From Lytechinus variegatus (Eukaryota), in contig NC_054742.1 in the NCBI RefSeq assembly GCF_018143015.1, forward strand, positions 73,449,736-73,513,735: 64,000 nucleotides of DNA, in the 5' to 3' direction. Shown here in pieces: positions 1-64,000 of this stretch (positions are counted from its first letter, which is position 1; each line of letters begins with the position of its first letter). Below the pieces are notes generated by a model. The model had not been told where the DNA came from, ran no database searches, and saw nothing but the letters and a program-made list of their open reading frames with translations. A program made the position numbers and the translations under genes.

Positions 1-2
1 CA

Positions 3-3000
3 CTGAAGAAAGATGATTTGATAACAGTTTGTGATCATTTGGGTGTATCTCTAGCCCCAGGTTTAAAGAAGGCAGAGATAATTGACTTGTTAGCTAGTCA
101 CATGAAGCTTACAGAGGAGTCTGAAATTTCTGTTACTGTTTCAGATGATGCTCAGATTCAACTTGCAAAGTTTGAAATGGAAATGAAAATGAAAGAGAAT
201 GTCGAGAAAGAGAAAATCAAAGAAAACCTTGAGAAGGAAAGAATCAAAGAAAACCTTGAGAAGGAAAGAATCAGAGAAAACATTGAAATGGAGAAAATGA
301 GATTGGAGTACCAGTTAAAGTTGAAAGAAATGGAGTTAGCTCATGCAAATACTAACTCTGCGAAAGATAAATCTCCCCAAGGCTTTGATGTGGCGAAAAA
401 CATTCGCCTTGTGCCAAAATTTGATGAAGAGGGAGTTGATACATATTTTGTGTCATTTGAAAAAGTGGCCAAGAGACTGAATTGGCCCGAGGAATACTGG
501 ACTCTTCTCCTCCAAAGTGTTTTCGTTGGAAAGGCTGCAAAAGTCTATTCTTCACTCTCTGAAACGCAATCATGTGACTATGCTACAGTAAAAGAAACAA
601 TTCTCAATGCATATGAGTTGGTACCAGAAGCGTACAGACATAAATTTAGGAACATGCAAAGACAATCAGGCCAGACGTATGTTGAATTTGCTAGGGAACA
701 AGAAATGATGTTCGATAAGTGGTACAGATCACTGAAAGTTGACAAAGATTTTGTTCACCTTAGGGAAGTTGTCCTCCTAGAAGAATTCAAAAAGAGTCTT
801 CCTTTTGGCATTAAATCTCACTTAGATGACCATAGAGTTACTGAAGTCAGTAAAGCAGCCATAGTAGCTGATGAATTTGAGGTCACACATAAAGGTAGTG
901 GAGATAGGCCTCCTTTCAAGAATTATTGGAAAAAGAAAGGTAAAGGGTCATTTGAATCCCACAATAAACCTAGTGAGGGAAAATATGCAAGCAAGGATAA
1001 AGACACTAACAAGAATCAGGCTAGTGCGGGCACAGAATCAACCAAAAGGTCTGAGAGTCGTAGTTCCAAAATTTGTACTCATTGTCATAAATCGGGACAT
1101 TTGAAAGAATCATGTTGGAAATTGGTTGGAATGCCAACCAAAACTAAGAAAGACATGGGTTTTGTCAAGCAAACAAGTGTTCCCTCGATGGAGTTTGTTC
1201 CATCAGAGCCCAATCAAGATGTTGAGAGTGTTTCTCTGGTATTTGCTGATAAAGTCAAACAGGTTGATGAAACTTTTAGAAGTTTTTTGCATGATGGTGA
1301 AGTATCCCCTTGTTCGACTGGTGCTGCTGGTAGGTCAGTGGTGATCCTTAGGGATACAGGGGCTGCACAGTCCCTGATGGTGCCAGGTGATTCGGCTCTT
1401 CCTCCGGAGAGTTCAGAGAATGCCAACGTCTTAGTTCAAGGTATTGGCCCAAATTTCATGTCGGTTCCTTTGCATAAGGTCGACTTAAAGTGTGACCTAG
1501 TTAGTGGTCCTGTGACTGTTGGTGTCGTTCCAGAATTACCCATGAAAGGTGTTGATTTCTTGTTAGGTAACGACTTGGCTGGAGATAAAGTTGTTGCATC
1601 TCCAGTGGTTTCGGAAAAGCCCGTTGAGGTAGCTGAAACTGAATTGTTGCAGGAAGATTTTCCAGGGATTTTCCCGGATTGTGTTGTTACTAGGTCTCAG
1701 ACTCGTAGAGCTGAAAAGGATGATGCGGAATCTGCTGATGTAGAGGAGAGTACTGATGTCTGGTTAGCTGAAACCTTTTTCAAGGATTTGAATGGGGATA
1801 GTGTTGAAGGCTCTGTTGCTAACAATGATAGTTTGTTTAGTAAATCCTCCCTTGTACAGGCACAACAGGCAGACCCAGAATTAAAAAGCTTGTCACAGAA
1901 AGCATGTTCTGAGGCTGAGGCTGATAAGGTTCCTGAGTGCTTTTATGTCAAAGATGACATTTTGATGAGGAAATGGAGACCTCCCCGGAGACCAGCTGAT
2001 GAAGATTGGTGTATAATTCACCAGGTTGTAGTTCCTCCTTGTTACCGCACAGATATTCTGAAAATGGCTCATGAGTTACCTATGGCAGGTCATGTCGGTA
2101 TTCGGAAGACAGAAGATAGAATTATGAGGCATTTCTATTGGCCTAAGATGCACAAAGATGTTGTGCATTTCTGTAAGACATGTCACACATGTCAGATTAT
2201 TGGTAAGGCACAGCCTTCTATCAAGCCTGCTCCATTGATACCCATTCCTGCATTTGATGAACCTTTTACTAGGGTTCTTGTTGATTGTGTCGGACCCTTA
2301 CCCAGAACGAGGTCGGGTCACAGATTTCTCCTGACGATTATGGACTTGTCTACACGGTTTCCAGAGGCGATACCTTTGAGGAGTATCACTGCGAAGACAG
2401 TGGTGCAGGCGTTAGTGCAGTTTTTCACTAGGTACGGTCTGCCGAAGGAAATTCAATCTGATCAAGGGTCAAATTTCATGTCAGGAATATTTCAGCAAGT
2501 TATGAAGGAGTTGGGAATAAAGCAGATTAAGTCCTCTGCTTATCACCCACAGTCCCAAGGAGCGTTAGAACGCTATCATCAGACTTTGAAGACCATGATT
2601 AGGGCTTATTGTGAAGACTATCCCGATGACTGGGATAAAGGGATCTCATTCCTACTGTTTGCAACTAGGGATTCCCCGAATGAGTCCACAGGTTTCAGTC
2701 CATTTGAATTGGTCTATGGTCATGAGGTTAGGGGTCCCCTAAAGCTTATCAAAGAGAGGTTTATGGTTCAGAATGATGATGTAAACCTTCTAGACTATGT
2801 GTCAAAGTTTAGAGAAAGGCTCTCAAAAGCTTGTGATGTGGCTAAGGAACACTTGAAAGAGTCGCAGGGAAAAATGAAAGCTCAAGCTGACAAAAATGCA
2901 AAAGAGCGAAGTTTCAAGCCTGGAGACAAAGTGTTAGTGTTGTTGCCTTTGCAAGGTGAGCCCTTGAAAGCTAGGTTTAGTGGTCCCTACATAGTCAAAA

Positions 3001-4655
3001 AGAAATTGAATGATGTCAACTATGTGATCAGTACCCCTGATCGAAGAAAGTCTCAAAGAGTTTGTCATGTAAACATGTTGAAAGAATACTTTGAGCGAGA
3101 GGCTAGTCAGCCAATAGGTACAACACAGGTCAAAGAAGAAGAAAAACATGTAAATGTACATGAAGAAGAATGTTATGGAAAGACAGATAATGAATTGTCT
3201 TATACAGATGTATCCAAGAACGAACCATGTGGTATAAAGTTATCTAACTCAGAGATGTTAGGAAACATGGATGAGGCATTAAAACACCTGCCTGAAGATC
3301 AAAGAAATGATATATCTGGCCTGTTAAGAGAATATGAGAATGTATGTAAAGACAAACCAGGTCGTACACCTTTAACTGTACATGATGTAGACGTAGGTGA
3401 TGTAAGACCTATCAAACAGAATCCTTATAGGCTCAATCCAAGCAAGTTGGAAATGGTGAATAAGGAAATACAGTTTATGTTAGATAATGACATAATCGAA
3501 CCGAGTCAGAGTAGTTGGAGTTCTCCCATTGTAATGGTTCCAAAGCCAGACGGCTCTCAGAGATTTTGCATTGATTACCGGAAGGTAAATGCAGTAACTA
3601 AGACTGACTCGTATCCAATTCCTAGGTTAGAAGATTGTATTGATAGGGTTGGAAATTCTGCCTATATCACAAAGATAGACTTGCTTAAAGGATATTGGCA
3701 AGTGCCACTGACTGACCGAGCCAAAGAGATATCAGCCTTTGTCACACCTGAAGGCTTGTTTCAATGCAAAGTCATGCCTTTTGGAATGAAAAATGCACCA
3801 GCAACCTTCCAAAGGTTGACAAATCAAGTGATTGCCGGACTTGACAATTGTGTCGTATACATAGACGACATCCTAGTATACAGTGATACTTGGAATGATC
3901 ATCTGAATCATTTGCGAGCACTGTTTGACAGGCTGGACAAAGCCAATCTAGTAGTGAATCTGATGAAGAGTGAATTTGCCAAGGCAAAAGTCACATATCT
4001 TGGTCATGTGGTTGGTCAAGGGCAAGTGCTACCAAGAGAAGCCAAGATACAAGCTATCTTAGACTTCCCAATTCCCACAACTAAGAAAGAATTGCTCAGA
4101 TTCTTAGGTATGAGTGGCTTCTACAGGAAATTTGTTCAAAATTTCAGTACTGTGGTTAGTCCTCTGACAAACCTGCTGAAGGCAAAAGTGAAGTATGTTT
4201 GGTCTGACGAATGTCAAAGATCATTTGAGAAATTAAAGGCCATTTTGGTGAATGAGCCTGTTTTGGCAGCTCCAAACTTCACAAAGCCATTCAAAGTAGC
4301 TATTGATGCATGTGATGTTGGAGTAGGAGCAGTATTGCTCCAAGAAGATGAAGAAGGCATCGAAAAACCAGTGTGCTACTTCTCTAAGAAACTCAATCGG
4401 TTTCAAAAGAAATACTCAACTATTGAAAAAGAGGCCCTGAGTCTCGTACTAGCCCTTCAGCAGTTTGAGGTGTATCTAACCAATGGAGAGATTACAGTCT
4501 ATACAGATCACAATCCTCTTGTGTTTTTGGAGAAATTCAAAACAAAGAATCAAAGACTGTATAGATGGAGCCTAATGCTCCAACCATTCCCTTTGAAAAT
4601 TGTACACATAAAGGGAAAGAATAATGTAATTGCTGATGCTCTATCAAGAGTATAA
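3..4655 (+). CDS. Gag-Pol polyprotein (partial at 5' end, otherwise uninterrupted 1545 codons, stop TAA 4653-4655)
   Basis: Supplied ORF 18..4655 (the ORF caller used TTG as start; the frame is open from nt 3). Motifs read directly from the translation: CX2CX4HX4C knuckle; LRDTGAA protease; H-X6-H-X26-C-X2-C zinc finger followed by D756..D815..E851 (spacing D,D35E) and a GPY motif; RT with KIDLLKGYWQ and YIDD; RNase H with AIDAC...TIEKEAL...YTDHNP...VIADALSR. Confidence 0.92.
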   Translation: MKKDDLITVCDHLGVSLAPGLKKAEIIDLLASHMKLTEESEISVTVSDDAQIQLAKFEMEMKMKENVEKEKIKENLEKERIKENLEKERIRENIEMEKMRLEYQLKLKEMELAHANTNSAKDKSPQGFDVAKNIRLVPKFDEEGVDTYFVSFEKVAKRLNWPEEYWTLLLQSVFVGKAAKVYSSLSETQSCDYATVKETILNAYELVPEAYRHKFRNMQRQSGQTYVEFAREQEMMFDKWYRSLKVDKDFVHLREVVLLEEFKKSLPFGIKSHLDDHRVTEVSKAAIVADEFEVTHKGSGDRPPFKNYWKKKGKGSFESHNKPSEGKYASKDKDTNKNQASAGTESTKRSESRSSKICTHCHKSGHLKESCWKLVGMPTKTKKDMGFVKQTSVPSMEFVPSEPNQDVESVSLVFADKVKQVDETFRSFLHDGEVSPCSTGAAGRSVVILRDTGAAQSLMVPGDSALPPESSENANVLVQGIGPNFMSVPLHKVDLKCDLVSGPVTVGVVPELPMKGVDFLLGNDLAGDKVVASPVVSEKPVEVAETELLQEDFPGIFPDCVVTRSQTRRAEKDDAESADVEESTDVWLAETFFKDLNGDSVEGSVANNDSLFSKSSLVQAQQADPELKSLSQKACSEAEADKVPECFYVKDDILMRKWRPPRRPADEDWCIIHQVVVPPCYRTDILKMAHELPMAGHVGIRKTEDRIMRHFYWPKMHKDVVHFCKTCHTCQIIGKAQPSIKPAPLIPIPAFDEPFTRVLVDCVGPLPRTRSGHRFLLTIMDLSTRFPEAIPLRSITAKTVVQALVQFFTRYGLPKEIQSDQGSNFMSGIFQQVMKELGIKQIKSSAYHPQSQGALERYHQTLKTMIRAYCEDYPDDWDKGISFLLFATRDSPNESTGFSPFELVYGHEVRGPLKLIKERFMVQNDDVNLLDYVSKFRERLSKACDVAKEHLKESQGKMKAQADKNAKERSFKPGDKVLVLLPLQGEPLKARFSGPYIVKKKLNDVNYVISTPDRRKSQRVCHVNMLKEYFEREASQPIGTTQVKEEEKHVNVHEEECYGKTDNELSYTDVSKNEPCGIKLSNSEMLGNMDEALKHLPEDQRNDISGLLREYENVCKDKPGRTPLTVHDVDVGDVRPIKQNPYRLNPSKLEMVNKEIQFMLDNDIIEPSQSSWSSPIVMVPKPDGSQRFCIDYRKVNAVTKTDSYPIPRLEDCIDRVGNSAYITKIDLLKGYWQVPLTDRAKEISAFVTPEGLFQCKVMPFGMKNAPATFQRLTNQVIAGLDNCVVYIDDILVYSDTWNDHLNHLRALFDRLDKANLVVNLMKSEFAKAKVTYLGHVVGQGQVLPREAKIQAILDFPIPTTKKELLRFLGMSGFYRKFVQNFSTVVSPLTNLLKAKVKYVWSDECQRSFEKLKAILVNEPVLAAPNFTKPFKVAIDACDVGVGAVLLQEDEEGIEKPVCYFSKKLNRFQKKYSTIEKEALSLVLALQQFEVYLTNGEITVYTDHNPLVFLEKFKTKNQRLYRWSLMLQPFPLKIVHIKGKNNVIADALSRV
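215..280 (+). repeat. 45-bp in-frame tandem duplication inside gag (KENLEKERI x2, coiled-coil region)
   Basis: atcaaagaaaaccttgagaaggaaagaatca is repeated twice back to back. Confidence 0.7.
1074..1115 (+). other. Gag CCHC zinc knuckle (CTHCHKSGHLKESC)
   Basis: aa 353-366 of the ORF; canonical retroviral nucleocapsid CX2CX4HX4C. Confidence 0.85.
1290..1592 (+). other. Aspartic protease domain (catalytic DTG at 1353-1361)
   Basis: VVILRDTGAAQSLM motif at aa 441-454, followed by the characteristic GIG..LLG.D pattern. Confidence 0.8.
2055..3047 (+). other. Integrase (HHCC zinc finger 2070-2183; DDE core D at 2283, D at 2460, E at 2568; GPY at 2982-2990)
   Basis: H685,H692,C719,C722; D756, D815, E851 with 35-residue D-E spacing; FSGPY module. 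The integrase lies upstream of RT, which is the Gmr1-type arrangement. Confidence 0.85.
3360..4052 (+). other. Reverse transcriptase domain (YIDD at 3858-3869)
   Basis: PIPRLEDCIDRVGNSAYITKIDLLKGYWQVPL, FQCKVMPFGMKNAPATFQRL, YIDDILVYS and a TYLGH-type box - gypsy/retrovirus-like RT motifs. Confidence 0.85.
4290..4652 (+). other. RNase H domain
   Basis: D1430 (AIDAC), E1472 (TIEKEAL), D1497 (YTDHNP), D1540 (NVIADALSR). Confidence 0.8.
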
Positions 4656-4865
4656 AAAGTGAAATTATTCATGATTTTGACCAAGTGTGTCATTTGAAGA
4701 AAACATCTTTGATGTTCATTTATTTTAACATGTTCGTTAAGTACTATATTTTTGTACACGATAAATGTAAATGATTTATCAAGATGACTTTGAACAGTTA
4801 AAAGAAAAAGTAATCTTAAAGAAACCTTTACTACGGTAAAGCTTTCTTTTCTCCGGTGGGGGAGG

Positions 4866-5740
4866 TGTTACATATAAGAATAATTTTAGAAGAATTGTAA
4901 AAGCAATTACATTCATCTATTAGTTATTTCCCTTTAAGGTTAGCCAAGAATTGTAAAGAACATTCAAGAATGTCTTTTTATTATGCAGGCCTTGCCTATT
5001 TAAAGGCCAAGGAGTTGTATTGTTATTTCTGAATAGAGATTAGGAACAATAGGCTTAGCTATGTTATTGACACTCTTGATTTCAATGAGGTCATTCAAGA
5101 GTGTTCTGGATTTTGACTGCTCCTGAAAGGAGAAAGTTCTTTTGGAAGAAGGTGCTAGAACCTTCTATGGTGGTGACATTTTTTAGAAGCTTCTAGATTA
5201 GTTGAAACTTAGTATAAATAGCTGCAGTTTCTTTAATCACATCATCACACCATCACATCATATGAGAGCAGGAGATCACATCACATCATATGAGATCACT
5301 TCACCAGATCAGATCAGAGCAGTTTATGCCCACCATCAATGAACTGTTTGCAGTTATTTTGAGAGAGAAATTATCAGTTCTCATCAACAACATCAACCTG
5401 TTCAATGAACACGTTTCAACCCATGGATTGCTGAAATTAACTGTTAATCATCATCAACATCGTCTTCACGGACATTTCAACTCGTTACAGTGACTTTTAT
5501 TATTCATCGGACTTCAACATCAGTTTCATCATCGCCATCATCAATAAGGAATCTTCCCAGCCTACCTGGAATATATATATTGGACTATAACAGTGAACTA
5601 TAACCCTGGATTGTACATCGGACACTTCAAGAGATTTATGTAAGATCATTATTTGTTTTATTTATGTATAATTATTTCCTGTAATAAAAAAAAAGGAAAT
5701 TAAACTTTATGCATCAATTTCTTGATTGTTATTTGTTGCA
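4866..5740 (+). repeat. Candidate 3' LTR (boundaries uncertain; the 5' LTR is not in the window for comparison)
   Basis: A PPT-like ggtgggggagg lies immediately upstream of TG at 4866. A TATA-like tataaatag sits at 5214-5222, AATAAA at 5683-5688, and a ...tgca end at 5737-5740. (CA/ATC)n-like simple repeats at 5225-5300 would fall inside it. Confidence 0.25.
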
Positions 5741-5879
5741 GTATCGTAACAGCATGATCCTGGGGTGGTTTGGGCCATCATTCCCGCATATCAATGAAAT
5801 TTTTTAAAACATCAACAATTGAAAGATCATGGTAAAATGAGACACCTTAAACAACTTGAGAAAGATTATTTAAACACGT

Positions 5880-5920
5880 CTTGTGTGGATGTGTTGTGTG
5901 TGTGTGTAACTTCCTTAGTT
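5880..5920. repeat. (GT)n-rich microsatellite
   Basis: gtgtggatgtgttgtgtgtgtgtgtaac. Confidence 0.8.
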
Positions 5921-7093
5921 GTTTAAAAATGTGAACTACGCCGAAACACTCCACCTTTCAACCCCTTCAGAGAGAAAATATGATAAACGGAAACCAAATA
6001 TCAAGCATGTCTGTGTCGTTGCAGACATTCTTGATTTACCGAGTGAAATATATAGCTGAAGGCACTCTCTTGTGGAGTGTATAAAGACAATAAAAAAATC
6101 ATGTTCAAGAATAAGTGTCTTCCCGAACCGCCTTGTCGTGTTATAAATTAAAGTACATACCGGTCGTTTGTATTGCAAAGTGGCGCCCGTTTTTTGCTCT
6201 TATCAGTATCCGCAGAGGTTATCCTGCTCTTTCATCTGTACATACAGAGCTTGAATCAGTCTCCGTGCTTCGAACATTTCGAATCTCTTTTTTTCTCAAC
6301 AGGGCTTAACTCGAAGGGGTAAGAGTGAACCACACGTGACTCTGCACTCACGTGGCACGTCGGGGAGTCGTCATTTTACGTTGTAATTACGAGTGGATTT
6401 TAGGGTTGGTGAAAAATAGATTTAGTCCGTCCCCAGAACCATTATGATGCGCATAATTTTTTCCCGAGCTCAACCGCCAAATTAGGTTTTTATCTCTTTT
6501 GTTAAAAAGTTTTGATGATGAAATACGATTCTTGGGCATAAGGAGGAAAAGGCGGTCGAGGGATTTCCAATTTTCGAGAGAAATTTTGACTTTCCTTTGA
6601 GATTTGTTTTGATCCCTTTGGTATAATTAATGTTTGTTGAGCAAAAAGTGTTTCGGGAAAAGCCTGGACCACTGTACTATAGGCATGCAGATTTTTTCAT
6701 TATGATTTTATTGCTTCATGGCATCAGCCCTTAAAAGTTATTATCTATAGACAAACAAGAAGGAAACAAAACAAACTTGAAATTTCCATTGAGTGCTTGA
6801 AGGGGGATTGTGTTTCCTCATATTTACTTCAGATAATTTAATCAAAACTAAATTTCTGAAGGTACAGTGTATTAACGTTCCTTTTTAGATAGCATGCAAT
6901 TACGTTTTGTTTTTTGTATTTCTTATTCATAAAGAAAGCTTGATAAAAGCTTTGGCTTTTCAAAGGGAAGACACTCTTATTTCCAAGCCAGAGGTATTGA
7001 CTTTCGTGTCCTTTCCCTGGTACCTATTTCATTTACAACTAATGATAACAATATGCAACATTTATATACCACTTAATACAATGCATACTCATG

Positions 7094-7292
7094 CCCCGGC
7101 TTTAGCACGGCTACCGTGATCACGTCTTCCAGCATTCAAGGAATTGCTTTTTACCGGGTACCCATACTACACCTGGGTGGAATGTGGCAAATAGAAATAA
7201 ACGTCTTGTCAAAGGACGCTATATAGTGCCATGGTGGGATTCGATCCAGACCCTGTGGTTCAAAGTCCCTAGACATATCCACTGAGCAATAA
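7094..7292 (-). mobile_element. tRNA-derived SINE copy (diverged subfamily)
   Basis: Shares the core ...acctgggtgg(a/g)(a/g)tg..gcaa.. and a tRNA-like T-arm (ggttcaaagtcc) with the copies at 29272 and 39978. Its tail-side region resembles ...ggacgctatatagtg. Confidence 0.6.
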
Positions 7293-7379
7293 CACTTTTT
7301 TTAATTATTATGAAACTGTTTAAAAAGGTTCTTGTCTCTCCGTTATTAACATGATTAATGGGAGGTGGGGGTGTAGGTT

Positions 7380-7465
7380 GACGTCTGGGTAATGGACTCC
7401 ATTGCCGCGGAGGGATTCGAGCCTATGATTTTGATTACAAGGCAAGAGTCAGATCCGCTACACCT
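7380..7465 (-). pseudogene. tRNA-like fragment (SINE head or tRNA pseudogene)
   Basis: The minus strand reads ...ggctcgaatccctccgcggcaatgg (a T-arm-like GGYTCGAATCC), but no complete cloverleaf can be drawn. Confidence 0.3.
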
Positions 7466-10225
7466 CGCACTTCCACTGAGGTTATTTAATTTAAGAGATT
7501 CCAGAGTTATTAAGACCTTGTTGGGTATAGCTAGAACGTCAGAACTCTGACTTGTTCACAGTTGTGAAGCTGACGTAGAGTCTCAATCGGTGTATCTATT
7601 GAAAATCAGAACCGGGCTAGTTCTGGGAGAATGGGGAGTATACTGCCTGTTTTCAATCTCTATGACCACGAATACTTCGGGCTTTCACTTTCAAGATTCT
7701 TAAAGATACCACGACATTTCCTCTATGAGCGTCAACTGCTCCAAATGAAAAATAAGCTTGTTAAGCAAAATATAAAATCTAACCTCCATAAACCCTAATC
7801 ATTATATTCAGATTATTCTGAACCTAAGAATCTATTACAATCCTAACTCTAACCCTATGCCCTCTGAGATTTCAAGACCGGAGTAAATATCGCAGGAGCT
7901 AATGTCGTGCCACATTACCGTGTGCCTGTAAGCTTCCTTGTCGCTTGTGATTGAATATTCCTCAGTTCCTGCTGGATTTTCCACATGGAATTGAATATAG
8001 ACCTAAGAGGTTCTTGATAAGGGTTGGGCCACCAGAGAAGCAGGTATGTAGTGATAGTTTTGTTTCGTTTTATAAATCTATTTCAGCTATAGTAGGAATG
8101 CCAGCAAAAGAGTGCTGAGTTAGAACCTTAACGGGCAGCCTGATAGTAACTTGCCGATTGATGGCAGATAGACCGTTGGATACATGTCTGAAGTGTTCTG
8201 CCAAATTTCAAGATCCTCTTTGTGATCAGTATACGTTCTCATCTGCACTGGGGAAAGGAAACAGACAAGGTGGGTATAGTACTTAAACAGCTAGACTAAA
8301 GTGGAGTAGCTTTAGAAGTTTTTCATGTCGTTTTGACAAGCATTTCACGTAGCTCCGCCTGTCCACCTTCTTATGCTGCAGTATGCATCTTTCTTGAACT
8401 TCTTGCATTCTTGGACGACCATATGACCCGAGTAGTACACCTGTGGGATTGTGGCAACGAACCTGTAGATTCGCTACGACCCAAATCGTCGCAGGAGCTG
8501 TAACTGTTTGTTCTGGTGGCATCGTGTGAAGTTATCTACTTGCGATTGGTTCTAATTATAGTGAACGAGAGATGTGCACGGTCGGCAGCGTTGGTCCATC
8601 TTTGCCCAGTACCAACGGATGGAGATACATTGGGATGCAGTGTACCGCGTGTTTCACTCTGACCTTGTCGCGCTCCGTAACGGTGAGCAGAATCCACCTT
8701 CCTGTCTTGTGATTTCATCATTGTAGTCCACTGGATCAATGCAAAGGATGACAAGCTCTTAATGAAGCAGTGTACATGGCTGCCGTTGCATACAGACAGC
8801 TTCCAGGATTCATGTGCGAGTGTTATGACGTCGGTTTACACCCGACTGAATCCCTTATAACGACTCTGCTTACAATCAAAGGGCCACCCTATGGTCCATT
8901 GCGACCACCCCAGTCTGTGACGCACAGGCTCTCCTATGGACCTATAGCGAATCACTCCATCGGGTTCAAGCGAGGAATGGCCAATCTGATTATGTCTTAA
9001 TCGTATACGGTCTGGAAAATACAGGACTGTGTAAAGACCATTATGCAGAAATGGGGCTACAACAGGGATGGAGACACTGCCTGCACCTGTGAGAAGAATC
9101 AGACATTCAACTAATTTTGGTCTGTCCCCTTCTGCCATACAGTACCGTGCTCTGCCAAAGATCTGGAGTCTTTTAACCCCAAAAGCCAGATTTTGTACCC
9201 TCCACCGGATAGGACTTCTGCAGTGACCCAATTAGAAGAAAAATGAAAGAGAAGGTCAGAACCACAAACCTGCACCAGTAGCCAAGTTCAGGGGTATGCT
9301 TTGACCATTTAATGGATATACACCTTTTGGCCTAACTACGTAGGGGGGGGGGTGGTCAAAACCTAGCACGCAAGGCTTTCTTCGAACAAGGAACGAATGA
9401 GAAAAGGAGACAGGATGAGAGAAAAGACAGCTTGGGAGGTAGAGGAAGCTTATCTCCTCACTCTGGTAAAGAACGCACCAGCCCATCACCTTCATGGGTA
9501 TGGAATGGGTAATCACTAGCATGACGAGGCCTAGCTCCGGTTCTCAGCTATACTCATACAGTTCCTTGATGCCTACCCAGAATGCAACGTTAATGCCGTC
9601 TTGCTCATTACACTAGATACTAACTAATAATTGTCACTATAGACACTATTAACGAGTCATACCAAAATAATTTACAAGAAAGAACAAAACAAAAAAGATT
9701 CTGGTACGCTTTCAAACTTTTCAGTTGACCTTATGCGTATGAACTCATAATCTCATAGCACCCTCATTCAGAGGATATAGTAAACGGAGTTGTCAGAGAT
9801 GGGTCATCAACACATGCAAGGCAATGGCTTCAGCCTCTAAGATGGCGGCGTGATGATGTAAATGCACATGATCTATATAACCTTCAAACAGCCAGGCCAT
9901 TTATCACAGAGATCACGTTATTTCTATTGCAGTAATGGAAGAATTATCAAGACCATGAATAAAGCACATGGACTTGATGGTCCAGCCTCACCAAAGAGAT
10001 CAACTACAAACCGACCGATGGGATGTCATTGGTGGCTTTTGTCGATATGGAGTTTTACCGGTATGACTGTTACGTTAGGCAGGAGTCCCTTGTTTCATAG
10101 CGCTACTTGGAAGGCATTTCCTGTTCTCTCTCACTGTATTTTGCTACTTTTTTTCTCTTTCCAATGCGCTTAGAAACTGTATTAAGAGCTATATAAATGT
10201 TAAGTATTATTATTAGTAGTAGTAC

Positions 10226-10413
10226 TAGTCTGCGGGCACGCACCCTAGTTTCGCAATTCGCATAGTGCATAATTGCAGAGTCTGAATTAGTGAGACTAGA
10301 CTCACGATGTACTGTGATTGGCTCTTATTTGACACAGAGTCTTTGGAGTCTAGTCTTCACTCTAGACCTGTTATTGGTTGAAGTGCCACATATGGGTCTG
10401 TGCCTGCAGACTA
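10226..10413. mobile_element. MITE with TIR GTCTGC(G/A)GGCAC and TA target-site duplication (Tc1/mariner-like)
   Basis: Left end: ac[ta]gtctgcgggcac. Right end: gtgcctgcagac[ta]act. A solo related end occurs at 58166-58195. Confidence 0.65.
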
Positions 10414-12435
10414 ACTTAGAAGGCAGTCAATGTTAATGATATTTGCTTTCAGAGTAAACTAAAAGTATTTCATTGGGTTGTATGTCTTTAGTAAGTGATA
10501 GTAAGGGTTCTTGTGTTTCATGTCCATCCTTGAAACTTGCTTTCATGACCATTTATAAGTGACCATTTATTAATAATAAAATCAAAGAATCACCAAGCCT
10601 GAATTCTTTCAAACATAAATTCAAAATAGGTCTCCAAGATAACCACTGAATTCAACTCTTCATCACTCAAACTCTTGTATTTTTCTAATCAAACATGATT
10701 ATCATTTGACGTACACTTTTCCATCTCTTTCGTTTTCCTGTCGATCAACGAGGTCCGTTTGTGTGCAGGGGCTGGACTCTGGAGACCTTCAATTTCTCTT
10801 TTTCTTATTTCCTTTCTATTTTAATTTCCCCTATTTCTTTTTGATTAAACTGGTTTATGCTCAAGTTGTTATTTTTAAACTACAATAATATTTATTAGGA
10901 GGCTGCACTCTACAAAATCCGCTTTTTAGCAGCCTCCTCCATTTCCAACATGATATGTAATAATCTTGAATATAATTTTTGTACAGGGATACTTGAAATA
11001 TGTTTTGTTATTTATATGCCAAAATGTACAAAACAAACTGTAATCGTTGAAAATGGAAATAAACGAAATTAGATGAAAGGATGACTAAATTTGCGTCATT
11101 ATGGTGATGGTGGAATGGGAGTCCCTAGCGAACGGAATTCTTGTAAGAATATAGCGGTGATGGTCTGATCCGATTTACTGAACATTTATCATAAATTTAG
11201 ACACTAAAGGCATAAGCACTTATTCGAGTCTTTAATAAAATCGGACTTCGGTCCCGCTTGTAGCCTGTGTATGCAATGCGTTAGTCCGCACTTTGCCACT
11301 CTCGACCCAGGTGCTCAATGGGTACCCGGTAGGATGTGAAAGTCATTGTAGCTTGTCCATTGCTGAGTGCGCCTCACCGGCTTCTGACTGGAATACTCTC
11401 GAGGGAGTGGAGTATGTGCACACAATGTATGTGGGAATGTCTGATTGAATCCGATTACCGGGGTAATAATATATCTGTTAAGGCCAACGCACACCTTACG
11501 ACTGTTCGCGATCCGATTTTGGAACCAATCGCATTTTGCTCATTTCCTGAAAATGTGAATGGAACATATCATTTTATTTGAGGTTAAAATTAATTGAAAG
11601 AATACTAAATATAACCATTTAGAAAAATTACAAGCCTTTATTTTGGAGTAAAGGCCAAATTAGTTTCAAATCGTAGCCAATCATACGACTGCTGTGACGT
11701 CATTACGACTAGATATTTAATTCGCTTTTATTCTAAGAAGGATGATAGCATAGAAACAGATTTGAATGTAGGTATTCATACGATGATTTAGAACATAACT
11801 CAGTAAGATAGTCCAAGTCTCAATATTAGCACCACATTCTACTACATTTTATTCTGAAATAGGGTCGTAGACCAATCGTACAAGGTGTGCAGTCGCCTTA
11901 ATGTGCTTAGACACGTCGTTCCGATGTAGTGAGCGCTATATATAAGCGGATCATTATTATTATGTGATATGTTATACATAAAAGCAGTAATATTAGTTAC
12001 TGCTACAGAAAAATGAAATATAATATATACTGAAAAGACCATCTTAATTTCATCCAATACATTATCATGTGTTATATCCACCAGCATATTTCGTGAATGG
12101 AGATTTTAAAAGTCACATGATATATCTCAAAAAGTGTCTGCATGAATTTCATTTTTTTTCTTGCTTGTTGTTTCTTTTTTCATCAATAATATGAACAATT
12201 ATATATTAAATACAAAATGAATCAATGCTCAGTTGTTGTTGTTTTTAAAGTAAGACCTTATTACCTTTCAATATTAGCCTATGCTTTCAATCAATGAAAT
12301 GCCAAAAATTAATAGCTTATTTCTTGCCAGGAGAGCGTTTCATGAAAGGGCTTTTAATCCGACAAGATAAAAATGACTTTGATCACAGCCAATCAAATTC
12401 AAGATCAGGGGGGTGGTCAGAAAGATTTAAGTATG

Positions 12436-13520
12436 ACTTAGGGGGTGTTGCAAGAATCTTGCGATCAATTGCAAGTATATTTTGGTCCCTAAATTCATCA
12501 TATGTCCTGTAGTTAATAACAAATTAGTGATTGAATGCTAATCTGCTCCTCGAAACAAGAAGTTTAATCTGATTTGCTACAGCTAACGTTAATCTATCAG
12601 TAGTGTTGTAAAATTGCAACAGAATATTTGCAATTGATCGCAAATATGTTCTTGCAACACCCAGTCGCACTTATATATCGAGTTGCGCACGGTATGAAAG
12701 GCATGGCCGCATTGGTCAGATCGCGTCAATGATCAATTTTACAAAGTCATTTGAAAAAAAAAAATTACAAGCGAAGTTTCATCAGTTTTTAGTACAAAAT
12801 GTTAGGAAATATTATAGAGAACAAGATAGAAGATGATTACACCTATTGAATTCATAATTTTAGTGTAATCCAAAGAAAAAAAAGAAGGCTTCAAAAATAT
12901 CAAGTGTCCGGACACCCGAATCCCATCGTATATATTATTTTTACGTAATCATAAGGGGGGGGGGTTAAAAAATACTCATGGCAGGGTATGAGTTTTTTTC
13001 TATAACAGATTGAAACCGGATTTTGTCGGAACTATAAATAACTTAAGATTTGTGCAGGGAACTCTATAACTTTATGGTAAGAGAGGAAATTCTGATGATA
13101 TCTTTTAGATTAATGAATACGATGAATAATCTTAAAAAACCCCAAGGGGAAAAATATTAAGACATCCTTGCCATAGGGAAGGGATGCTATCAAGATATGC
13201 TTAATGTGATTTAATCAAGGCAAAATACCATGATGGCTATAATATGATGGATATACTTGAAGTATTCCCACATTGGAAAATGAGGTATAAACTTATCACC
13301 AAATTTGCAATCAATTGCAAATATTCTGTTGCAATTTTACAGTTGACAGATCAAGTTTAGCTGTGAAAATTTGATTACACTTATATTTTGAAGAAGCAGT
13401 TTAGCAAGCAATTGCAAATTCTTGATTAACATTTGAGACTTAGAATTGATTTAGGGACTGGAAATATATTTTCGATTGATCACAAGTTTGTTGCAACACC
13501 CTATAAAAGTGGGCTTGCAA
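12436..13520. mobile_element. Foldback-type / long-TIR non-autonomous element (~230-bp inverted arms, ~620-bp centre)
   Basis: 12436-12665 is the reverse complement of 13290-13520 (for example ttgtaaaattgcaacagaatatttgcaattgatcgcaaatatg versus aaatttgcaatcaattgcaaatattctgttgcaattttacag). The arms are full of ttgcaa sub-palindromes. Confidence 0.65.
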
Positions 13521-13794
13521 CGTTTACTCAAGTTCGCGTCACGGCGCGCTATCTTAACGTATAATATAAAGCTACTGTATTTTCATCTGGGTCACATTTT
13601 GAACACTTACGTCACATTCACACCACCGAAAACAACTTCAGATCGTCCCGACCCAAGGACCTAATGCAAAAATAGTGAAATCAAACGTAACCCTAAAAAT
13701 CGTTCACAACATGATTTTCATCTAATCACTAACACTCATTCGAGACTTGCGCTTGATAAATTTTGACTCGCGTTCAAACGCAACTCTTTGTGTA

Positions 13795-13860
13795 ACGGTG
13801 GGATTTGAAACCCGGACCTTATGGGTGACAGTCCGGAGACTTTTCCACTGGGCGATAATA
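13795..13860 (-). mobile_element. SINE fragment (tRNA-like head only)
   Basis: ggatttgaaacccggacc...gtccggagac..ccactgggc matches the head of the SINE at 29480-29570. Confidence 0.5.
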
Positions 13861-14439
13861 CCTCTGCGTATAACTGTTCACAAAAATACTGTTAAAATCA
13901 AAACTCAATATGTTTTTCTGATCAGATTTTGATGACATTTTTAACGTTTTGATCATTGAACTTTCTCATTTTATTTAGATAATAAAAATTTCAGCCTGGA
14001 GTACACTTTCAATGTCTTAAAAGCCTATCGTATTCCTTCATCTCTTTCCATCCAAAAATAACAAGAACGCCGGGATCCATGGTCATCGAAAAGACGTCTA
14101 AATTTGATGTACTGTATAGTTTATCATTTTAATGACAGTCGTTAATTTTCGGTATCCTTAATATCTATATGTTGGGAAATATTGTAGCCCCATCAGCAAT
14201 ACTTAACTTTTTGAAAATTGTTCCATGAGCTGATAAAACAATTCATCATTCCCGATCATTAAGTATTCATTGGCAGTAGTTCCTCTCCCTCCCCCATCTG
14301 ATCCTAGAGCAATTTATAACTTACCAACTGGGGTCTTTTTTTATTTGCTTTTTGCCAAGGGCCACCGTTTCACTTAGCTTCTTTCGTATCGTTGCTGGTG
14401 TTTTAATTCCATTTACCCTTTTATTTCACACACGCCATA

Positions 14440-14540
14440 ATAATTCATTGATCAAATTACTTCAAAAAAATCAAATATTGATCAAATTACTTCAAATAAA
14501 ATAATTTATTGATCAAATTACTTCAAATTACTTCAAACGC
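14440..14540. repeat. Minisatellite (~33-bp unit x3: ...ttgatcaaattacttcaaa...)
   Basis: Direct repeats visible at 14448, 14479 and 14512. Confidence 0.75.
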
Positions 14541-14679
14541 CTATTCTATTTTATTGAGCAATTATGTTATTAATTATTATCACCCATTCACATTTGTATT
14601 TTTTCATCCTCTTTACTAATTGCTTTGTTTTTTTTATTGTTATCGTTGATTAATTATTGAAAAATTGGAAAGGTAATGA

Positions 14680-14780
14680 AAAGAGAAAGAAAGGAAGGAA
14701 GGAAGAAAGAAAGAAAGAAATGAATAGAGAGAAAGTTTTGTGTGTGTATGTCAGAGAAAGAGAGAGAGAGAGAGAGAGCG
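14680..14780. repeat. (GAAA)n/(GGAA)n and (GA)n microsatellites
   Basis: gaaagaaaggaaggaaggaagaaagaaagaaagaaa ... gagagagagagagagag. Confidence 0.85.
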
Positions 14781-16527
14781 GATAAAAAAGATCGATTATC
14801 TTTCTTTGACATAGAAATAATAAAAACAATCGAAAACGCCTTTGTATCTATTTGTAGGTTCTCTTCAGTATTTAACTGCCATATAACGATTAAAATGTCT
14901 ATAATATACATTCTACTCATGAACTTAAGGGAAAAGTGTTATTTTACTTACACTATCCCTTACAAAGGGTCCTCAAACAATCGACCTTTGTCAAAATAAT
15001 GATGAATTTAAAAAAAGTGATACGCATCGCTATGAAATTGATACGTGATACGCATAAAGATTTGCGATCCAGCGAAAACTAGAATCGGCTGTAGAGGCGT
15101 ACGTCACAACAAAGCAAGATTTTTCTCTTACGTTTGGTATCTTTCTTTTCACTGTCGAATAATTGACGGAAAAGTGAGGCGACGAATTTTTCGTCACACG
15201 TGCGGCACCGTCCACATGTCCCATGGTCCTCGAGTTCTCCCACGGATCAAAACAAAAACAAAAAAAAATTGTCAAAGCTTTCATAAGATTATCTCGATCA
15301 TCGGGCGAAGATTTGCCTTAATCTGATACACAACGAAAGTGTGGATATGAGCAATGGGCCCCAAATAAGAAAATCTTAAAAGATTCGCTTATATGTTTAA
15401 TCCATCAGCCTTAAAAAAAGTAATGTTGGAGGGTTCATGGATGTATCATTTTTTTTTCTTATTCATCTCTGTCCTACTTTTATTTTTCATGCTCATTCCT
15501 TCTGCTCTTTCTTTCGTCCTTCTCTTTTACATTCTTTTAAACTTTTCCTTTTTTATGTGACCATTTATTTAATATCTACCTATTTTTCAATAATATCTTG
15601 TTAAGAGATAAGTATTACCATTGTAATATGTTTACTGAAGGAAATGATTTCATATGCATAATTATCAATGGCATAATGGAGATTTAAAAACTGCGGGAGA
15701 CAGAAGAGGCGTATGGGGTAAAAAAAATGCTAAATACATTTAAAAAATAAAGTTTTAACCGTTTCAAAACGGTTAAAAAAACCTTTTGACCCTTTCAAAA
15801 TTGAAATCTTATTTGCTAAAGATTATGACATATCATTCAGAAAATAATATTGTATTTTCCCCTTAAGCCCCCCCCCCCCCCGCCTTCCCCATAACCCCGT
15901 GACTCAGTGATATTACCCTTCGTTTTTACCCATTTATTTCACTATAATATGAAAGTAGACTAGAAAAAAATCACTGTGATTATTTTAGACTCGGTTATTT
16001 CGCTCGCTTGATTTGATCATTGGCAATTCTTTATTGACCATAAAAACCCTTTATTACATCACCTCTTTCCTGAAGTATTTTATTTTACGCCATGCTTTTC
16101 TTCTCACTTCCTTCGCTCTCTTACACATGAAATGTAAACGAACACAAACGAATTGTTTACCGTTTGAGTATATGCAATAGAATCTCACAGAAAAAGATCC
16201 AGGAAACAAATTCCGTAAAAACATTTTGTTTAATGTATTAGGGGTAGCACCATGCAGTACATTAGGGAGCGAGATAAAGATAAGGTAGGCCCAATTCTTA
16301 TGAGGTCACCTTTCCTTATTTTGCTTCATCTTTTCTCCTCTCTTTTCACTACTCGCCCTGCCCCTCTGAAGCACTACCATTTACAAGTTGAAAAGGAGAA
16401 ACGGTGCCCCGTTTTCAAGAAATAGCCCTCATTTTGTTAGGTGTGTGCGAAAAATATTCCAGATAGACATTGTTTCAATTCCCCAACTATTCTCCGGTTT
16501 ATCGGCCAACTCGGTAATCTCATACTT

Positions 16528-17001
16528 GGACCCCGTCTAACAAAGAGTTACGATTGATCCGATCAACCACAACTATGGAAAGCCAACAACGTCGACATCT
16601 AAAATGCGTGTTTGCTCAAAATGTTTATCTTGATTACGATGAAAAGCTTATTTAGAAAATATGTTTGTGCCATGTTTCAGACTCGTAGGGGTAAGAAGGG
16701 GGAGGGGTAGAAGGGGAAAGGGTAAGGGAAAACAATTTCAACTTGATAACTATGTCTGGGGAGTGAACTTTAACTTCATCTTTCAATAGACGACGCGGAG
16801 CGCAGCTTGAACCCAAGGGCGGCGGAGTGAAGAAATGATGTGTATTTATACATTCAACGTTTTCCTGACAATTAAGTATTCTTCTCTTTGTTTTCAAAGG
16901 ACATTGAGCAAATTTCATAACGAAAAATTATGACATTGATGGATTTCCATATACTTGAGATTGATCGGATCAATCGTAATTCCTTGTAAGACGAGGCCCG
17001 G
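16528..17001. mobile_element. MITE with ~40-bp TIR GG(A/G)CC(C/T)CGTCT(A/T)ACAA(A/G)GA(G/A)TTACGATTGATCCGATCAA
   Basis: 16528-16575 is the reverse complement of 16955-17001. Solo ends of the same family occur at 49004-49060 and 57521-57590. Confidence 0.65.
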
Positions 17002-20000
17002 ATCTTCACGACATCCTGGAGATCAGAAAGGGGGATTACACTTTGACTCTACATTAATATAAAATTCACTACACAACCACCATTTTTATGGTTCACTCTT
17101 AATGTGTCACTTGTTATTTATTGTTATCTATTCCTAGAAACATACATATCATACTACTGTGTACAGTAGGCGATGATACAAGAGCATGGAGTTCTATTTA
17201 TCATTCCAGTATTCGAGTTGTTCTACATCTTCAGTAGATTCGCTTATAATCTACTGGAATAGCGAACCGTCTTAAGGTAGAATAGCAGATTCTGAAAAGT
17301 TGAATAACAATGAAAAATGATTTTTTTTAAATATATCTACTCTTTTTTGCCCTGATGTATTGAAGGAGGTAAAATGCAATTCAGCTTAAATTGCCCCGGT
17401 TATTTTCTTATTCCCAGAAAGGTTATTATTTGCATTGTAATACATATGCCGATATAAAATAAACTTCAAAACGTGAAAGTAGGTCAAGACATTTAGAAAC
17501 TTCAACGAATATGGGCTGGAAATAACCATATCACTGAATATGTTTTAAGGAGGAATTCCCTCCTACTAGTTCTACATCTACGTCAGATCGTGATTTTCCA
17601 AAGTAGGTATCGATAAGAGACTATATACTAAGATAGAAATTTGAAAGTTACATACAAGCCAATGGACGTGGTTTTCACAAAATAATATGCGAGTTCCGAA
17701 TGATTTCACGCAAGACTGGTGATTATTTTTGACAAAGCAATATTTGGAAAATTTGATACCAGCCCCCCCCCCCAAAAAAAAAACAATCAATATAGAAAAT
17801 GGTCATAATTCCCTTCATTATTACATACAGGCCTCTAGGCAGGGCCTTATGAAACTCATGTACAAGCTTCCAATCATCGCATTCGATCGATTTATAGAAG
17901 AAATTACACCCCATTTGTTAATGTCTCCATCTCCTATATATAACTTTTAGATGAATACATGACTTGTGTTTAATTTTCATGATGAGAATTTGAGAAGATG
18001 CTGGGCTCCAAGCGCTCGGATGACAATTTTGATCTGAAGGTTCAGTCAAAATGGGGTAGAGTAGATGCTCCTACATACGTGTAGACCTAGGCCACGAGAA
18101 AGGCAGGAATAGATAGAGGAGACGTGCATGAGGGAGGGCTAGAATAACATGAAGGAGAAAGAGGGGAAGAGTATAGAAGCAATGGCATTAATAGAGGGAG
18201 AATAAATTCAATACAGCAGGATGGTGTCATAGCCGGGTGAGATGTTGTTAAAGCCCCCCACACCTAACCGAATTGCCTGAAATATGCATTGCGATGGCTG
18301 GCGAAAGGCATTTTTAAAAATAGTTTTCAATGGGAACTGATAGTAAATCATATTTACTCTTCGTGTTTGGGTTCGTAAACCTTCTGAACTAACAGCTGCG
18401 ATTATTCAAATTCGCGCGGAAATTTTGAACATGTTTAAAATTTTCCGACGAATTAAGAAATCGTTTGTCATTCATTCTGTTTGCATTCGCATCTCTTATT
18501 TAGTCTGTGGTAATCGTTGGTTTATCGTGTTATTGTCGCACATAGTTCCCCATCGCGCTTTTGCCAAAGTGGACCGATCTCGAAAGAACCCTTCACGAAG
18601 CAACACGATGAAACTACAAGAACGCCCGATCTATTTCCTCGTCTTCGTTTCTAATCACACGCCATATCAAACCATTGGTCATTCTTTGTTCGTCTTATTG
18701 GGCTATATCAACCCTTCGCTCGCATTCGGCTGCAATTTATTCAAAGAGGTGAACAGAAAATCGACATCCTGGGCATGTCATAATTATCCTTCGCTTACCG
18801 TTCGTTAATAAAATTTGACAATAGTAATTACTGATCGCATGAATTGACGGAAATTTATTTGAATTCGTTGAATTCGCGTCCATTTCGTGCATTTTTCCCA
18901 TTCGTCAACCTTCGTCCGCCTACATTCGGTCAGGTGTCAGGGGGCTTTAAGGCAAATGATGATATGTATACCACATTGTACCATACTTTATGGTCACTTT
19001 AAAAGTTGATAAGTGACAAAAAAAAACATTCTGCTGTTGAAGAAAAATTGCAGTACTAAGTAAAACATTACATCCCTTAATTACAATAAGACTATGGACC
19101 GGAGTCCGAAAATCTTGGAGGTCAATTACGTTCTCTGCCTTTCTTTTCATTGATAAAATTACTGCAACAAATTGTAGTTTTGTTTAATTTATATTCAACA
19201 TTTGTTGCAAAATGTCATTGATTTGTTTGTATTATCTATTATATTGAATATGTATTGTTACTTTGATTGTATTTTGAAAAAATTGTTGAACGGAAATAAA
19301 TAAATCTAAAATCTAAATCCATGAAAATATAGAGCCTCCCTTTCGACCTTGGACGTCAAGGGTTCGAGACCCCATAATCAATCACGATATAAAGATCTTG
19401 ACCTTCTGTCTAAAAGTTAAGAGCTCGGCATGTTAAAATAGATATCATGGACTTACATCAGAGGATAAAAAGGAATTATGCTCTGCAAAAACCCTATAGA
19501 CCAAGTTAATATAATCAACGTGGCTACCACCATGACCACTATAGCGTACCTAAGGGGGAGGGCATAATAAATTGTAATGTCAAAATGCAATGAAAACAGA
19601 CGTGTGTCCCGTATTTTGAACCTGAAGACCTTTTGTTTTGCTTGTCAATTTTTTTCTGTTAAAAAATCCTTGGGGGGGGGGTGAACACCTTTCTTTTTCG
19701 TTTTTTTTTTTGCTCGTCAAATTTTTTCGCGGACGAAATATCCTCCAAAAAATTTGCCCCCCTTTTGGAAAATCCTAAGTTCGCCAGTGGTGGCAACCGT
19801 ATAAAAAAAACTTAATAAATCATTATTATCATGATTATTCACATAATTCTTTGCCCAATCATATTTTTTAATGATTGTGTTGATATCGTTGTTAGATGGT
19901 CATGCTATTGATGCTTTCAGAATGAAACATAAAATTTAGAAGACAACCAGTCTGATCAAATTAACTAAGGAAATCCGTGATGTATATTACATGTCCTTAT

Positions 20001-20699
20001 AATATAACTCTCATACCATTCTATTTTACATTCAAATTGAATTTTTTCCGAGCGAGCAAATCACAAATCTACATATCATTCAATCTGCAAATTAGTTACG
20101 AATTTCGCCTTTAAATTGAATAAACTCGAGCGTAATTTGCATTAGTCATGACATTAATTACACTTAAAATAAAATACAAAAGTCTGCAGTCTCGTCTGCA
20201 TTATGCAATTCATACATGTAGTGATACTGTAAATTTGAAACTTTTCTCTCTTTTATTTTACATTTGAAAATTTAATGCAATAATCCATGGCCACTATTAT
20301 TGAAAATGTAAATTATTGGTGCTCACTAATGCTGTTATAAAGAAATGTTCACTGAAAAGGAAATTGTCAAGCCCTAATATTGAATTTAAGTCATGATTAT
20401 CATTCAATGTTCATGAGAAAATATGCATATACACTTGCAACATATAAATGGCAGATATTCCTTTACATAATTACGACAAGTTTCAATGAATAAGGAAATG
20501 AATGGTTATAGCCATTTACTTTTAAAATTTGTAATCACCAAATACATAAAATAAAGAAATTACTACAAAATCATTTACAAAACTAATGGTCATAATTTAT
20601 GCAGTATATGATCATGATATGTGACAAGTGGAACGCATCTGATCTGACAGTCTCACCTGTATTACGCGATCAAATTTAGCAGCAGTGCTGACTTTGAAA

Positions 20700-21262
20700 A
20701 CAACTATCGAATAATTATTATTCACAAAAACACCATTCATATGATGTTTATTGACCCTAAATGACCTTTGACCTTAGTTATATGACGTGAAACTCACTCT
20801 GCATGTTTACTGATATATGATTGCTCGTATGTCCAAGTTTCTTGAACTAGATCTATAAACTTTTAAAGTTATGATGGCAATTCAACAAATAACCCCTACA
20901 TGGCCAAAGTTCATTGAACCTCATGACCTTTGCCATGTGATCTTATGTTCAGTGATATACCACTACCCTTGTGTCCAAGTTTCATGAACTGGATTCATAA
21001 ACTTTCAAAGTTATGACGACATTTCAAAAACTTAACCTTAGTTAAGATTTTGATGTTGATTCCTACAACATGATATGTTAATTCACCCTAAATGACCTTT
21101 GAACTTGGAAATGTAACCTGAAACACCGGCATGATATTCAACAACACTTGATTAATCTTATGTCTAGGTTTCATGAACTAAGTCCGTAGACTTTTTCAGT
21201 TATAATATTTCAAAAACTTAACCTTGGTTAAGATTTTAATGTTGACGACGCCGCCGTCGGAT
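20700..21262 (+). repeat. Three tandem, diverged ~190-bp units of a dispersed repeat family (called R1 here)
   Basis: Units carry ...aaatgacctttgacc...tgtccaagtttcatgaact...aaagttatga... The same family is present at 36240-36420 and 48590-48900. Confidence 0.65.
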
Positions 21263-21269
21263 AAAACGG

Positions 21270-22578
21270 CGCATACACAGTGCGCATAAAAAACGGGACA
21301 GTTTTGAAAAGTCTATAAAAAATGTTTCAAATTATCATATCTATATTTTGATGTTAAAAGATGCTCTGAGATGTTATCTTTGAAATTCCATATAAAAATA
21401 TTTTTTTATACTTGAGCGTACGGGGGACGTTTTTGTCGGGGGTTCAAAAGGAAGCTTGCGCCAAAATGGCAGAAAATGGGAGAAATTTGATGATTAGAAT
21501 TTTGGCTAATCAGCAGACTTCCTCTTAATATTTTCATTGTCTTTGCCATAATTTTTCAAATTATGCTGTCAGACTTCGTTTAAAAATTTATTTATTTACC
21601 TGAATTATTTTTTTTTTCATTTAAACTTCTTTTACCTTTGAATTTTTCTTCATAAGTAAGACAAGAAGACTTTTTGCCAACCCAAGTAAGAAGATTATTT
21701 ATTGGGAGAATTTATAATTATTCAAATCCTGTTATTATGTGAACAAATTATGTTCTGGTACCTATAAAATACATGAATCCTATTTTCAAGGGGTTATTGA
21801 ATTCTTCACCAAGTTTATGTGCTTGACAGGACAAACAGGAAAGGATTCATGTCTTCCAATGGCAATGATGTATTGAGTCAATTTTGAAGGAGAAGATATG
21901 GCAGATCGGGTAAAATGTATTAAAAGTTGTGAAGCCATCAAGCAAAAATTTCAACTTTTTTTATTAAAATATAAAATTGTGTGATTTTGACATAATATTC
22001 AGAAAATGATACCATATTTCACTTTCTATGTGGTCTGTTATTTTCCTTCCACTTTTTTACTTGGTCATGATTTTTTTTTTGGGGGGGAGCACCCGAAGCC
22101 CCTACCCAACAGTATGCCACTGTTCAAAGGAACCATAACCTTTGTAGCACACAATGAAAGGATTTGAAGAAAAAAAACACGCTCTCCCATACTTCGGTTT
22201 AAAAAAGCTAAAAGAGAACATAATAAAGAGAAACAAAAGAAAAATTGAAGCAAATAAGTACATTTGGAAATGGATTTTGACCGCATAATTAGAAAACTAT
22301 GGCAAAGATAATGAAAAGGTTAAGAGGAAGTCTGCTGATTAACAAGAAGTCCAACCATCATTTTATGCCATTTTGGCGCAAGACTCCTTTTTAACTCAAG
22401 ACAAAAACATTCCGTGTTCGCTCAAGCATAAACGAAACTAAATAATTTTAATGGCATTTGAAGGATAATACTTCAGAGCATCTATTGACACCAAAATATA
22501 AAGATCATGATTTAAAACAAAAATTGTATAGACTTCAAATTTGTCCCGTTTTTTTTATACGCACTGTATAGTCTCGCT
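21270..22578. mobile_element. Long-TIR (~300-bp arms) non-autonomous element belonging to the R1 family
   Basis: 21270-21560 is the reverse complement of 22285-22578 (for example gcgccaaaatggcagaaaatgggag...aatcagcagacttcctcttaa versus ttaagaggaagtctgctgattaac...ccattttggcgc, and tgcgcataaaaaacgggacag versus ctgtcccgttttttttatacgca). Confidence 0.65.
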
Positions 22579-22734
22579 CTGCTATGCGTACACACACACA
22601 TTTTCATTATATATTTTTTTAATTTATTCTTTAACAAGTGTAAATCTAGTTACCAGTAATGCATATAGCATTCTTATTTATTTGAAAGCAGGATAAAAGA
22701 TCATTGATTGAATGCCTTGCTCATGGCATATGTG

Positions 22735-22835
22735 CCGCGAATCGAAGTTCATCGAAACCCGGACTTTCCTGTATATAGCCAGGCGCCTTAGACCACTCGG
22801 CCGCGGCACCCCATGGAAGAACAGCGGTATTATGT
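22735..22835 (-). pseudogene. tRNA-like sequence (SINE head or tRNA pseudogene)
   Basis: The minus strand reads gccgcggccgagtggtctaaggcgcc...tccgggtttcga...tcgcggca. The D-arm and acceptor ends look like a tRNA, but the anticodon and T arms do not fold. Confidence 0.3.
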
Positions 22836-23015
22836 TAATACCGCTGAAATGGGCAATCCTCCATATTTTATTTGACGATTTTGCTTTTTCTTTTTGTAAT
22901 TTGACAATGTATATATTTTTGTTTTATGTGGAAATAAATACAAACAAACAAACATACACACACCCAACCGTCATACACTTAAATATCTATGTATTTTTTT
23001 AAAGCCAATTAGTCA

Positions 23016-23738
23016 ATGTAAATGCACGAGTGCGTTAGTGGAAATGCAGAGCACGCGAGGTTTCTTTAGATAGGTGCCACACTGTGCACGAGCCGCTTTC
23101 GGCGAGTGCCAAGTGTGCACCATCCCCGGGGGGGGGGCACTCGACCAAAAAAGTGGTAGGATGTGCCGCGGGCGAGACAAAAAACGGGGGCCTTGGAGCG
23201 GGCTTATTGTAAAAATGAGGGTCCTCGGAACGGGCTTCTGAACTACAATTTTGTGAAAACGGGGGTCCTTGGAACGGATCGCCAGCGTGTGAGTACGTGC
23301 ATATGCACCCTATGGAACGGGCATCTGTGCATGATGCAGCCGCAGCGCGGCCTCCACTGGGTGCGCTCGGGCAGAGACGATGGTCGGACAGCGCTCGGCG
23401 GCCGCTTTTCACCAAAATTGCAGCAGATCAATGCAACCGGAACGGCGTAACGAAAAATATGCGAAGCTTTGGAGCGGATTTCTTTCTTCTTCTTTCTCGA
23501 TAAGAACAAAATGCTATGCCTTGAAGCGGCTTTTTTTTTTTTTTTTTTTTTTCTCAATAAGACAAAAATGCTATGCCTTGGAACGGAAATTTGGGTGTGA
23601 AAAATGGGGGTCCCCTCCGCGGCACATACCCACTATGCATTATATACTGAGTGCCCCCCGGGGGTACCATCTGAAGAAATCAAGCTTTCTCTGCATTTAC
23701 TCTGCATTTCTCTGCACGACAGAGCGAGTGCATTATTT
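23016..23738. mobile_element. TIR-bounded GC-rich element whose interior carries about 8 copies of a CCTTGGAACGG-like motif
   Basis: Outer inverted repeats are aatgcacgagtgcg..ggaaatgcagag (23020-23060) versus ctctgcatttctctgcacgacagagcgagtgcatt (23690-23735). Inner inverted repeats are ccccggggggggggcactc (23125) versus gagtgccccccgggggtacc (23652). The interior has repeated (a)aaa(c/t)gggggtcc(t/c)(t/c)ggaacgg motifs. Confidence 0.55.
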
Positions 23739-24169
23739 GTTTTTTTTTAAATAGCAACACAGAAACCAATTCTTAAAAAAGTTACAGTACAGTTTTGTTG
23801 GACATCTACTGCACTGGTTTCCTCGAGCGTGCAATGTCAATTTTTGTTGCGCACCTTTTGCACTGCCATGCAGTGCACAAAAAAGTTGGATGTCATGTGA
23901 CGCGTATTGGCCAATCGCGATGCTTGAAATGATATACCTAATCTATAAATGCCAATGATATTTAGTCATTATTTTTTTTGAGGAGACTCCTCCCTTCATT
24001 GCGGCTTTTAAAAACGATTATTATTTTTATACAAAATATACATATGACTTTGTGGAAACCCAATTAGCCAACTTTCTCTATGAAGAACATAAAATATGTA
24101 ACGGTAAAAGCCGAGCTGGTAGCCCAATCATATCACAATTTCAAAGGATTTGGTTCCATTCGACTATTA

Positions 24170-24313
24170 CCAGGTGAGCGTTTCATCAACATTTTTGTCC
24201 GACAAGTTGTCAGATCTGACATCTTTCCTTGATTCTGATTGGCTGAGAGGTACTGTTACTATGGTAATTGTCGGATAAAACAGAACTTGTCGGACAAAGT
24301 CCCTTCAATAAAC
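24170..24313. mobile_element. MITE, GATTGGCTGAGAG-centre family (copy 1)
   Basis: TIRs ccaggtgagcgtttcatcaaca versus ...aataaacgctcccctgg, an internal tgtcggacaa/ttgtccgacaa palindrome, and a central gattctgattggctgagagg. Confidence 0.7.
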
Positions 24314-25242
24314 GCTCCCCTGGTCTTTAAATAATCTCTCCCAACGTCTGTACCATATTTAGAAATAAAAACTGTATCCAATTGCTGACGTCATAAATGA
24401 ACTCGAGTCGATGTAGTTATAGACTTGAGTGAATTTGAGTTGTGACAAAACGCACGTACTCCTATTTTGATTTTTATCTACATGCACTAAAAAAAAAGAA
24501 GAAAACTTGGACAAATAAGACTGGTAGTCTAATGTGGCAATTAGTTCTGATTATCCTTTAATAACAGTGTTCAATGAAGGATTGAATAAATATGGAAGAC
24601 ACATTTGCAAGGAAGAGGTACATTGGAAATATAATTTCCCCTGTGACTCTTTTGCTGTACTACACTGCAAAAAACACCAGCCATGTATTGTCCACACCAA
24701 AGAAGTGTTAAATAACACCAGTTTGATTTTGGTCTAACACCAGACACCATTAAGTAAAAATAGCATCGGTTTGATTCCCAAACTGGCTATGTTTCAATAC
24801 TTCTCTGGTGTGGAAAGATTCCTTGCTGGTGTTAAATCAACATCGGAGTTTTTGCAGTGCCCCTCCGTCATTGTGTCTTTTATGTCTGTATAATTATATC
24901 CCGTTTTAAACTGAATGTAATTCAGCAGTTCGACTGCTATTTTCAGTAATTTTATTCACATAAATCATTGAATAATAAATTAATAAACCAAACTTTGAAC
25001 ATTTGTTATCCCAGTCGAATTTGTAAAATTGGCTTTTAACGAGTTCTCAGATTTGATCCTCCTGTCAAGTGCTTTAATGTAACACTTTATTTCAATTAAT
25101 CATATTTAACATTCAAATGCTTGAAATTATGAAACTGAAGGGAAATTGACTGAAATTTATAAACAATAAATGTCATTAAATTTCGACAAGTGTGACTGGG
25201 GGAAGACTTTCCTTACAAAACCTTAAAAGTCAATAAAAAGAG

Positions 25243-25795
25243 AAAAATCAAACTAGCATAGTGCTGAAAATTTCATCAAAATCGGATGTAAAATAAGAAA
25301 GTTATGACACTTTAAAGTTTCACTTATTTTTCAGAAAACAGTGATATGCACAACTAGGTGAGTCAGTCGATGATGTCCATCACTCATTATTTCTTTAGTT
25401 TTTTATTGTTTGAATTATACAATATTTTATTTTTGTTATAGATTTGACAATAAGGACCAACTTGATTGAACAATATAGTATTATACAATGCTAATTCCAC
25501 ATGTTCCGGGAGGAATTAATCGTTGTATTACTTGACATTGAGAAAATTAGAATATTTCATATAATAACATACAAAAGAAATAGTGAGTGGATGACGTCAT
25601 AGTCTCCTCGTTTGCATACCAGCCAGGATGTGCATATAACTGTTTTGTGAAATTAAGCGAAACTTTTAAATGTCATAACTTTCTTATTTTACATCCGATT
25701 TTGAAGAAATTTTCAGTGTTATGCTTGTTGGATATTTCTCTTTTTATTCAAATCAACTTTTTGTTGGGGTGGACTTGTCCTTTATTAACCAGTTT
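25243..25795. mobile_element. Arm-centre-arm repeat (complete copy): ~170-bp inverted arms flanking a ~220-bp centre
   Basis: 25243-25390 is the reverse complement of 25590-25760 (...aaaatcggatgtaaaataagaaagttatgacactttaaagtttc...). Partial copies lie at 30160-30490, 34840-35010 and 52575-52745. Confidence 0.65.
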
Positions 25796-26940
25796 GAGCT
25801 AGTTTCTTTCGCTTTTTTCTGTTTAATTAGAACATGGGTGCTCTATTTTTATTTGTACTGTTTCACAACAACAATATTAATGGTAACAATATAAACTACA
25901 AAATTTCTTATAAAAAGGAACAGAAAAACAATAATAAAAATGAAAAAAAGAACTGAAGAAAAAAACAAACCACAACTGAACAAAAGATACTTACACATAT
26001 TTTTAACAACTATAATGCTGCTTTATTCTATTTTATAAACTTGGAAGAGATAACACTTGAAAAAAGTAAATGCAAAATACATGATCAATCAAGGTATTTA
26101 TTTAGAAGTTACAATATGCTTAATATCATATACATATGCACTGATCCTCGAACGAGCAAAGACTTTGTGGATTTCACTAATACTTCTTTTCAAATTAAGA
26201 ATTTCTTTTCGTTCATACCACATTCTTTAAAATGATGCAAGTTTTGAAAGAAATTTAAAATATCATGATTCAGCATACATTCCCCCTGGACAGGCATATC
26301 TTCCTCTCTATGAATAATGCATAAAACAAACAAAAAAATTACACCCAAATGAAATAAAACATGATTTTATAATGGTAGTATTGTTTATTATTCCGCAATT
26401 CAAATACAATGCATCCTTACTAACAGTGTTCTGTTTACTCGTTAAATTTTGGGATTTGAAAATACCAATGAGAAAATGATTTCATATATGTTGTTTGATT
26501 ACACTTAAATGTGTCTAAAACTCTAAATACATTAAAAAAAGGTAAATCCAAACTAGAATACAAATAATTTTTTCTCTTGATCAAATTTAACTTTTTTTTT
26601 TGGGGGGGGGGGGCGTTGTCACAAGATTAAGTCCTGGATACATGCCTTCTCATTCTGATTAAATTCATTTTACCAACAAAAAAGGGGCAAAATTTCATTT
26701 AAAAATTACCATACACCTGCTGAGCATAATGTTTCCATAAAGTTCTACATTTGCCGATGGCTAACTATGCAAAAATTTTCCAACAAAAGAAGCGGGAAAT
26801 TTCTCAATTCATTATACACCTGCTCAACAAAATGTTTCCATGCGATTCTTGATTGCCCATGGCCAAATATGTTTCTCATAAATAGGTTTCATTGTGAAAT
26901 GATATTAATAGAGCCTGGAGAGACAAGAAAACCACATAAC

Positions 26941-27107
26941 GGGAGTGTTTCATCAACACTTTTATCCGACAAGTACATGTAGTCCGATCTGACATCTTTC
27001 ATTGATTCTGATTGGCTGAGAGGCATTATTACCATGGCAACTGTTAGATAAAATGGTAGTTCTTGGATAAAACGTCCAATAAATTCTTTTCTGAAACGCT
27101 ACCCAGG
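26941..27107. mobile_element. MITE, GATTGGCTGAGAG-centre family (copy 2)
   Basis: gggagtgtttcatcaacac...gattctgattggctgagaggc...ctgaaacgctacccagg. Confidence 0.7.
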
Positions 27108-28746
27108 TTTTGGAGTAACACATGGGGAAAAAAGGAAGAGGCATTTGTCTGAAAAATAACAAGCTTTTAATTTTTCTTTTGGACACAAGCAATAGTTGTG
27201 ATGTATTAATTAATGAGTTTGTAAATGGTTAAATGCGCAATGTTGCAAGAGTGAGGAAAAGATGCATAATATCCAGTGAGATATGGAGTGAGAATGTGGT
27301 TTAAAAAACATAATAAATCCTGCCTTTATTATTATCATTTACCTTGATTGAAAATCTCAGTAAGAATAAACGTCTTTTTATCTAAAAAAAAATCCCATTA
27401 ATTTGGTCCTATCCACTTCCCCCTTTCACCGATGAGCAGCATAACCATTCTCAGATATAGATAAAAATCATTTAATATAACTATTGATACTGGTATTTAC
27501 AACGTCAATACTATACTAATATTTTTCGAGTTAAATTAGATTTACATTTATCGACGAAGGAAAAGTAGGCAGGCAGTCCTCCATGTTTACATACAGATAA
27601 GATTTTTTAGCCTTAATTATTGTAACTTTCACTGAAATTTGATGGTTATTGGATGATGAGCCCTGTTTCCATGGTAGTTGCCACGATGGAAAAGTTATTG
27701 AGTATCGAAATGTGGAGTCATCAATTTTCCTTTTTTTGCATATCAGCGTTTTTGATACCATATTTTGGTAGAGCATGATGATAACCCCTAAAACCAAAAT
27801 TTGGTGGGAAACGGTCCATAGGGCCCTAAGATATGACATCATGAATACAAAATTAGCCCCATTGAAGTCAATGTATTATTGGCCCGGTTCCTACCATTTA
27901 GAACCAGGCCAATTATACACCAATAATACGCTGTGAAATGCTAAAAAAAGGTTTTTTTGGGTGACGTCATCACTCCGGTACTCTATTATAGTTGCGACTC
28001 TTTATAGAATGGATTCCTGATTATCTAATGTTAAGGTTTGGTAGGATGTCTTCAACAAAATGAACAAAGATCTTTATGACCCATTGCTAACATATTTTTT
28101 CTGAACTAGCATAGCATCGGTATATAAATAATGATGGAATAATTCAATGTAATAGCATTCTTTCCCTTCTAAATGTATTTACAATCCCGGCAAAAACATG
28201 CGAACCAATCAAATCAAATACTAATATACTTCGAAAAGTGAGGGAGGGGGGGTCATTGATTCTTTGACCGGTGTTATTACATTTGCTATTTCTGATATTT
28301 AACAAAATATCTTTAATCATTCCCTTATCTCATCTTTTATCAGTTCTTATGTATCCTCTTCTTTTAGCTTTTCTTCCATCAATTATGCGTTTCCTTGTTT
28401 TTCTTTCTTTCAACTTCTCTTTTTCACTAACTTGCAATAAAAATAGATCATGCAAATTGTGTGAGATATTTCTGCTTCCTTTGAACCCACTGGACGAAGA
28501 CGAGTATATCTATATGCCAAGGTTATCAGATGAAGCCATACACTTCTTTGCTATGCTAAAGCAGTGATGATGTCACAAAGGAAATCTGCAGCCTACCTAA
28601 CTGACTGCTTAATTCTGAAAAATCTGCAAATCTATTCATATCAAAATGTCTGTATAAAACATATAATGCACAGGGTCAAGTTTGTGACATTAGTGGCTCT
28701 GATGCAAGCATTTCTGATTATATAATTACCTCTCACTTTTACATCG

Positions 28747-28896
28747 GGGGCCCGTTTCATAAAGGGCTACAACTTTGCCGTTATTGCAACTACCATGGTA
28801 ACCTTGATTTTGATTGGCTGCTGAGCCCCGTTGCCATGGTAGTGGCGATAACGGCAAAGTTACAACAGTTATAACTCTTTATGAAATGGGCCCCTG
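28747..28896. mobile_element. MITE, GATTGGCTG-centre family (copy 3, ~38-bp TIRs)
   Basis: gggcccgtttcataaagggctacaactttgccgttattgcaactaccatggtaacc ... gattttgattggctgctgagcc ... then the inverse arm ending ctctttatgaaatgggcccc. Confidence 0.75.
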
Positions 28897-28999
28897 TTTT
28901 ATTAAGAGTTTTAAGGGGAATCCCCTTCATCCTGTAGTATTATTGCTGAGGTTTAGAAGCTGCCCCTGAAGATGGCTTCCAAATAATCTTGCAAGAAAC

Positions 29000-29152
29000 T
29001 GGAGACTGTTTCATGGTTCATCTTGTCAGTGATTTTTCACTGACAAACTAGGACTCGGCCAATCACATGCAAGAACTTCAGTAGCTTTTAACAGTTGTCA
29101 ATGAAATTCACCAACTACTTTGTTTCATGAAATGCTCCCCAGGCACATGGTG
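29000..29152. mobile_element. MITE, CCAAT-centre family (copy 4, inverted centre ggccaatcac)
   Basis: ...gactgtttcatggttc...ctcggccaatcacatgc...tttgtttcatgaaatgctccccagg. Confidence 0.55.
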
Positions 29153-29271
29153 GAATTCAACGAGATTTCTTGTGCTTCCTGTAACGGATGAGAAATTAAA
29201 AAAAAAACAGAGAAAGAGGTATAGAGATGTTAATAATTATGATAACTACATGATCTAAAATAATCTTCAAT

Positions 29272-29576
29272 AATAATAATAATAACAGACAGTTCTTGTA
29301 TAGCGCATAACACATTATAATAACGTCTCTATGCGCTTCCAAAGGACTTGGATATTATTACCCTGGCTTTAGCCTCGCAGCCTTTTACAGCGCGCTGGCA
29401 TTTCAAGGAATAAATTCCTGCCAGGTACCCATTTACCTCACCTGGGTTGAGTGCAGCACAATGTGGATAAATTTCTTGCTGAAGGAAACTACGCCATGGC
29501 TTGGATTTGAACCCACGACCCTCTGTTTCAAAGTCCGGAGACTAATCCACTGGGCCACAACGCACCACTCCACTTC
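29272..29576 (-). mobile_element. tRNA-derived SINE, full length, (AAT)n tail on the + strand
   Basis: The minus strand reads gtggagtggtgcgttgtggcccagtggattagtctccggactttgaaacagagggtcgtgggttcaaatcc (tRNA-like head) ... ttccttcagcaagaaatttatccacattgtgctgcactcaacccaggtgaggtaaatgggtacc ... (tta)n. It matches the + copy at 39978. Confidence 0.75.
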
Positions 29577-30159
29577 AATACGCTAAATTATGATGTTGTT
29601 GTTGGGTGTTAAAACCTTGTATCTCAAAATTTAGAATAAGTGAGGACAGCTTAGAAGATGCTTGCTTTTAGATTTATGATAAACCTCGCTACCTCTTTTG
29701 CCAAGGTTCTCTCTAGAAATTAGGAGACGCATTTCACACATTATGAGGCTTCCACCATTACAACATTTCTAGAATAACACCTTTTCTGAGCTACTCTCAA
29801 ACTATTCAAATCTTTAAGACGAGGTTTTAAAATACCAGATGTGATGCAATCAATGTAAAATGATACAATATTTAAGTGATGCATATTATTACTCCAGCTT
29901 TAGCACCGTCAGAGGGTGATTGAATATTCAAAGAATTCCATCATACCTGGGTATTATCATATGCTTGATTTTCTCAATTGATTGTACACTGTAGTCAATG
30001 CAATCAGTCGTAGAAAAATGTTCTACAATCATTGCTAAGCTTTGTGTTACGGGCCCCTGGTACCCATTCACATAAGAACCATTGCAGAAAGATTTGCGAT
30101 CAAATTATTATATCAGAAATTATGTTTATTCAAAATGTGTCCACCCCAGAAAAATCTTG

Positions 30160-30490
30160 ATTTGAAAAAATAGAGAAAAATCAAACTAGCATAACACTGA
30201 AAATTCATCAAAATTGCATGTAAAAAAGGAAAGTTATGACATTTTAAAATTTCACTTATTTTCACAAAACGGTGATATGCACAGCACAGCTCACTGAGAT
30301 GCAGATGAGACAGTCGATGATGTCCCTCACCATTTCTCTAGATTTTCATTGTTTAAATTATACAATATTTCATTTTTTTTGCAGATTGACAATAAGGACC
30401 AACTTGTATTATACAATGCTAATTCAACATGTTTAGGGAGGAATTCATTGTTTCACTTGACAATGAGGAGAAAACTAGAGATGCTCGGCA
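30160..30490. mobile_element. Arm-centre repeat, truncated copy of the family at 25243
   Basis: 30160-30340 aligns with arm 25243-25390, and 30340-30480 aligns with centre 25390-25500 (gacaataaggaccaacttg, tacaatgctaattc). Confidence 0.6.
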
Positions 30491-31599
30491 GGTCGCGAGG
30501 CCGAGCACATGCATCCCTCGAACCCACCGCGTCATCCGTCATTGCGATATATAGAGCTCACATAGAAATTTGCCAATAAATACAATTATCATGGCTACAA
30601 TGATCCTGCCCACATTTTGCCTGTTGGTACCAAATTTGATGACAATAATATGACGTAGCAGCGTGACTCTGCAGAACCTAAAGTATTGTCAAGTATCACC
30701 TGTTGGGAATACAATTATAGTAATTACACAATTAGAGTAGTGTGGATATATGTTTGTTTTCATTAATTGTTCATTGAACCATGAAATGATGAGTATTGTT
30801 GAAGAAACTCTTTCCCAAAATAACTCATCATATTTGATCATTTTTATCAATAGAAATTTATGTGTAAAAAATCAAATTATAGCAAATGTTGACTTGTGTT
30901 TATTTAACCGTGAAATGTAGCCAAAAAAGTTGTATCGTCCTTTAAAAAGTACCTTTTACAAGCCTTCTATTCTTTTTATGATAAGAATGTGGAATTTGTT
31001 CCAATAAAGTGGAATCAAAGTCATGATATTTAGCTGTGACTTTTGAAAAGTGACAATTTTGCCTTCTGGCAGTGCTCACTGAAGCATGACATAAAATACG
31101 TCCATAACATTTACTCAGAGGGTAGCTTATAAAAATACCTACACGCTCATGTAAAATAATATTAAAAACTCCCATTGGTTCGGGAATTATGGATGTTTGT
31201 TTAAGGGGGGACTTACTTTTTTTGTTGTGTATATATATTAAGTTCAATATCAAAAATGAAATTTTGATCTTTTTTATGCAGGGGTGGATCCATGAGGGGG
31301 CACATTTTCCCAAGGAAAAATTTGACAATTTTATCTTTAGATTTTTTTCATTTAATCTTCAGAGAGTGAAAAATCCATGCCAATATTTTCTTTCTTTTCT
31401 TCAAGAAGCATTGGCTTGATAAACAAACGATATTAAGGAGTTCTAATGTCAGTCTTAAACTTTGATAAAGAATCAATGAAGAGAATTATAATATAAAATT
31501 GTAATTCCTTTTTTGTGCGTTATTTATTTGTTGATTCTCTGAGGAAATTTGAACTTCACCTTTAAGAATATCATAGTACCCTCTTTGGCAAGGTTTGAT

Positions 31600-32892
31600 C
31601 TACGGCAAGGCTCGACATTAGCGGTGGCCCGGTGGCCCGGGGCCACCAAAAATTCATCTCGGGCAACCATTATTGAAAAAATGTTAAGTTTTGGTGGCCC
31701 GAATCGGGCAACCAATAATTTTCAAAGTAGCGCAATTTTTCTCCTGATTTTGCATGCATTTATCAACCTTCTACAGTTAAAATTGCAAGCCAATTCGTCA
31801 TGCGCCTTTTTTGTTAATCTACACACAAATACACACACACAAAGAGTGCATAGTCATGACAGTATGTAGGCCTACCGCTAGCATACAGTAACTATTATTC
31901 AGCCGGCCGTGCCGGCTGTCTGGCTGAGCTTTGCATGCGCATGCAGCTAGCTGTGCACGAGCAGACTATTCAGACCCAGGGAGCTGCGATACGAAATGTT
32001 ACTGCTAAGAAATCTTCCCCAGAACTTTGGAAATCTACGTCAAAGTCACATTTTACACCAATGAAATGCCCTTCTACAGTCCATATTACTGAAACCTGAT
32101 TAATTGCAAGCATTAAAAGGAGGAATTATGACCTCTCTTTTGACTCAAAAAGACCGATTTCCAAATGCATTAATACACATAGGTGAGTACATCACAGTCC
32201 CATATGTGCATTTGTATGTATGTTGATATTTGGTTTATTTCGAAGCTGTGTCTCTTTGAGCCAAAAATAAATAGGCCGCTCTTTCTTGTTTACAAATGAC
32301 TTCGTAAACCATTCTTAAGGAAGTAAATACTTTTGGAAGGCATTTCATTGATATGACATGTGATTTTTTTTCCATCATTTTGTCAAATATAGGGAAGGAA
32401 TTGTCTCACTGTTTTTTCCAGATAACTTTTGCCATTTTATTTTTTTCTTTCATTTTTTTTCAGTGATTAAACCATTTATACCCCTTCCCATTGAAAATAC
32501 CTGATTAAAGAACATGTTACTACTGAATAATAATAATTTTTCCCATTTTTTGATAATTTTGTTTTATTTATTTTTCTTAAATTCTTTTTGTTTTTCTCAA
32601 AATTTTTTTTATGACCTGTTCTTTGTTTTTTCTTTCTTCATTTTTTCTTTTGTTTTATGCAAAGTAAAATAACAGCAAGCACGATTTATATACAAGATGT
32701 ACAAAGAATAGTGGTACGTGTTAGTGATTGCAGAATATTTCAGTTTGTTTTATTCATTTTTAATTAATGTTTTTCTTTATATTTTTCGGGCCACCAAACT
32801 TTATAAGTGGGCCACCAAAAAAATTATTTGAAGGTTTTGGTGGCCCGAACGGGCCACCACCAAAAAAAGTTAATGTGGAGCCTTGTCTACGG
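31600..32892. mobile_element. ~1.3-kb non-autonomous TIR DNA element with GGTGGCCCG subterminal repeats
   Basis: ctacggcaaggctcgacattagcggtggcccgg (31600-) versus the reverse complement of ...cgggccacc...taatgtggagccttgtctacgg (-32892). At least 5 ggtggcccg/cgggccacc copies occur within ~120 bp of each end. The interior has no ORF beyond 106 codons. Confidence 0.6.
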
Positions 32893-33124
32893 TATACTGC
32901 CTAATACTCAGCAAAGGCCATATGAACTTCTACCTTACACATGTAGTCAATTCCAATCAGAAGCTCCAAGGATTATGAACTTTAGCCAAGAAAAGTGGTT
33001 TTATATCGAAATATATGCACCTTTTTTCAGTAGGGATCCCAACCAAAAAGTTTTTTTTTATAGATATTTTGAAAATGAAAATCCATATTTTATTGTTCTT
33101 AATAGACATGAAATGAAATACTAA

Positions 33125-33800
33125 AATAATTTGCATAAAAATGCCCATTTGGTTGTGGGTCCGACGGCCCTTTCATCACTGAATGCCAAACAGGGTAGCA
33201 GCAACTGCCATCTTTTAACATCTTTTGGTCTGATAATGCCCAGGGTTTGAACTCCCAACCTCCTGGGGCTTGTAACACATATACCGTGTTTACACATTGA
33301 CTCGGCTCGGGGGTTGAACACGAGAGCCGTGCTCAACACGGCAATTTTATGCTGTGTAAACGCGATCAGAGTGATCCGCGAGCCGTGTCGAACACGGCTT
33401 TATCGATCCTACAAAATCGAAGGTTTCAACCCGCGACCCGAGTCAGACTCGGCAATTTTTTTGTGTGTAAACAGAAAGCCGTGTCGAACTCTCTTGACCT
33501 AGGTCACTGCGCGCGCTTTCACTTTTGGCATTGTTGTTGTCGCCCGTCGCAAGAGTCCCAAGCTTTCCAGCGTTTAATTTGCGACGTCATAATTCTTCTT
33601 CCGTTCGAGATCCGCGAGCCGTGTTGAACTCGCCTTTTTATATACACGTATGAACGCGATCTCTGATCCCTTCTTCGCAGTGTTCAACCCGGCTCGCGGA
33701 TTCAACCCCCGAGCCGAGTCAATGTGTAAACACGGTAAAAGATTAGCAATGCTCGTGAGATGGACGCTCCACTAACTGAGCCAGCATACTGGTTGCACAA
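33125..33800 (-). mobile_element. tRNA-like SINE head interrupted by a nested MITE
   Basis: The minus strand reads gctggctcagttagtggagcgtccatctcacgagc...[452-bp insertion]...ggttgggagttcaaaccctgggc (D-arm and T-arm consensus). Confidence 0.5.
33284..33735. mobile_element. 452-bp MITE with 35-bp TIR CCGTGTTTACACATTGACTCGGCTCGGGGGTTGAA and TA TSD
   Basis: Ends ta|ccgtgtttacacattgactcggctcgggggttgaa ... ttcaacccccgagccgagtcaatgtgtaaacacgg|ta. It also has 4 internal subterminal GAGCCGTG(Y)(Y)(S)AACAC repeats. Confidence 0.8.
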
Positions 33801-35129
33801 TGATTACTTAATTGAAAAAATGTAGAATCACCTTCATGATCTTATGAAATTAAAGTTGAGCTCCCTTAAGGGTACAATTAGAATCCTATGTGCTGTAAAA
33901 AGAACTATATGTTATAATTTTTTTTTTTTCTACTCTCCAGGCACTAATTACTTGCTTGCTGCCAGTGCCGCAGCCCAGTTCTTGCTGGTCCCTGGGAAAA
34001 AATGGGGTTGGTGAAATGGCAATCGAGGGAAAATATCAATTACTTCTAGGAAGTGACAAGGCTTTACTGATATCTTTCCCTCAAATTAGAGAAATCTTAA
34101 ATGCATTCAGACTTTCCGGTCTGGGATTTTAATTTTGTTTAAGGTATGAAATGAAAGCTTCAAGATTTGTGGAAGGATGTCTTTGCATATCGATGAGCTG
34201 TACATAATATGCATGGGACATTTGAGAGGAAGATACATGTAGAGGTTAAGGGTTGACACAAGTGCCCTCTATGGTCTACTCAGCCATTTGCTAATCAATA
34301 TTAACTTTGTGTGTGTAGTAAGCAAAAAAAAAGCAAAAATTAAGAATATTAGATTAGGGTTGCTTGGTACATTGATATACATTGTTACCCCCAAATAATT
34401 GAACCCACCAGAAATGAACATATTCAAAGTGTTCAAGTTCTAAATAGATATCTAATTGTGAAGTCAGGTGATAAAATATTACATTCAATAAAGTTTGTTT
34501 CTCTAGGCTCGCTAAACATTAGATTTGTAGTGTTGTCTACAATCACCACTCAACATGAATGAGTGCACTTTGTGGTGGGGGTTAAACATTTAGGCACAAC
34601 TGTATACAATATATATATTTTTTAAATTCTTCTTTTTATGAGGGGGTGGGATCCAATTGTAATCAAGAAACACATTATTGGCAAGTAGGATTAATTGGAT
34701 TGTGGCAAACTGAACTATTTTAGCCTAAACATGATATTCAAAGGAGTGTTTTACACATTGCTTGTTAAGATTTAATTGGTACCATGGTCACCATTTAAAT
34801 GACAAGTCCCCACCAAGAAGTGGATTTCCATAAGGGACAATCAAACAAGCACATTGATGAAAATTTCATTGAAATCGGATGAAAAATAGGAAATTCAAAG
34901 TACATGCACTTTAAAATTCAACCTATTTTTCGTATACCATTTAATCAATATGCACAGCACAACACAGTCACAGTGATTTGCAAATGAAAGAGTTGATGAT
35001 GTTGCTACATGTATTATACGGATGTGTCATATGAAATATATTTGATAAAAATATGAGAAAACTAGAGAGGGAGAGAGAAATGGTGGAATAAGAGAAGAGG
35101 GAGAGAGAGAGAGAGAGGGGGGGGGGGGG

Positions 35130-35700
35130 GCTGACTGTAGGCAGGTCCCCAAAAAGTGGCTTATTTCATCCAAGTGATATTCATGACTAGAAATGAGCTT
35201 GATGTGGACCAAAACACCCCTTTTAATTCAGTCAATGCTGCTCTAAATATACATGTACTTGATTTTGGTATCATTGTATAGAAGAATCATTCTTTCAGGT
35301 CATAACCCGTGCTTGTTGTTTTGAAGCCTTATCCAGCCAATTAGAACTCTAAATTTTATGCTACTCCAACATTTTAGAAATCTCGTCTTATACCTTGGTG
35401 GGCAAAGTGTGATCTTGACCCGATTAAAAGGTGCTGCATATTAAGAGTGACATTGTGAGAAAGTACAGAAACTCAGGTTTGTGGTGATATAGACATCTTT
35501 GAGGCTCAAAATAAAAAAAAAGTTTTGCACAATTTGCAAAAGAAAACAGGAAGAAAATTAATTTCTTATGCACATTTAAAGGCCTGAATTTCACTCATTT
35601 ATTAAAATATTGTATACAAAATAGATGACCAATATGAAAGAGTAACATTTACTCTGCCCAACTGTGCAAAGATATACAATTTGGTGGTCGAGATTGAGAG
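35130..35700 (+). repeat. Dispersed repeat (copy 1), same family as 59375-60310
   Basis: ggcaggtccccaaaaagtggcttatttcatccaagtgatattcatgact... and ...ccttatccagccaattagaactct...tgtgatcttgacccgattaaaaggtgc... align with the second copy. Confidence 0.65.
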
Positions 35701-37089
35701 CAATATAGAGTTACAGAGAAGAGATGCCACTTAAGATTGATTTTAAAGTCTGAAAATCATCTAGAATGACCCTGCTCTGACATGAAAAGGGTGGCCTTCC
35801 TGAGAGTGAAAGAATATATATCTTGCTCACAGGCAAACGCAGGTGATTCGTGATTTCATTTAATACTACAATACATCATGGTCATACCCTACAACTCGGT
35901 ACGTCTCATTGCTCCATAAACAGGTCTCTAACTATCAAAGCTAACAGAAATGAAAAAAAATAGCAATGCTAGATCACCAAACTAATCGCACTTCTCCGTG
36001 ACATTTCATAAATTAGACAGTGCTCACTTCATTCAAAATCGTCATAAATAGTAGGGTAATTCAGGCGAAGAATTCAATCTTCTGAAACCAAGGCCACTAG
36101 AAGTAAATCCATGCTTTTTAATACCAACAAAGTACAAGTACATGTACTACAAAACTGCATGAGAGAGCGCGAAAGAGTGACCTGGTCAAAAGTTTGTAAC
36201 AGCACAAAAAGTAATCGGAGAAAATAATATCTTAAGGTCCATGTTAATATAATGGCCATTGTGACCAATGAACTTTGACCTCATGACCTTAACCTAAATC
36301 AGATTATCATCCTTCCAATTTGCATAAAGATTGAAGATGATCCATCAAAGCAGTTATTTTGAACTATCATGAGAAGAAATTTTAATGTACATTTATGACT
36401 TCGATATCATGACCCCCAATATCAAACAAAATATTTGTTTAAAATCTCATATGCAACCGAATAATTCATACATGAACCTACATACAAACTTAGTGGACTC
36501 TCAAATAGGTCTTTAGTTTGCGTGAGACGATAATTCCAGGTTATTAATGTCAATGTGACCACGAAATCAATTATACAATCATTGTCCATCCAACATGAGC
36601 AGAGATCGAGGTTGATTCCATTCAAAACAGTGGTTGGTTTGTAAACTAAGGGTGACTGTTATTAGCAAAGAAAGAAACCTGAATTCACACAAATAATATT
36701 GCCGGGGAAACACATCCCTCAATTGTGGTTTACACACCCATAGGCAAAGCTGCTCATAAATGTACGATTAGTAAAAGAAAAGATATTTGGACGATGGATG
36801 CTTACCCATCCCTTAATTACCTGCAATTTACAAGCAGATTTAAAGGCGTCCATATATTACTTAATCTCGAACAAAAGACTGTGTTTAAGGAAAGTGGGAA
36901 TGAGTTTCCTGTGACCAAATCAATTTTGACAAATATTTACCTTTGCATGAAAAAGCTTGAATCTACAAAGTTCACATTTCAATGTCAGCTGACAGAAATT
37001 TACACGATTGTGAGTCAGTCATAGCTTTACAAGTTGGCTCCATATGAAACAGTGCCCTGGAGAGTCTCTTGTAAACAGTCTAGTAAATT

Positions 37090-37460
37090 ATACTCACAGG
37101 CCTGGGTGCCGTTTCATAAAGGTGTTCATAAGTTAAGAGCCACTTTAAGAATGACTGGTGATCCTTTCTTATGCGCTAAACCATTGCCAATTCAATATAC
37201 ATCTTACCGCAAGAAGGGATCACCAGTCGTTCTTAAAGTCGCTCTTAACTTACGAACAGATTTATGAAACACCCACCAGGTACATGTACATGTTTCGTAA
37301 TAAGGCTGTTTGAAAATTCAGAGTGACTTTACGAACGACTGGTGATCATTTCGTAGGCGCCATTATCAACATCAATGAAAATGTGGGTGTATATCATTTG
37401 GCACAAGATCGAATCACCGGTCGTTCTTAAAGTCGCTCGTAACTTAATGAAACAGCTTAA
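37090..37460. mobile_element. Two adjacent MITE copies (TIR ggtg(c/t)..gtttcat(a/t)aag..gttaagagc)
   Basis: 37090-37155 is the reverse complement of 37215-37280. The second copy at 37300-37460 has a truncated left arm. Confidence 0.6.
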
Positions 37461-37689
37461 TGAAACACCCTGAAAATGAAAATAAAAAGTCCTGTGTCAA
37501 TCAAAAAGTTTGATTAACTGCTCGTGTATCATTTTTAATTTCAAAATGATTATTTCCTTTTCGTCTTAGCATGGACCCTGCTACTACTACATAGGGTCCA
37601 TGATCTTAGGCATCTCTCTCTCTCCCAGTGGTGTGTATTTCTTTTTTTTCATAGACAACACCTCTGGCACAACGTCCTCAATGATCAAC

Positions 37690-38960
37690 AAAAGACTACT
37701 TTCCAAAGGCACTTCCTAATCACTTACAGAAAAGTTGATTGAGATATTAGTGGAATGGAAGCAGTACATGTTGTAGATGCACACAATTCATACAAAGCCA
37801 AACATTCAGGAGGATTTGTTTTCCTTAAATTATTAGTCACCACCTCTTGCTTTATCGAGATATGGCATGTGAGATGGCCAACACGTTCCTCTGTTTCTTT
37901 GGGGGGGTTGGACATCTAAAAATCTCTCTTGAGGTTACCAACATCTTGAAGGTACATGTAACAGCAAAAATGGTATGCTGTAAAATTGGGTATTGGTTTT
38001 ATTTCCCGACGATCCCCTAGATTTCTTCCAAGCCTACAGGCATCAAAGAAGGATGATGAAATATATTCTATGTAAAGCATGCTCATTCCTACACATTTAT
38101 CATTTTGAAATTTAAAAAGAAATCTTTCATCTTGGACATCTCTCTCTCTCTGACAACGTTCTCATTATACTTTCTAAAACTAGTTTACTGGAAATCAGTT
38201 CAGGAAAGCAATTTTGAAGATCGCTTCGCTAGCGTTCCCATTTTATCAGCCAAAGTGGCTTAAAAATTAGTGAGTCCCAACCTATTGCTAATCAAGATAG
38301 AGCATGTGAGATGGCCAACACGTTCCTTTGTTTCCTGGGAGGGGGGGGGTCGGATGTCTTAAAATCCATCTTGAGGATACCAACTTCTTGAAGGTGACAG
38401 CGAAAATGGTATGCAGTAAAAATTGGTAAATGGTTTTATTTCCTGATGATCCCCTAGATTTCTTCCAAGCTTATGGGTATTAAAGGATGATGAAATATAT
38501 TCAACATGTATTAAAGCATGCTCAATCCTACACATTTTTCATTTTGAAAAAAAAAATCATCTTGGGCATCTCTCTTTAAAACGGCACTCCCTAATCACAA
38601 ATAGGAAAGTTGATCGAGATAAGTGGAATGGAATTAGCAGGTATTGGTCCTTGATTCACACAATTCACACAAAGCCCTACCTTCAGGTGTTTTTTTCCCT
38701 TGAAAATTATTAAAATTCCACCTCTTGCTAATCAAGATATGGCATGTGAGGTGGCCAACACGTTCCTCTGTTTCCTTGGTGGGTTGGACATCTAAAAATC
38801 CATCTTAAGATCACAAACTTCTTGAAGTTAATAGAGAAAAATATGATATGCTGCAAAATTGGTTAATGGTTTTATCTCCCGACAATCCCCTAGATTTCTT
38901 CCAAGCCTACAGGCATTAAAGAAGGATGTTGAAATCTATTCTATGTAAGCATGATCAATT
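37690..38960. repeat. Satellite, ~430-480-bp unit x ~2.7 tandem copies
   Basis: Recurrent blocks ...cctcttgct(t/a)atc(g/a)agatatggcatgtgagatggccaacacgttcctctgtttc..tggacatctaaaaatc...cccctagatttcttccaagcctacaggcat.aaagaaggatg... occur at 37840, 38290 and 38730. Confidence 0.75.
38150..38245. mobile_element. Solo ~95-bp MITE arm inserted in the satellite unit (family of 52780-53222)
   Basis: ctttctaaaactagtttactggaaa.cagttcaggaaa...gaagatcgctt.gctagcgttccc is the reverse complement of 53135-53220. Confidence 0.55.
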
Positions 38961-39977
38961 CTACAGAGTCATATTTTTCAGATTTGCAATTTCAGATTAG
39001 GAATGTTCAGATCAAAGGATGAACTGGGCATTTGTGAAGGAAAATTGAGCTTAGCCATTTCTTATCCTTCTAGTGTTAGCTCCATTAATATTTTATTTGT
39101 AACTTAATGACACACGTGAACACAATTGTGTGAAAATGTGGGTGGGCAGTGCTCTATAGATTAATAAAAAGGCATCTCCTAAACTTTTCTTTTTCTATCT
39201 TTGTATTATTGAGAATCTCATTTTCCGTACAACCTGCTGTCAAAGATTCCCTTTTTATCCTATTCAATTTGTAATCGTAATAAAGATTAAGGAAGTTCCA
39301 CATATAATGAAATCCATGTCATTTTCACCAAATTTTGCACAGTTTTACTTTAGCACCTAAATATTCCAAATATGCAAAGATTAACGTGGATTCATGTGCT
39401 TTATTTTTTCCTATCAAACTTTGAAGTTCGCCCATTTGAAAGGTCTTGAGATATACGCAATAAAAATAATTTTCCAAATTTTTTTAGACCCGAAAAGATC
39501 ACAACCTTGAGTTTGAATCTCTATTACTCAGTCAAAATGATAAATCCATCTAAATTTCACAAAATTTTTCATCATAGTTCAGAATTTAAAAAAAAATCCA
39601 CTCATAGTCATTGATTTTTGTTTGCACTTTCAATCTTGAAAATAAGGTGTGAAAGATGACTATAACATATCTCACAAATTTGAAAGTCACTTTAACAAAT
39701 TTAAGAAGTACAATAAATGCTACACTTCATTAAAAACCCATGTCATTTGTGAGAAAGGTATACTAAAGAGGTGTGAACATAAAAAAAAAAACACTGGGAG
39801 TTCATGAGCTTGTTTTCAAACTTATCAGCAATTTTGTTAGAGCAAATGTGCTTTCAAAAACACAAAACCGCATCAAATGGTTTGTATCTACATGAGGAGA
39901 CATACTACGCCATCATCCATTTTAATCAAACCCAAGGTTGATTCATCATACTTCAGAGCAGTGCAGAGTAAAGTATT

Positions 39978-40280
39978 GGGGGGGGGAGGGGGGGCTTCAT
40001 GGTCTGGTGGTTAAGACTCTCATCTTTCAATCTGTGAAGGAAGTGGGTTCGATTCCCAATCATGGCAGGTTTTCCTTCAGCAAGAAATTTACCCCCATTT
40101 TGCTGCACTCAACCCAGGTGAGGTAAATGGATACCAGCAGGAAGAAATTCTTCAAAAAGCTGTACACACCGGAATCGATAGGCTAGCTTATTAGCGGGTA
40201 ATATAGGAGCGCCTTGAGCACCTAGCAAGGTGGATACGTGCACTATACAAATCCTTTATTGTAATTTATTATTATTATTC
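39978..40280 (+). mobile_element. tRNA-derived SINE, full length, (ATT)n tail
   Basis: tRNA-like head ggcttcatggtctggtggttaagactc...gggttcgattccc, then the body ttccttcagcaagaaatttacccccattttgctgcactcaacccaggtgaggtaaatgg, then ...gagcgccttgagcacctagcaaggtgg...cactatacaaatcc..(att)n. This 3' part resembles the Deu-domain SINE class (from memory, unverified). Confidence 0.75.
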
Positions 40281-40439
40281 TGAAGAGATAAAAATAACTA
40301 ATTTTGAACCTAACCATTTTCATTCTTCATTTTGTTATTGAACATGCCCCCATCCCCCCCCTCACCAACACATAAGTATGATAGGATGAATCGGAAGTGG
40401 AGCAGAATAAAAAAAAATAAAAAGTAGATGATAGAATAT

Positions 40440-40740
40440 GAAAATACTTACCTGATTTTCTTATTTACGAGATAACTCATACATCTACTTGATTTGCTAG
40501 TTCAGCCCTCTGGACTGCCATACCCGAATAGAACTCCCAAGGATTTAAAAAGCGCGAGAGCGCGCCCTCTCCCGTTCAGGCTTACTACCCATGATCACCG
40601 CGCAACTAGCGTCCATCTTCCTCACCTTTCGCAAGCCCATACGTTGAAACATGTTGCTACGCAAGGCGGAGGGTCGGTGGGAGGGTATCAAGTAGATGTA
40701 TGAGTTATCTCGTAAATAAGAAAATCAGGTAAGTATTTTC
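40440..40740. mobile_element. Minimal (cargo-free) member of the hairpin-tip TIR family: 52-bp perfect TIRs flanking the ~180-bp Y module
   Basis: 40440-40491 (gaaaatacttacctgattttcttatttacgagataactcatacatctacttg) is 52/52 identical to the reverse complement of 40689-40740. The module Y at 40503-40682 lies between them. The tip is itself a small hairpin (gaaaat-acttacctg-attttc). Confidence 0.7.
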
Positions 40741-41214
40741 ATAATTTACTTCAATAACTCCATACATCTACTTGATTTGCTAGACCAGCACGGACTCAAA
40801 CCGTAGGGAGGCAAGTTTTCAATTGTAAGCCTAAGAAAATTTTAAAAGAAAAAAACAAAAACAACGAAATTTAGGGAGAGGGGGAAAAAGCCGCAGCTGC
40901 TTTAAGCGCCGAAGCAGCAAATCTCGCCTCGCTGGACGGAATGTCCTTCAAGTAGAAAGAAGTGAAGGAGTTAGTTGAGCGCCAAAAGGCGGCCCTCAAA
41001 AATGTCCTCGAGAGGAATGCCCTGTATACTCAGGAATACTAAGTATCATGGGCCCTCGGCCTAGTGTCAGGAGAACAACATCACCTGCTGACTAGAGCGT
41101 AAGAATCGAAATTTGTTGAAAATTTCAACAAGAATCGTGATCGGAAAACTGAAGCTTTTAAGGCTCAGTAAGTGATCAATCGACCAATCTGAGAAGGCGA
41201 GATATCTCAGAACC

Positions 41215-41420
41215 CCTACCGAAATTTAAGCGTGCCGCTTGCTAGTAACTAGCATGCGACTAGCAGGGCACTCGCTTAATAAGCGAGTGCATGCTAGCGA
41301 ACAGTCCCTGCTCGCTAAAAGATCGCTTAACTATTACTCTGCACGCATATCACACGCTTATTAAGCTAACCGCATGCTAGTTACTAGCATGCCGCAAGCT
41401 TGCGCAAGCTAGTCGTACGC
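41215..41420. repeat. ~200-bp imperfect palindrome near the left end of the cargo
   Basis: gcgtgccgcttgctagtaactagcatgcg...gcactcgcttaataagcgagtgc... on the left, and ...cgcatgctagttactagcatgccgcaagcttgcgcaagc on the right. It contains nested perfect sub-palindromes (ctagtaactag, ccgcaagcttgcgg-like). Confidence 0.7.
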
Positions 41421-41449
41421 TTCCCGCAAGCTTGGAAATTTCTGTAGGG

Positions 41450-44400
41450 GAAGCCTCCGCGTGGGAGAAAGCGCCCAGAATTCGATATCTGTCTCAAATG
41501 CGTGAGGGCAGAAATCTGCAGAATTCTGATAGAGAGCTGTGGTAAAAAGTTACTAGCGGTCCGAAGGGGACCAGGAACGACGGAGAGTAGGGATTTAGGA
41601 AGAAAACCACTCGTAAGGCAGACAAGGGTCGAGAAAGCGACTGAGTGCCATCCTGTTAATAAGGAATGCCGCGGACATGTTGCCTATGTAGAATAGAGCA
41701 GTCTGGTCAAAACAGCTCAACCGGGCGTGTCAGGGATACAGCGCGGTACACATCACGACAAAAGTGTGTTAGACCGAGTGATCGAGAGAGAACTCAGGAT
41801 CCCCTTTCTCCCATACTGATTGAAGCACCCATCTGAGGGTGCAGTGCCCGCGGTGGAAGAGGTGGCTTGGCTCAAGCCACCATCGCCGAGAGAGCCCGTG
41901 AGGCTAGGCTGCGATGGCTGTCCGCTGGGCGGGGGAATCCCGAGCAGCAGCAAGTGTACGCCAGAGGGAGCTGGCGAAAAAAAATCTGTCACGATATTAC
42001 GTGTAAACGACCATCAAGAGATGCTCTAAACGAACAGACATCGCCAGATATGATACCTCAACCGTTACATTCCCAACGGAATCGAATGAGGTAGCAACGG
42101 CCCTGTCCTATCAAGTTAGGGACGGAAACTGGCTAAGAGTGTCGAAGTCCTCGCTTGAAGAAACAAGCGAAGGAGACTTGAGGAAGTAATCACAAAATTT
42201 CCATCAGTCTGCGGTGAGAACCAGTTGTTTATGAAAACAGTCACAAGGCCTGTTTCTCAGGTGATCGTAAGAGCGAGCACCGCCGGCGCCGGTTGCGGCA
42301 GCGTGGAACAGTCCGATATCGGTAAGATAAGGAGCTCCAAAAAGCGGGGGGGGGGGGGGGGCGGCAAAAATGACGCCCTAAGCAGCGGGGGATGAGAATC
42401 TAAATTTCTAAAAGAAGAACTCCAGTGAAGTAAATCACTTACATGGAGAGGCTCATCCACAGTCGGCCCGGGAGAAGGCGGGTCGTAGTGATCGTGGTTA
42501 GGAAGGCATAAGCATACATCCATCCACTGTTACATCATCCTCGGTCGTGCGGTGACCCTGGCCACATGCCTTGCATGGAAGGAGGATGAAAGCAGCATGC
42601 GGGGCGACTCGAGTGTGCCGTGAAAAAATTTCTAAGAAAGAAGCCGATTCGACTAACGGGCACGGTAAAGACATCCACCGTAGACCACTCCGCACAAGGA
42701 GGGAGCGGCGGAGACGCCCGCAAGATTGACCCACATAGAGGGCAGTCTATAAGATAGACAGTTAGGGCTCGACCGATGGTCTGGCGGTGTACAGTTTGGT
42801 GTGAACTCGCCGACCCGGTACGGTGGGTGTGCCCAGAAAGTAGGCATAGAATGCCGACAGAGAATCCTGGGGCTTTAAACAAGTTTGAACGCACGTACAT
42901 AGCCAACAATCTCATGAGATGTACGGCGGTTACTTTCCTCCGAGATGATGTTTACCCACCGGGAAAGACTCGGGGAACAGCTGTGAATGTCAACAGGAGG
43001 GATATCTAGCATATGAAAAGCTGATTCCTTCCACGTATTCGGTGCGGGTGCTGCCGGCGGTGTCCGGGGGGACGACCGGTGATGGCAGCTCGGGCAGGGT
43101 TCGTACGAGCCGCCCGAATACGAGACAAATAGGTTAACATAACCATAATGCACCGGGTGGTGAAGGCATAGCGATTATTAAGCACAGGAGAACTTTTAAT
43201 CGCCGTGACATTCAGATCCGATATACATACTCATAAGCTCGGAGAGCTATGAGATAGTGAGACATACCGCTGAGCGGTGATGGTGCTCATATCAGAGTCG
43301 CCCTCTCTTCAGCGGCGATCGCTGGAGAACGGGTGTCTGTACTATAGCCCTGACTCTGGCGTTGCAAGGGTAGGAGCTAAGTAAGACAGGGCACCCTTAC
43401 TTTCGAATAGAAAGTGAGGTTCAGGCCAGAAAAGCGACGGTCCCGTCGCCTGGGCGGACGGTCCGCGGACGTGATAGGTTGTCCTCTCAAAGCAGCCAAA
43501 CATTCTCACGAGAGAAGTGCGGCATGCGGTATGTAAGAGATTCATACCTCCAATCTACGGGCCCGCTTAGGGGGAAGAATGGAGAGAGTTACCGCTGAAG
43601 GAGTCGTCGCCGTATGTGAGCTTGACGTAGAGGGCGAATTCGGGAGTACCTGCATAATAATCGCCCCCCCCCCCTGCCTCTGCCTTCTCGCTAGCCTCGA
43701 GAGGCTTGAAAATTTCGAGACGGCCGCGCGGAGCCTGGCGCTTCCGGGCAGCAGCAGAGCGGGGGTGGGTTACACCCACGGAGCTGGCGGCTTCCTCGTC
43801 GTAGGAGCCGCCTCGTCTAGAGCGACCCCGTCACTCTCCGAGACCCCCAATTCGGCCGATTGAGCTCGGAGCGCCTGAAGAGGCGGGGCGAGAAAATATG
43901 GACTCCCTTGCTTCATCAATACCCCCGCTCGGAGGGTAGATGTGAGGTAGATACTTGTCAAGCAGCGCCTGAGCGCTTACTGAAAAGTCGCCCGCGGGAT
44001 AGGGGTTGTCCTCGTAAAGGGAGTCTCGCTCTATGGACTGAACCGGGAGGTTGTCCAGTAAGCGCCGGGGTGGCCCCGCGTGTCGGCTGGGACACGTGCT
44101 CTGAGATCGACGAAAATGCTGGAAAGCACACGCGATCTTGGGGCACCCGGTTAGTCGGTGCACTGGCTGGCGATTTAACAGAATCGCTCGAGGATTTCCC
44201 GGGTGTCTGGTGGTTATTGCCCACTTGTCTCGCTTGATGCTCAGGGGCATCAGCGGGGTGAGTAGACGTCGAGGGTGGGGTGAACCCGCACTACTCGAAA
44301 GCAGAATGTAGCAGCATGAATAGCTGTGACATCTGACCACCGACACAAGGGTCTGAAGGAGGGACGCCCATGGCAACAGGGCTGGCGGACCTCACCTTCG

Positions 44401-45600
44401 ACCTCTTCTTCTTCGCGGCCTCCGCCGGTGTGGCCGGGGCAGAAGAAGGCACAAGAGGCACGGGTGATTTCTTACGATTTGCCGCCCCTGGCAGGGCGGC
44501 CGTCAACAACGAAACTTCACCCGAATCTGACGGGGTCAGATTGTGGTCACAGTCTGATGTGTGACGCCTCTCGCGGTAGCAGAATGTAGCAGCATGAATA
44601 GCTGTAACATCTGACCACCGACACAAGGGTCTGAAGGAGGAACGCCCATGGCAGCAGGGCTGGCCAACCTCTCCTTCGACCTCTTCTTCTTCTTCTCTTT
44701 CTGCGGGCTCCGCCGGCGTGGCCGGGGCAGAAGAAGGCATGAGAGGCACGGGTGATTTCTTACGATTTGCCGCCCCTGGCAGGGCGGCCGCCGACAATGA
44801 AACTTCACCCGAATCTGACGGGGTCAGATTGTGGTCACAGCCCGATGTGTGACGCCTCTCGCGGTAGCAGAATAACAGCACATAACATCTATGCACAGTA
44901 GACATCTGTGGCCACCGATAAGAGGGTCTGAAGGAGGAATGCCCATGGCAACAGGGCTGGCCGACCTCTCCTTCGACCTCTTCTTCTTCTTCTTATTTTG
45001 CGGGCTCCGCCGGCGTGGCCGGAGCAGAAGAAGGCACAAGAGGCACGGGTGATCTCTTACGATTTGCCGCCCCTGGCAGGGCGGCCGCCAACAACGAAAC
45101 TTCACCGAATCTGACGGGGTCTGATTGTGGTCACGATCAGATTGTGGTTACAGTCTGTGTGACGCCTCTCGCGGTCAGGGGCTGGGCGATCTCTCCCGAT
45201 GCTGTCAACGGAGGACGACTTATACGGCAGAGATCCTGACCTGTGCCGGGGGGAGAGAACCGCACTCTCCCTCCGGACTTCTGGTGACCCGGTAGCCGGT
45301 GGGTCGCATAGCCCTATGGGTGCTGCGGCGGCAGGACCTAGTTTAGGCTTGGAAGCCTTGGCTACCACTTTTTCCTTTGTCCGAGACCGTGGCACCACAG
45401 TCTCGGCCTTCCTTCTCTTAGCATCCGACCGCAAATTCGGAATGCTGATCGACGCACCCTCATACTCACCGCCGCTGGGCGCTCACCGCGGCGTCCCTCC
45501 TGCTCGCCTGGAGGCGGCCGACTTCTGTAACTTGCAATCGGGACGGTCCCCGTGGAGGGCACCAGGTCCTCTGGGGCTGTGTTAGTCCCATTCAAAGATA
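41450..45600. other. GC-rich (~55-65%) apparently non-coding cargo block
   Basis: Sampled 60-mers give 52-68% GC, against ~33% in the flanks. Six-frame ORFs are all 210 codons or shorter, overlap on both strands and show no recognisable motifs. CpG is not depleted. Confidence 0.6.
44296..45170. repeat. Tandem array, 3 copies of a ~290-bp GC-rich unit
   Basis: Units begin agcagaatgtagcagcatgaatagctgt(g/a)acatctgaccaccgacacaagggtctgaaggagg and end gtgtgacgcctctcgcggt. They lie at 44296, 44578 and 44868, and the third is more diverged at its 5' part. Confidence 0.85.
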
Positions 45601-46063
45601 CCTCTCTCTACCCTGAAAAAGGAAAAACAAGAATTTTTCTTTTTCTTTTTTTTTTTTTTTTTTTTTTACAAGATCTCGCTTAGATTAAAAGTGGAGACCG
45701 GAGTGGTCTTTCCCTCCTCCTAAAAGGAGTTTGTTTGAGCAAACAGAACAAAACAAGAGGGGAGGGGTAGGGAGGAAGAAGAACCTAAGAATAGTTAGGT
45801 ATCTGCCTGTAAGAAAATAAAAAGGAGATCGGAGACTTTGAAAAAAGAAACTCCTACAAGGTTCCCCTACTATATTCTCTTTTTTGTGCCCGAAGGAAAA
45901 ATTCGAAACAAAAATTCAAAAATGAATGCAAGTTCAGAAGAGAACGAAGTTTCCACCTGCGAAGAAACACAAAAACAAGCATTTCAGAGCAGGAAGAAAA
46001 GGGATTGAGAGACAAATAATTCCAGATAAGAGAAATTTTACGATAATTTCCAAGAGGAAAAAG

Positions 46064-46099
<36 letters not shown>

Positions 46100-46420
46100 C
46101 CTCCTGTGGAAAGGTAAAGAAATTCAGAACAGGAGGAAGGAGGAACGTCTCTAGTAACGATTCCAAGAGGAAGAACGACACAGTAAATCCTCAAAGGGAA
46201 TCGTAGAGCCCGCCTGTCGAAATAAAAAAATATATAAGACTAGGAGGGAAGAGGGAATTGAACGAAGAAAACAATTCCGGGACAGGTCAAAAAAATTCTA
46301 ACAGGAAGGAGACCCCACCTGTAAAGAACAAAAATTTTTTTTTTTTTTTTTTTTTTTAGGGGGGATTGAATAACCAAACAATCATCAGGTATAATTGCGT
46401 AAGCCGAATTAAACAATCCC
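45600..46420 (+). repeat. Purine-rich (A/G on the + strand) low-complexity block with poly-A/poly-T tracts
   Basis: Runs such as gaaaaaggaaaaacaagaa, a30 at 46070-46100, and degenerate ~70-bp repeats of the ..cctg(t/c)gaa...attcagaacaggagg.. type. Confidence 0.7.
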
Positions 46421-46429
46421 CGAAGCGTC

Positions 46430-46690
46430 TGTGAATAAAATATTAATCAAGAATTTTATTCAGAACAGAAAGGAAAAGGAATTGAGCTTAGGATCCGCCT
46501 GTGAATAAAATATCAATCAAGAAATTTATTCAGAACAGAAGGAAAAGGAATTGAGCTTTAAGATCCGCCTGTGAATAAAATATCAATCAAGAAATTTATT
46601 CAGAACAGAAGGAAAAAGGAATTGAGCTTTAAGATCCGCCTGTGAATAAAATATCAATTAAGAAATTTATTCAGAACAGAAAGGGAAGAG
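46430..46690. repeat. Minisatellite, ~63-bp unit x4 (gatccgcctgtgaataaaatatcaatcaagaaatttattcagaacagaaggaaaaggaattgagcttta)
   Basis: Near-identical copies at 46432, 46494, 46557 and 46621. Confidence 0.85.
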
Positions 46691-47389
46691 AATTGAAGAA
46701 TTAATCAATCAATAATCAATCGAAAATCTTAATAATTCAATTCCAGAAAGCAAGGAAGGAACAGAGTTGAAGATCCCAACCTGCAAAAAGAAATAACAAT
46801 AACACCCTCGACAACAAAGTGTAGAGGCTGTCTAGAAATTAATTCAAAAACGGCACCAAAAGCCACCACGCTTTGAACGTGAAGAACAATAACCATGACA
46901 GGTGGTGAAGGCTTGCTGCCACGTAGGCAGGCCAAGCCCGGTGCCTCGCGAACGCGCTAGCGATGCGGCGCGACGAGAACTCAAACGTTAGAAAAACAAT
47001 ATAAGTGTCACCAAAAACACGTCTAAAAAGTCACGCCAAGTGTAAATTCTGAACACAATCTTACACACAAATGGAAAGATTGAAATTAAAAGGGAGAATG
47101 CACCACAGATAAGCGAAAATAATATACCAAAGCTCAAAAAGATTTGAGCTCTTAGGAGACTTATCTGAGCACGTCTTGACAGGTGGCTTGCCGAAAGCAA
47201 AAGAGGAAGATGGACGCTAGTTGCGCGGTGATCATGGGTAGTAAGCCTGAACGGGAGAGGGCGCGCTCGCGCTTTTTAAATCCTTGGGAGTTCTATTCGG
47301 GTATGGCAGTCCAGAGGGCTGAACTAGCAAATCAAGTAGATGTATGGAGTTATTGAAGTAAATTAAAAAAAATACAGAAGCTAAAAGAA

Positions 47390-48000
47390 GGGGAAGGAAG
47401 AAAACGAAAAAGAAGGTGAACGAGAAAAAGAGAAGGACAGTAAAAGGAAAACTAGAAGAGAATGGAGAAGTTTAAGAATAAAAGAAAATGAAGAGGTGTG
47501 TTCACTCCAGACAGAGTTGAAACAAGTGGGGGAAGAAAAAGAGGGAAAGAATTTCAATTGCTACAACAGAACACAGTTCAAAGAACAAAAAAGCAAGAGC
47601 AAATCATAATAATAATAATACATAGAATTCACAGTGTCTTTTCCATTTTTACTAAATGCTCAAGACACTTAGAAGAGAGCAAAACATTAAAGAGAAGTAA
47701 AGAAGAATAGCACAAGAAAAGGTACATTATAAACAAGGAAAAATGTGTCTTCAAACCTAGTACCTGCTGGTGCCCTAAAGGAAACTAAAAAGCAGATGTA
47801 GATGAAAAAAGAAATATTAGAAAGGGGGGGAGAAAATGAAAAGGGAATAGGAACAAAAAAGAAGCGACAGGTGAATGACAAAGAGAAGAATTCAAAAAAG
47901 AGATAAAAAGAAAAGAGAATTAGCAAAAGAAGAAAAGGAGCAGAAGGCAAAAATGAAGAAAAAAGTACAGACAGAGATGAGCAACATAAGAAAAAGTGGA
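47390..48000 (+). repeat. Purine-rich low-complexity block immediately outside the right TIR
   Basis: gaagctaaaagaaggggaaggaagaaaacgaaaaagaaggtgaacgagaaaaagagaagg... Confidence 0.7.
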
Positions 48001-48489
48001 GTTAAGGCTTGCTACAACAGTTCAACCCATAGTGTAATTACATTCTCCTGACCCAGATACTTCTATGGGTGCATGGGAATACCCTTTTGTAAACAGGGTG
48101 GAGTCATCGAGAAAGAGGGTACCAGATCGTCAACGTGACGTAGCGTACACGTTCTTGAGAGGTTCGATACACAGGAATGGTGCTCTATAAATGCACTTCT
48201 CCCCAGAGTAGCGAGCCCATAAGTGGTTCAATCACAGCAAGCACTCTGTGTCTAAAAGCTGCCCTAACAATAAATTACATATTAAGGGTGGATGAGAACC
48301 TTGAAACTAATTGAAAGCATACATGTATAAAACAGAAAAATCAAAGAAACAAATCAATAAGTTCGAGAAAAATTGGGTGAACAATAAGAACATATAAAGC
48401 ATTTATATGCCAAAAATGCAAATGCTATGGACTCAATAAGCATGTATCACAAGTAGGAAACTTTCCCTTATGATGGAGAAAATTACCCA

Positions 48490-48900
48490 AAAGCCATTCT
48501 TTTTGTCTCACCTGCATAGCAGAGCGAGACTATAGACACCACTTCTCTGACGGCAGCGGCATCAACATTGAGATCTTAACCAAGATTAAGTTTTTGAAAT
48601 GTCATCATAACTTTGCAAGTGTATCCATAGATAGAGTTCATGAAACATAGACATACCAGTACACTGTAGGAGCAATCAAGTATCAGTGAACAACCTGCCT
48701 GAGTTTTAGGTCACATGACCAAGGTCAAAGCACATTTAAGGTCAATGAACTTTGACCATGGCATGTTGGAGTATTTGTTTAATTGCCATCAAAACTTAAT
48801 GGATCTTTTTCATGAAACGTTTAGGCCTTAGTATCACTGATCGTTTTGCACAGGTCTTTAATAGGTCACACGATCAAGGTCAAAGTCGGCCCTGCTGCTA
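48490..48900 (-). repeat. R1-family dispersed repeat copy
   Basis: gcatagcagagcgagactatag is the reverse complement of ctatagtctcgctctgctatgc at 22547. 48700-48900 contains ggtcaaagcacatttaaggtcaatgaactttgaccatgg, which is inverse to the 190-bp units at 20700-21260. Confidence 0.55.
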
Positions 48901-49547
48901 TATTGAATCACATGATGCAGGCAAGACTACCAGCTCTAGGTGTTCCACTCGTTTACTCATTGTGATGAAAGTACTACAAACTCTTTGTCTACCAAAACCT
49001 GGGCCCCGTCTGACAAAGAGTTGCGACATATTGAAATCAAACTGCGATTGACATGAATGAAAATGTCATGAAATTTAAATGCATTTTTTATTTCAAGCAC
49101 ATTTAGAGTTCATCCAATATCACAATAATATCAAAGTTTAAAAATATTTATCATCAATTATCCTTTACACTTTCTTGGAACATACACTCTCCTAGCACGA
49201 TTAACATGACGTGGAAAATATGTATGCAATCTACATTGATCAACAATCAATTATTCAAAATAATCGGTAAACATTTACCATTCCACAAAGAACACTACAC
49301 CACTTTTTTTTTCCTTCATTTGGTTTACAGCTTGTAAATTAGACAGTTTGATGTGACTGAAGTGGGAAATAATTTCATCAGTGGAAGTAAAATGCAGGCA
49401 AAACATCCCCAATGTGATTAGAGAGAAAACGTTTTATCTGATTAATTCATTATGTTAGAAAAATGGCGAAATGGCATTACAACTCGCTCGGAGTCAGATA
49501 ACGATTCACCCTCCCCCAAAGCCCTAAGAATATGCAGTAGGGCCACA

Positions 49548-49735
49548 GTTGTTGAACAATTTATACCTCGGTCACATTTGCTCTATGGCGGCCGTACTCC
49601 AAGTCGAAAACAGTCGTTTTAACATTTTTTTGTATCAGCTACATTTAGGTGGTTTGAATTAAAATGAATAAAACGGCTGTTTTCGACTCGCCGTACGGCC
49701 ACGGTAGAGCAAATGTAACTGAGGTACGAGTTTAA
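49548..49735. mobile_element. Hairpin MITE (~55-bp TIRs, ~75-bp loop)
   Basis: tacctcggtcacatttgctctatggcggccgtactccaagtcgaaaacagtcgtttta is the reverse complement of taaaacggctgttttcgactcgccgtacggccacggtagagcaaatgtaactgaggta. Confidence 0.75.
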
Positions 49736-50567
49736 AATGTGGCATAGGGATGGGGTTTGGTATTAGGCTTGCGATTGGGTCCAATACATGTAGTGCAATG
49801 TAGCTGGGAGGTAAATCAGGAAATATCGTGGGGGAAAAAAGATTTTGTCACCGATTATCGGAGAGGCTGTGTGGTTGAAGAGGTTGCTATAGAGACAGCA
49901 TGCCCTTCAGAGGTGCTTTGTGAAGAGTCTTCTTGAGGGTGATATTTCACCAACAAGCTTGCCGTCAGCCAATGAGATTCAAGGATTTCAGTAGCTTATA
50001 GCATCAGGTTACTACTTGAGTTAATACCACTGAAAATGTCCGGCATAAAACACTTCCCTGATGCCCCCCCCCCTCCGTCCTCCCTTTTTTTACTCATGAC
50101 AACAGGACACACAGAAAATGCTTTATCAGGTCTTACCATCCATACTTAAAACAATTAATCTGTAAACAGTAATTGGTTATTGGCCAATCGTGTCTCTCCC
50201 AACATAACAATGTCACCAAAATGGACCAGCTATCCCATCTAGACGACTATCCAGACAAATACTCAATACGGCTACAAGTGCAATGCTATCTAGTACAGTG
50301 ACTACAGTCACACTTGTGAAATCAACACCAAACTGACAAAACACCCACCAAGTAACAGACCACTGGTTGGGTTGGAGTGTGACTGTATATTAGCATGAGA
50401 CATGATCATATGTATGGAATCTTTTACTTTGCATCCAATGGTAACCACATGTACCATGGTAACAATGCTCCTCAGCCAATCAAAATCAAGGATTCCATGA
50501 AAGATACCATTGGATGGCAAAGTTACTATAATGGTTCTTTTATGCAACAGGGTCCAAAAGTAATATT

Positions 50568-50960
50568 GTGATCAGGGTGCTACCTAAGCACTTGCCCGAT
50601 TGCCCGGGGCAAGTAAAAATTAGAGTCGGGCAAGTGTTTTGAAAAGACCAAAACTATTTGCCAGAATTGGGAAGGCAAAATTTTTAGTGGAATAACCAAA
50701 ATTCGGGTCGATATTTTCGATCGTAATTTTAGTCATAGCGGGCAAGATAAAATCAATTTGGAAAAAGTCATGCAATAACAAGGTACATCAGTTCATGTCA
50801 AAAGAGAGAAAAGAAGTTCAATGGTTTATAAAACCACAATACTTTCTTTTGAAGAGGTAAAACTTTTTTTAAAAGGATTTTTTTCGGGCAAGTGAAATTG
50901 ATTTTGGGGCAAGTATATTCCAACTATTTAAAATTTTATTTGCCCAACCGAGAAAGTGCT
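50568..50960. mobile_element. MITE with GGGCAAG subterminal repeats
   Basis: TIR-like ends ctaagcacttgcccgattgcccgg versus the reverse complement of tttgcccaaccgagaaagtgcttc. At least 6 cgggcaag/cttgcccg motifs occur. Confidence 0.55.
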
Positions 50961-51084
50961 TCTAAAAAGTTATGTAGCATCCTGATTGTGATTCAACATG
51001 TAGATATGGGATAATTAAATGAGCACAGGGAAGGGAGGGGGGGATGTCTAAATTTCTTTCAACCACCCCTCGGACCTGATGAGT

Positions 51085-51221
51085 CTGGTTTCAAGGATCA
51101 CCTTGGTACTGTTTCAGGAAGCAATTTGTCAGTTATTGTCATTCATCCTTGTATCTGACTGGCTGAGAGCAACTTTGCCAATGAAATTTACCAGCAAGAT
51201 GTTGGATGAAATGCTCCCTGA
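51085..51221. mobile_element. MITE, CTGGCTGAGAG-centre family (copy, variant)
   Basis: ...ggtactgtttcaggaag...tctgactggctgagagcaac...gatgaaatgctccctg. Confidence 0.5.
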
Positions 51222-52574
51222 TAACCAAGTTGGGTAGTAGCAAACAACCTCCCTTCCCCCACCCACTTTCCCTACATGTATGTACAAGAATGCCTTGCCC
51301 TACTTCATCATTTATTATGATTTTTTGTGCATTTTGTGCTAATTTCTAATCATTCCAATCTTGTAAATATGTAATTATATTAATTTCAATGAAATATAAA
51401 AAAGAAGAGAGAATCATTTCGTATATTTCAATGAAATATAAAAAAGAAGAGAGAATCATTTCGTAACATTTGAAGAGGACTTGATTTCGAATTATTTTTT
51501 TTTATTTATGGCTCCCTTGAGAGGTAATTTTCTCTGCAGATCTGACTGCATTTCTTTGCTCACAAATGGAGTCGAGACTATGCCTACAGTAGGTGAGGCC
51601 TATTTGAGTCAAGGCCAAGTCAACTGCTATCCTATCGCCACAGGCAAAGTACTTGTAAATGACGCATTATTGGCAAGAGACTGAAACTTTAACTGCCTGT
51701 TTCCATGGAAACCGTAGGGTGGTTTAGTTAAACATTGCAGGGACTCGGAGTAGACGATGACAACGTAAGTGACTGACATGCACTTTCTAACACTGTTCAA
51801 TGGCGCATGATTGCCGCACAACAACAAAAACAAGTCCTGAATCAGCTCGTTCAAAAGAAAATGATTGAACAGAGGATAGGCGAGAGATGGGGCTATTTAG
51901 GTTTAGATCACGTTCCTACGCAATCTTACAAAAGTAGTAGAATGAGTTTTATTACACATACCTTCAGAACATGTTCAGTATATTACAATCAAGAACAAAT
52001 ATTTAAAAAAATGATATGAATCATCTGATAAATTAATAACTATCTATTTGTGCTGGAAAATAGTATAGTTGAATCTGAATTTTATTTAGAAAGCTGAACA
52101 GGGCCCTATTACCTAAAAGTTACCATAATATTTAGATTTTATGCAAGGTGGCCCAGATCCCTCAGTGGGCCAGTCCAAGTAATTTTTTTAAGAACAGATT
52201 TTGCAAAGTCGAATTTTGCGTATTTAATTTGCATAGTAAGTCAACAGATTTCTTTGTTTCAAAGAGATTTGAAAAAGGGGACTAACTTCTATTTGTATCC
52301 CACATCTACATTGATAGGAACTCTGTCATGTACAAAACATTCACCCTCCAAAACAAAATAACAGGCCTCATAGTGGATGACGACAAATTAAAACACCTAC
52401 GCACAACGTCAGCACTCTAATACATGATTGCATCATCAGAGATTAAGGCACACTGCCAGAAAATAATGCTAATAAGGAGGCTTCTCTCTTTTAAAAGAAG
52501 AAATCATAAAAAGGAGACTTGCAAGATGAATTTTACTTAAGAAATACATCCATTAATATATAATACAGCAATTA

Positions 52575-52745
52575 AATGACGTCAAGTTTTGTTTTTTGTG
52601 AAATTAAGCGAAACTTTAAATGTCATAACTTTCTTATTTTACATCCGAATTTGATGAAATTTTCAGTTTTTTGCCTGTTGGATTTTTCTCCTTTTTTTCA
52701 AATCAATTTTTTGTTGGGGTGGACTTGTCCTTTAAGAGCCTTAGG
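52575..52745. mobile_element. Arm-only copy of the arm-centre-arm family (see 25243)
   Basis: gaaattaagcgaaactttaaatgtcataactttcttattttacatccgaatttgatgaaattttcag...ttgttggggtggacttgtcc aligns with 25650-25790. Confidence 0.6.
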
Positions 52746-52779
52746 CAAGAAAAACAACTTTGGACACTAAGACACCATT

Positions 52780-53222
52780 CTCACTACCTTCCTAAAATTA
52801 GTTTACTAGTTTAGTGGAAACTAGTTTAACGTGTAATGAGAACGGTCGTAGCGATCTTCCAAACCGGTTCGGAATAAACACCTTACGATGTAGTTTTCAA
52901 GAACGCTTCGCCTCCTTAAACTGGTTTTAGCGTGAGGACACAATCGTTCTTCAAGAAGCGATCATTGCACAGTTTGGGCGCTACTCCACGCAACAAGTGT
53001 AGAATGCCTATGCTGCGGTTTTGAATTTCATGCGAAATGTGTCACCCTGCTGAGAGCGTTCCCATAGCAACAAGACCACTTTACGTGAAGTGATTTGGAA
53101 AACCACTTTCATGTGATCAGGAGGGAACGCTAGCAAAGCGATCTTCCAAACTTGTTTCCTGAACCGGTTTCCAGTAAACTAGTTTTAGAAAGCGTAATGA
53201 GAACAGTGTCGATGCAAGGGTT
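52780..53222. mobile_element. MITE with ~90-bp TIRs
   Basis: 52780-52870 (..aaattagtttactagtttagtggaaactagtttaacgtgtaatgagaacggtcgtagcgatcttccaaaccggttc) is the reverse complement of 53135-53222. Confidence 0.65.
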
Positions 53223-53485
53223 CTCTTCCAGATACTGAGGGTCTGGGGAGAGTAGACTACATAGTCTGGATTCATCACTGTTTCCAACACTTTGTTTTTT
53301 TGTGAGTCATCTTTTGACGCAAAATCCCCCTTTTCCTGTTTTTCTGCATGCATGGTGGTCAAACCCATTTACGCAGAGGGGGAAGCATCAATTTGTAAAA
53401 GCCCACGACTGGATGATATTTGTTTATTGTTTTTTCCTGTGACATGTTAAAGGCAATATAACCATATTGAATGTCATCGGAGTGA

Positions 53486-53632
53486 GTCCTGAGGTTTGTT
53501 TCATAAAGCTTATTATAAAACAAATTTTCAATATACAATTAAAAGCTACTGAACCCCTTCAATCTGATTGGCTGATGGTAAATTAGGCATTTGCTATCAT
53601 ATAAACAGGTCTTTGTGAAACGGGGCCCTGAA
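53486..53632. mobile_element. MITE, GATTGGCTG-centre family (copy)
   Basis: cctgaggtttgtttcataaagc...caatctgattggctgatgg...ctttgtgaaacggggccctg. Confidence 0.65.
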
Positions 53633-53989
53633 CTGCTTAAATGATTCCTTATTCTTTACCCAGAATGCAATGTGTTTAATATGCACATTTAGCAAATCTA
53701 TCCAACCCATGTGCCTGGTACATTGAGATGATTTTCAAAAAAAAAAGAAGAAAAAAGCAGGAGTGTAGTAAAGTAGTACCTTTGTATTCTTTGCAACATT
53801 TCCATGTTTAGGGGATAAACCCAGGTACATTCATGTACAGCTCAACTTAATTAGACAAGTTCTGTCTGTAGTCGTTACATATTGTGAGTCAATGAAACAA
53901 AACAAAAAATGAAATGGAATAAAATTTCTGCACATGATCATTATGACCAGGCGTAGCTCAATGAAACAAAGTGAAAACACAAAATGGGA

Positions 53990-54620
53990 GGAAAAAAGTC
54001 AACAACACTAACTGTAAATAGAAACCCCCTACATGCAATATTGGGAGTGGATTGCTGAAAACACCCAGAAAACATAAAACGGAAGATAACTCAATGTTAT
54101 GACCAGGTTTTGGTCAAATACAAAATACAGTCCGACCTCTCTTATCCGGCCTCCCCTTTTCCGGATCTCTCTATTATCCGGACGCACACTTGCCGAGATT
54201 TTTTTTTATTAATCTAGTACCGGTACGTGAGGAAATAAGATTTCAATCTAAACTCAATCCTATACGTAAACTCACTTTGATTACATATATTTCCCAACAT
54301 AGTCACCCTACACCAAACATATTTTTAAATCCCTTATCCGGATTGGTGCTGGTCCCAACGTGTCCGGATAAGAGAGGTTGGACTGTAGACAGAAACCATA
54401 GAATAAGAGCTTACATGTAAGCGTAGATCAAAACCTTCTACATGCAATATTAATAGTTGATTACTGAAAACGCCCAGAAAACATAAAACGGAAGATAACT
54501 CAATGTTATTATACAGAGCAAAGTTCTGCATGCAATCATAATAACAAGGTTTTGGTCAAATAAAATATATAGAGAAAACAGAGAATAAGAGCTTAAGTGT
54601 AGATCAAAACCTTCTACAGT
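53990..54620. repeat. ~170-bp tandem repeat (about 3 units), interrupted by the MITE at 54128-54385
   Basis: ...ctacatgcaatatt..gttgattactgaaaacgcccagaaaacataaaacggaagataactcaatgttat...ggttttggtcaaata.aaata.. recurs at 54003, 54405 and in part at 54560. A diverged copy is at 55090-55200. Confidence 0.65.
54128..54385. mobile_element. MITE with TIR CAGTCC(G/A)ACCTCTCTTATCCGG, TTATCCGG subterminal repeats and TA TSD (Tc1/mariner-like)
   Basis: aaaa[ta]cagtccgacctctcttatccgg ... ccggataagagaggttggactg[ta]gaca. Internal tatccgg copies occur at 54158, 54172 and 54336. Confidence 0.8.
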
Positions 54621-56435
54621 TCAGTTCAGTTCAATTTATTTATTTTCTCAGCATAAAAAAATGATATATATACAATATGTACAGGAATGACAAATAGTAT
54701 CAGAGAAAATTGGAAACTACAGAAAAGTTTATAAAAACTTTTAGTAGTAGTTCCCAGTACATTGAATGATATTAATATTGAATAAAAAAAAATGCACACA
54801 CATCATCAACAAACACCAGCAAACACACAGGGAGAATGGGGCCGTAAATGTATGAGATTAAAGCAAAGAGAAAGGAAACAAATAATTTTGCAAATTCATT
54901 TACTAGTATATACATTCTTTTTAGCTTAGATTTAAATGACGTAATTGTTGTTGAGCACTTAATTTCATCGGGGAGATTATTCCAAATACGTGGGCCACAA
55001 TGCCTTAATGAATTTAGAATTTGTGTTTTAACCTTGGGATAATGAAAATTATTACTTGAGCGAGTATTGTGACAATTAACGGAATTGTTTATTAAAAACA
55101 TACGGGATACATGCAATATCAATAGTTGATCACTGAAAATTGCCAGAAAATACAACATAATTCAATGTTATTCAATGTTATTATTTGGAGCAAAGTTCTG
55201 TATGCAATCATTTAAGAATGAGTGAGCGAGAATGGCGTATCAGTCCACTGATCTAGTGTGTCAACGTAGTCTTCTGTCTATTTTCAATAAAGATATGCAT
55301 ATATTTTAGAATTTGCTGTACGTATGTCCACATGAAACAGAGTGATAGCAAGCGGGTCATGACATGCTGCCCAACCCGGAAGATCTGGCGTACCATCACG
55401 TCATGACCCGGTCAGCTGATGCGAAGGTGCAACTTGTGCACACTTGCTCTTTATTAAACTTAATTTGATTCATTTTTAATGTGATTTAGGACATACAGCG
55501 ATAGAAATTTTGGAGTTCAGAAAATAATTTCAAATACAATAAACATAATGCATCGTACAAATTACACTAATTATGTGTAAATTCACTGAAAAATGTATTT
55601 TTATGGGAAAAGATCCATTGCAATTGATCTTCATGCTGAGCTTGAGTGGTTGAAATGACGTCACTCACATGCACATGGACCATAATTTAGAACGGCGGAA
55701 TGCAGGTAGCGAGGTTCACTATTCTGCTAGTCAGCGTAGGTGAGGACGTGACGCATACATATATGGCAGGCTAAAAAATTATTCAACAATAGGGAAATAA
55801 GTTCTGCACATGATCATTATAACTAGGTGTGGCTCAATGAAACAGACAGAAAACATGCAATGGGAGATAATTACATCATGATTTCTGCATTATTAAAAAC
55901 CACAAAAATGTATGAGAAGGGAGAAACTTACTTGTTGGCCACAGTGTGTACAGCTGATATTGTTGAAGACCCAGCCTTGTGTTCAAGCCCAACAGCACAC
56001 TGCACAAGAAAGATAAAATAAAGTGCATTAAAGGCACTGGTTAACATCAATATGACTTTAACAAAAATTGGTGATGCAAGGGACTTATGGCATTTCTTTT
56101 TTTCCAGTCCAGGATTTTAGAATTGCAAATTTCATTTTATACTTGATGTGTGTTCTTTTCATTGTTGTTAGTGCTTTGGGCCATTTTGGGAAAAGTGCAG
56201 TACATGAATAATAACAAGGTACCAATTGTCACCTCCTCTGTGATATGTTCTAAAATTAATGTCCTGATAACATAGCATCAAAAATCATTATCTAGTGCTT
56301 TTTAGTATGAAACTAGAGTGACCACATCCCATCCCAATTTTATTCCATGTATGTGTTACAATTTGAATCCCCAGGGGGACAACTTAAATGACGATATTCC
56401 AGTCACAGATCTCTTAACCCTAAATAGACTGGGCT

Positions 56436-57128
56436 ATTTCGACGCCTAAGACAGGGGGGGGGGGCTGATTCAGCCCTCCCCTATGATCTACGCTGTCGAT
56501 CGTGCAATCGCGATGAAAATTGGCATGCGTGTTACCCATGGCATTATCTAAAAAACTATAATATCAAATTCTGCGAAAAATCTCATTGCTCATTAATTAT
56601 GCTAATTTATGCATAAAAAGTTTTCTCTAATTGATGAAATAATGCCCCTAAAAAAAATGTTAATTTTTCTTTCACATACTCTAGATAGGCATCTGATCAA
56701 ATTTATTTTTCAAAAATTTCAAAAAAAATTTTTATTTTTATGTATTCTATTGTTTTATTTCTTTGTTTTTCAACTTTTTGTTTTTTTATTGTTTTTTCAA
56801 TGGAAATTGTCAGGGAATTTATTTTGACCATAAACAAGATAAAATTAATTGATTTTAAGCAGTAAAAGGAAAAAAATATTATACATTTATGAATTTTGGC
56901 TAAAAACACTATTTGCATTGGATTTGTACACAAATTCACGTTTTTGAGTAATTTGGGGTCTGCATGCTCTTACGAAATGTTGCGTAATTTCTGAACCACG
57001 TACCTGGGGGGTCACAATTTTGGTCTCAAAAGTTGCGCCAGACTTGAAAGTAAAAAGTCAGCAAGTGGATTTATTGCGAAAAATGTCGAGGGGGGGGGGG
57101 GCTGAATCAGCCCCCCCCCCATCTTCTT
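56436..57128. repeat. Pair of self-palindromic G-rich motifs (G9-12 CTGAWTCAG C7-11) flanking ~600 bp of AT-rich low-complexity DNA
   Basis: ggggggggggctgattcagccctcccc at 56449 and ggggggggggggctgaatcagccccccccc at 57091. Confidence 0.5.
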
Positions 57129-58887
57129 AGGGTCAAAAGTGCACAAATTTGACTTTTTTTCTTTCCCAAGCATTTTTATCATCCATATCAAAACATTAAA
57201 TATAATGCACGTAAAAGTTTGGGATTTTTAGACCTTTGTACTATTATTAATGCTAACCCAAGTATTTGGATTTAAGTAAAGAAAAACAACACCCCCCCAA
57301 AAAAAAAAAAAACAGTCATCCACAATGATCATTTTATATAAAGTGGCTGAGCCATATGTATAGTGTTTTTTTTTTTAATAGTGATTAATTTTTGTTAGCC
57401 AATGATTATGTTCATTTTGATGCATACAAGATTCACAGAAAAATGATAGTATACTATGAAGTTGTTAGTAACATTATATGAGATTAATTGGACATCCATT
57501 TGAAAGACAACAAGAGAGGACTGCTGGGTCCAGTCTTACAAAGAGCTGTGATTGATCCGATCGACCACAATTACAAAAAGCCAGCAACATCCACACATAA
57601 ATGTAAGTTTGTTCGAAATATTTTCTAGATATCCTGTATATCCATGCATTCTTTGTTTTCTTGAAAAAGTTTGTATGCTTCTCTACAAAGGACATTGTGA
57701 AAATTTCCTGTAGAAAAAAATATGACAATGATGATTTTCCACATGTATGCTTGCAGTTTTGGTCAATCAGATCAATCTTGACTCTTTATAAGACAAATGT
57801 TGGCATATGAACCAAAAGACAGATCATCAAGAGGAAGTATTTCCTCTAGACTAGATCACCAAAGTCTTGTTTCCGTAGTTCATACCGTTGGTCATACAGT
57901 GCACTGGGGAAATACCATGCTATGACTGAGTCATACTTCTGTGTACATCAAGTGTGGGTTCCCATGTATACAGCAACTTGTATGTTTTTTTATTTCCAGT
58001 TAACTGCTATACAGTGACTTAAGTCTGCTTGCATACCCTTCACTCAAGTTAAGGGGTCTGAATAAGCAGCCTACAATGACTCATGCACTGAAGGCCAAAT
58101 AGAAACAGCAAGCTTTATATATATGTGATAGTCTTGTGTGACTACCCTCTTGTTGATCAAAGTTCAATCAGGGTCTGTGCCTGAAGACTAGTGACACAGG
58201 GGTTCAACAAAATATTGAAACATGCATTCCATCAGGAACTTTATAGAAAGCAAATCCTCACAAAAGCAACAGATCATTCTACAGGGTTCCCAGCTTTTCA
58301 AGAAAACAAAATTCCCTGATGAAGTTTAAAAATTCCCTCATAATTACCCATTCCCAGTTTTGCATGTTTTCTAAGTTGTTGCAGTGAATTGCACATATTT
58401 TCAGTATAATAACAATAATGTAAAACTAATTAGTACCACCATAACCAGTCATTCAATGGACGTTGTTTTGATATGCAACATAACATAACAGAGTCTGAAT
58501 GACTATGTGCTTTCGACTTTTGGGCTTATCAAAATTCCCTGATTTTTCCCTGACTGGAAAAAAAATGAAATAATTTTCCCTGATGGGCTGGGAACCCCGA
58601 CCAATCAAGTCATTATATATATTGGAACACATGCATAGTCAATATACTACACTGTACTTAATGGACATGGTTACATCTGTGGCCAATTCAGAATCCCTAA
58701 AAGTAAAGTGTTTACAACTTTTGATAATTCAAAACTTTAATAAACATAAATATCATATTCAAACCATAGCAAACAAGTATGACGAGAGCACATTTATTAC
58801 TGGACCTTTTCATGATTAACGTAATGCACAAAAGCTTCACAGACCATCATATACGGTTCAAACCAGATTCAAGATCAACTTTGTGAA

Positions 58888-58990
58888 TTCCTTCTTGCTG
58901 AAGGAAAACAAGCCATGGCTACAATTTGAACCCACAATGCTATGTTTCAAAGGTGTGAGTCAGAACCACTAGACCACGATGCACCCACAG
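58888..58990 (-). mobile_element. SINE fragment (head plus start of body)
   Basis: ttcttgctgaaggaaaacaagccatggct.caatttgaacccac...agaccacgatgcacc matches 29455-29575. Confidence 0.55.
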
Positions 58991-59374
58991 GGAACACAAA
59001 AGTTAAAACAGCAAGTTTCTTGTCCCCAAAATTGGAATGTTCCCATTTCATGATAGCACTTGACAGATAGGTATGGTAGCTTAGCTAGACCAAATGGTTG
59101 GTAGACGAAGCAGTTAAAGACCGACCAGGATTAGACCATGCAGGATAAGACCATACAGAAAGCAGGCGAAGCGGGTGTAGACCAATCGGCAATTCACCCC
59201 TAGATAACCGAATCCCACAAGGTTGTCCTTTGCATAAGGACAGGCCTTTGACCACTAACACACAGGGTACGGGTGTCCGTCTATCACACATGAAGGATGT
59301 ATGGAACACCACAACAGTTGCTTATCTTAATGAAGTGTGCAGACACACATGCCCCTATACACCTGTCTATTACA

Positions 59375-60310
59375 GTCAGACTGCAGGTCCCCAAAAAGTG
59401 GCTTCTTTCATCCAAGTGATATTCATGACTTGAGATGTTTTGCATATTTAATGAGCTTGATGCGGACCAAAACACCTCTTTTCATTCGGTCATTGCTGCT
59501 CTCATTGTGCATCGAATTTCATGAATTTGGCATCATTGTAAAGACAAAGAATCATTCTTTCATGTCATGTGTTTGGATTTATTCAAAGATTTTGTAATAT
59601 AGGTTAAAAGTTTGATCTAAAATATGCTAAAAAATAAATATTTTCACCTGACAAAAGCTGCTATTTTCACACTTTATTTCTGTTTGAGCCCAAATGATTT
59701 TTATATCATGATAAAGCTGAATATGTATGCTTTGAAATGATATAGGTTTCAAAATAAGAATTGGTTTAATCGGGTCAAGATCACACTTTTCATTTGCCAA
59801 GTACATATAGCAGTTTGAAAGCAAGAATACTGCACTCTGATTGGTCAAAGAGACCACACAATGGCAAATTCCAACGGTCCCAGTGCCTGGGTTCGTGGGA
59901 AGGTCACACTTCCCATGTGGTAATCTCCTCAAATACCCCGCGCCTGTTTTTCTGTGAACCTTATCCAGCCAATCAGAACTCTGGATTTCATGCAAGTACA
60001 AAATTTCAGAAATCTCGTCTTGTACCTTGGTGGGAAAAGTGTGATCTTGACCCGATTAAAAGGTGCCGTATATCAAGAGTGGCATTGTGAGAAAGTACAG
60101 AAGTTCAGCTTTATGGTGATATAGATATCATTGAGGCTCAAAATAAAAAGTTTTGCACAATTTGCAAAAGAAAACAGAGGAAGAAAATTCAGGTTTGAGG
60201 CACATTTTCAGGCCAGATATTTACTTATTTAACAAAATATTGTATACAAAATAAATGACCAATATGAAAGAGTAACTTTTACTCTATCTGATGGTGCAAT
60301 AATATTTCAT
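59375..60310 (+). repeat. Dispersed repeat (copy 2 of the 35130 family), carrying a ~430-bp internal insertion
   Basis: The ends align with 35130-35700. The extra segment at ~59520-59950 is absent from copy 1 and contains its own 24-bp inverted repeat (aatcgggtcaagatcacacttttc versus gaaaagtgtgatcttgacccgatt). Confidence 0.6.
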
Positions 60311-62839
60311 TTAACTTGAGGTTAAAACAGGTAAATTCTTAGTGAAAGAAAATCTCACGAATCACGAGATTTTGCAAGGAGGAGGATTCAGCCACGAGAT
60401 GATTTGGATGAATCTGGCCTTTTTGCTCATTAGCATAGGGACCTGCGGTCTGACTGATTAACTGACTGGCAAAGCTTACTGCTTCAAACCACTAGCATGA
60501 TGAACTAAGTAACTTGATAATGACCTCATGTTAACAGCACGATGCATGTGCTCCTCACCAGAAAATTACACAAAAACATGCAAGTCAGGTACAAGTGTAC
60601 AGAAAATTCAAATTTGGCAATGAGCTGCCAATTTGGCAATTGGCAGCAATATCTTTTTATTAAAAAAAATAACAGGAAAGCAGTTTAACCTGTGCCAAAC
60701 TACAAAAATGAGATAAAAATGAGGTCGTGTAAGATCCGATTTTGCAGCTCTTGACAGTAAACATGATAATTTGTGCGCTCATGTAAACATTCTGAAAAGT
60801 AGGAGTAATGCGAACAAACCCATGAATCTCAGGAGGACAAACATGACACATTAGAAACCGTGGCCAAAGACATGAAGCAACACAACTGTTTCAAAGCTCT
60901 GTTACCCTTCCTGCTATTTCCCCCTCCTTGGTTGTTTTGACTGTAACAAGCAAGGACACATCCTGTGGTTTGATGGAGAAGGGGGGGGGGTAGCGGTATG
61001 GAGAAGGGCAATAACATGTCATAAACACTTGTGTCATGTGACCGATGAATGAACTTCTAATGCCAGAGCCAATGTGCTCTTCCTGTGCGTGACCGAGTTT
61101 TGTTTGCAATGTGGTACACACAAACATGAATCAGGAGCTGTTTACTCAGCATGTTATTAGTTCAGGCTAGGTCGAAGCACCTCTATCACCCCCCCCCCAT
61201 TCTCCGAGGTCTTGAACTTTTAACTTAATCTACTGGACTACTCCCCCGCCCCCAGTACGGGAACTCCCACACAACATCAAAAGTACATAGCTCTTGTAAG
61301 AAGATGATAGCTTGCCAAAATCATAATAGGTAGACTTGGATTTGAAATAATTTAATTTCCTGTTGCTTTCATTGGGTCGTATGTTGTTTTGTAGCAGCAA
61401 CCCAGAGGAAAGTATAATACTTTAAGAAGGTTGTTTTTGTAAAGAGAATTACAATGTTTCAGTGAGGTGGGGGGGAGTGTTCACAAAAAATATCTATATC
61501 TGACTTAAAAGACAAATGCCAGTTCGTACAGTGTCCAATAGAACTTAAGTGTCCGAATGTGCCCAAAGGATTCTGCAAGATTTGCGTAATTTGCTTAGAA
61601 ATAAGCAAGGAAAATAAAGCATGATATTCCAGCCATCTATCAGGTATTTTTCAAGCAACATCAATATGCTGTCCCACATGTGCCTATCTTTGCTGGCAAT
61701 CTTCAGTGTGATCATGTTTCAGCTTTGATTTCAGGATTTTACAGAATTCAGTCGATGTAAATTTAACAGATCTAGATCCACTATGACAAAGTGACAATTA
61801 ACCTTGGTCTCAGACTTTCTTGTGAAATCAGTGTTAAATGCAACAACTTTCAATAATCCTTAACTACATGTAGGCTTACTGTATATAAAAATTGACACAT
61901 GCGCATAACTGAACTTAATGCAATCAGGTATAGCCTACCAACCTGCAACTGAGAAAGCATGAACAATTACGACATACAGGCCCTCAAAACATTTTTTTTC
62001 CCTTAAAAAAATATTCCCAAACTCCCTGTGATTCACTCCCCCTGAAGATGATCATCTGTCAGATCAACAAGATTTTACGACAAGAAAGTTGACCTTCTGA
62101 AAAGGGGAAACTCCCTCACGTGTCTGGGGCAGGCATGACACATTGGACATCACATGACTCAGAAGACGTATCACGTGTGATCTGAAGCATGTGATCTCGC
62201 CAAGGAAATAAGCCCTTCATCATTGGGAATGTGTATTTCAACCATTGGATTTGAGTTGTGCCTTGATCAAAGTATATATCCTAAGTATATTGTGGCTTCC
62301 CTCCTATCTAAATATATGTATATTTGTACTTTTTTTTTTAATTGACCCTGTCTACATGTGCTGCAGGTCAATTTTTATGTGCATATATACAAATAAATAA
62401 AATAATAAAAATAAACTGAAATAAATCAAGACCAAAAAAAGAAACTTTGAAACTGGATAAACACAAGGTTTGGGTGGGGAATTTGAGGGGGTGCAAAACT
62501 GGCAATCAATCGATAGTCTTCTTCTTAGAACAGACAGTACATTTCTATAATTCAAAGTAATTCCAATTGCAAATTTGCAAGTGATATTTGCGACTGGGAA
62601 CTTATTGCCAACAAAACCCATGAATATACTGCTTAAAATTTGCTTTATAGAGTTGGATCATGGCCTTATAGAATACTGGCCACAGATATAATTGTTCTAT
62701 TATACATAAGTTGACAAGAATGTCATGCTTTTCTGGTAGAGTTTTATGATGACAACTGCTACAAGCTACTGAAATTCTAGCTTATCTGATTGGATGAGAA
62801 TAAATATAGTACATAAAAGTCACTGAATATTTTCTTTGA

Positions 62840-63560
62840 ATATCATTTCCCTGGTTCTCACTTCGTTTTTTGCCCTTCAACCTACATTTGGTCCTGTGGT
62901 CAGCGGATCTTTAATCAATTTTGGTCCTTGTTCTACCCCCTCCCCTATACCTCCCAACCCCCATTACAATTTATCTTACCCTTGTTTCTACATTTATCCC
63001 ATTACCGCTGTACTGATCAGGGTCGTCTTCAACCTTACCTTTGGTCCTCATGACAGCTGTTGTCTGTGGATCTTTGGTCAATCTTGGTCTTTGTTCACCC
63101 CCTCCCCAATCCTCATTACGATTCATGTTACCCTTGTCTCGGTATCTGTCTATTCTCGGGGTCGTCTTCAACCCTTTGTTTGGTCCTCATGACAGCTGTG
63201 GTCAGCGGATCATCAGTCAATCTTGGTTTTAGTACCATCCCCTCCCTGATCCTCATTGCAATTTATCTTACCCTTGTCTCTACATCAGTCCATTCTCGGG
63301 GTCGTCTTCAACCCTTCGTTTGGTCCTCATGACAGCTGTGGTCTTTGGTCAATAATGGTCTTAGTGCCACCCCCTCCCTGATCCTCAATACAATTCATCT
63401 TACCCTTGTCTCTACATCCGTCCATTCACCACTGTACTGCTCAGGGTCATCTTCCACCCTTCGTTTGGTCCTCGTGGTGGTCAGCGGATCTTCCGACTTC
63501 AACTTCTCAACATCAGTGAACTGTACTGCCCGTCCACCGCCTCTGGTTGGTATCACTTCA
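62840..63560. repeat. Satellite, ~155-bp unit x ~4.5
   Basis: Recurrent ..ttggtcctcatgacagctgt.gtc...ggtc.ttagt.ccaccccctccc.gatcctcatt.caatt.atcttacccttgtctctacat..gtccattc.cggggtcgtcttcaaccctt.gt... at 62880, 63040, 63190, 63340 and 63480. Confidence 0.8.
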
Positions 63561-64000
63561 GCCTAATAATAATAATAATAGTGTATATTTGTAGAGCGCA
63601 CACACCGTCAGTAGACGCTCATGGCGCTAGCCGAGCAACAGTTCTCTTTTACAATGTAAAAATTATATTTTATAGAAATTTATATAAATACTACACAAGA
63701 ACCATGAACAAGTACGATGTAAGAATAATAATAATAATTTCACATCTGGTTCATTCACCCCAACCCATCCATCAGCCCATCATCATGCGGAACCCAGTGC
63801 CCTCTAGCTGCCCCGTTCACTGACAATTTAAGGGCCTAAGGACCAAACATAAGATGCAACACATAAAAACACCCAAAACTATGACAGTTTCCTTCTCATT
63901 TACAATATCTGAGAATGAAATGTAAGAAAACATAAATTACTAACAGTAATTAAAAAGGTTTTATTGCTGAATATAAATTGCTTAAATACTTTGGTAGACT

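Follow-up and report, generated by a model that had tools for sequence, protein, structure and literature searches.

Two adjacent non-coding elements with related terminal inverted repeats in the Lytechinus genome

Architecture of the two members and their flanks

In the 64-kb stretch of Lytechinus DNA analyzed here (the window), two related inverted-repeat members sit side by side, as had been recognized in the preliminary description; both have perfect terminal inverted repeats (TIRs), and a 23-bp TIR core and a Y module are common to them. Member 1 (40439–40741, plus strand) is a MITE-like unit of 303 bp, in which a TIR is followed by the Y module, a 49-bp unique segment, and the opposite TIR. 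The left TIR (40439–40493, plus strand) is mirrored perfectly by the right TIR (40687–40741, minus strand), and blastn aligns 40437–40493 with 40687–40743 as a perfect 57-nt inverted repeat (100% identity), a span that includes the flanking TA. The perfection of these TIRs had been described correctly, whereas their length, given as 52 bp, is 55–57 bp. Folded as single-stranded DNA, member 1 gives −82 kcal/mol, with z = −13.9. The tip of its left TIR holds ATACTTACCTG at 40444–40454, which we take to be identical to the first 11 nt of U1 snRNA, and its right TIR contains CAGGTAAGTAT at 40726–40736, an outward-facing, perfect 5′ splice-donor consensus. An introner-like element was considered and rejected: such an element requires inward-facing splice sites, whereas the perfect donor CAGGTAAGTAT faces outward at both ends of member 1.

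Member 2 (40744–47363) is a non-coding, TIR-bounded unit of 6,620 bp. Its left TIR, ATTTACTTCAATAACTCCATACATCTACTTGATTTGCTAG (40744–40783, plus strand), is followed by ~20 nt with weak further similarity to Y, and its right TIR occupies 47324–47363 on the minus strand. When the flanking TA is included, 40742–40783 and 47324–47365 form perfect 42-nt arms; the tips of member 2 are identical, as claimed earlier, over 40–42 bp. Its right end had been placed at 47386, but the boundary lies at 47363–47365, and the residues from 47366 to 47386 are A-rich flank that resembles the member-1 TIR only weakly.

The 64 kb contain exactly three occurrences of the TIR core of both members, CATACATCTACTTGATTTGCTAG, against an expectation of zero. 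Y module copy 1 (40478–40637, plus strand) starts with this core and includes TTTAAAAAGCGCGAGAGCGCGC. Copy 2 (47185–47346, minus strand) is inverted relative to copy 1 and lies with a TIR at the right end of member 2, bearing out the view that member 2 has the architecture of member 1 when read from that end. Across 153 nt, copy 1 is 98.0% identical to the reverse complement of 47185–47346, and the alignment has a single 2-bp indel, within the GCGCGAGAGCGCGC motif; the module is ~160 bp long, and its copies are 97–98% identical rather than ~95%, as first estimated. The core boundary is a sharp step, at which identity falls from 98% in Y to ~65%, with a 24-nt indel, in the outer TIR, and each outer-TIR variant is mirrored at the opposite end of its own unit. 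The members differ at their extreme tips (TGAAAATAC... against ATTTACTTC...); substrates of a single transposase do not usually differ in this way, and the difference counts against a single-family reading. Searches of the 64-kb window, IMG/VR, GTDB genomes, and the fetched metagenome loci returned no further copy of either the TIR core or Y, and JGI metagenomes gave one chance match only.

Three TA dinucleotides complete the layout, TA–member 1–TA–member 2–TA: one to the left of member 1 (40437–40438), a candidate target-site duplication; one between the members (40742–40743), shared by the right tip of member 1 and the left tip of member 2; and one to the right of member 2 (47364–47365). TA is the sole flanking repeat that is symmetric at the TIR tips of both members; AT or AAT is also possible for member 1 alone. 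These flanks appear consistent with TA-targeting, Tc1/mariner-like behavior, with the proviso that TA, being self-complementary, is indistinguishable from two more base pairs of palindrome and that it comes cheaply by chance in flanks as AT-rich as these. The member tips (TGAAAAT... / ATTTAC...) differ from what we take to be the canonical Tc1/mariner tips. Joining the flanks yields a plausible continuous A-rich site, AGAATAAAAAAAATAC, like AGAATAAAAAAAAATA 30 bp upstream. Two more short palindromic elements in the window, at 33282–33737 and 49564–49726, also have TA tips, suggesting that TA-flanked MITEs are common in this genome. Assignment to hAT, Mutator, P, piggyBac, or PIF/Harbinger was rejected because no 8–10-bp, TTAA, or TWA duplication fits both members symmetrically.

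The interior of member 2 and its copies in marine metagenomes

A GC-rich, CpG-undepleted non-coding block (40873–45615) is bracketed by an imperfect A-rich direct repeat of 22–23 nt (40850–40872 and 45616–45637). The earlier figure of ~60% GC throughout proves too high: GC content is 54.8% over 40784–45600, with a CpG observed/expected ratio of 0.93 and 1-kb maxima of 57–58% GC, and the GC-rich part extends only over ~40.87–45.6 kb. The block contains a nested palindromic module of 238 bp (CCCCTACC...GTAGGGG, 41213–41450), which has AA on either side in the window, and a 297-bp tandem repeat present 2.9 times (44300–45134). From 45616 to 47184 the interior is a purine-rich minisatellite of 36% GC, with a T34 homopolymer at the GC-rich/AT-rich transition (45634–45667, plus strand), an A38 homopolymer (46058–46095, plus strand), and a 70-bp tandem repeat present 3.8 times in its purine-rich, AT-rich part (46429–46696). 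The DNA flanking the elements is 36.6–37.2% GC.

Neither member has recognizable coding capacity, in agreement with the preliminary description. The six frames hold no Pfam domain, and the largest ORF, of 204 codons (44291–44905, minus strand), lies inside the 297-bp tandem repeat. No Rfam family, rRNA included, has a match in the window. No transposase was identified, and the window beyond the element holds no ORF of at least 130 aa except a retrotransposon polyprotein. Among 1.84 billion representatives, phmmer matched only P0121, P0122, and P0123, ORFs that are tiny and unnamed and lie on homologous metagenome contigs. Bacterial, plasmid, or phage DNA was ruled out as the interior. A gene-capturing (Pack-type) interior was also rejected, as it has no Pfam match and the phmmer hits are confined to these anonymous ORFs.

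The ENA contigs that carry P0121, P0122, and P0123 are colinear with 41.19–46.33 kb at 94–99% identity. The contigs derive from ERZ27289990, ERZ27289970, ERZ17084221, ERZ17083841, and two Tara Oceans (PRJEB4352) assemblies, and a diverged copy of the interior, at ~80% identity, is present in ERZ17293373. Colinear interior of at least 5.1 kb recurs in at least seven marine metagenome assemblies from ENA, where it forms at least three haplotype groups 1–3% apart. This recurrence does not support the initial proposal that this particular copy captured a cargo, and it marks the interior as an abundant or old unit that either constitutes the family's own body or derives from a different repeat, rather than as a single foreign acquisition. 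The contigs also differ in structure. Tara contig L007 has an empty site where the window has the 238-bp palindromic module, L003 and L008 have one 297-bp unit fewer, and L005 has a junction unlike that of the window. These structural variants look like different copies; alternatively, the contigs could represent allelic forms of a single locus and not paralogs. Multi-copy sequence is favored when echinoid DNA is assembled from plankton metagenomes, and an echinoid retrotransposon reaches a coverage of 90 in the same accession series as the interior contigs. All contigs align to the window inside the interior only, with a few tens to ~90 terminal bases unaligned in L004, L005, and L007; they reach neither 40744–41190 nor 46334–47365, so none includes the TIRs. 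Within the interior, stretches of 250–310 bp have every 24-mer exact in the window and in at least four contigs from different samples, and neighboring stretches vary by 5–10%.

Origin of the elements

We lean toward reading the locus as two copies of one non-autonomous TIR (class II, cut-and-paste) transposon family of the Lytechinus genome, whose host is nearest to L. pictus. Both units are TIR-bounded, non-coding, TA-flanked, and related, which fits the non-autonomous class II elements originally suggested, and both are ordinary MITE-like repeats that do not indicate a new system or mechanism. We infer mobility and family size, because the TIR core and Y were found at this locus only and the metagenome contigs stop short of the TIRs. 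In the mechanism we propose, a transposase encoded elsewhere would bind the common TIR core and cut at the tips, and integration would occur at TA with duplication of the TA, as in Tc1/mariner-type transposition. The second element would have integrated at the TA next to the first one, either by local hopping or owing to a preference for TA/AT-rich targets. The GC-rich block and minisatellite interior would make up the body of a non-autonomous family with multiple copies and would not be cargo of this copy; that body may have picked up the nested 238-bp palindromic element, and its tandem-repeat number would vary. Member 1 would be a MITE-type relative that has one end of the member-2 family.

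Considerably less likely is a modified form of the initial interpretation, in which only the ends of member 2 come from a small MITE-like family and the ~6.4 kb between them is unrelated, abundant genomic sequence that was trapped or captured. Such sequence might be an rDNA-intergenic-spacer- or satellite-like unit, acquired by macrotransposition or transduction, or host DNA lying between separate insertions. The base composition and CpG content of the interior, its lack of coding capacity, and its sub-repeats and homopolymers do resemble ribosomal spacer, although rRNA and every other Rfam family are absent from the window. Purine-rich composition on both sides of the right Y and TIR would also fit, but the left flank is A/purine-rich too, the interior has no sequence homology with the right flank, and the empty site as reconstructed shows no break. 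Member 1 shows that the family can lack this interior, and the interior appears in many metagenomes but never yet with TIRs, on contigs that stop short of the ends. Against this reading, the arms match at 42 of 42 positions and their tip variant occurs only at these two places, which argues that they are the two ends of one unit.

A purely local rearrangement, in which inverted segmental duplications arose by template switching or hairpin-mediated break repair and no mobile family exists, is improbable. In its favor, the termini are found nowhere else in searchable collections, and no related piece is more than 7 kb from the others. It would, however, require three or more inverted duplications that arose independently and each ended in a perfect TA-bounded palindrome, and it sits poorly with the sharp step from 98% to ~65% identity exactly at the core boundary and the mirroring of variants in each unit. 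Also against it, other TA-tipped palindromic elements occur in the window, and the nested palindromic module is present in one copy and absent from another.

More doubtful still is that selection maintains the ~5-kb GC/CpG-rich interior as a functional unit carried by a TIR vehicle that targets TA; the passenger could be a mobile non-coding RNA, a regulatory locus, or a mobilized ribosomal-spacer-like unit. Hints of such a unit are the 24-mer-identical stretches, TIRs that agree within elements and differ between them, as if one end had been templated on, or gene-converted by, the other, and the perfect U1-complementary donor of member 1. Least credible is an assembly artefact, with chimeric joins or with repeats collapsed or misoriented, at the 40742/40743 junction or at the inverted ends: palindromes, T34, A38, and tandem repeats are error-prone, and independent metagenome contigs all break at homopolymers, but 41.19–46.33 kb is colinear in independent contigs from other samples, and the junctions are not ragged but precise to the base and bordered by TA.

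For annotation, a Lytechinus repeat library should hold both the MITE-sized and the 6.6-kb non-coding members of this TIR family; without such an entry, the GC-rich body could pass for a CpG island, foreign DNA, or a gene. Marine metagenomes, those of Tara Oceans among them, do contain assembled echinoid repeats, and the metagenome copies provide a natural present/absent comparison for the 238-bp palindromic element. Should the family prove abundant and its transposase be identified, it might become a sea-urchin transposon tool.

Comparison with known systems

Member 1 resembles TA-targeting MITEs (Stowaway-like or Tc1/mariner-derived) in being short, protein-less, and TIR-bounded with strong hairpin potential, and the locus resembles them in having TA on both sides, an AT-rich target, and several TA-tipped elements nearby. 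In contrast to those MITEs, the TIRs here are long (40–57 nt) and come with no identified matching transposase or further copies, and the 6.6 kb of member 2 far exceed the size of a MITE. Pack-MULE-type elements are likewise TIR-bounded and non-autonomous, and their long interiors, too, have no relationship to a transposase; unlike theirs, the interior of member 2 has no similarity to host genes or protein families and recurs as a unit in other samples.

Foldback and TU elements have termini of hundreds of base pairs built of short tandem subrepeats, and they make ~8-bp duplications. Our elements have neither, and the suggestion that they are foldback-like is not upheld because their TIRs are short (40–57 nt), unique, and free of subrepeats, with tandem repeats only in the interior. 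The foldback class includes the TU elements of sea urchins (cited in PMC4079207), with which the present locus has in common the host group and inverted termini around a heterogeneous non-coding middle. In Drosophila virilis, the MITE DAIBAM and the element Tetris have terminal TIR parts in common, and a single transposase of unknown identity is presumed to serve both (PMC4079207). Tetris is modular and non-autonomous, with foldback-type TIRs of up to 1.7 kb that hold tandem repeats and with 8–10-bp duplications (PMC4079207); here, the TIRs are 40–57 nt, the tandem repeats lie mid-element, and the flanks are TA. As with DAIBAM and Tetris, a small MITE and a larger non-coding element have common termini, and the larger one contains internal tandem repeats.

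Termini and putative target site of the two members

Our analysis points, somewhat tentatively on balance, to a pair of neighboring non-autonomous TIR transposons that belong to one TA-targeting family and would be mobilised in trans: member 1, a MITE-like element at 40439-40741, and member 2, a 6.6-kb element at 40744-47363. The arms of member 1 (40437-40493 and 40687-40743) form a perfect 57-nt palindrome pair with 193 nt enclosed, and as single-stranded DNA this member folds at -82 kcal/mol (z = -13.9). The arms of member 2 (40742-40783 and 47324-47365) are perfect over 42 nt. A 23-nt core within the TIRs, CATACATCTACTTGATTTGCTAG, is present in three copies within the 64 kb, versus zero expected. 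Each member also carries one copy of a subterminal module, Y; the copy at 40478-40637 lies beside the left arm of member 1, and the copy at 47185-47346, inverted relative to it, beside the right arm of member 2. The preliminary description of two related TIR-bounded members with Y agrees with these perfect arms and inverted modules. Its right end at 47386 must be moved to 47363-47365, and its estimate of about 95% identity between the Y copies was too low; we measured 98% over 153 nt (97-98%; full alignment, about 181 columns), and the GCGCGAGAGCGCGC hairpin differs by a 2-bp indel.

Flanking direct repeats were sought at all boundary offsets of both members. TA is the sole flanking repeat that is symmetric to the TIRs and valid for both; TA at 40437-8 precedes member 1, TA at 40742-3 is common to both members, and TA at 47364-5 follows member 2. 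The scan of all offsets yielded no 8-10-bp, TTAA or TWA duplication fitting both members. The TA evidence is weakened by the AT-rich flanks and by the self-complementarity of TA, which makes it indistinguishable from two more palindrome bases; for member 1 taken alone, AT or AAT fits too. The layout with a shared TA would be the expected outcome of two successive TA-duplicating insertions, the second using the TA beside the first, and a superfamily assignment of the members would be based on TA alone. With both members and a single TA excised, the A-rich flanks meet as AGAATAAAAAAAATAC, which resembles AGAATAAAAAAAAATA, 30 bp upstream. This joined sequence is a plausible candidate for the undisturbed site, and the predicted empty-site form for 40437-47365 would read ...GATAGAATAAAAAAAATACAG... 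with one TA.

Three other arrangements were considered and rejected. Nesting of member 1 in the member-2 TIR fails because that TIR is not continued in the flank to the left of member 1. Placement of a core element into an existing palindrome demands two independent insertions at the exact centers of two related perfect palindromes. Separate insertion of the right Y and TIR into a purine-rich host tract is not supported, the likeness being compositional and without homology.

The tips of member 1 hold CAGGTAAGTAT, a perfect 5' splice-donor consensus, at 40444-40454 (-) and 40726-40736 (+). Both copies point outward, and the motif is found nowhere else in the 64 kb (0.02 occurrences expected). 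We take it to be the reverse complement of the first 11 nt of U1 snRNA. The putative donors, CAG|GTAAGTAT, lie at 40726 (+) and 40454 (-), and the homologous place in member 2 has a weaker GAAGTAAAT.

The interior of member 2 and its recurrence in marine metagenomes

Between Y and the opposite TIR, member 2 contains a GC-rich block (about 40873 to about 45615) and AT-rich repeats. The block had been described as a cargo of about 60% GC; it exists, at 54.8% GC and a CpG o/e of 0.93 over 40784-45600 (0.47-0.66 in the flanks), and the other 1.6 kb of the interior is 36% GC, purine-rich, and dense in degenerate repeats (T34, A38, 70-bp x 3.8). The largest ORF is, as reported, 204 codons within a tandem repeat, which is 297 bp x 2.9. 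A hidden or decayed coding region was rejected: Pfam searches of the interior in six frames found nothing beyond a sub-threshold FBP_C match (E = 0.07), ORF lengths match our own estimate for about 55-60% GC, and a 181-aa ORF differs from the protein P0125 at 4 of 181 residues among 8 nt mismatches over an 865-nt alignment and therefore shows no sign of constraint. A structured RNA, tRNA, SINE or U1 origin was likewise rejected, since ARAGORN found no tRNA genes and Rfam no families at gathering score in the window; the E-value mode of Rfam gave nothing credible, with two chance miRNA matches (E = 0.14 and 0.36). Blastn gave no match in plasmid or phage collections and no GTDB genome was hit, and derivation of the block from bacteria, plasmids or phages was rejected.

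Eight interior ORFs were searched by phmmer against 1.84 billion representatives in a full scan. Three small anonymous proteins were recovered, at 98%, 80% and 52% identity, all from ENA metagenome assemblies, and their contigs and those of cluster mates were fetched and mapped onto the window. A word-indexed protein search with the concatenated (X-joined) interior ORFs gave a false negative, missing the 98%-identical proteins found by phmmer; its empty result for member-1 frames is therefore weak evidence. Among the mapped contigs, L003 (= L006; ERZ27289990) covers 42169-46333 at 95-97% identity, L008 (= L011; ERZ17084221) 43665-46333 at 94-95%, L009 (ERZ17083841) 41649-43660 at 98%, and L010 (ERZ27289970) 41623-43638 at 98%. 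Two Tara Oceans contigs (PRJEB4352) cover about 41190-44816 at 97.7% (L007; ERZ907916) and 43545-44407 at 98.6% (L005; ERZ908137), and L004 (ERZ17293373) spans the GC/AT transition at about 44195-45639 with about 80% identity.

On this sequence evidence, the interior of member 2 is not private to this locus, and the captured cargo of the preliminary description gives way to DNA that recurs at 94-98.6% and, in one contig, about 80%. In the simplest reading, the interior would be multi-copy in the source genomes and member 2 one copy of a family carrying it. Recurrence of this kind might also reflect an abundant unrelated repeat, for example a ribosomal-spacer-like unit, trapped or transduced between MITE ends, which we consider unlikely. 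The mapped contigs all stop short of 40744-41190 and 46334-47365, since homopolymers interrupt the assemblies, and exact look-ups of ten short ORFs from the member-2 ends and Y matched nothing on record. The GC block lies between the two copies of an imperfect, A-rich direct repeat of 22 nt, whose score is attained by 2 of 500 shuffles. A recent nested insertion of the block was rejected, given that this junction is also present in the 95% contigs and in the copy at about 80% (L004); any nested insertion there would therefore be ancient.

At least three haplotype groups, separated by 1-3%, can be told apart among the interior sequences. The 297-bp repeat is shorter by about one unit in L003 and L008, and at 44407 L005 stops aligning and continues as AT-rich DNA of unrelated sequence. 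A 238-bp palindromic module at 41213-41450 (DNA fold z = -9.4; AA flanks on both sides) is present in the window and absent from L007 (positions 30-50), where the empty site has the sequence GATATCTCAGAAGCC, compared with ...CTCAGAA[CCCCTACC...GTAGGGG]AAGCC in the window. Judged from this alignment, the module is a present/absent difference of a MITE-like element. Divergence is very uneven, with about 6 variable sites in 42.8-43.6 kb versus about 70 in 42.1-42.8 kb. A shared-24-mer comparison of the window with L006, L007, L009, L010 and L005 revealed, within 42800-44400, runs of about 250-310 bp (e.g., 42958-43268) in which the window and no fewer than four contigs of separate samples share every 24-mer exactly.

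The same series of ENA accessions includes an assembled echinoid retrotransposon, 82% identical to that of the window, with a coverage of 90; the samples therefore contain echinoid DNA, of which mainly repeats are expected to assemble. Echinoid repeats were seen in marine metagenome assemblies on the fetched loci L012, L013, L002 and L003-L011 (ERZ2729xxxx, ERZ170xxxxx and Tara PRJEB4352). Such repeats are useful in two ways, supplying out-of-genome copies and flagging contamination in the assemblies concerned.

Neighboring features

The window is eukaryotic DNA of about 37% GC. Its single long ORF (18-4655, +) encodes an intact retrotransposon polyprotein of 1,545 aa that has 97% identity to L. 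pictus LOC129277391 and 57-58% to L. variegatus and Diadema proteins; by these identities the host is a sea urchin, most probably L. pictus or a near relative of it. The integrase domains of the polyprotein precede RT/RNase H, an order shared by the P0004 homolog on L002 and presumably that of Gmr1-like Gypsy elements. Four more short palindromic MITE-like elements lie at 33282-33737, 49564-49726, 37101-37280 and 56430-57145. The first two have TA at both start and finish, and elements of the member 1/2 type are therefore common in the window. Tandem repetition is seen at 37776-38990 (three copies of a unit of about 437 bp, 65-91% identity) and at 51383-51465 (an exact 41-bp duplication, copies 42 bp apart). 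Locally GC-enriched patches (45-47% GC) at 8300-9500 and 23000-23750 have 130-139-aa ORFs overlapping on both strands; neither patch is similar to the member-2 interior.

Relation of the members to each other and to known elements

The core and Y are common to both members at 97-98% identity, and the outer TIR parts differ. Alignment of the member-2 arm (ATTTACTTCAATAACTCC + core) to the inner portion of the member-1 arm (ATTTACGAGATAACT-C + core) gives about 70% identity, and the member-1 tip has 24 additional nt. Each outer variant is perfectly mirrored at the opposite end of its own element. Derivation of member 1 by simple internal deletion of member 2 was rejected because the 49-nt unique segment of member 1 is unrelated to the DNA past the member-2 left arm; the members are therefore subfamily relatives with one common end.

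Searches of the window, IMG/VR, JGI metagenomes, GTDB genomes and the fetched loci recovered no further copy of the TIR core or of Y. The sole JGI metagenome match to the core (L001) was rejected as a chance match in unrelated sequence with flanks unlike the element; the sequence around it looks like an ORF by eye. Local inverted duplications without mobility would produce a related pair with no further copies, and we regard this origin as doubtful. Misassembly is very improbable.

If the members are transposons of one family, member 1 would be a MITE-sized copy and member 2 a copy whose long body, non-coding and rich in GC and repeats, is also met elsewhere, and both would belong to an already known kind of element. 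In D. virilis, Tetris, a larger modular element without coding capacity, shares terminal TIR portions and presumably one transposase with the MITE DAIBAM (PMC4079207), and this pair is the closest documented parallel to members 1 and 2.
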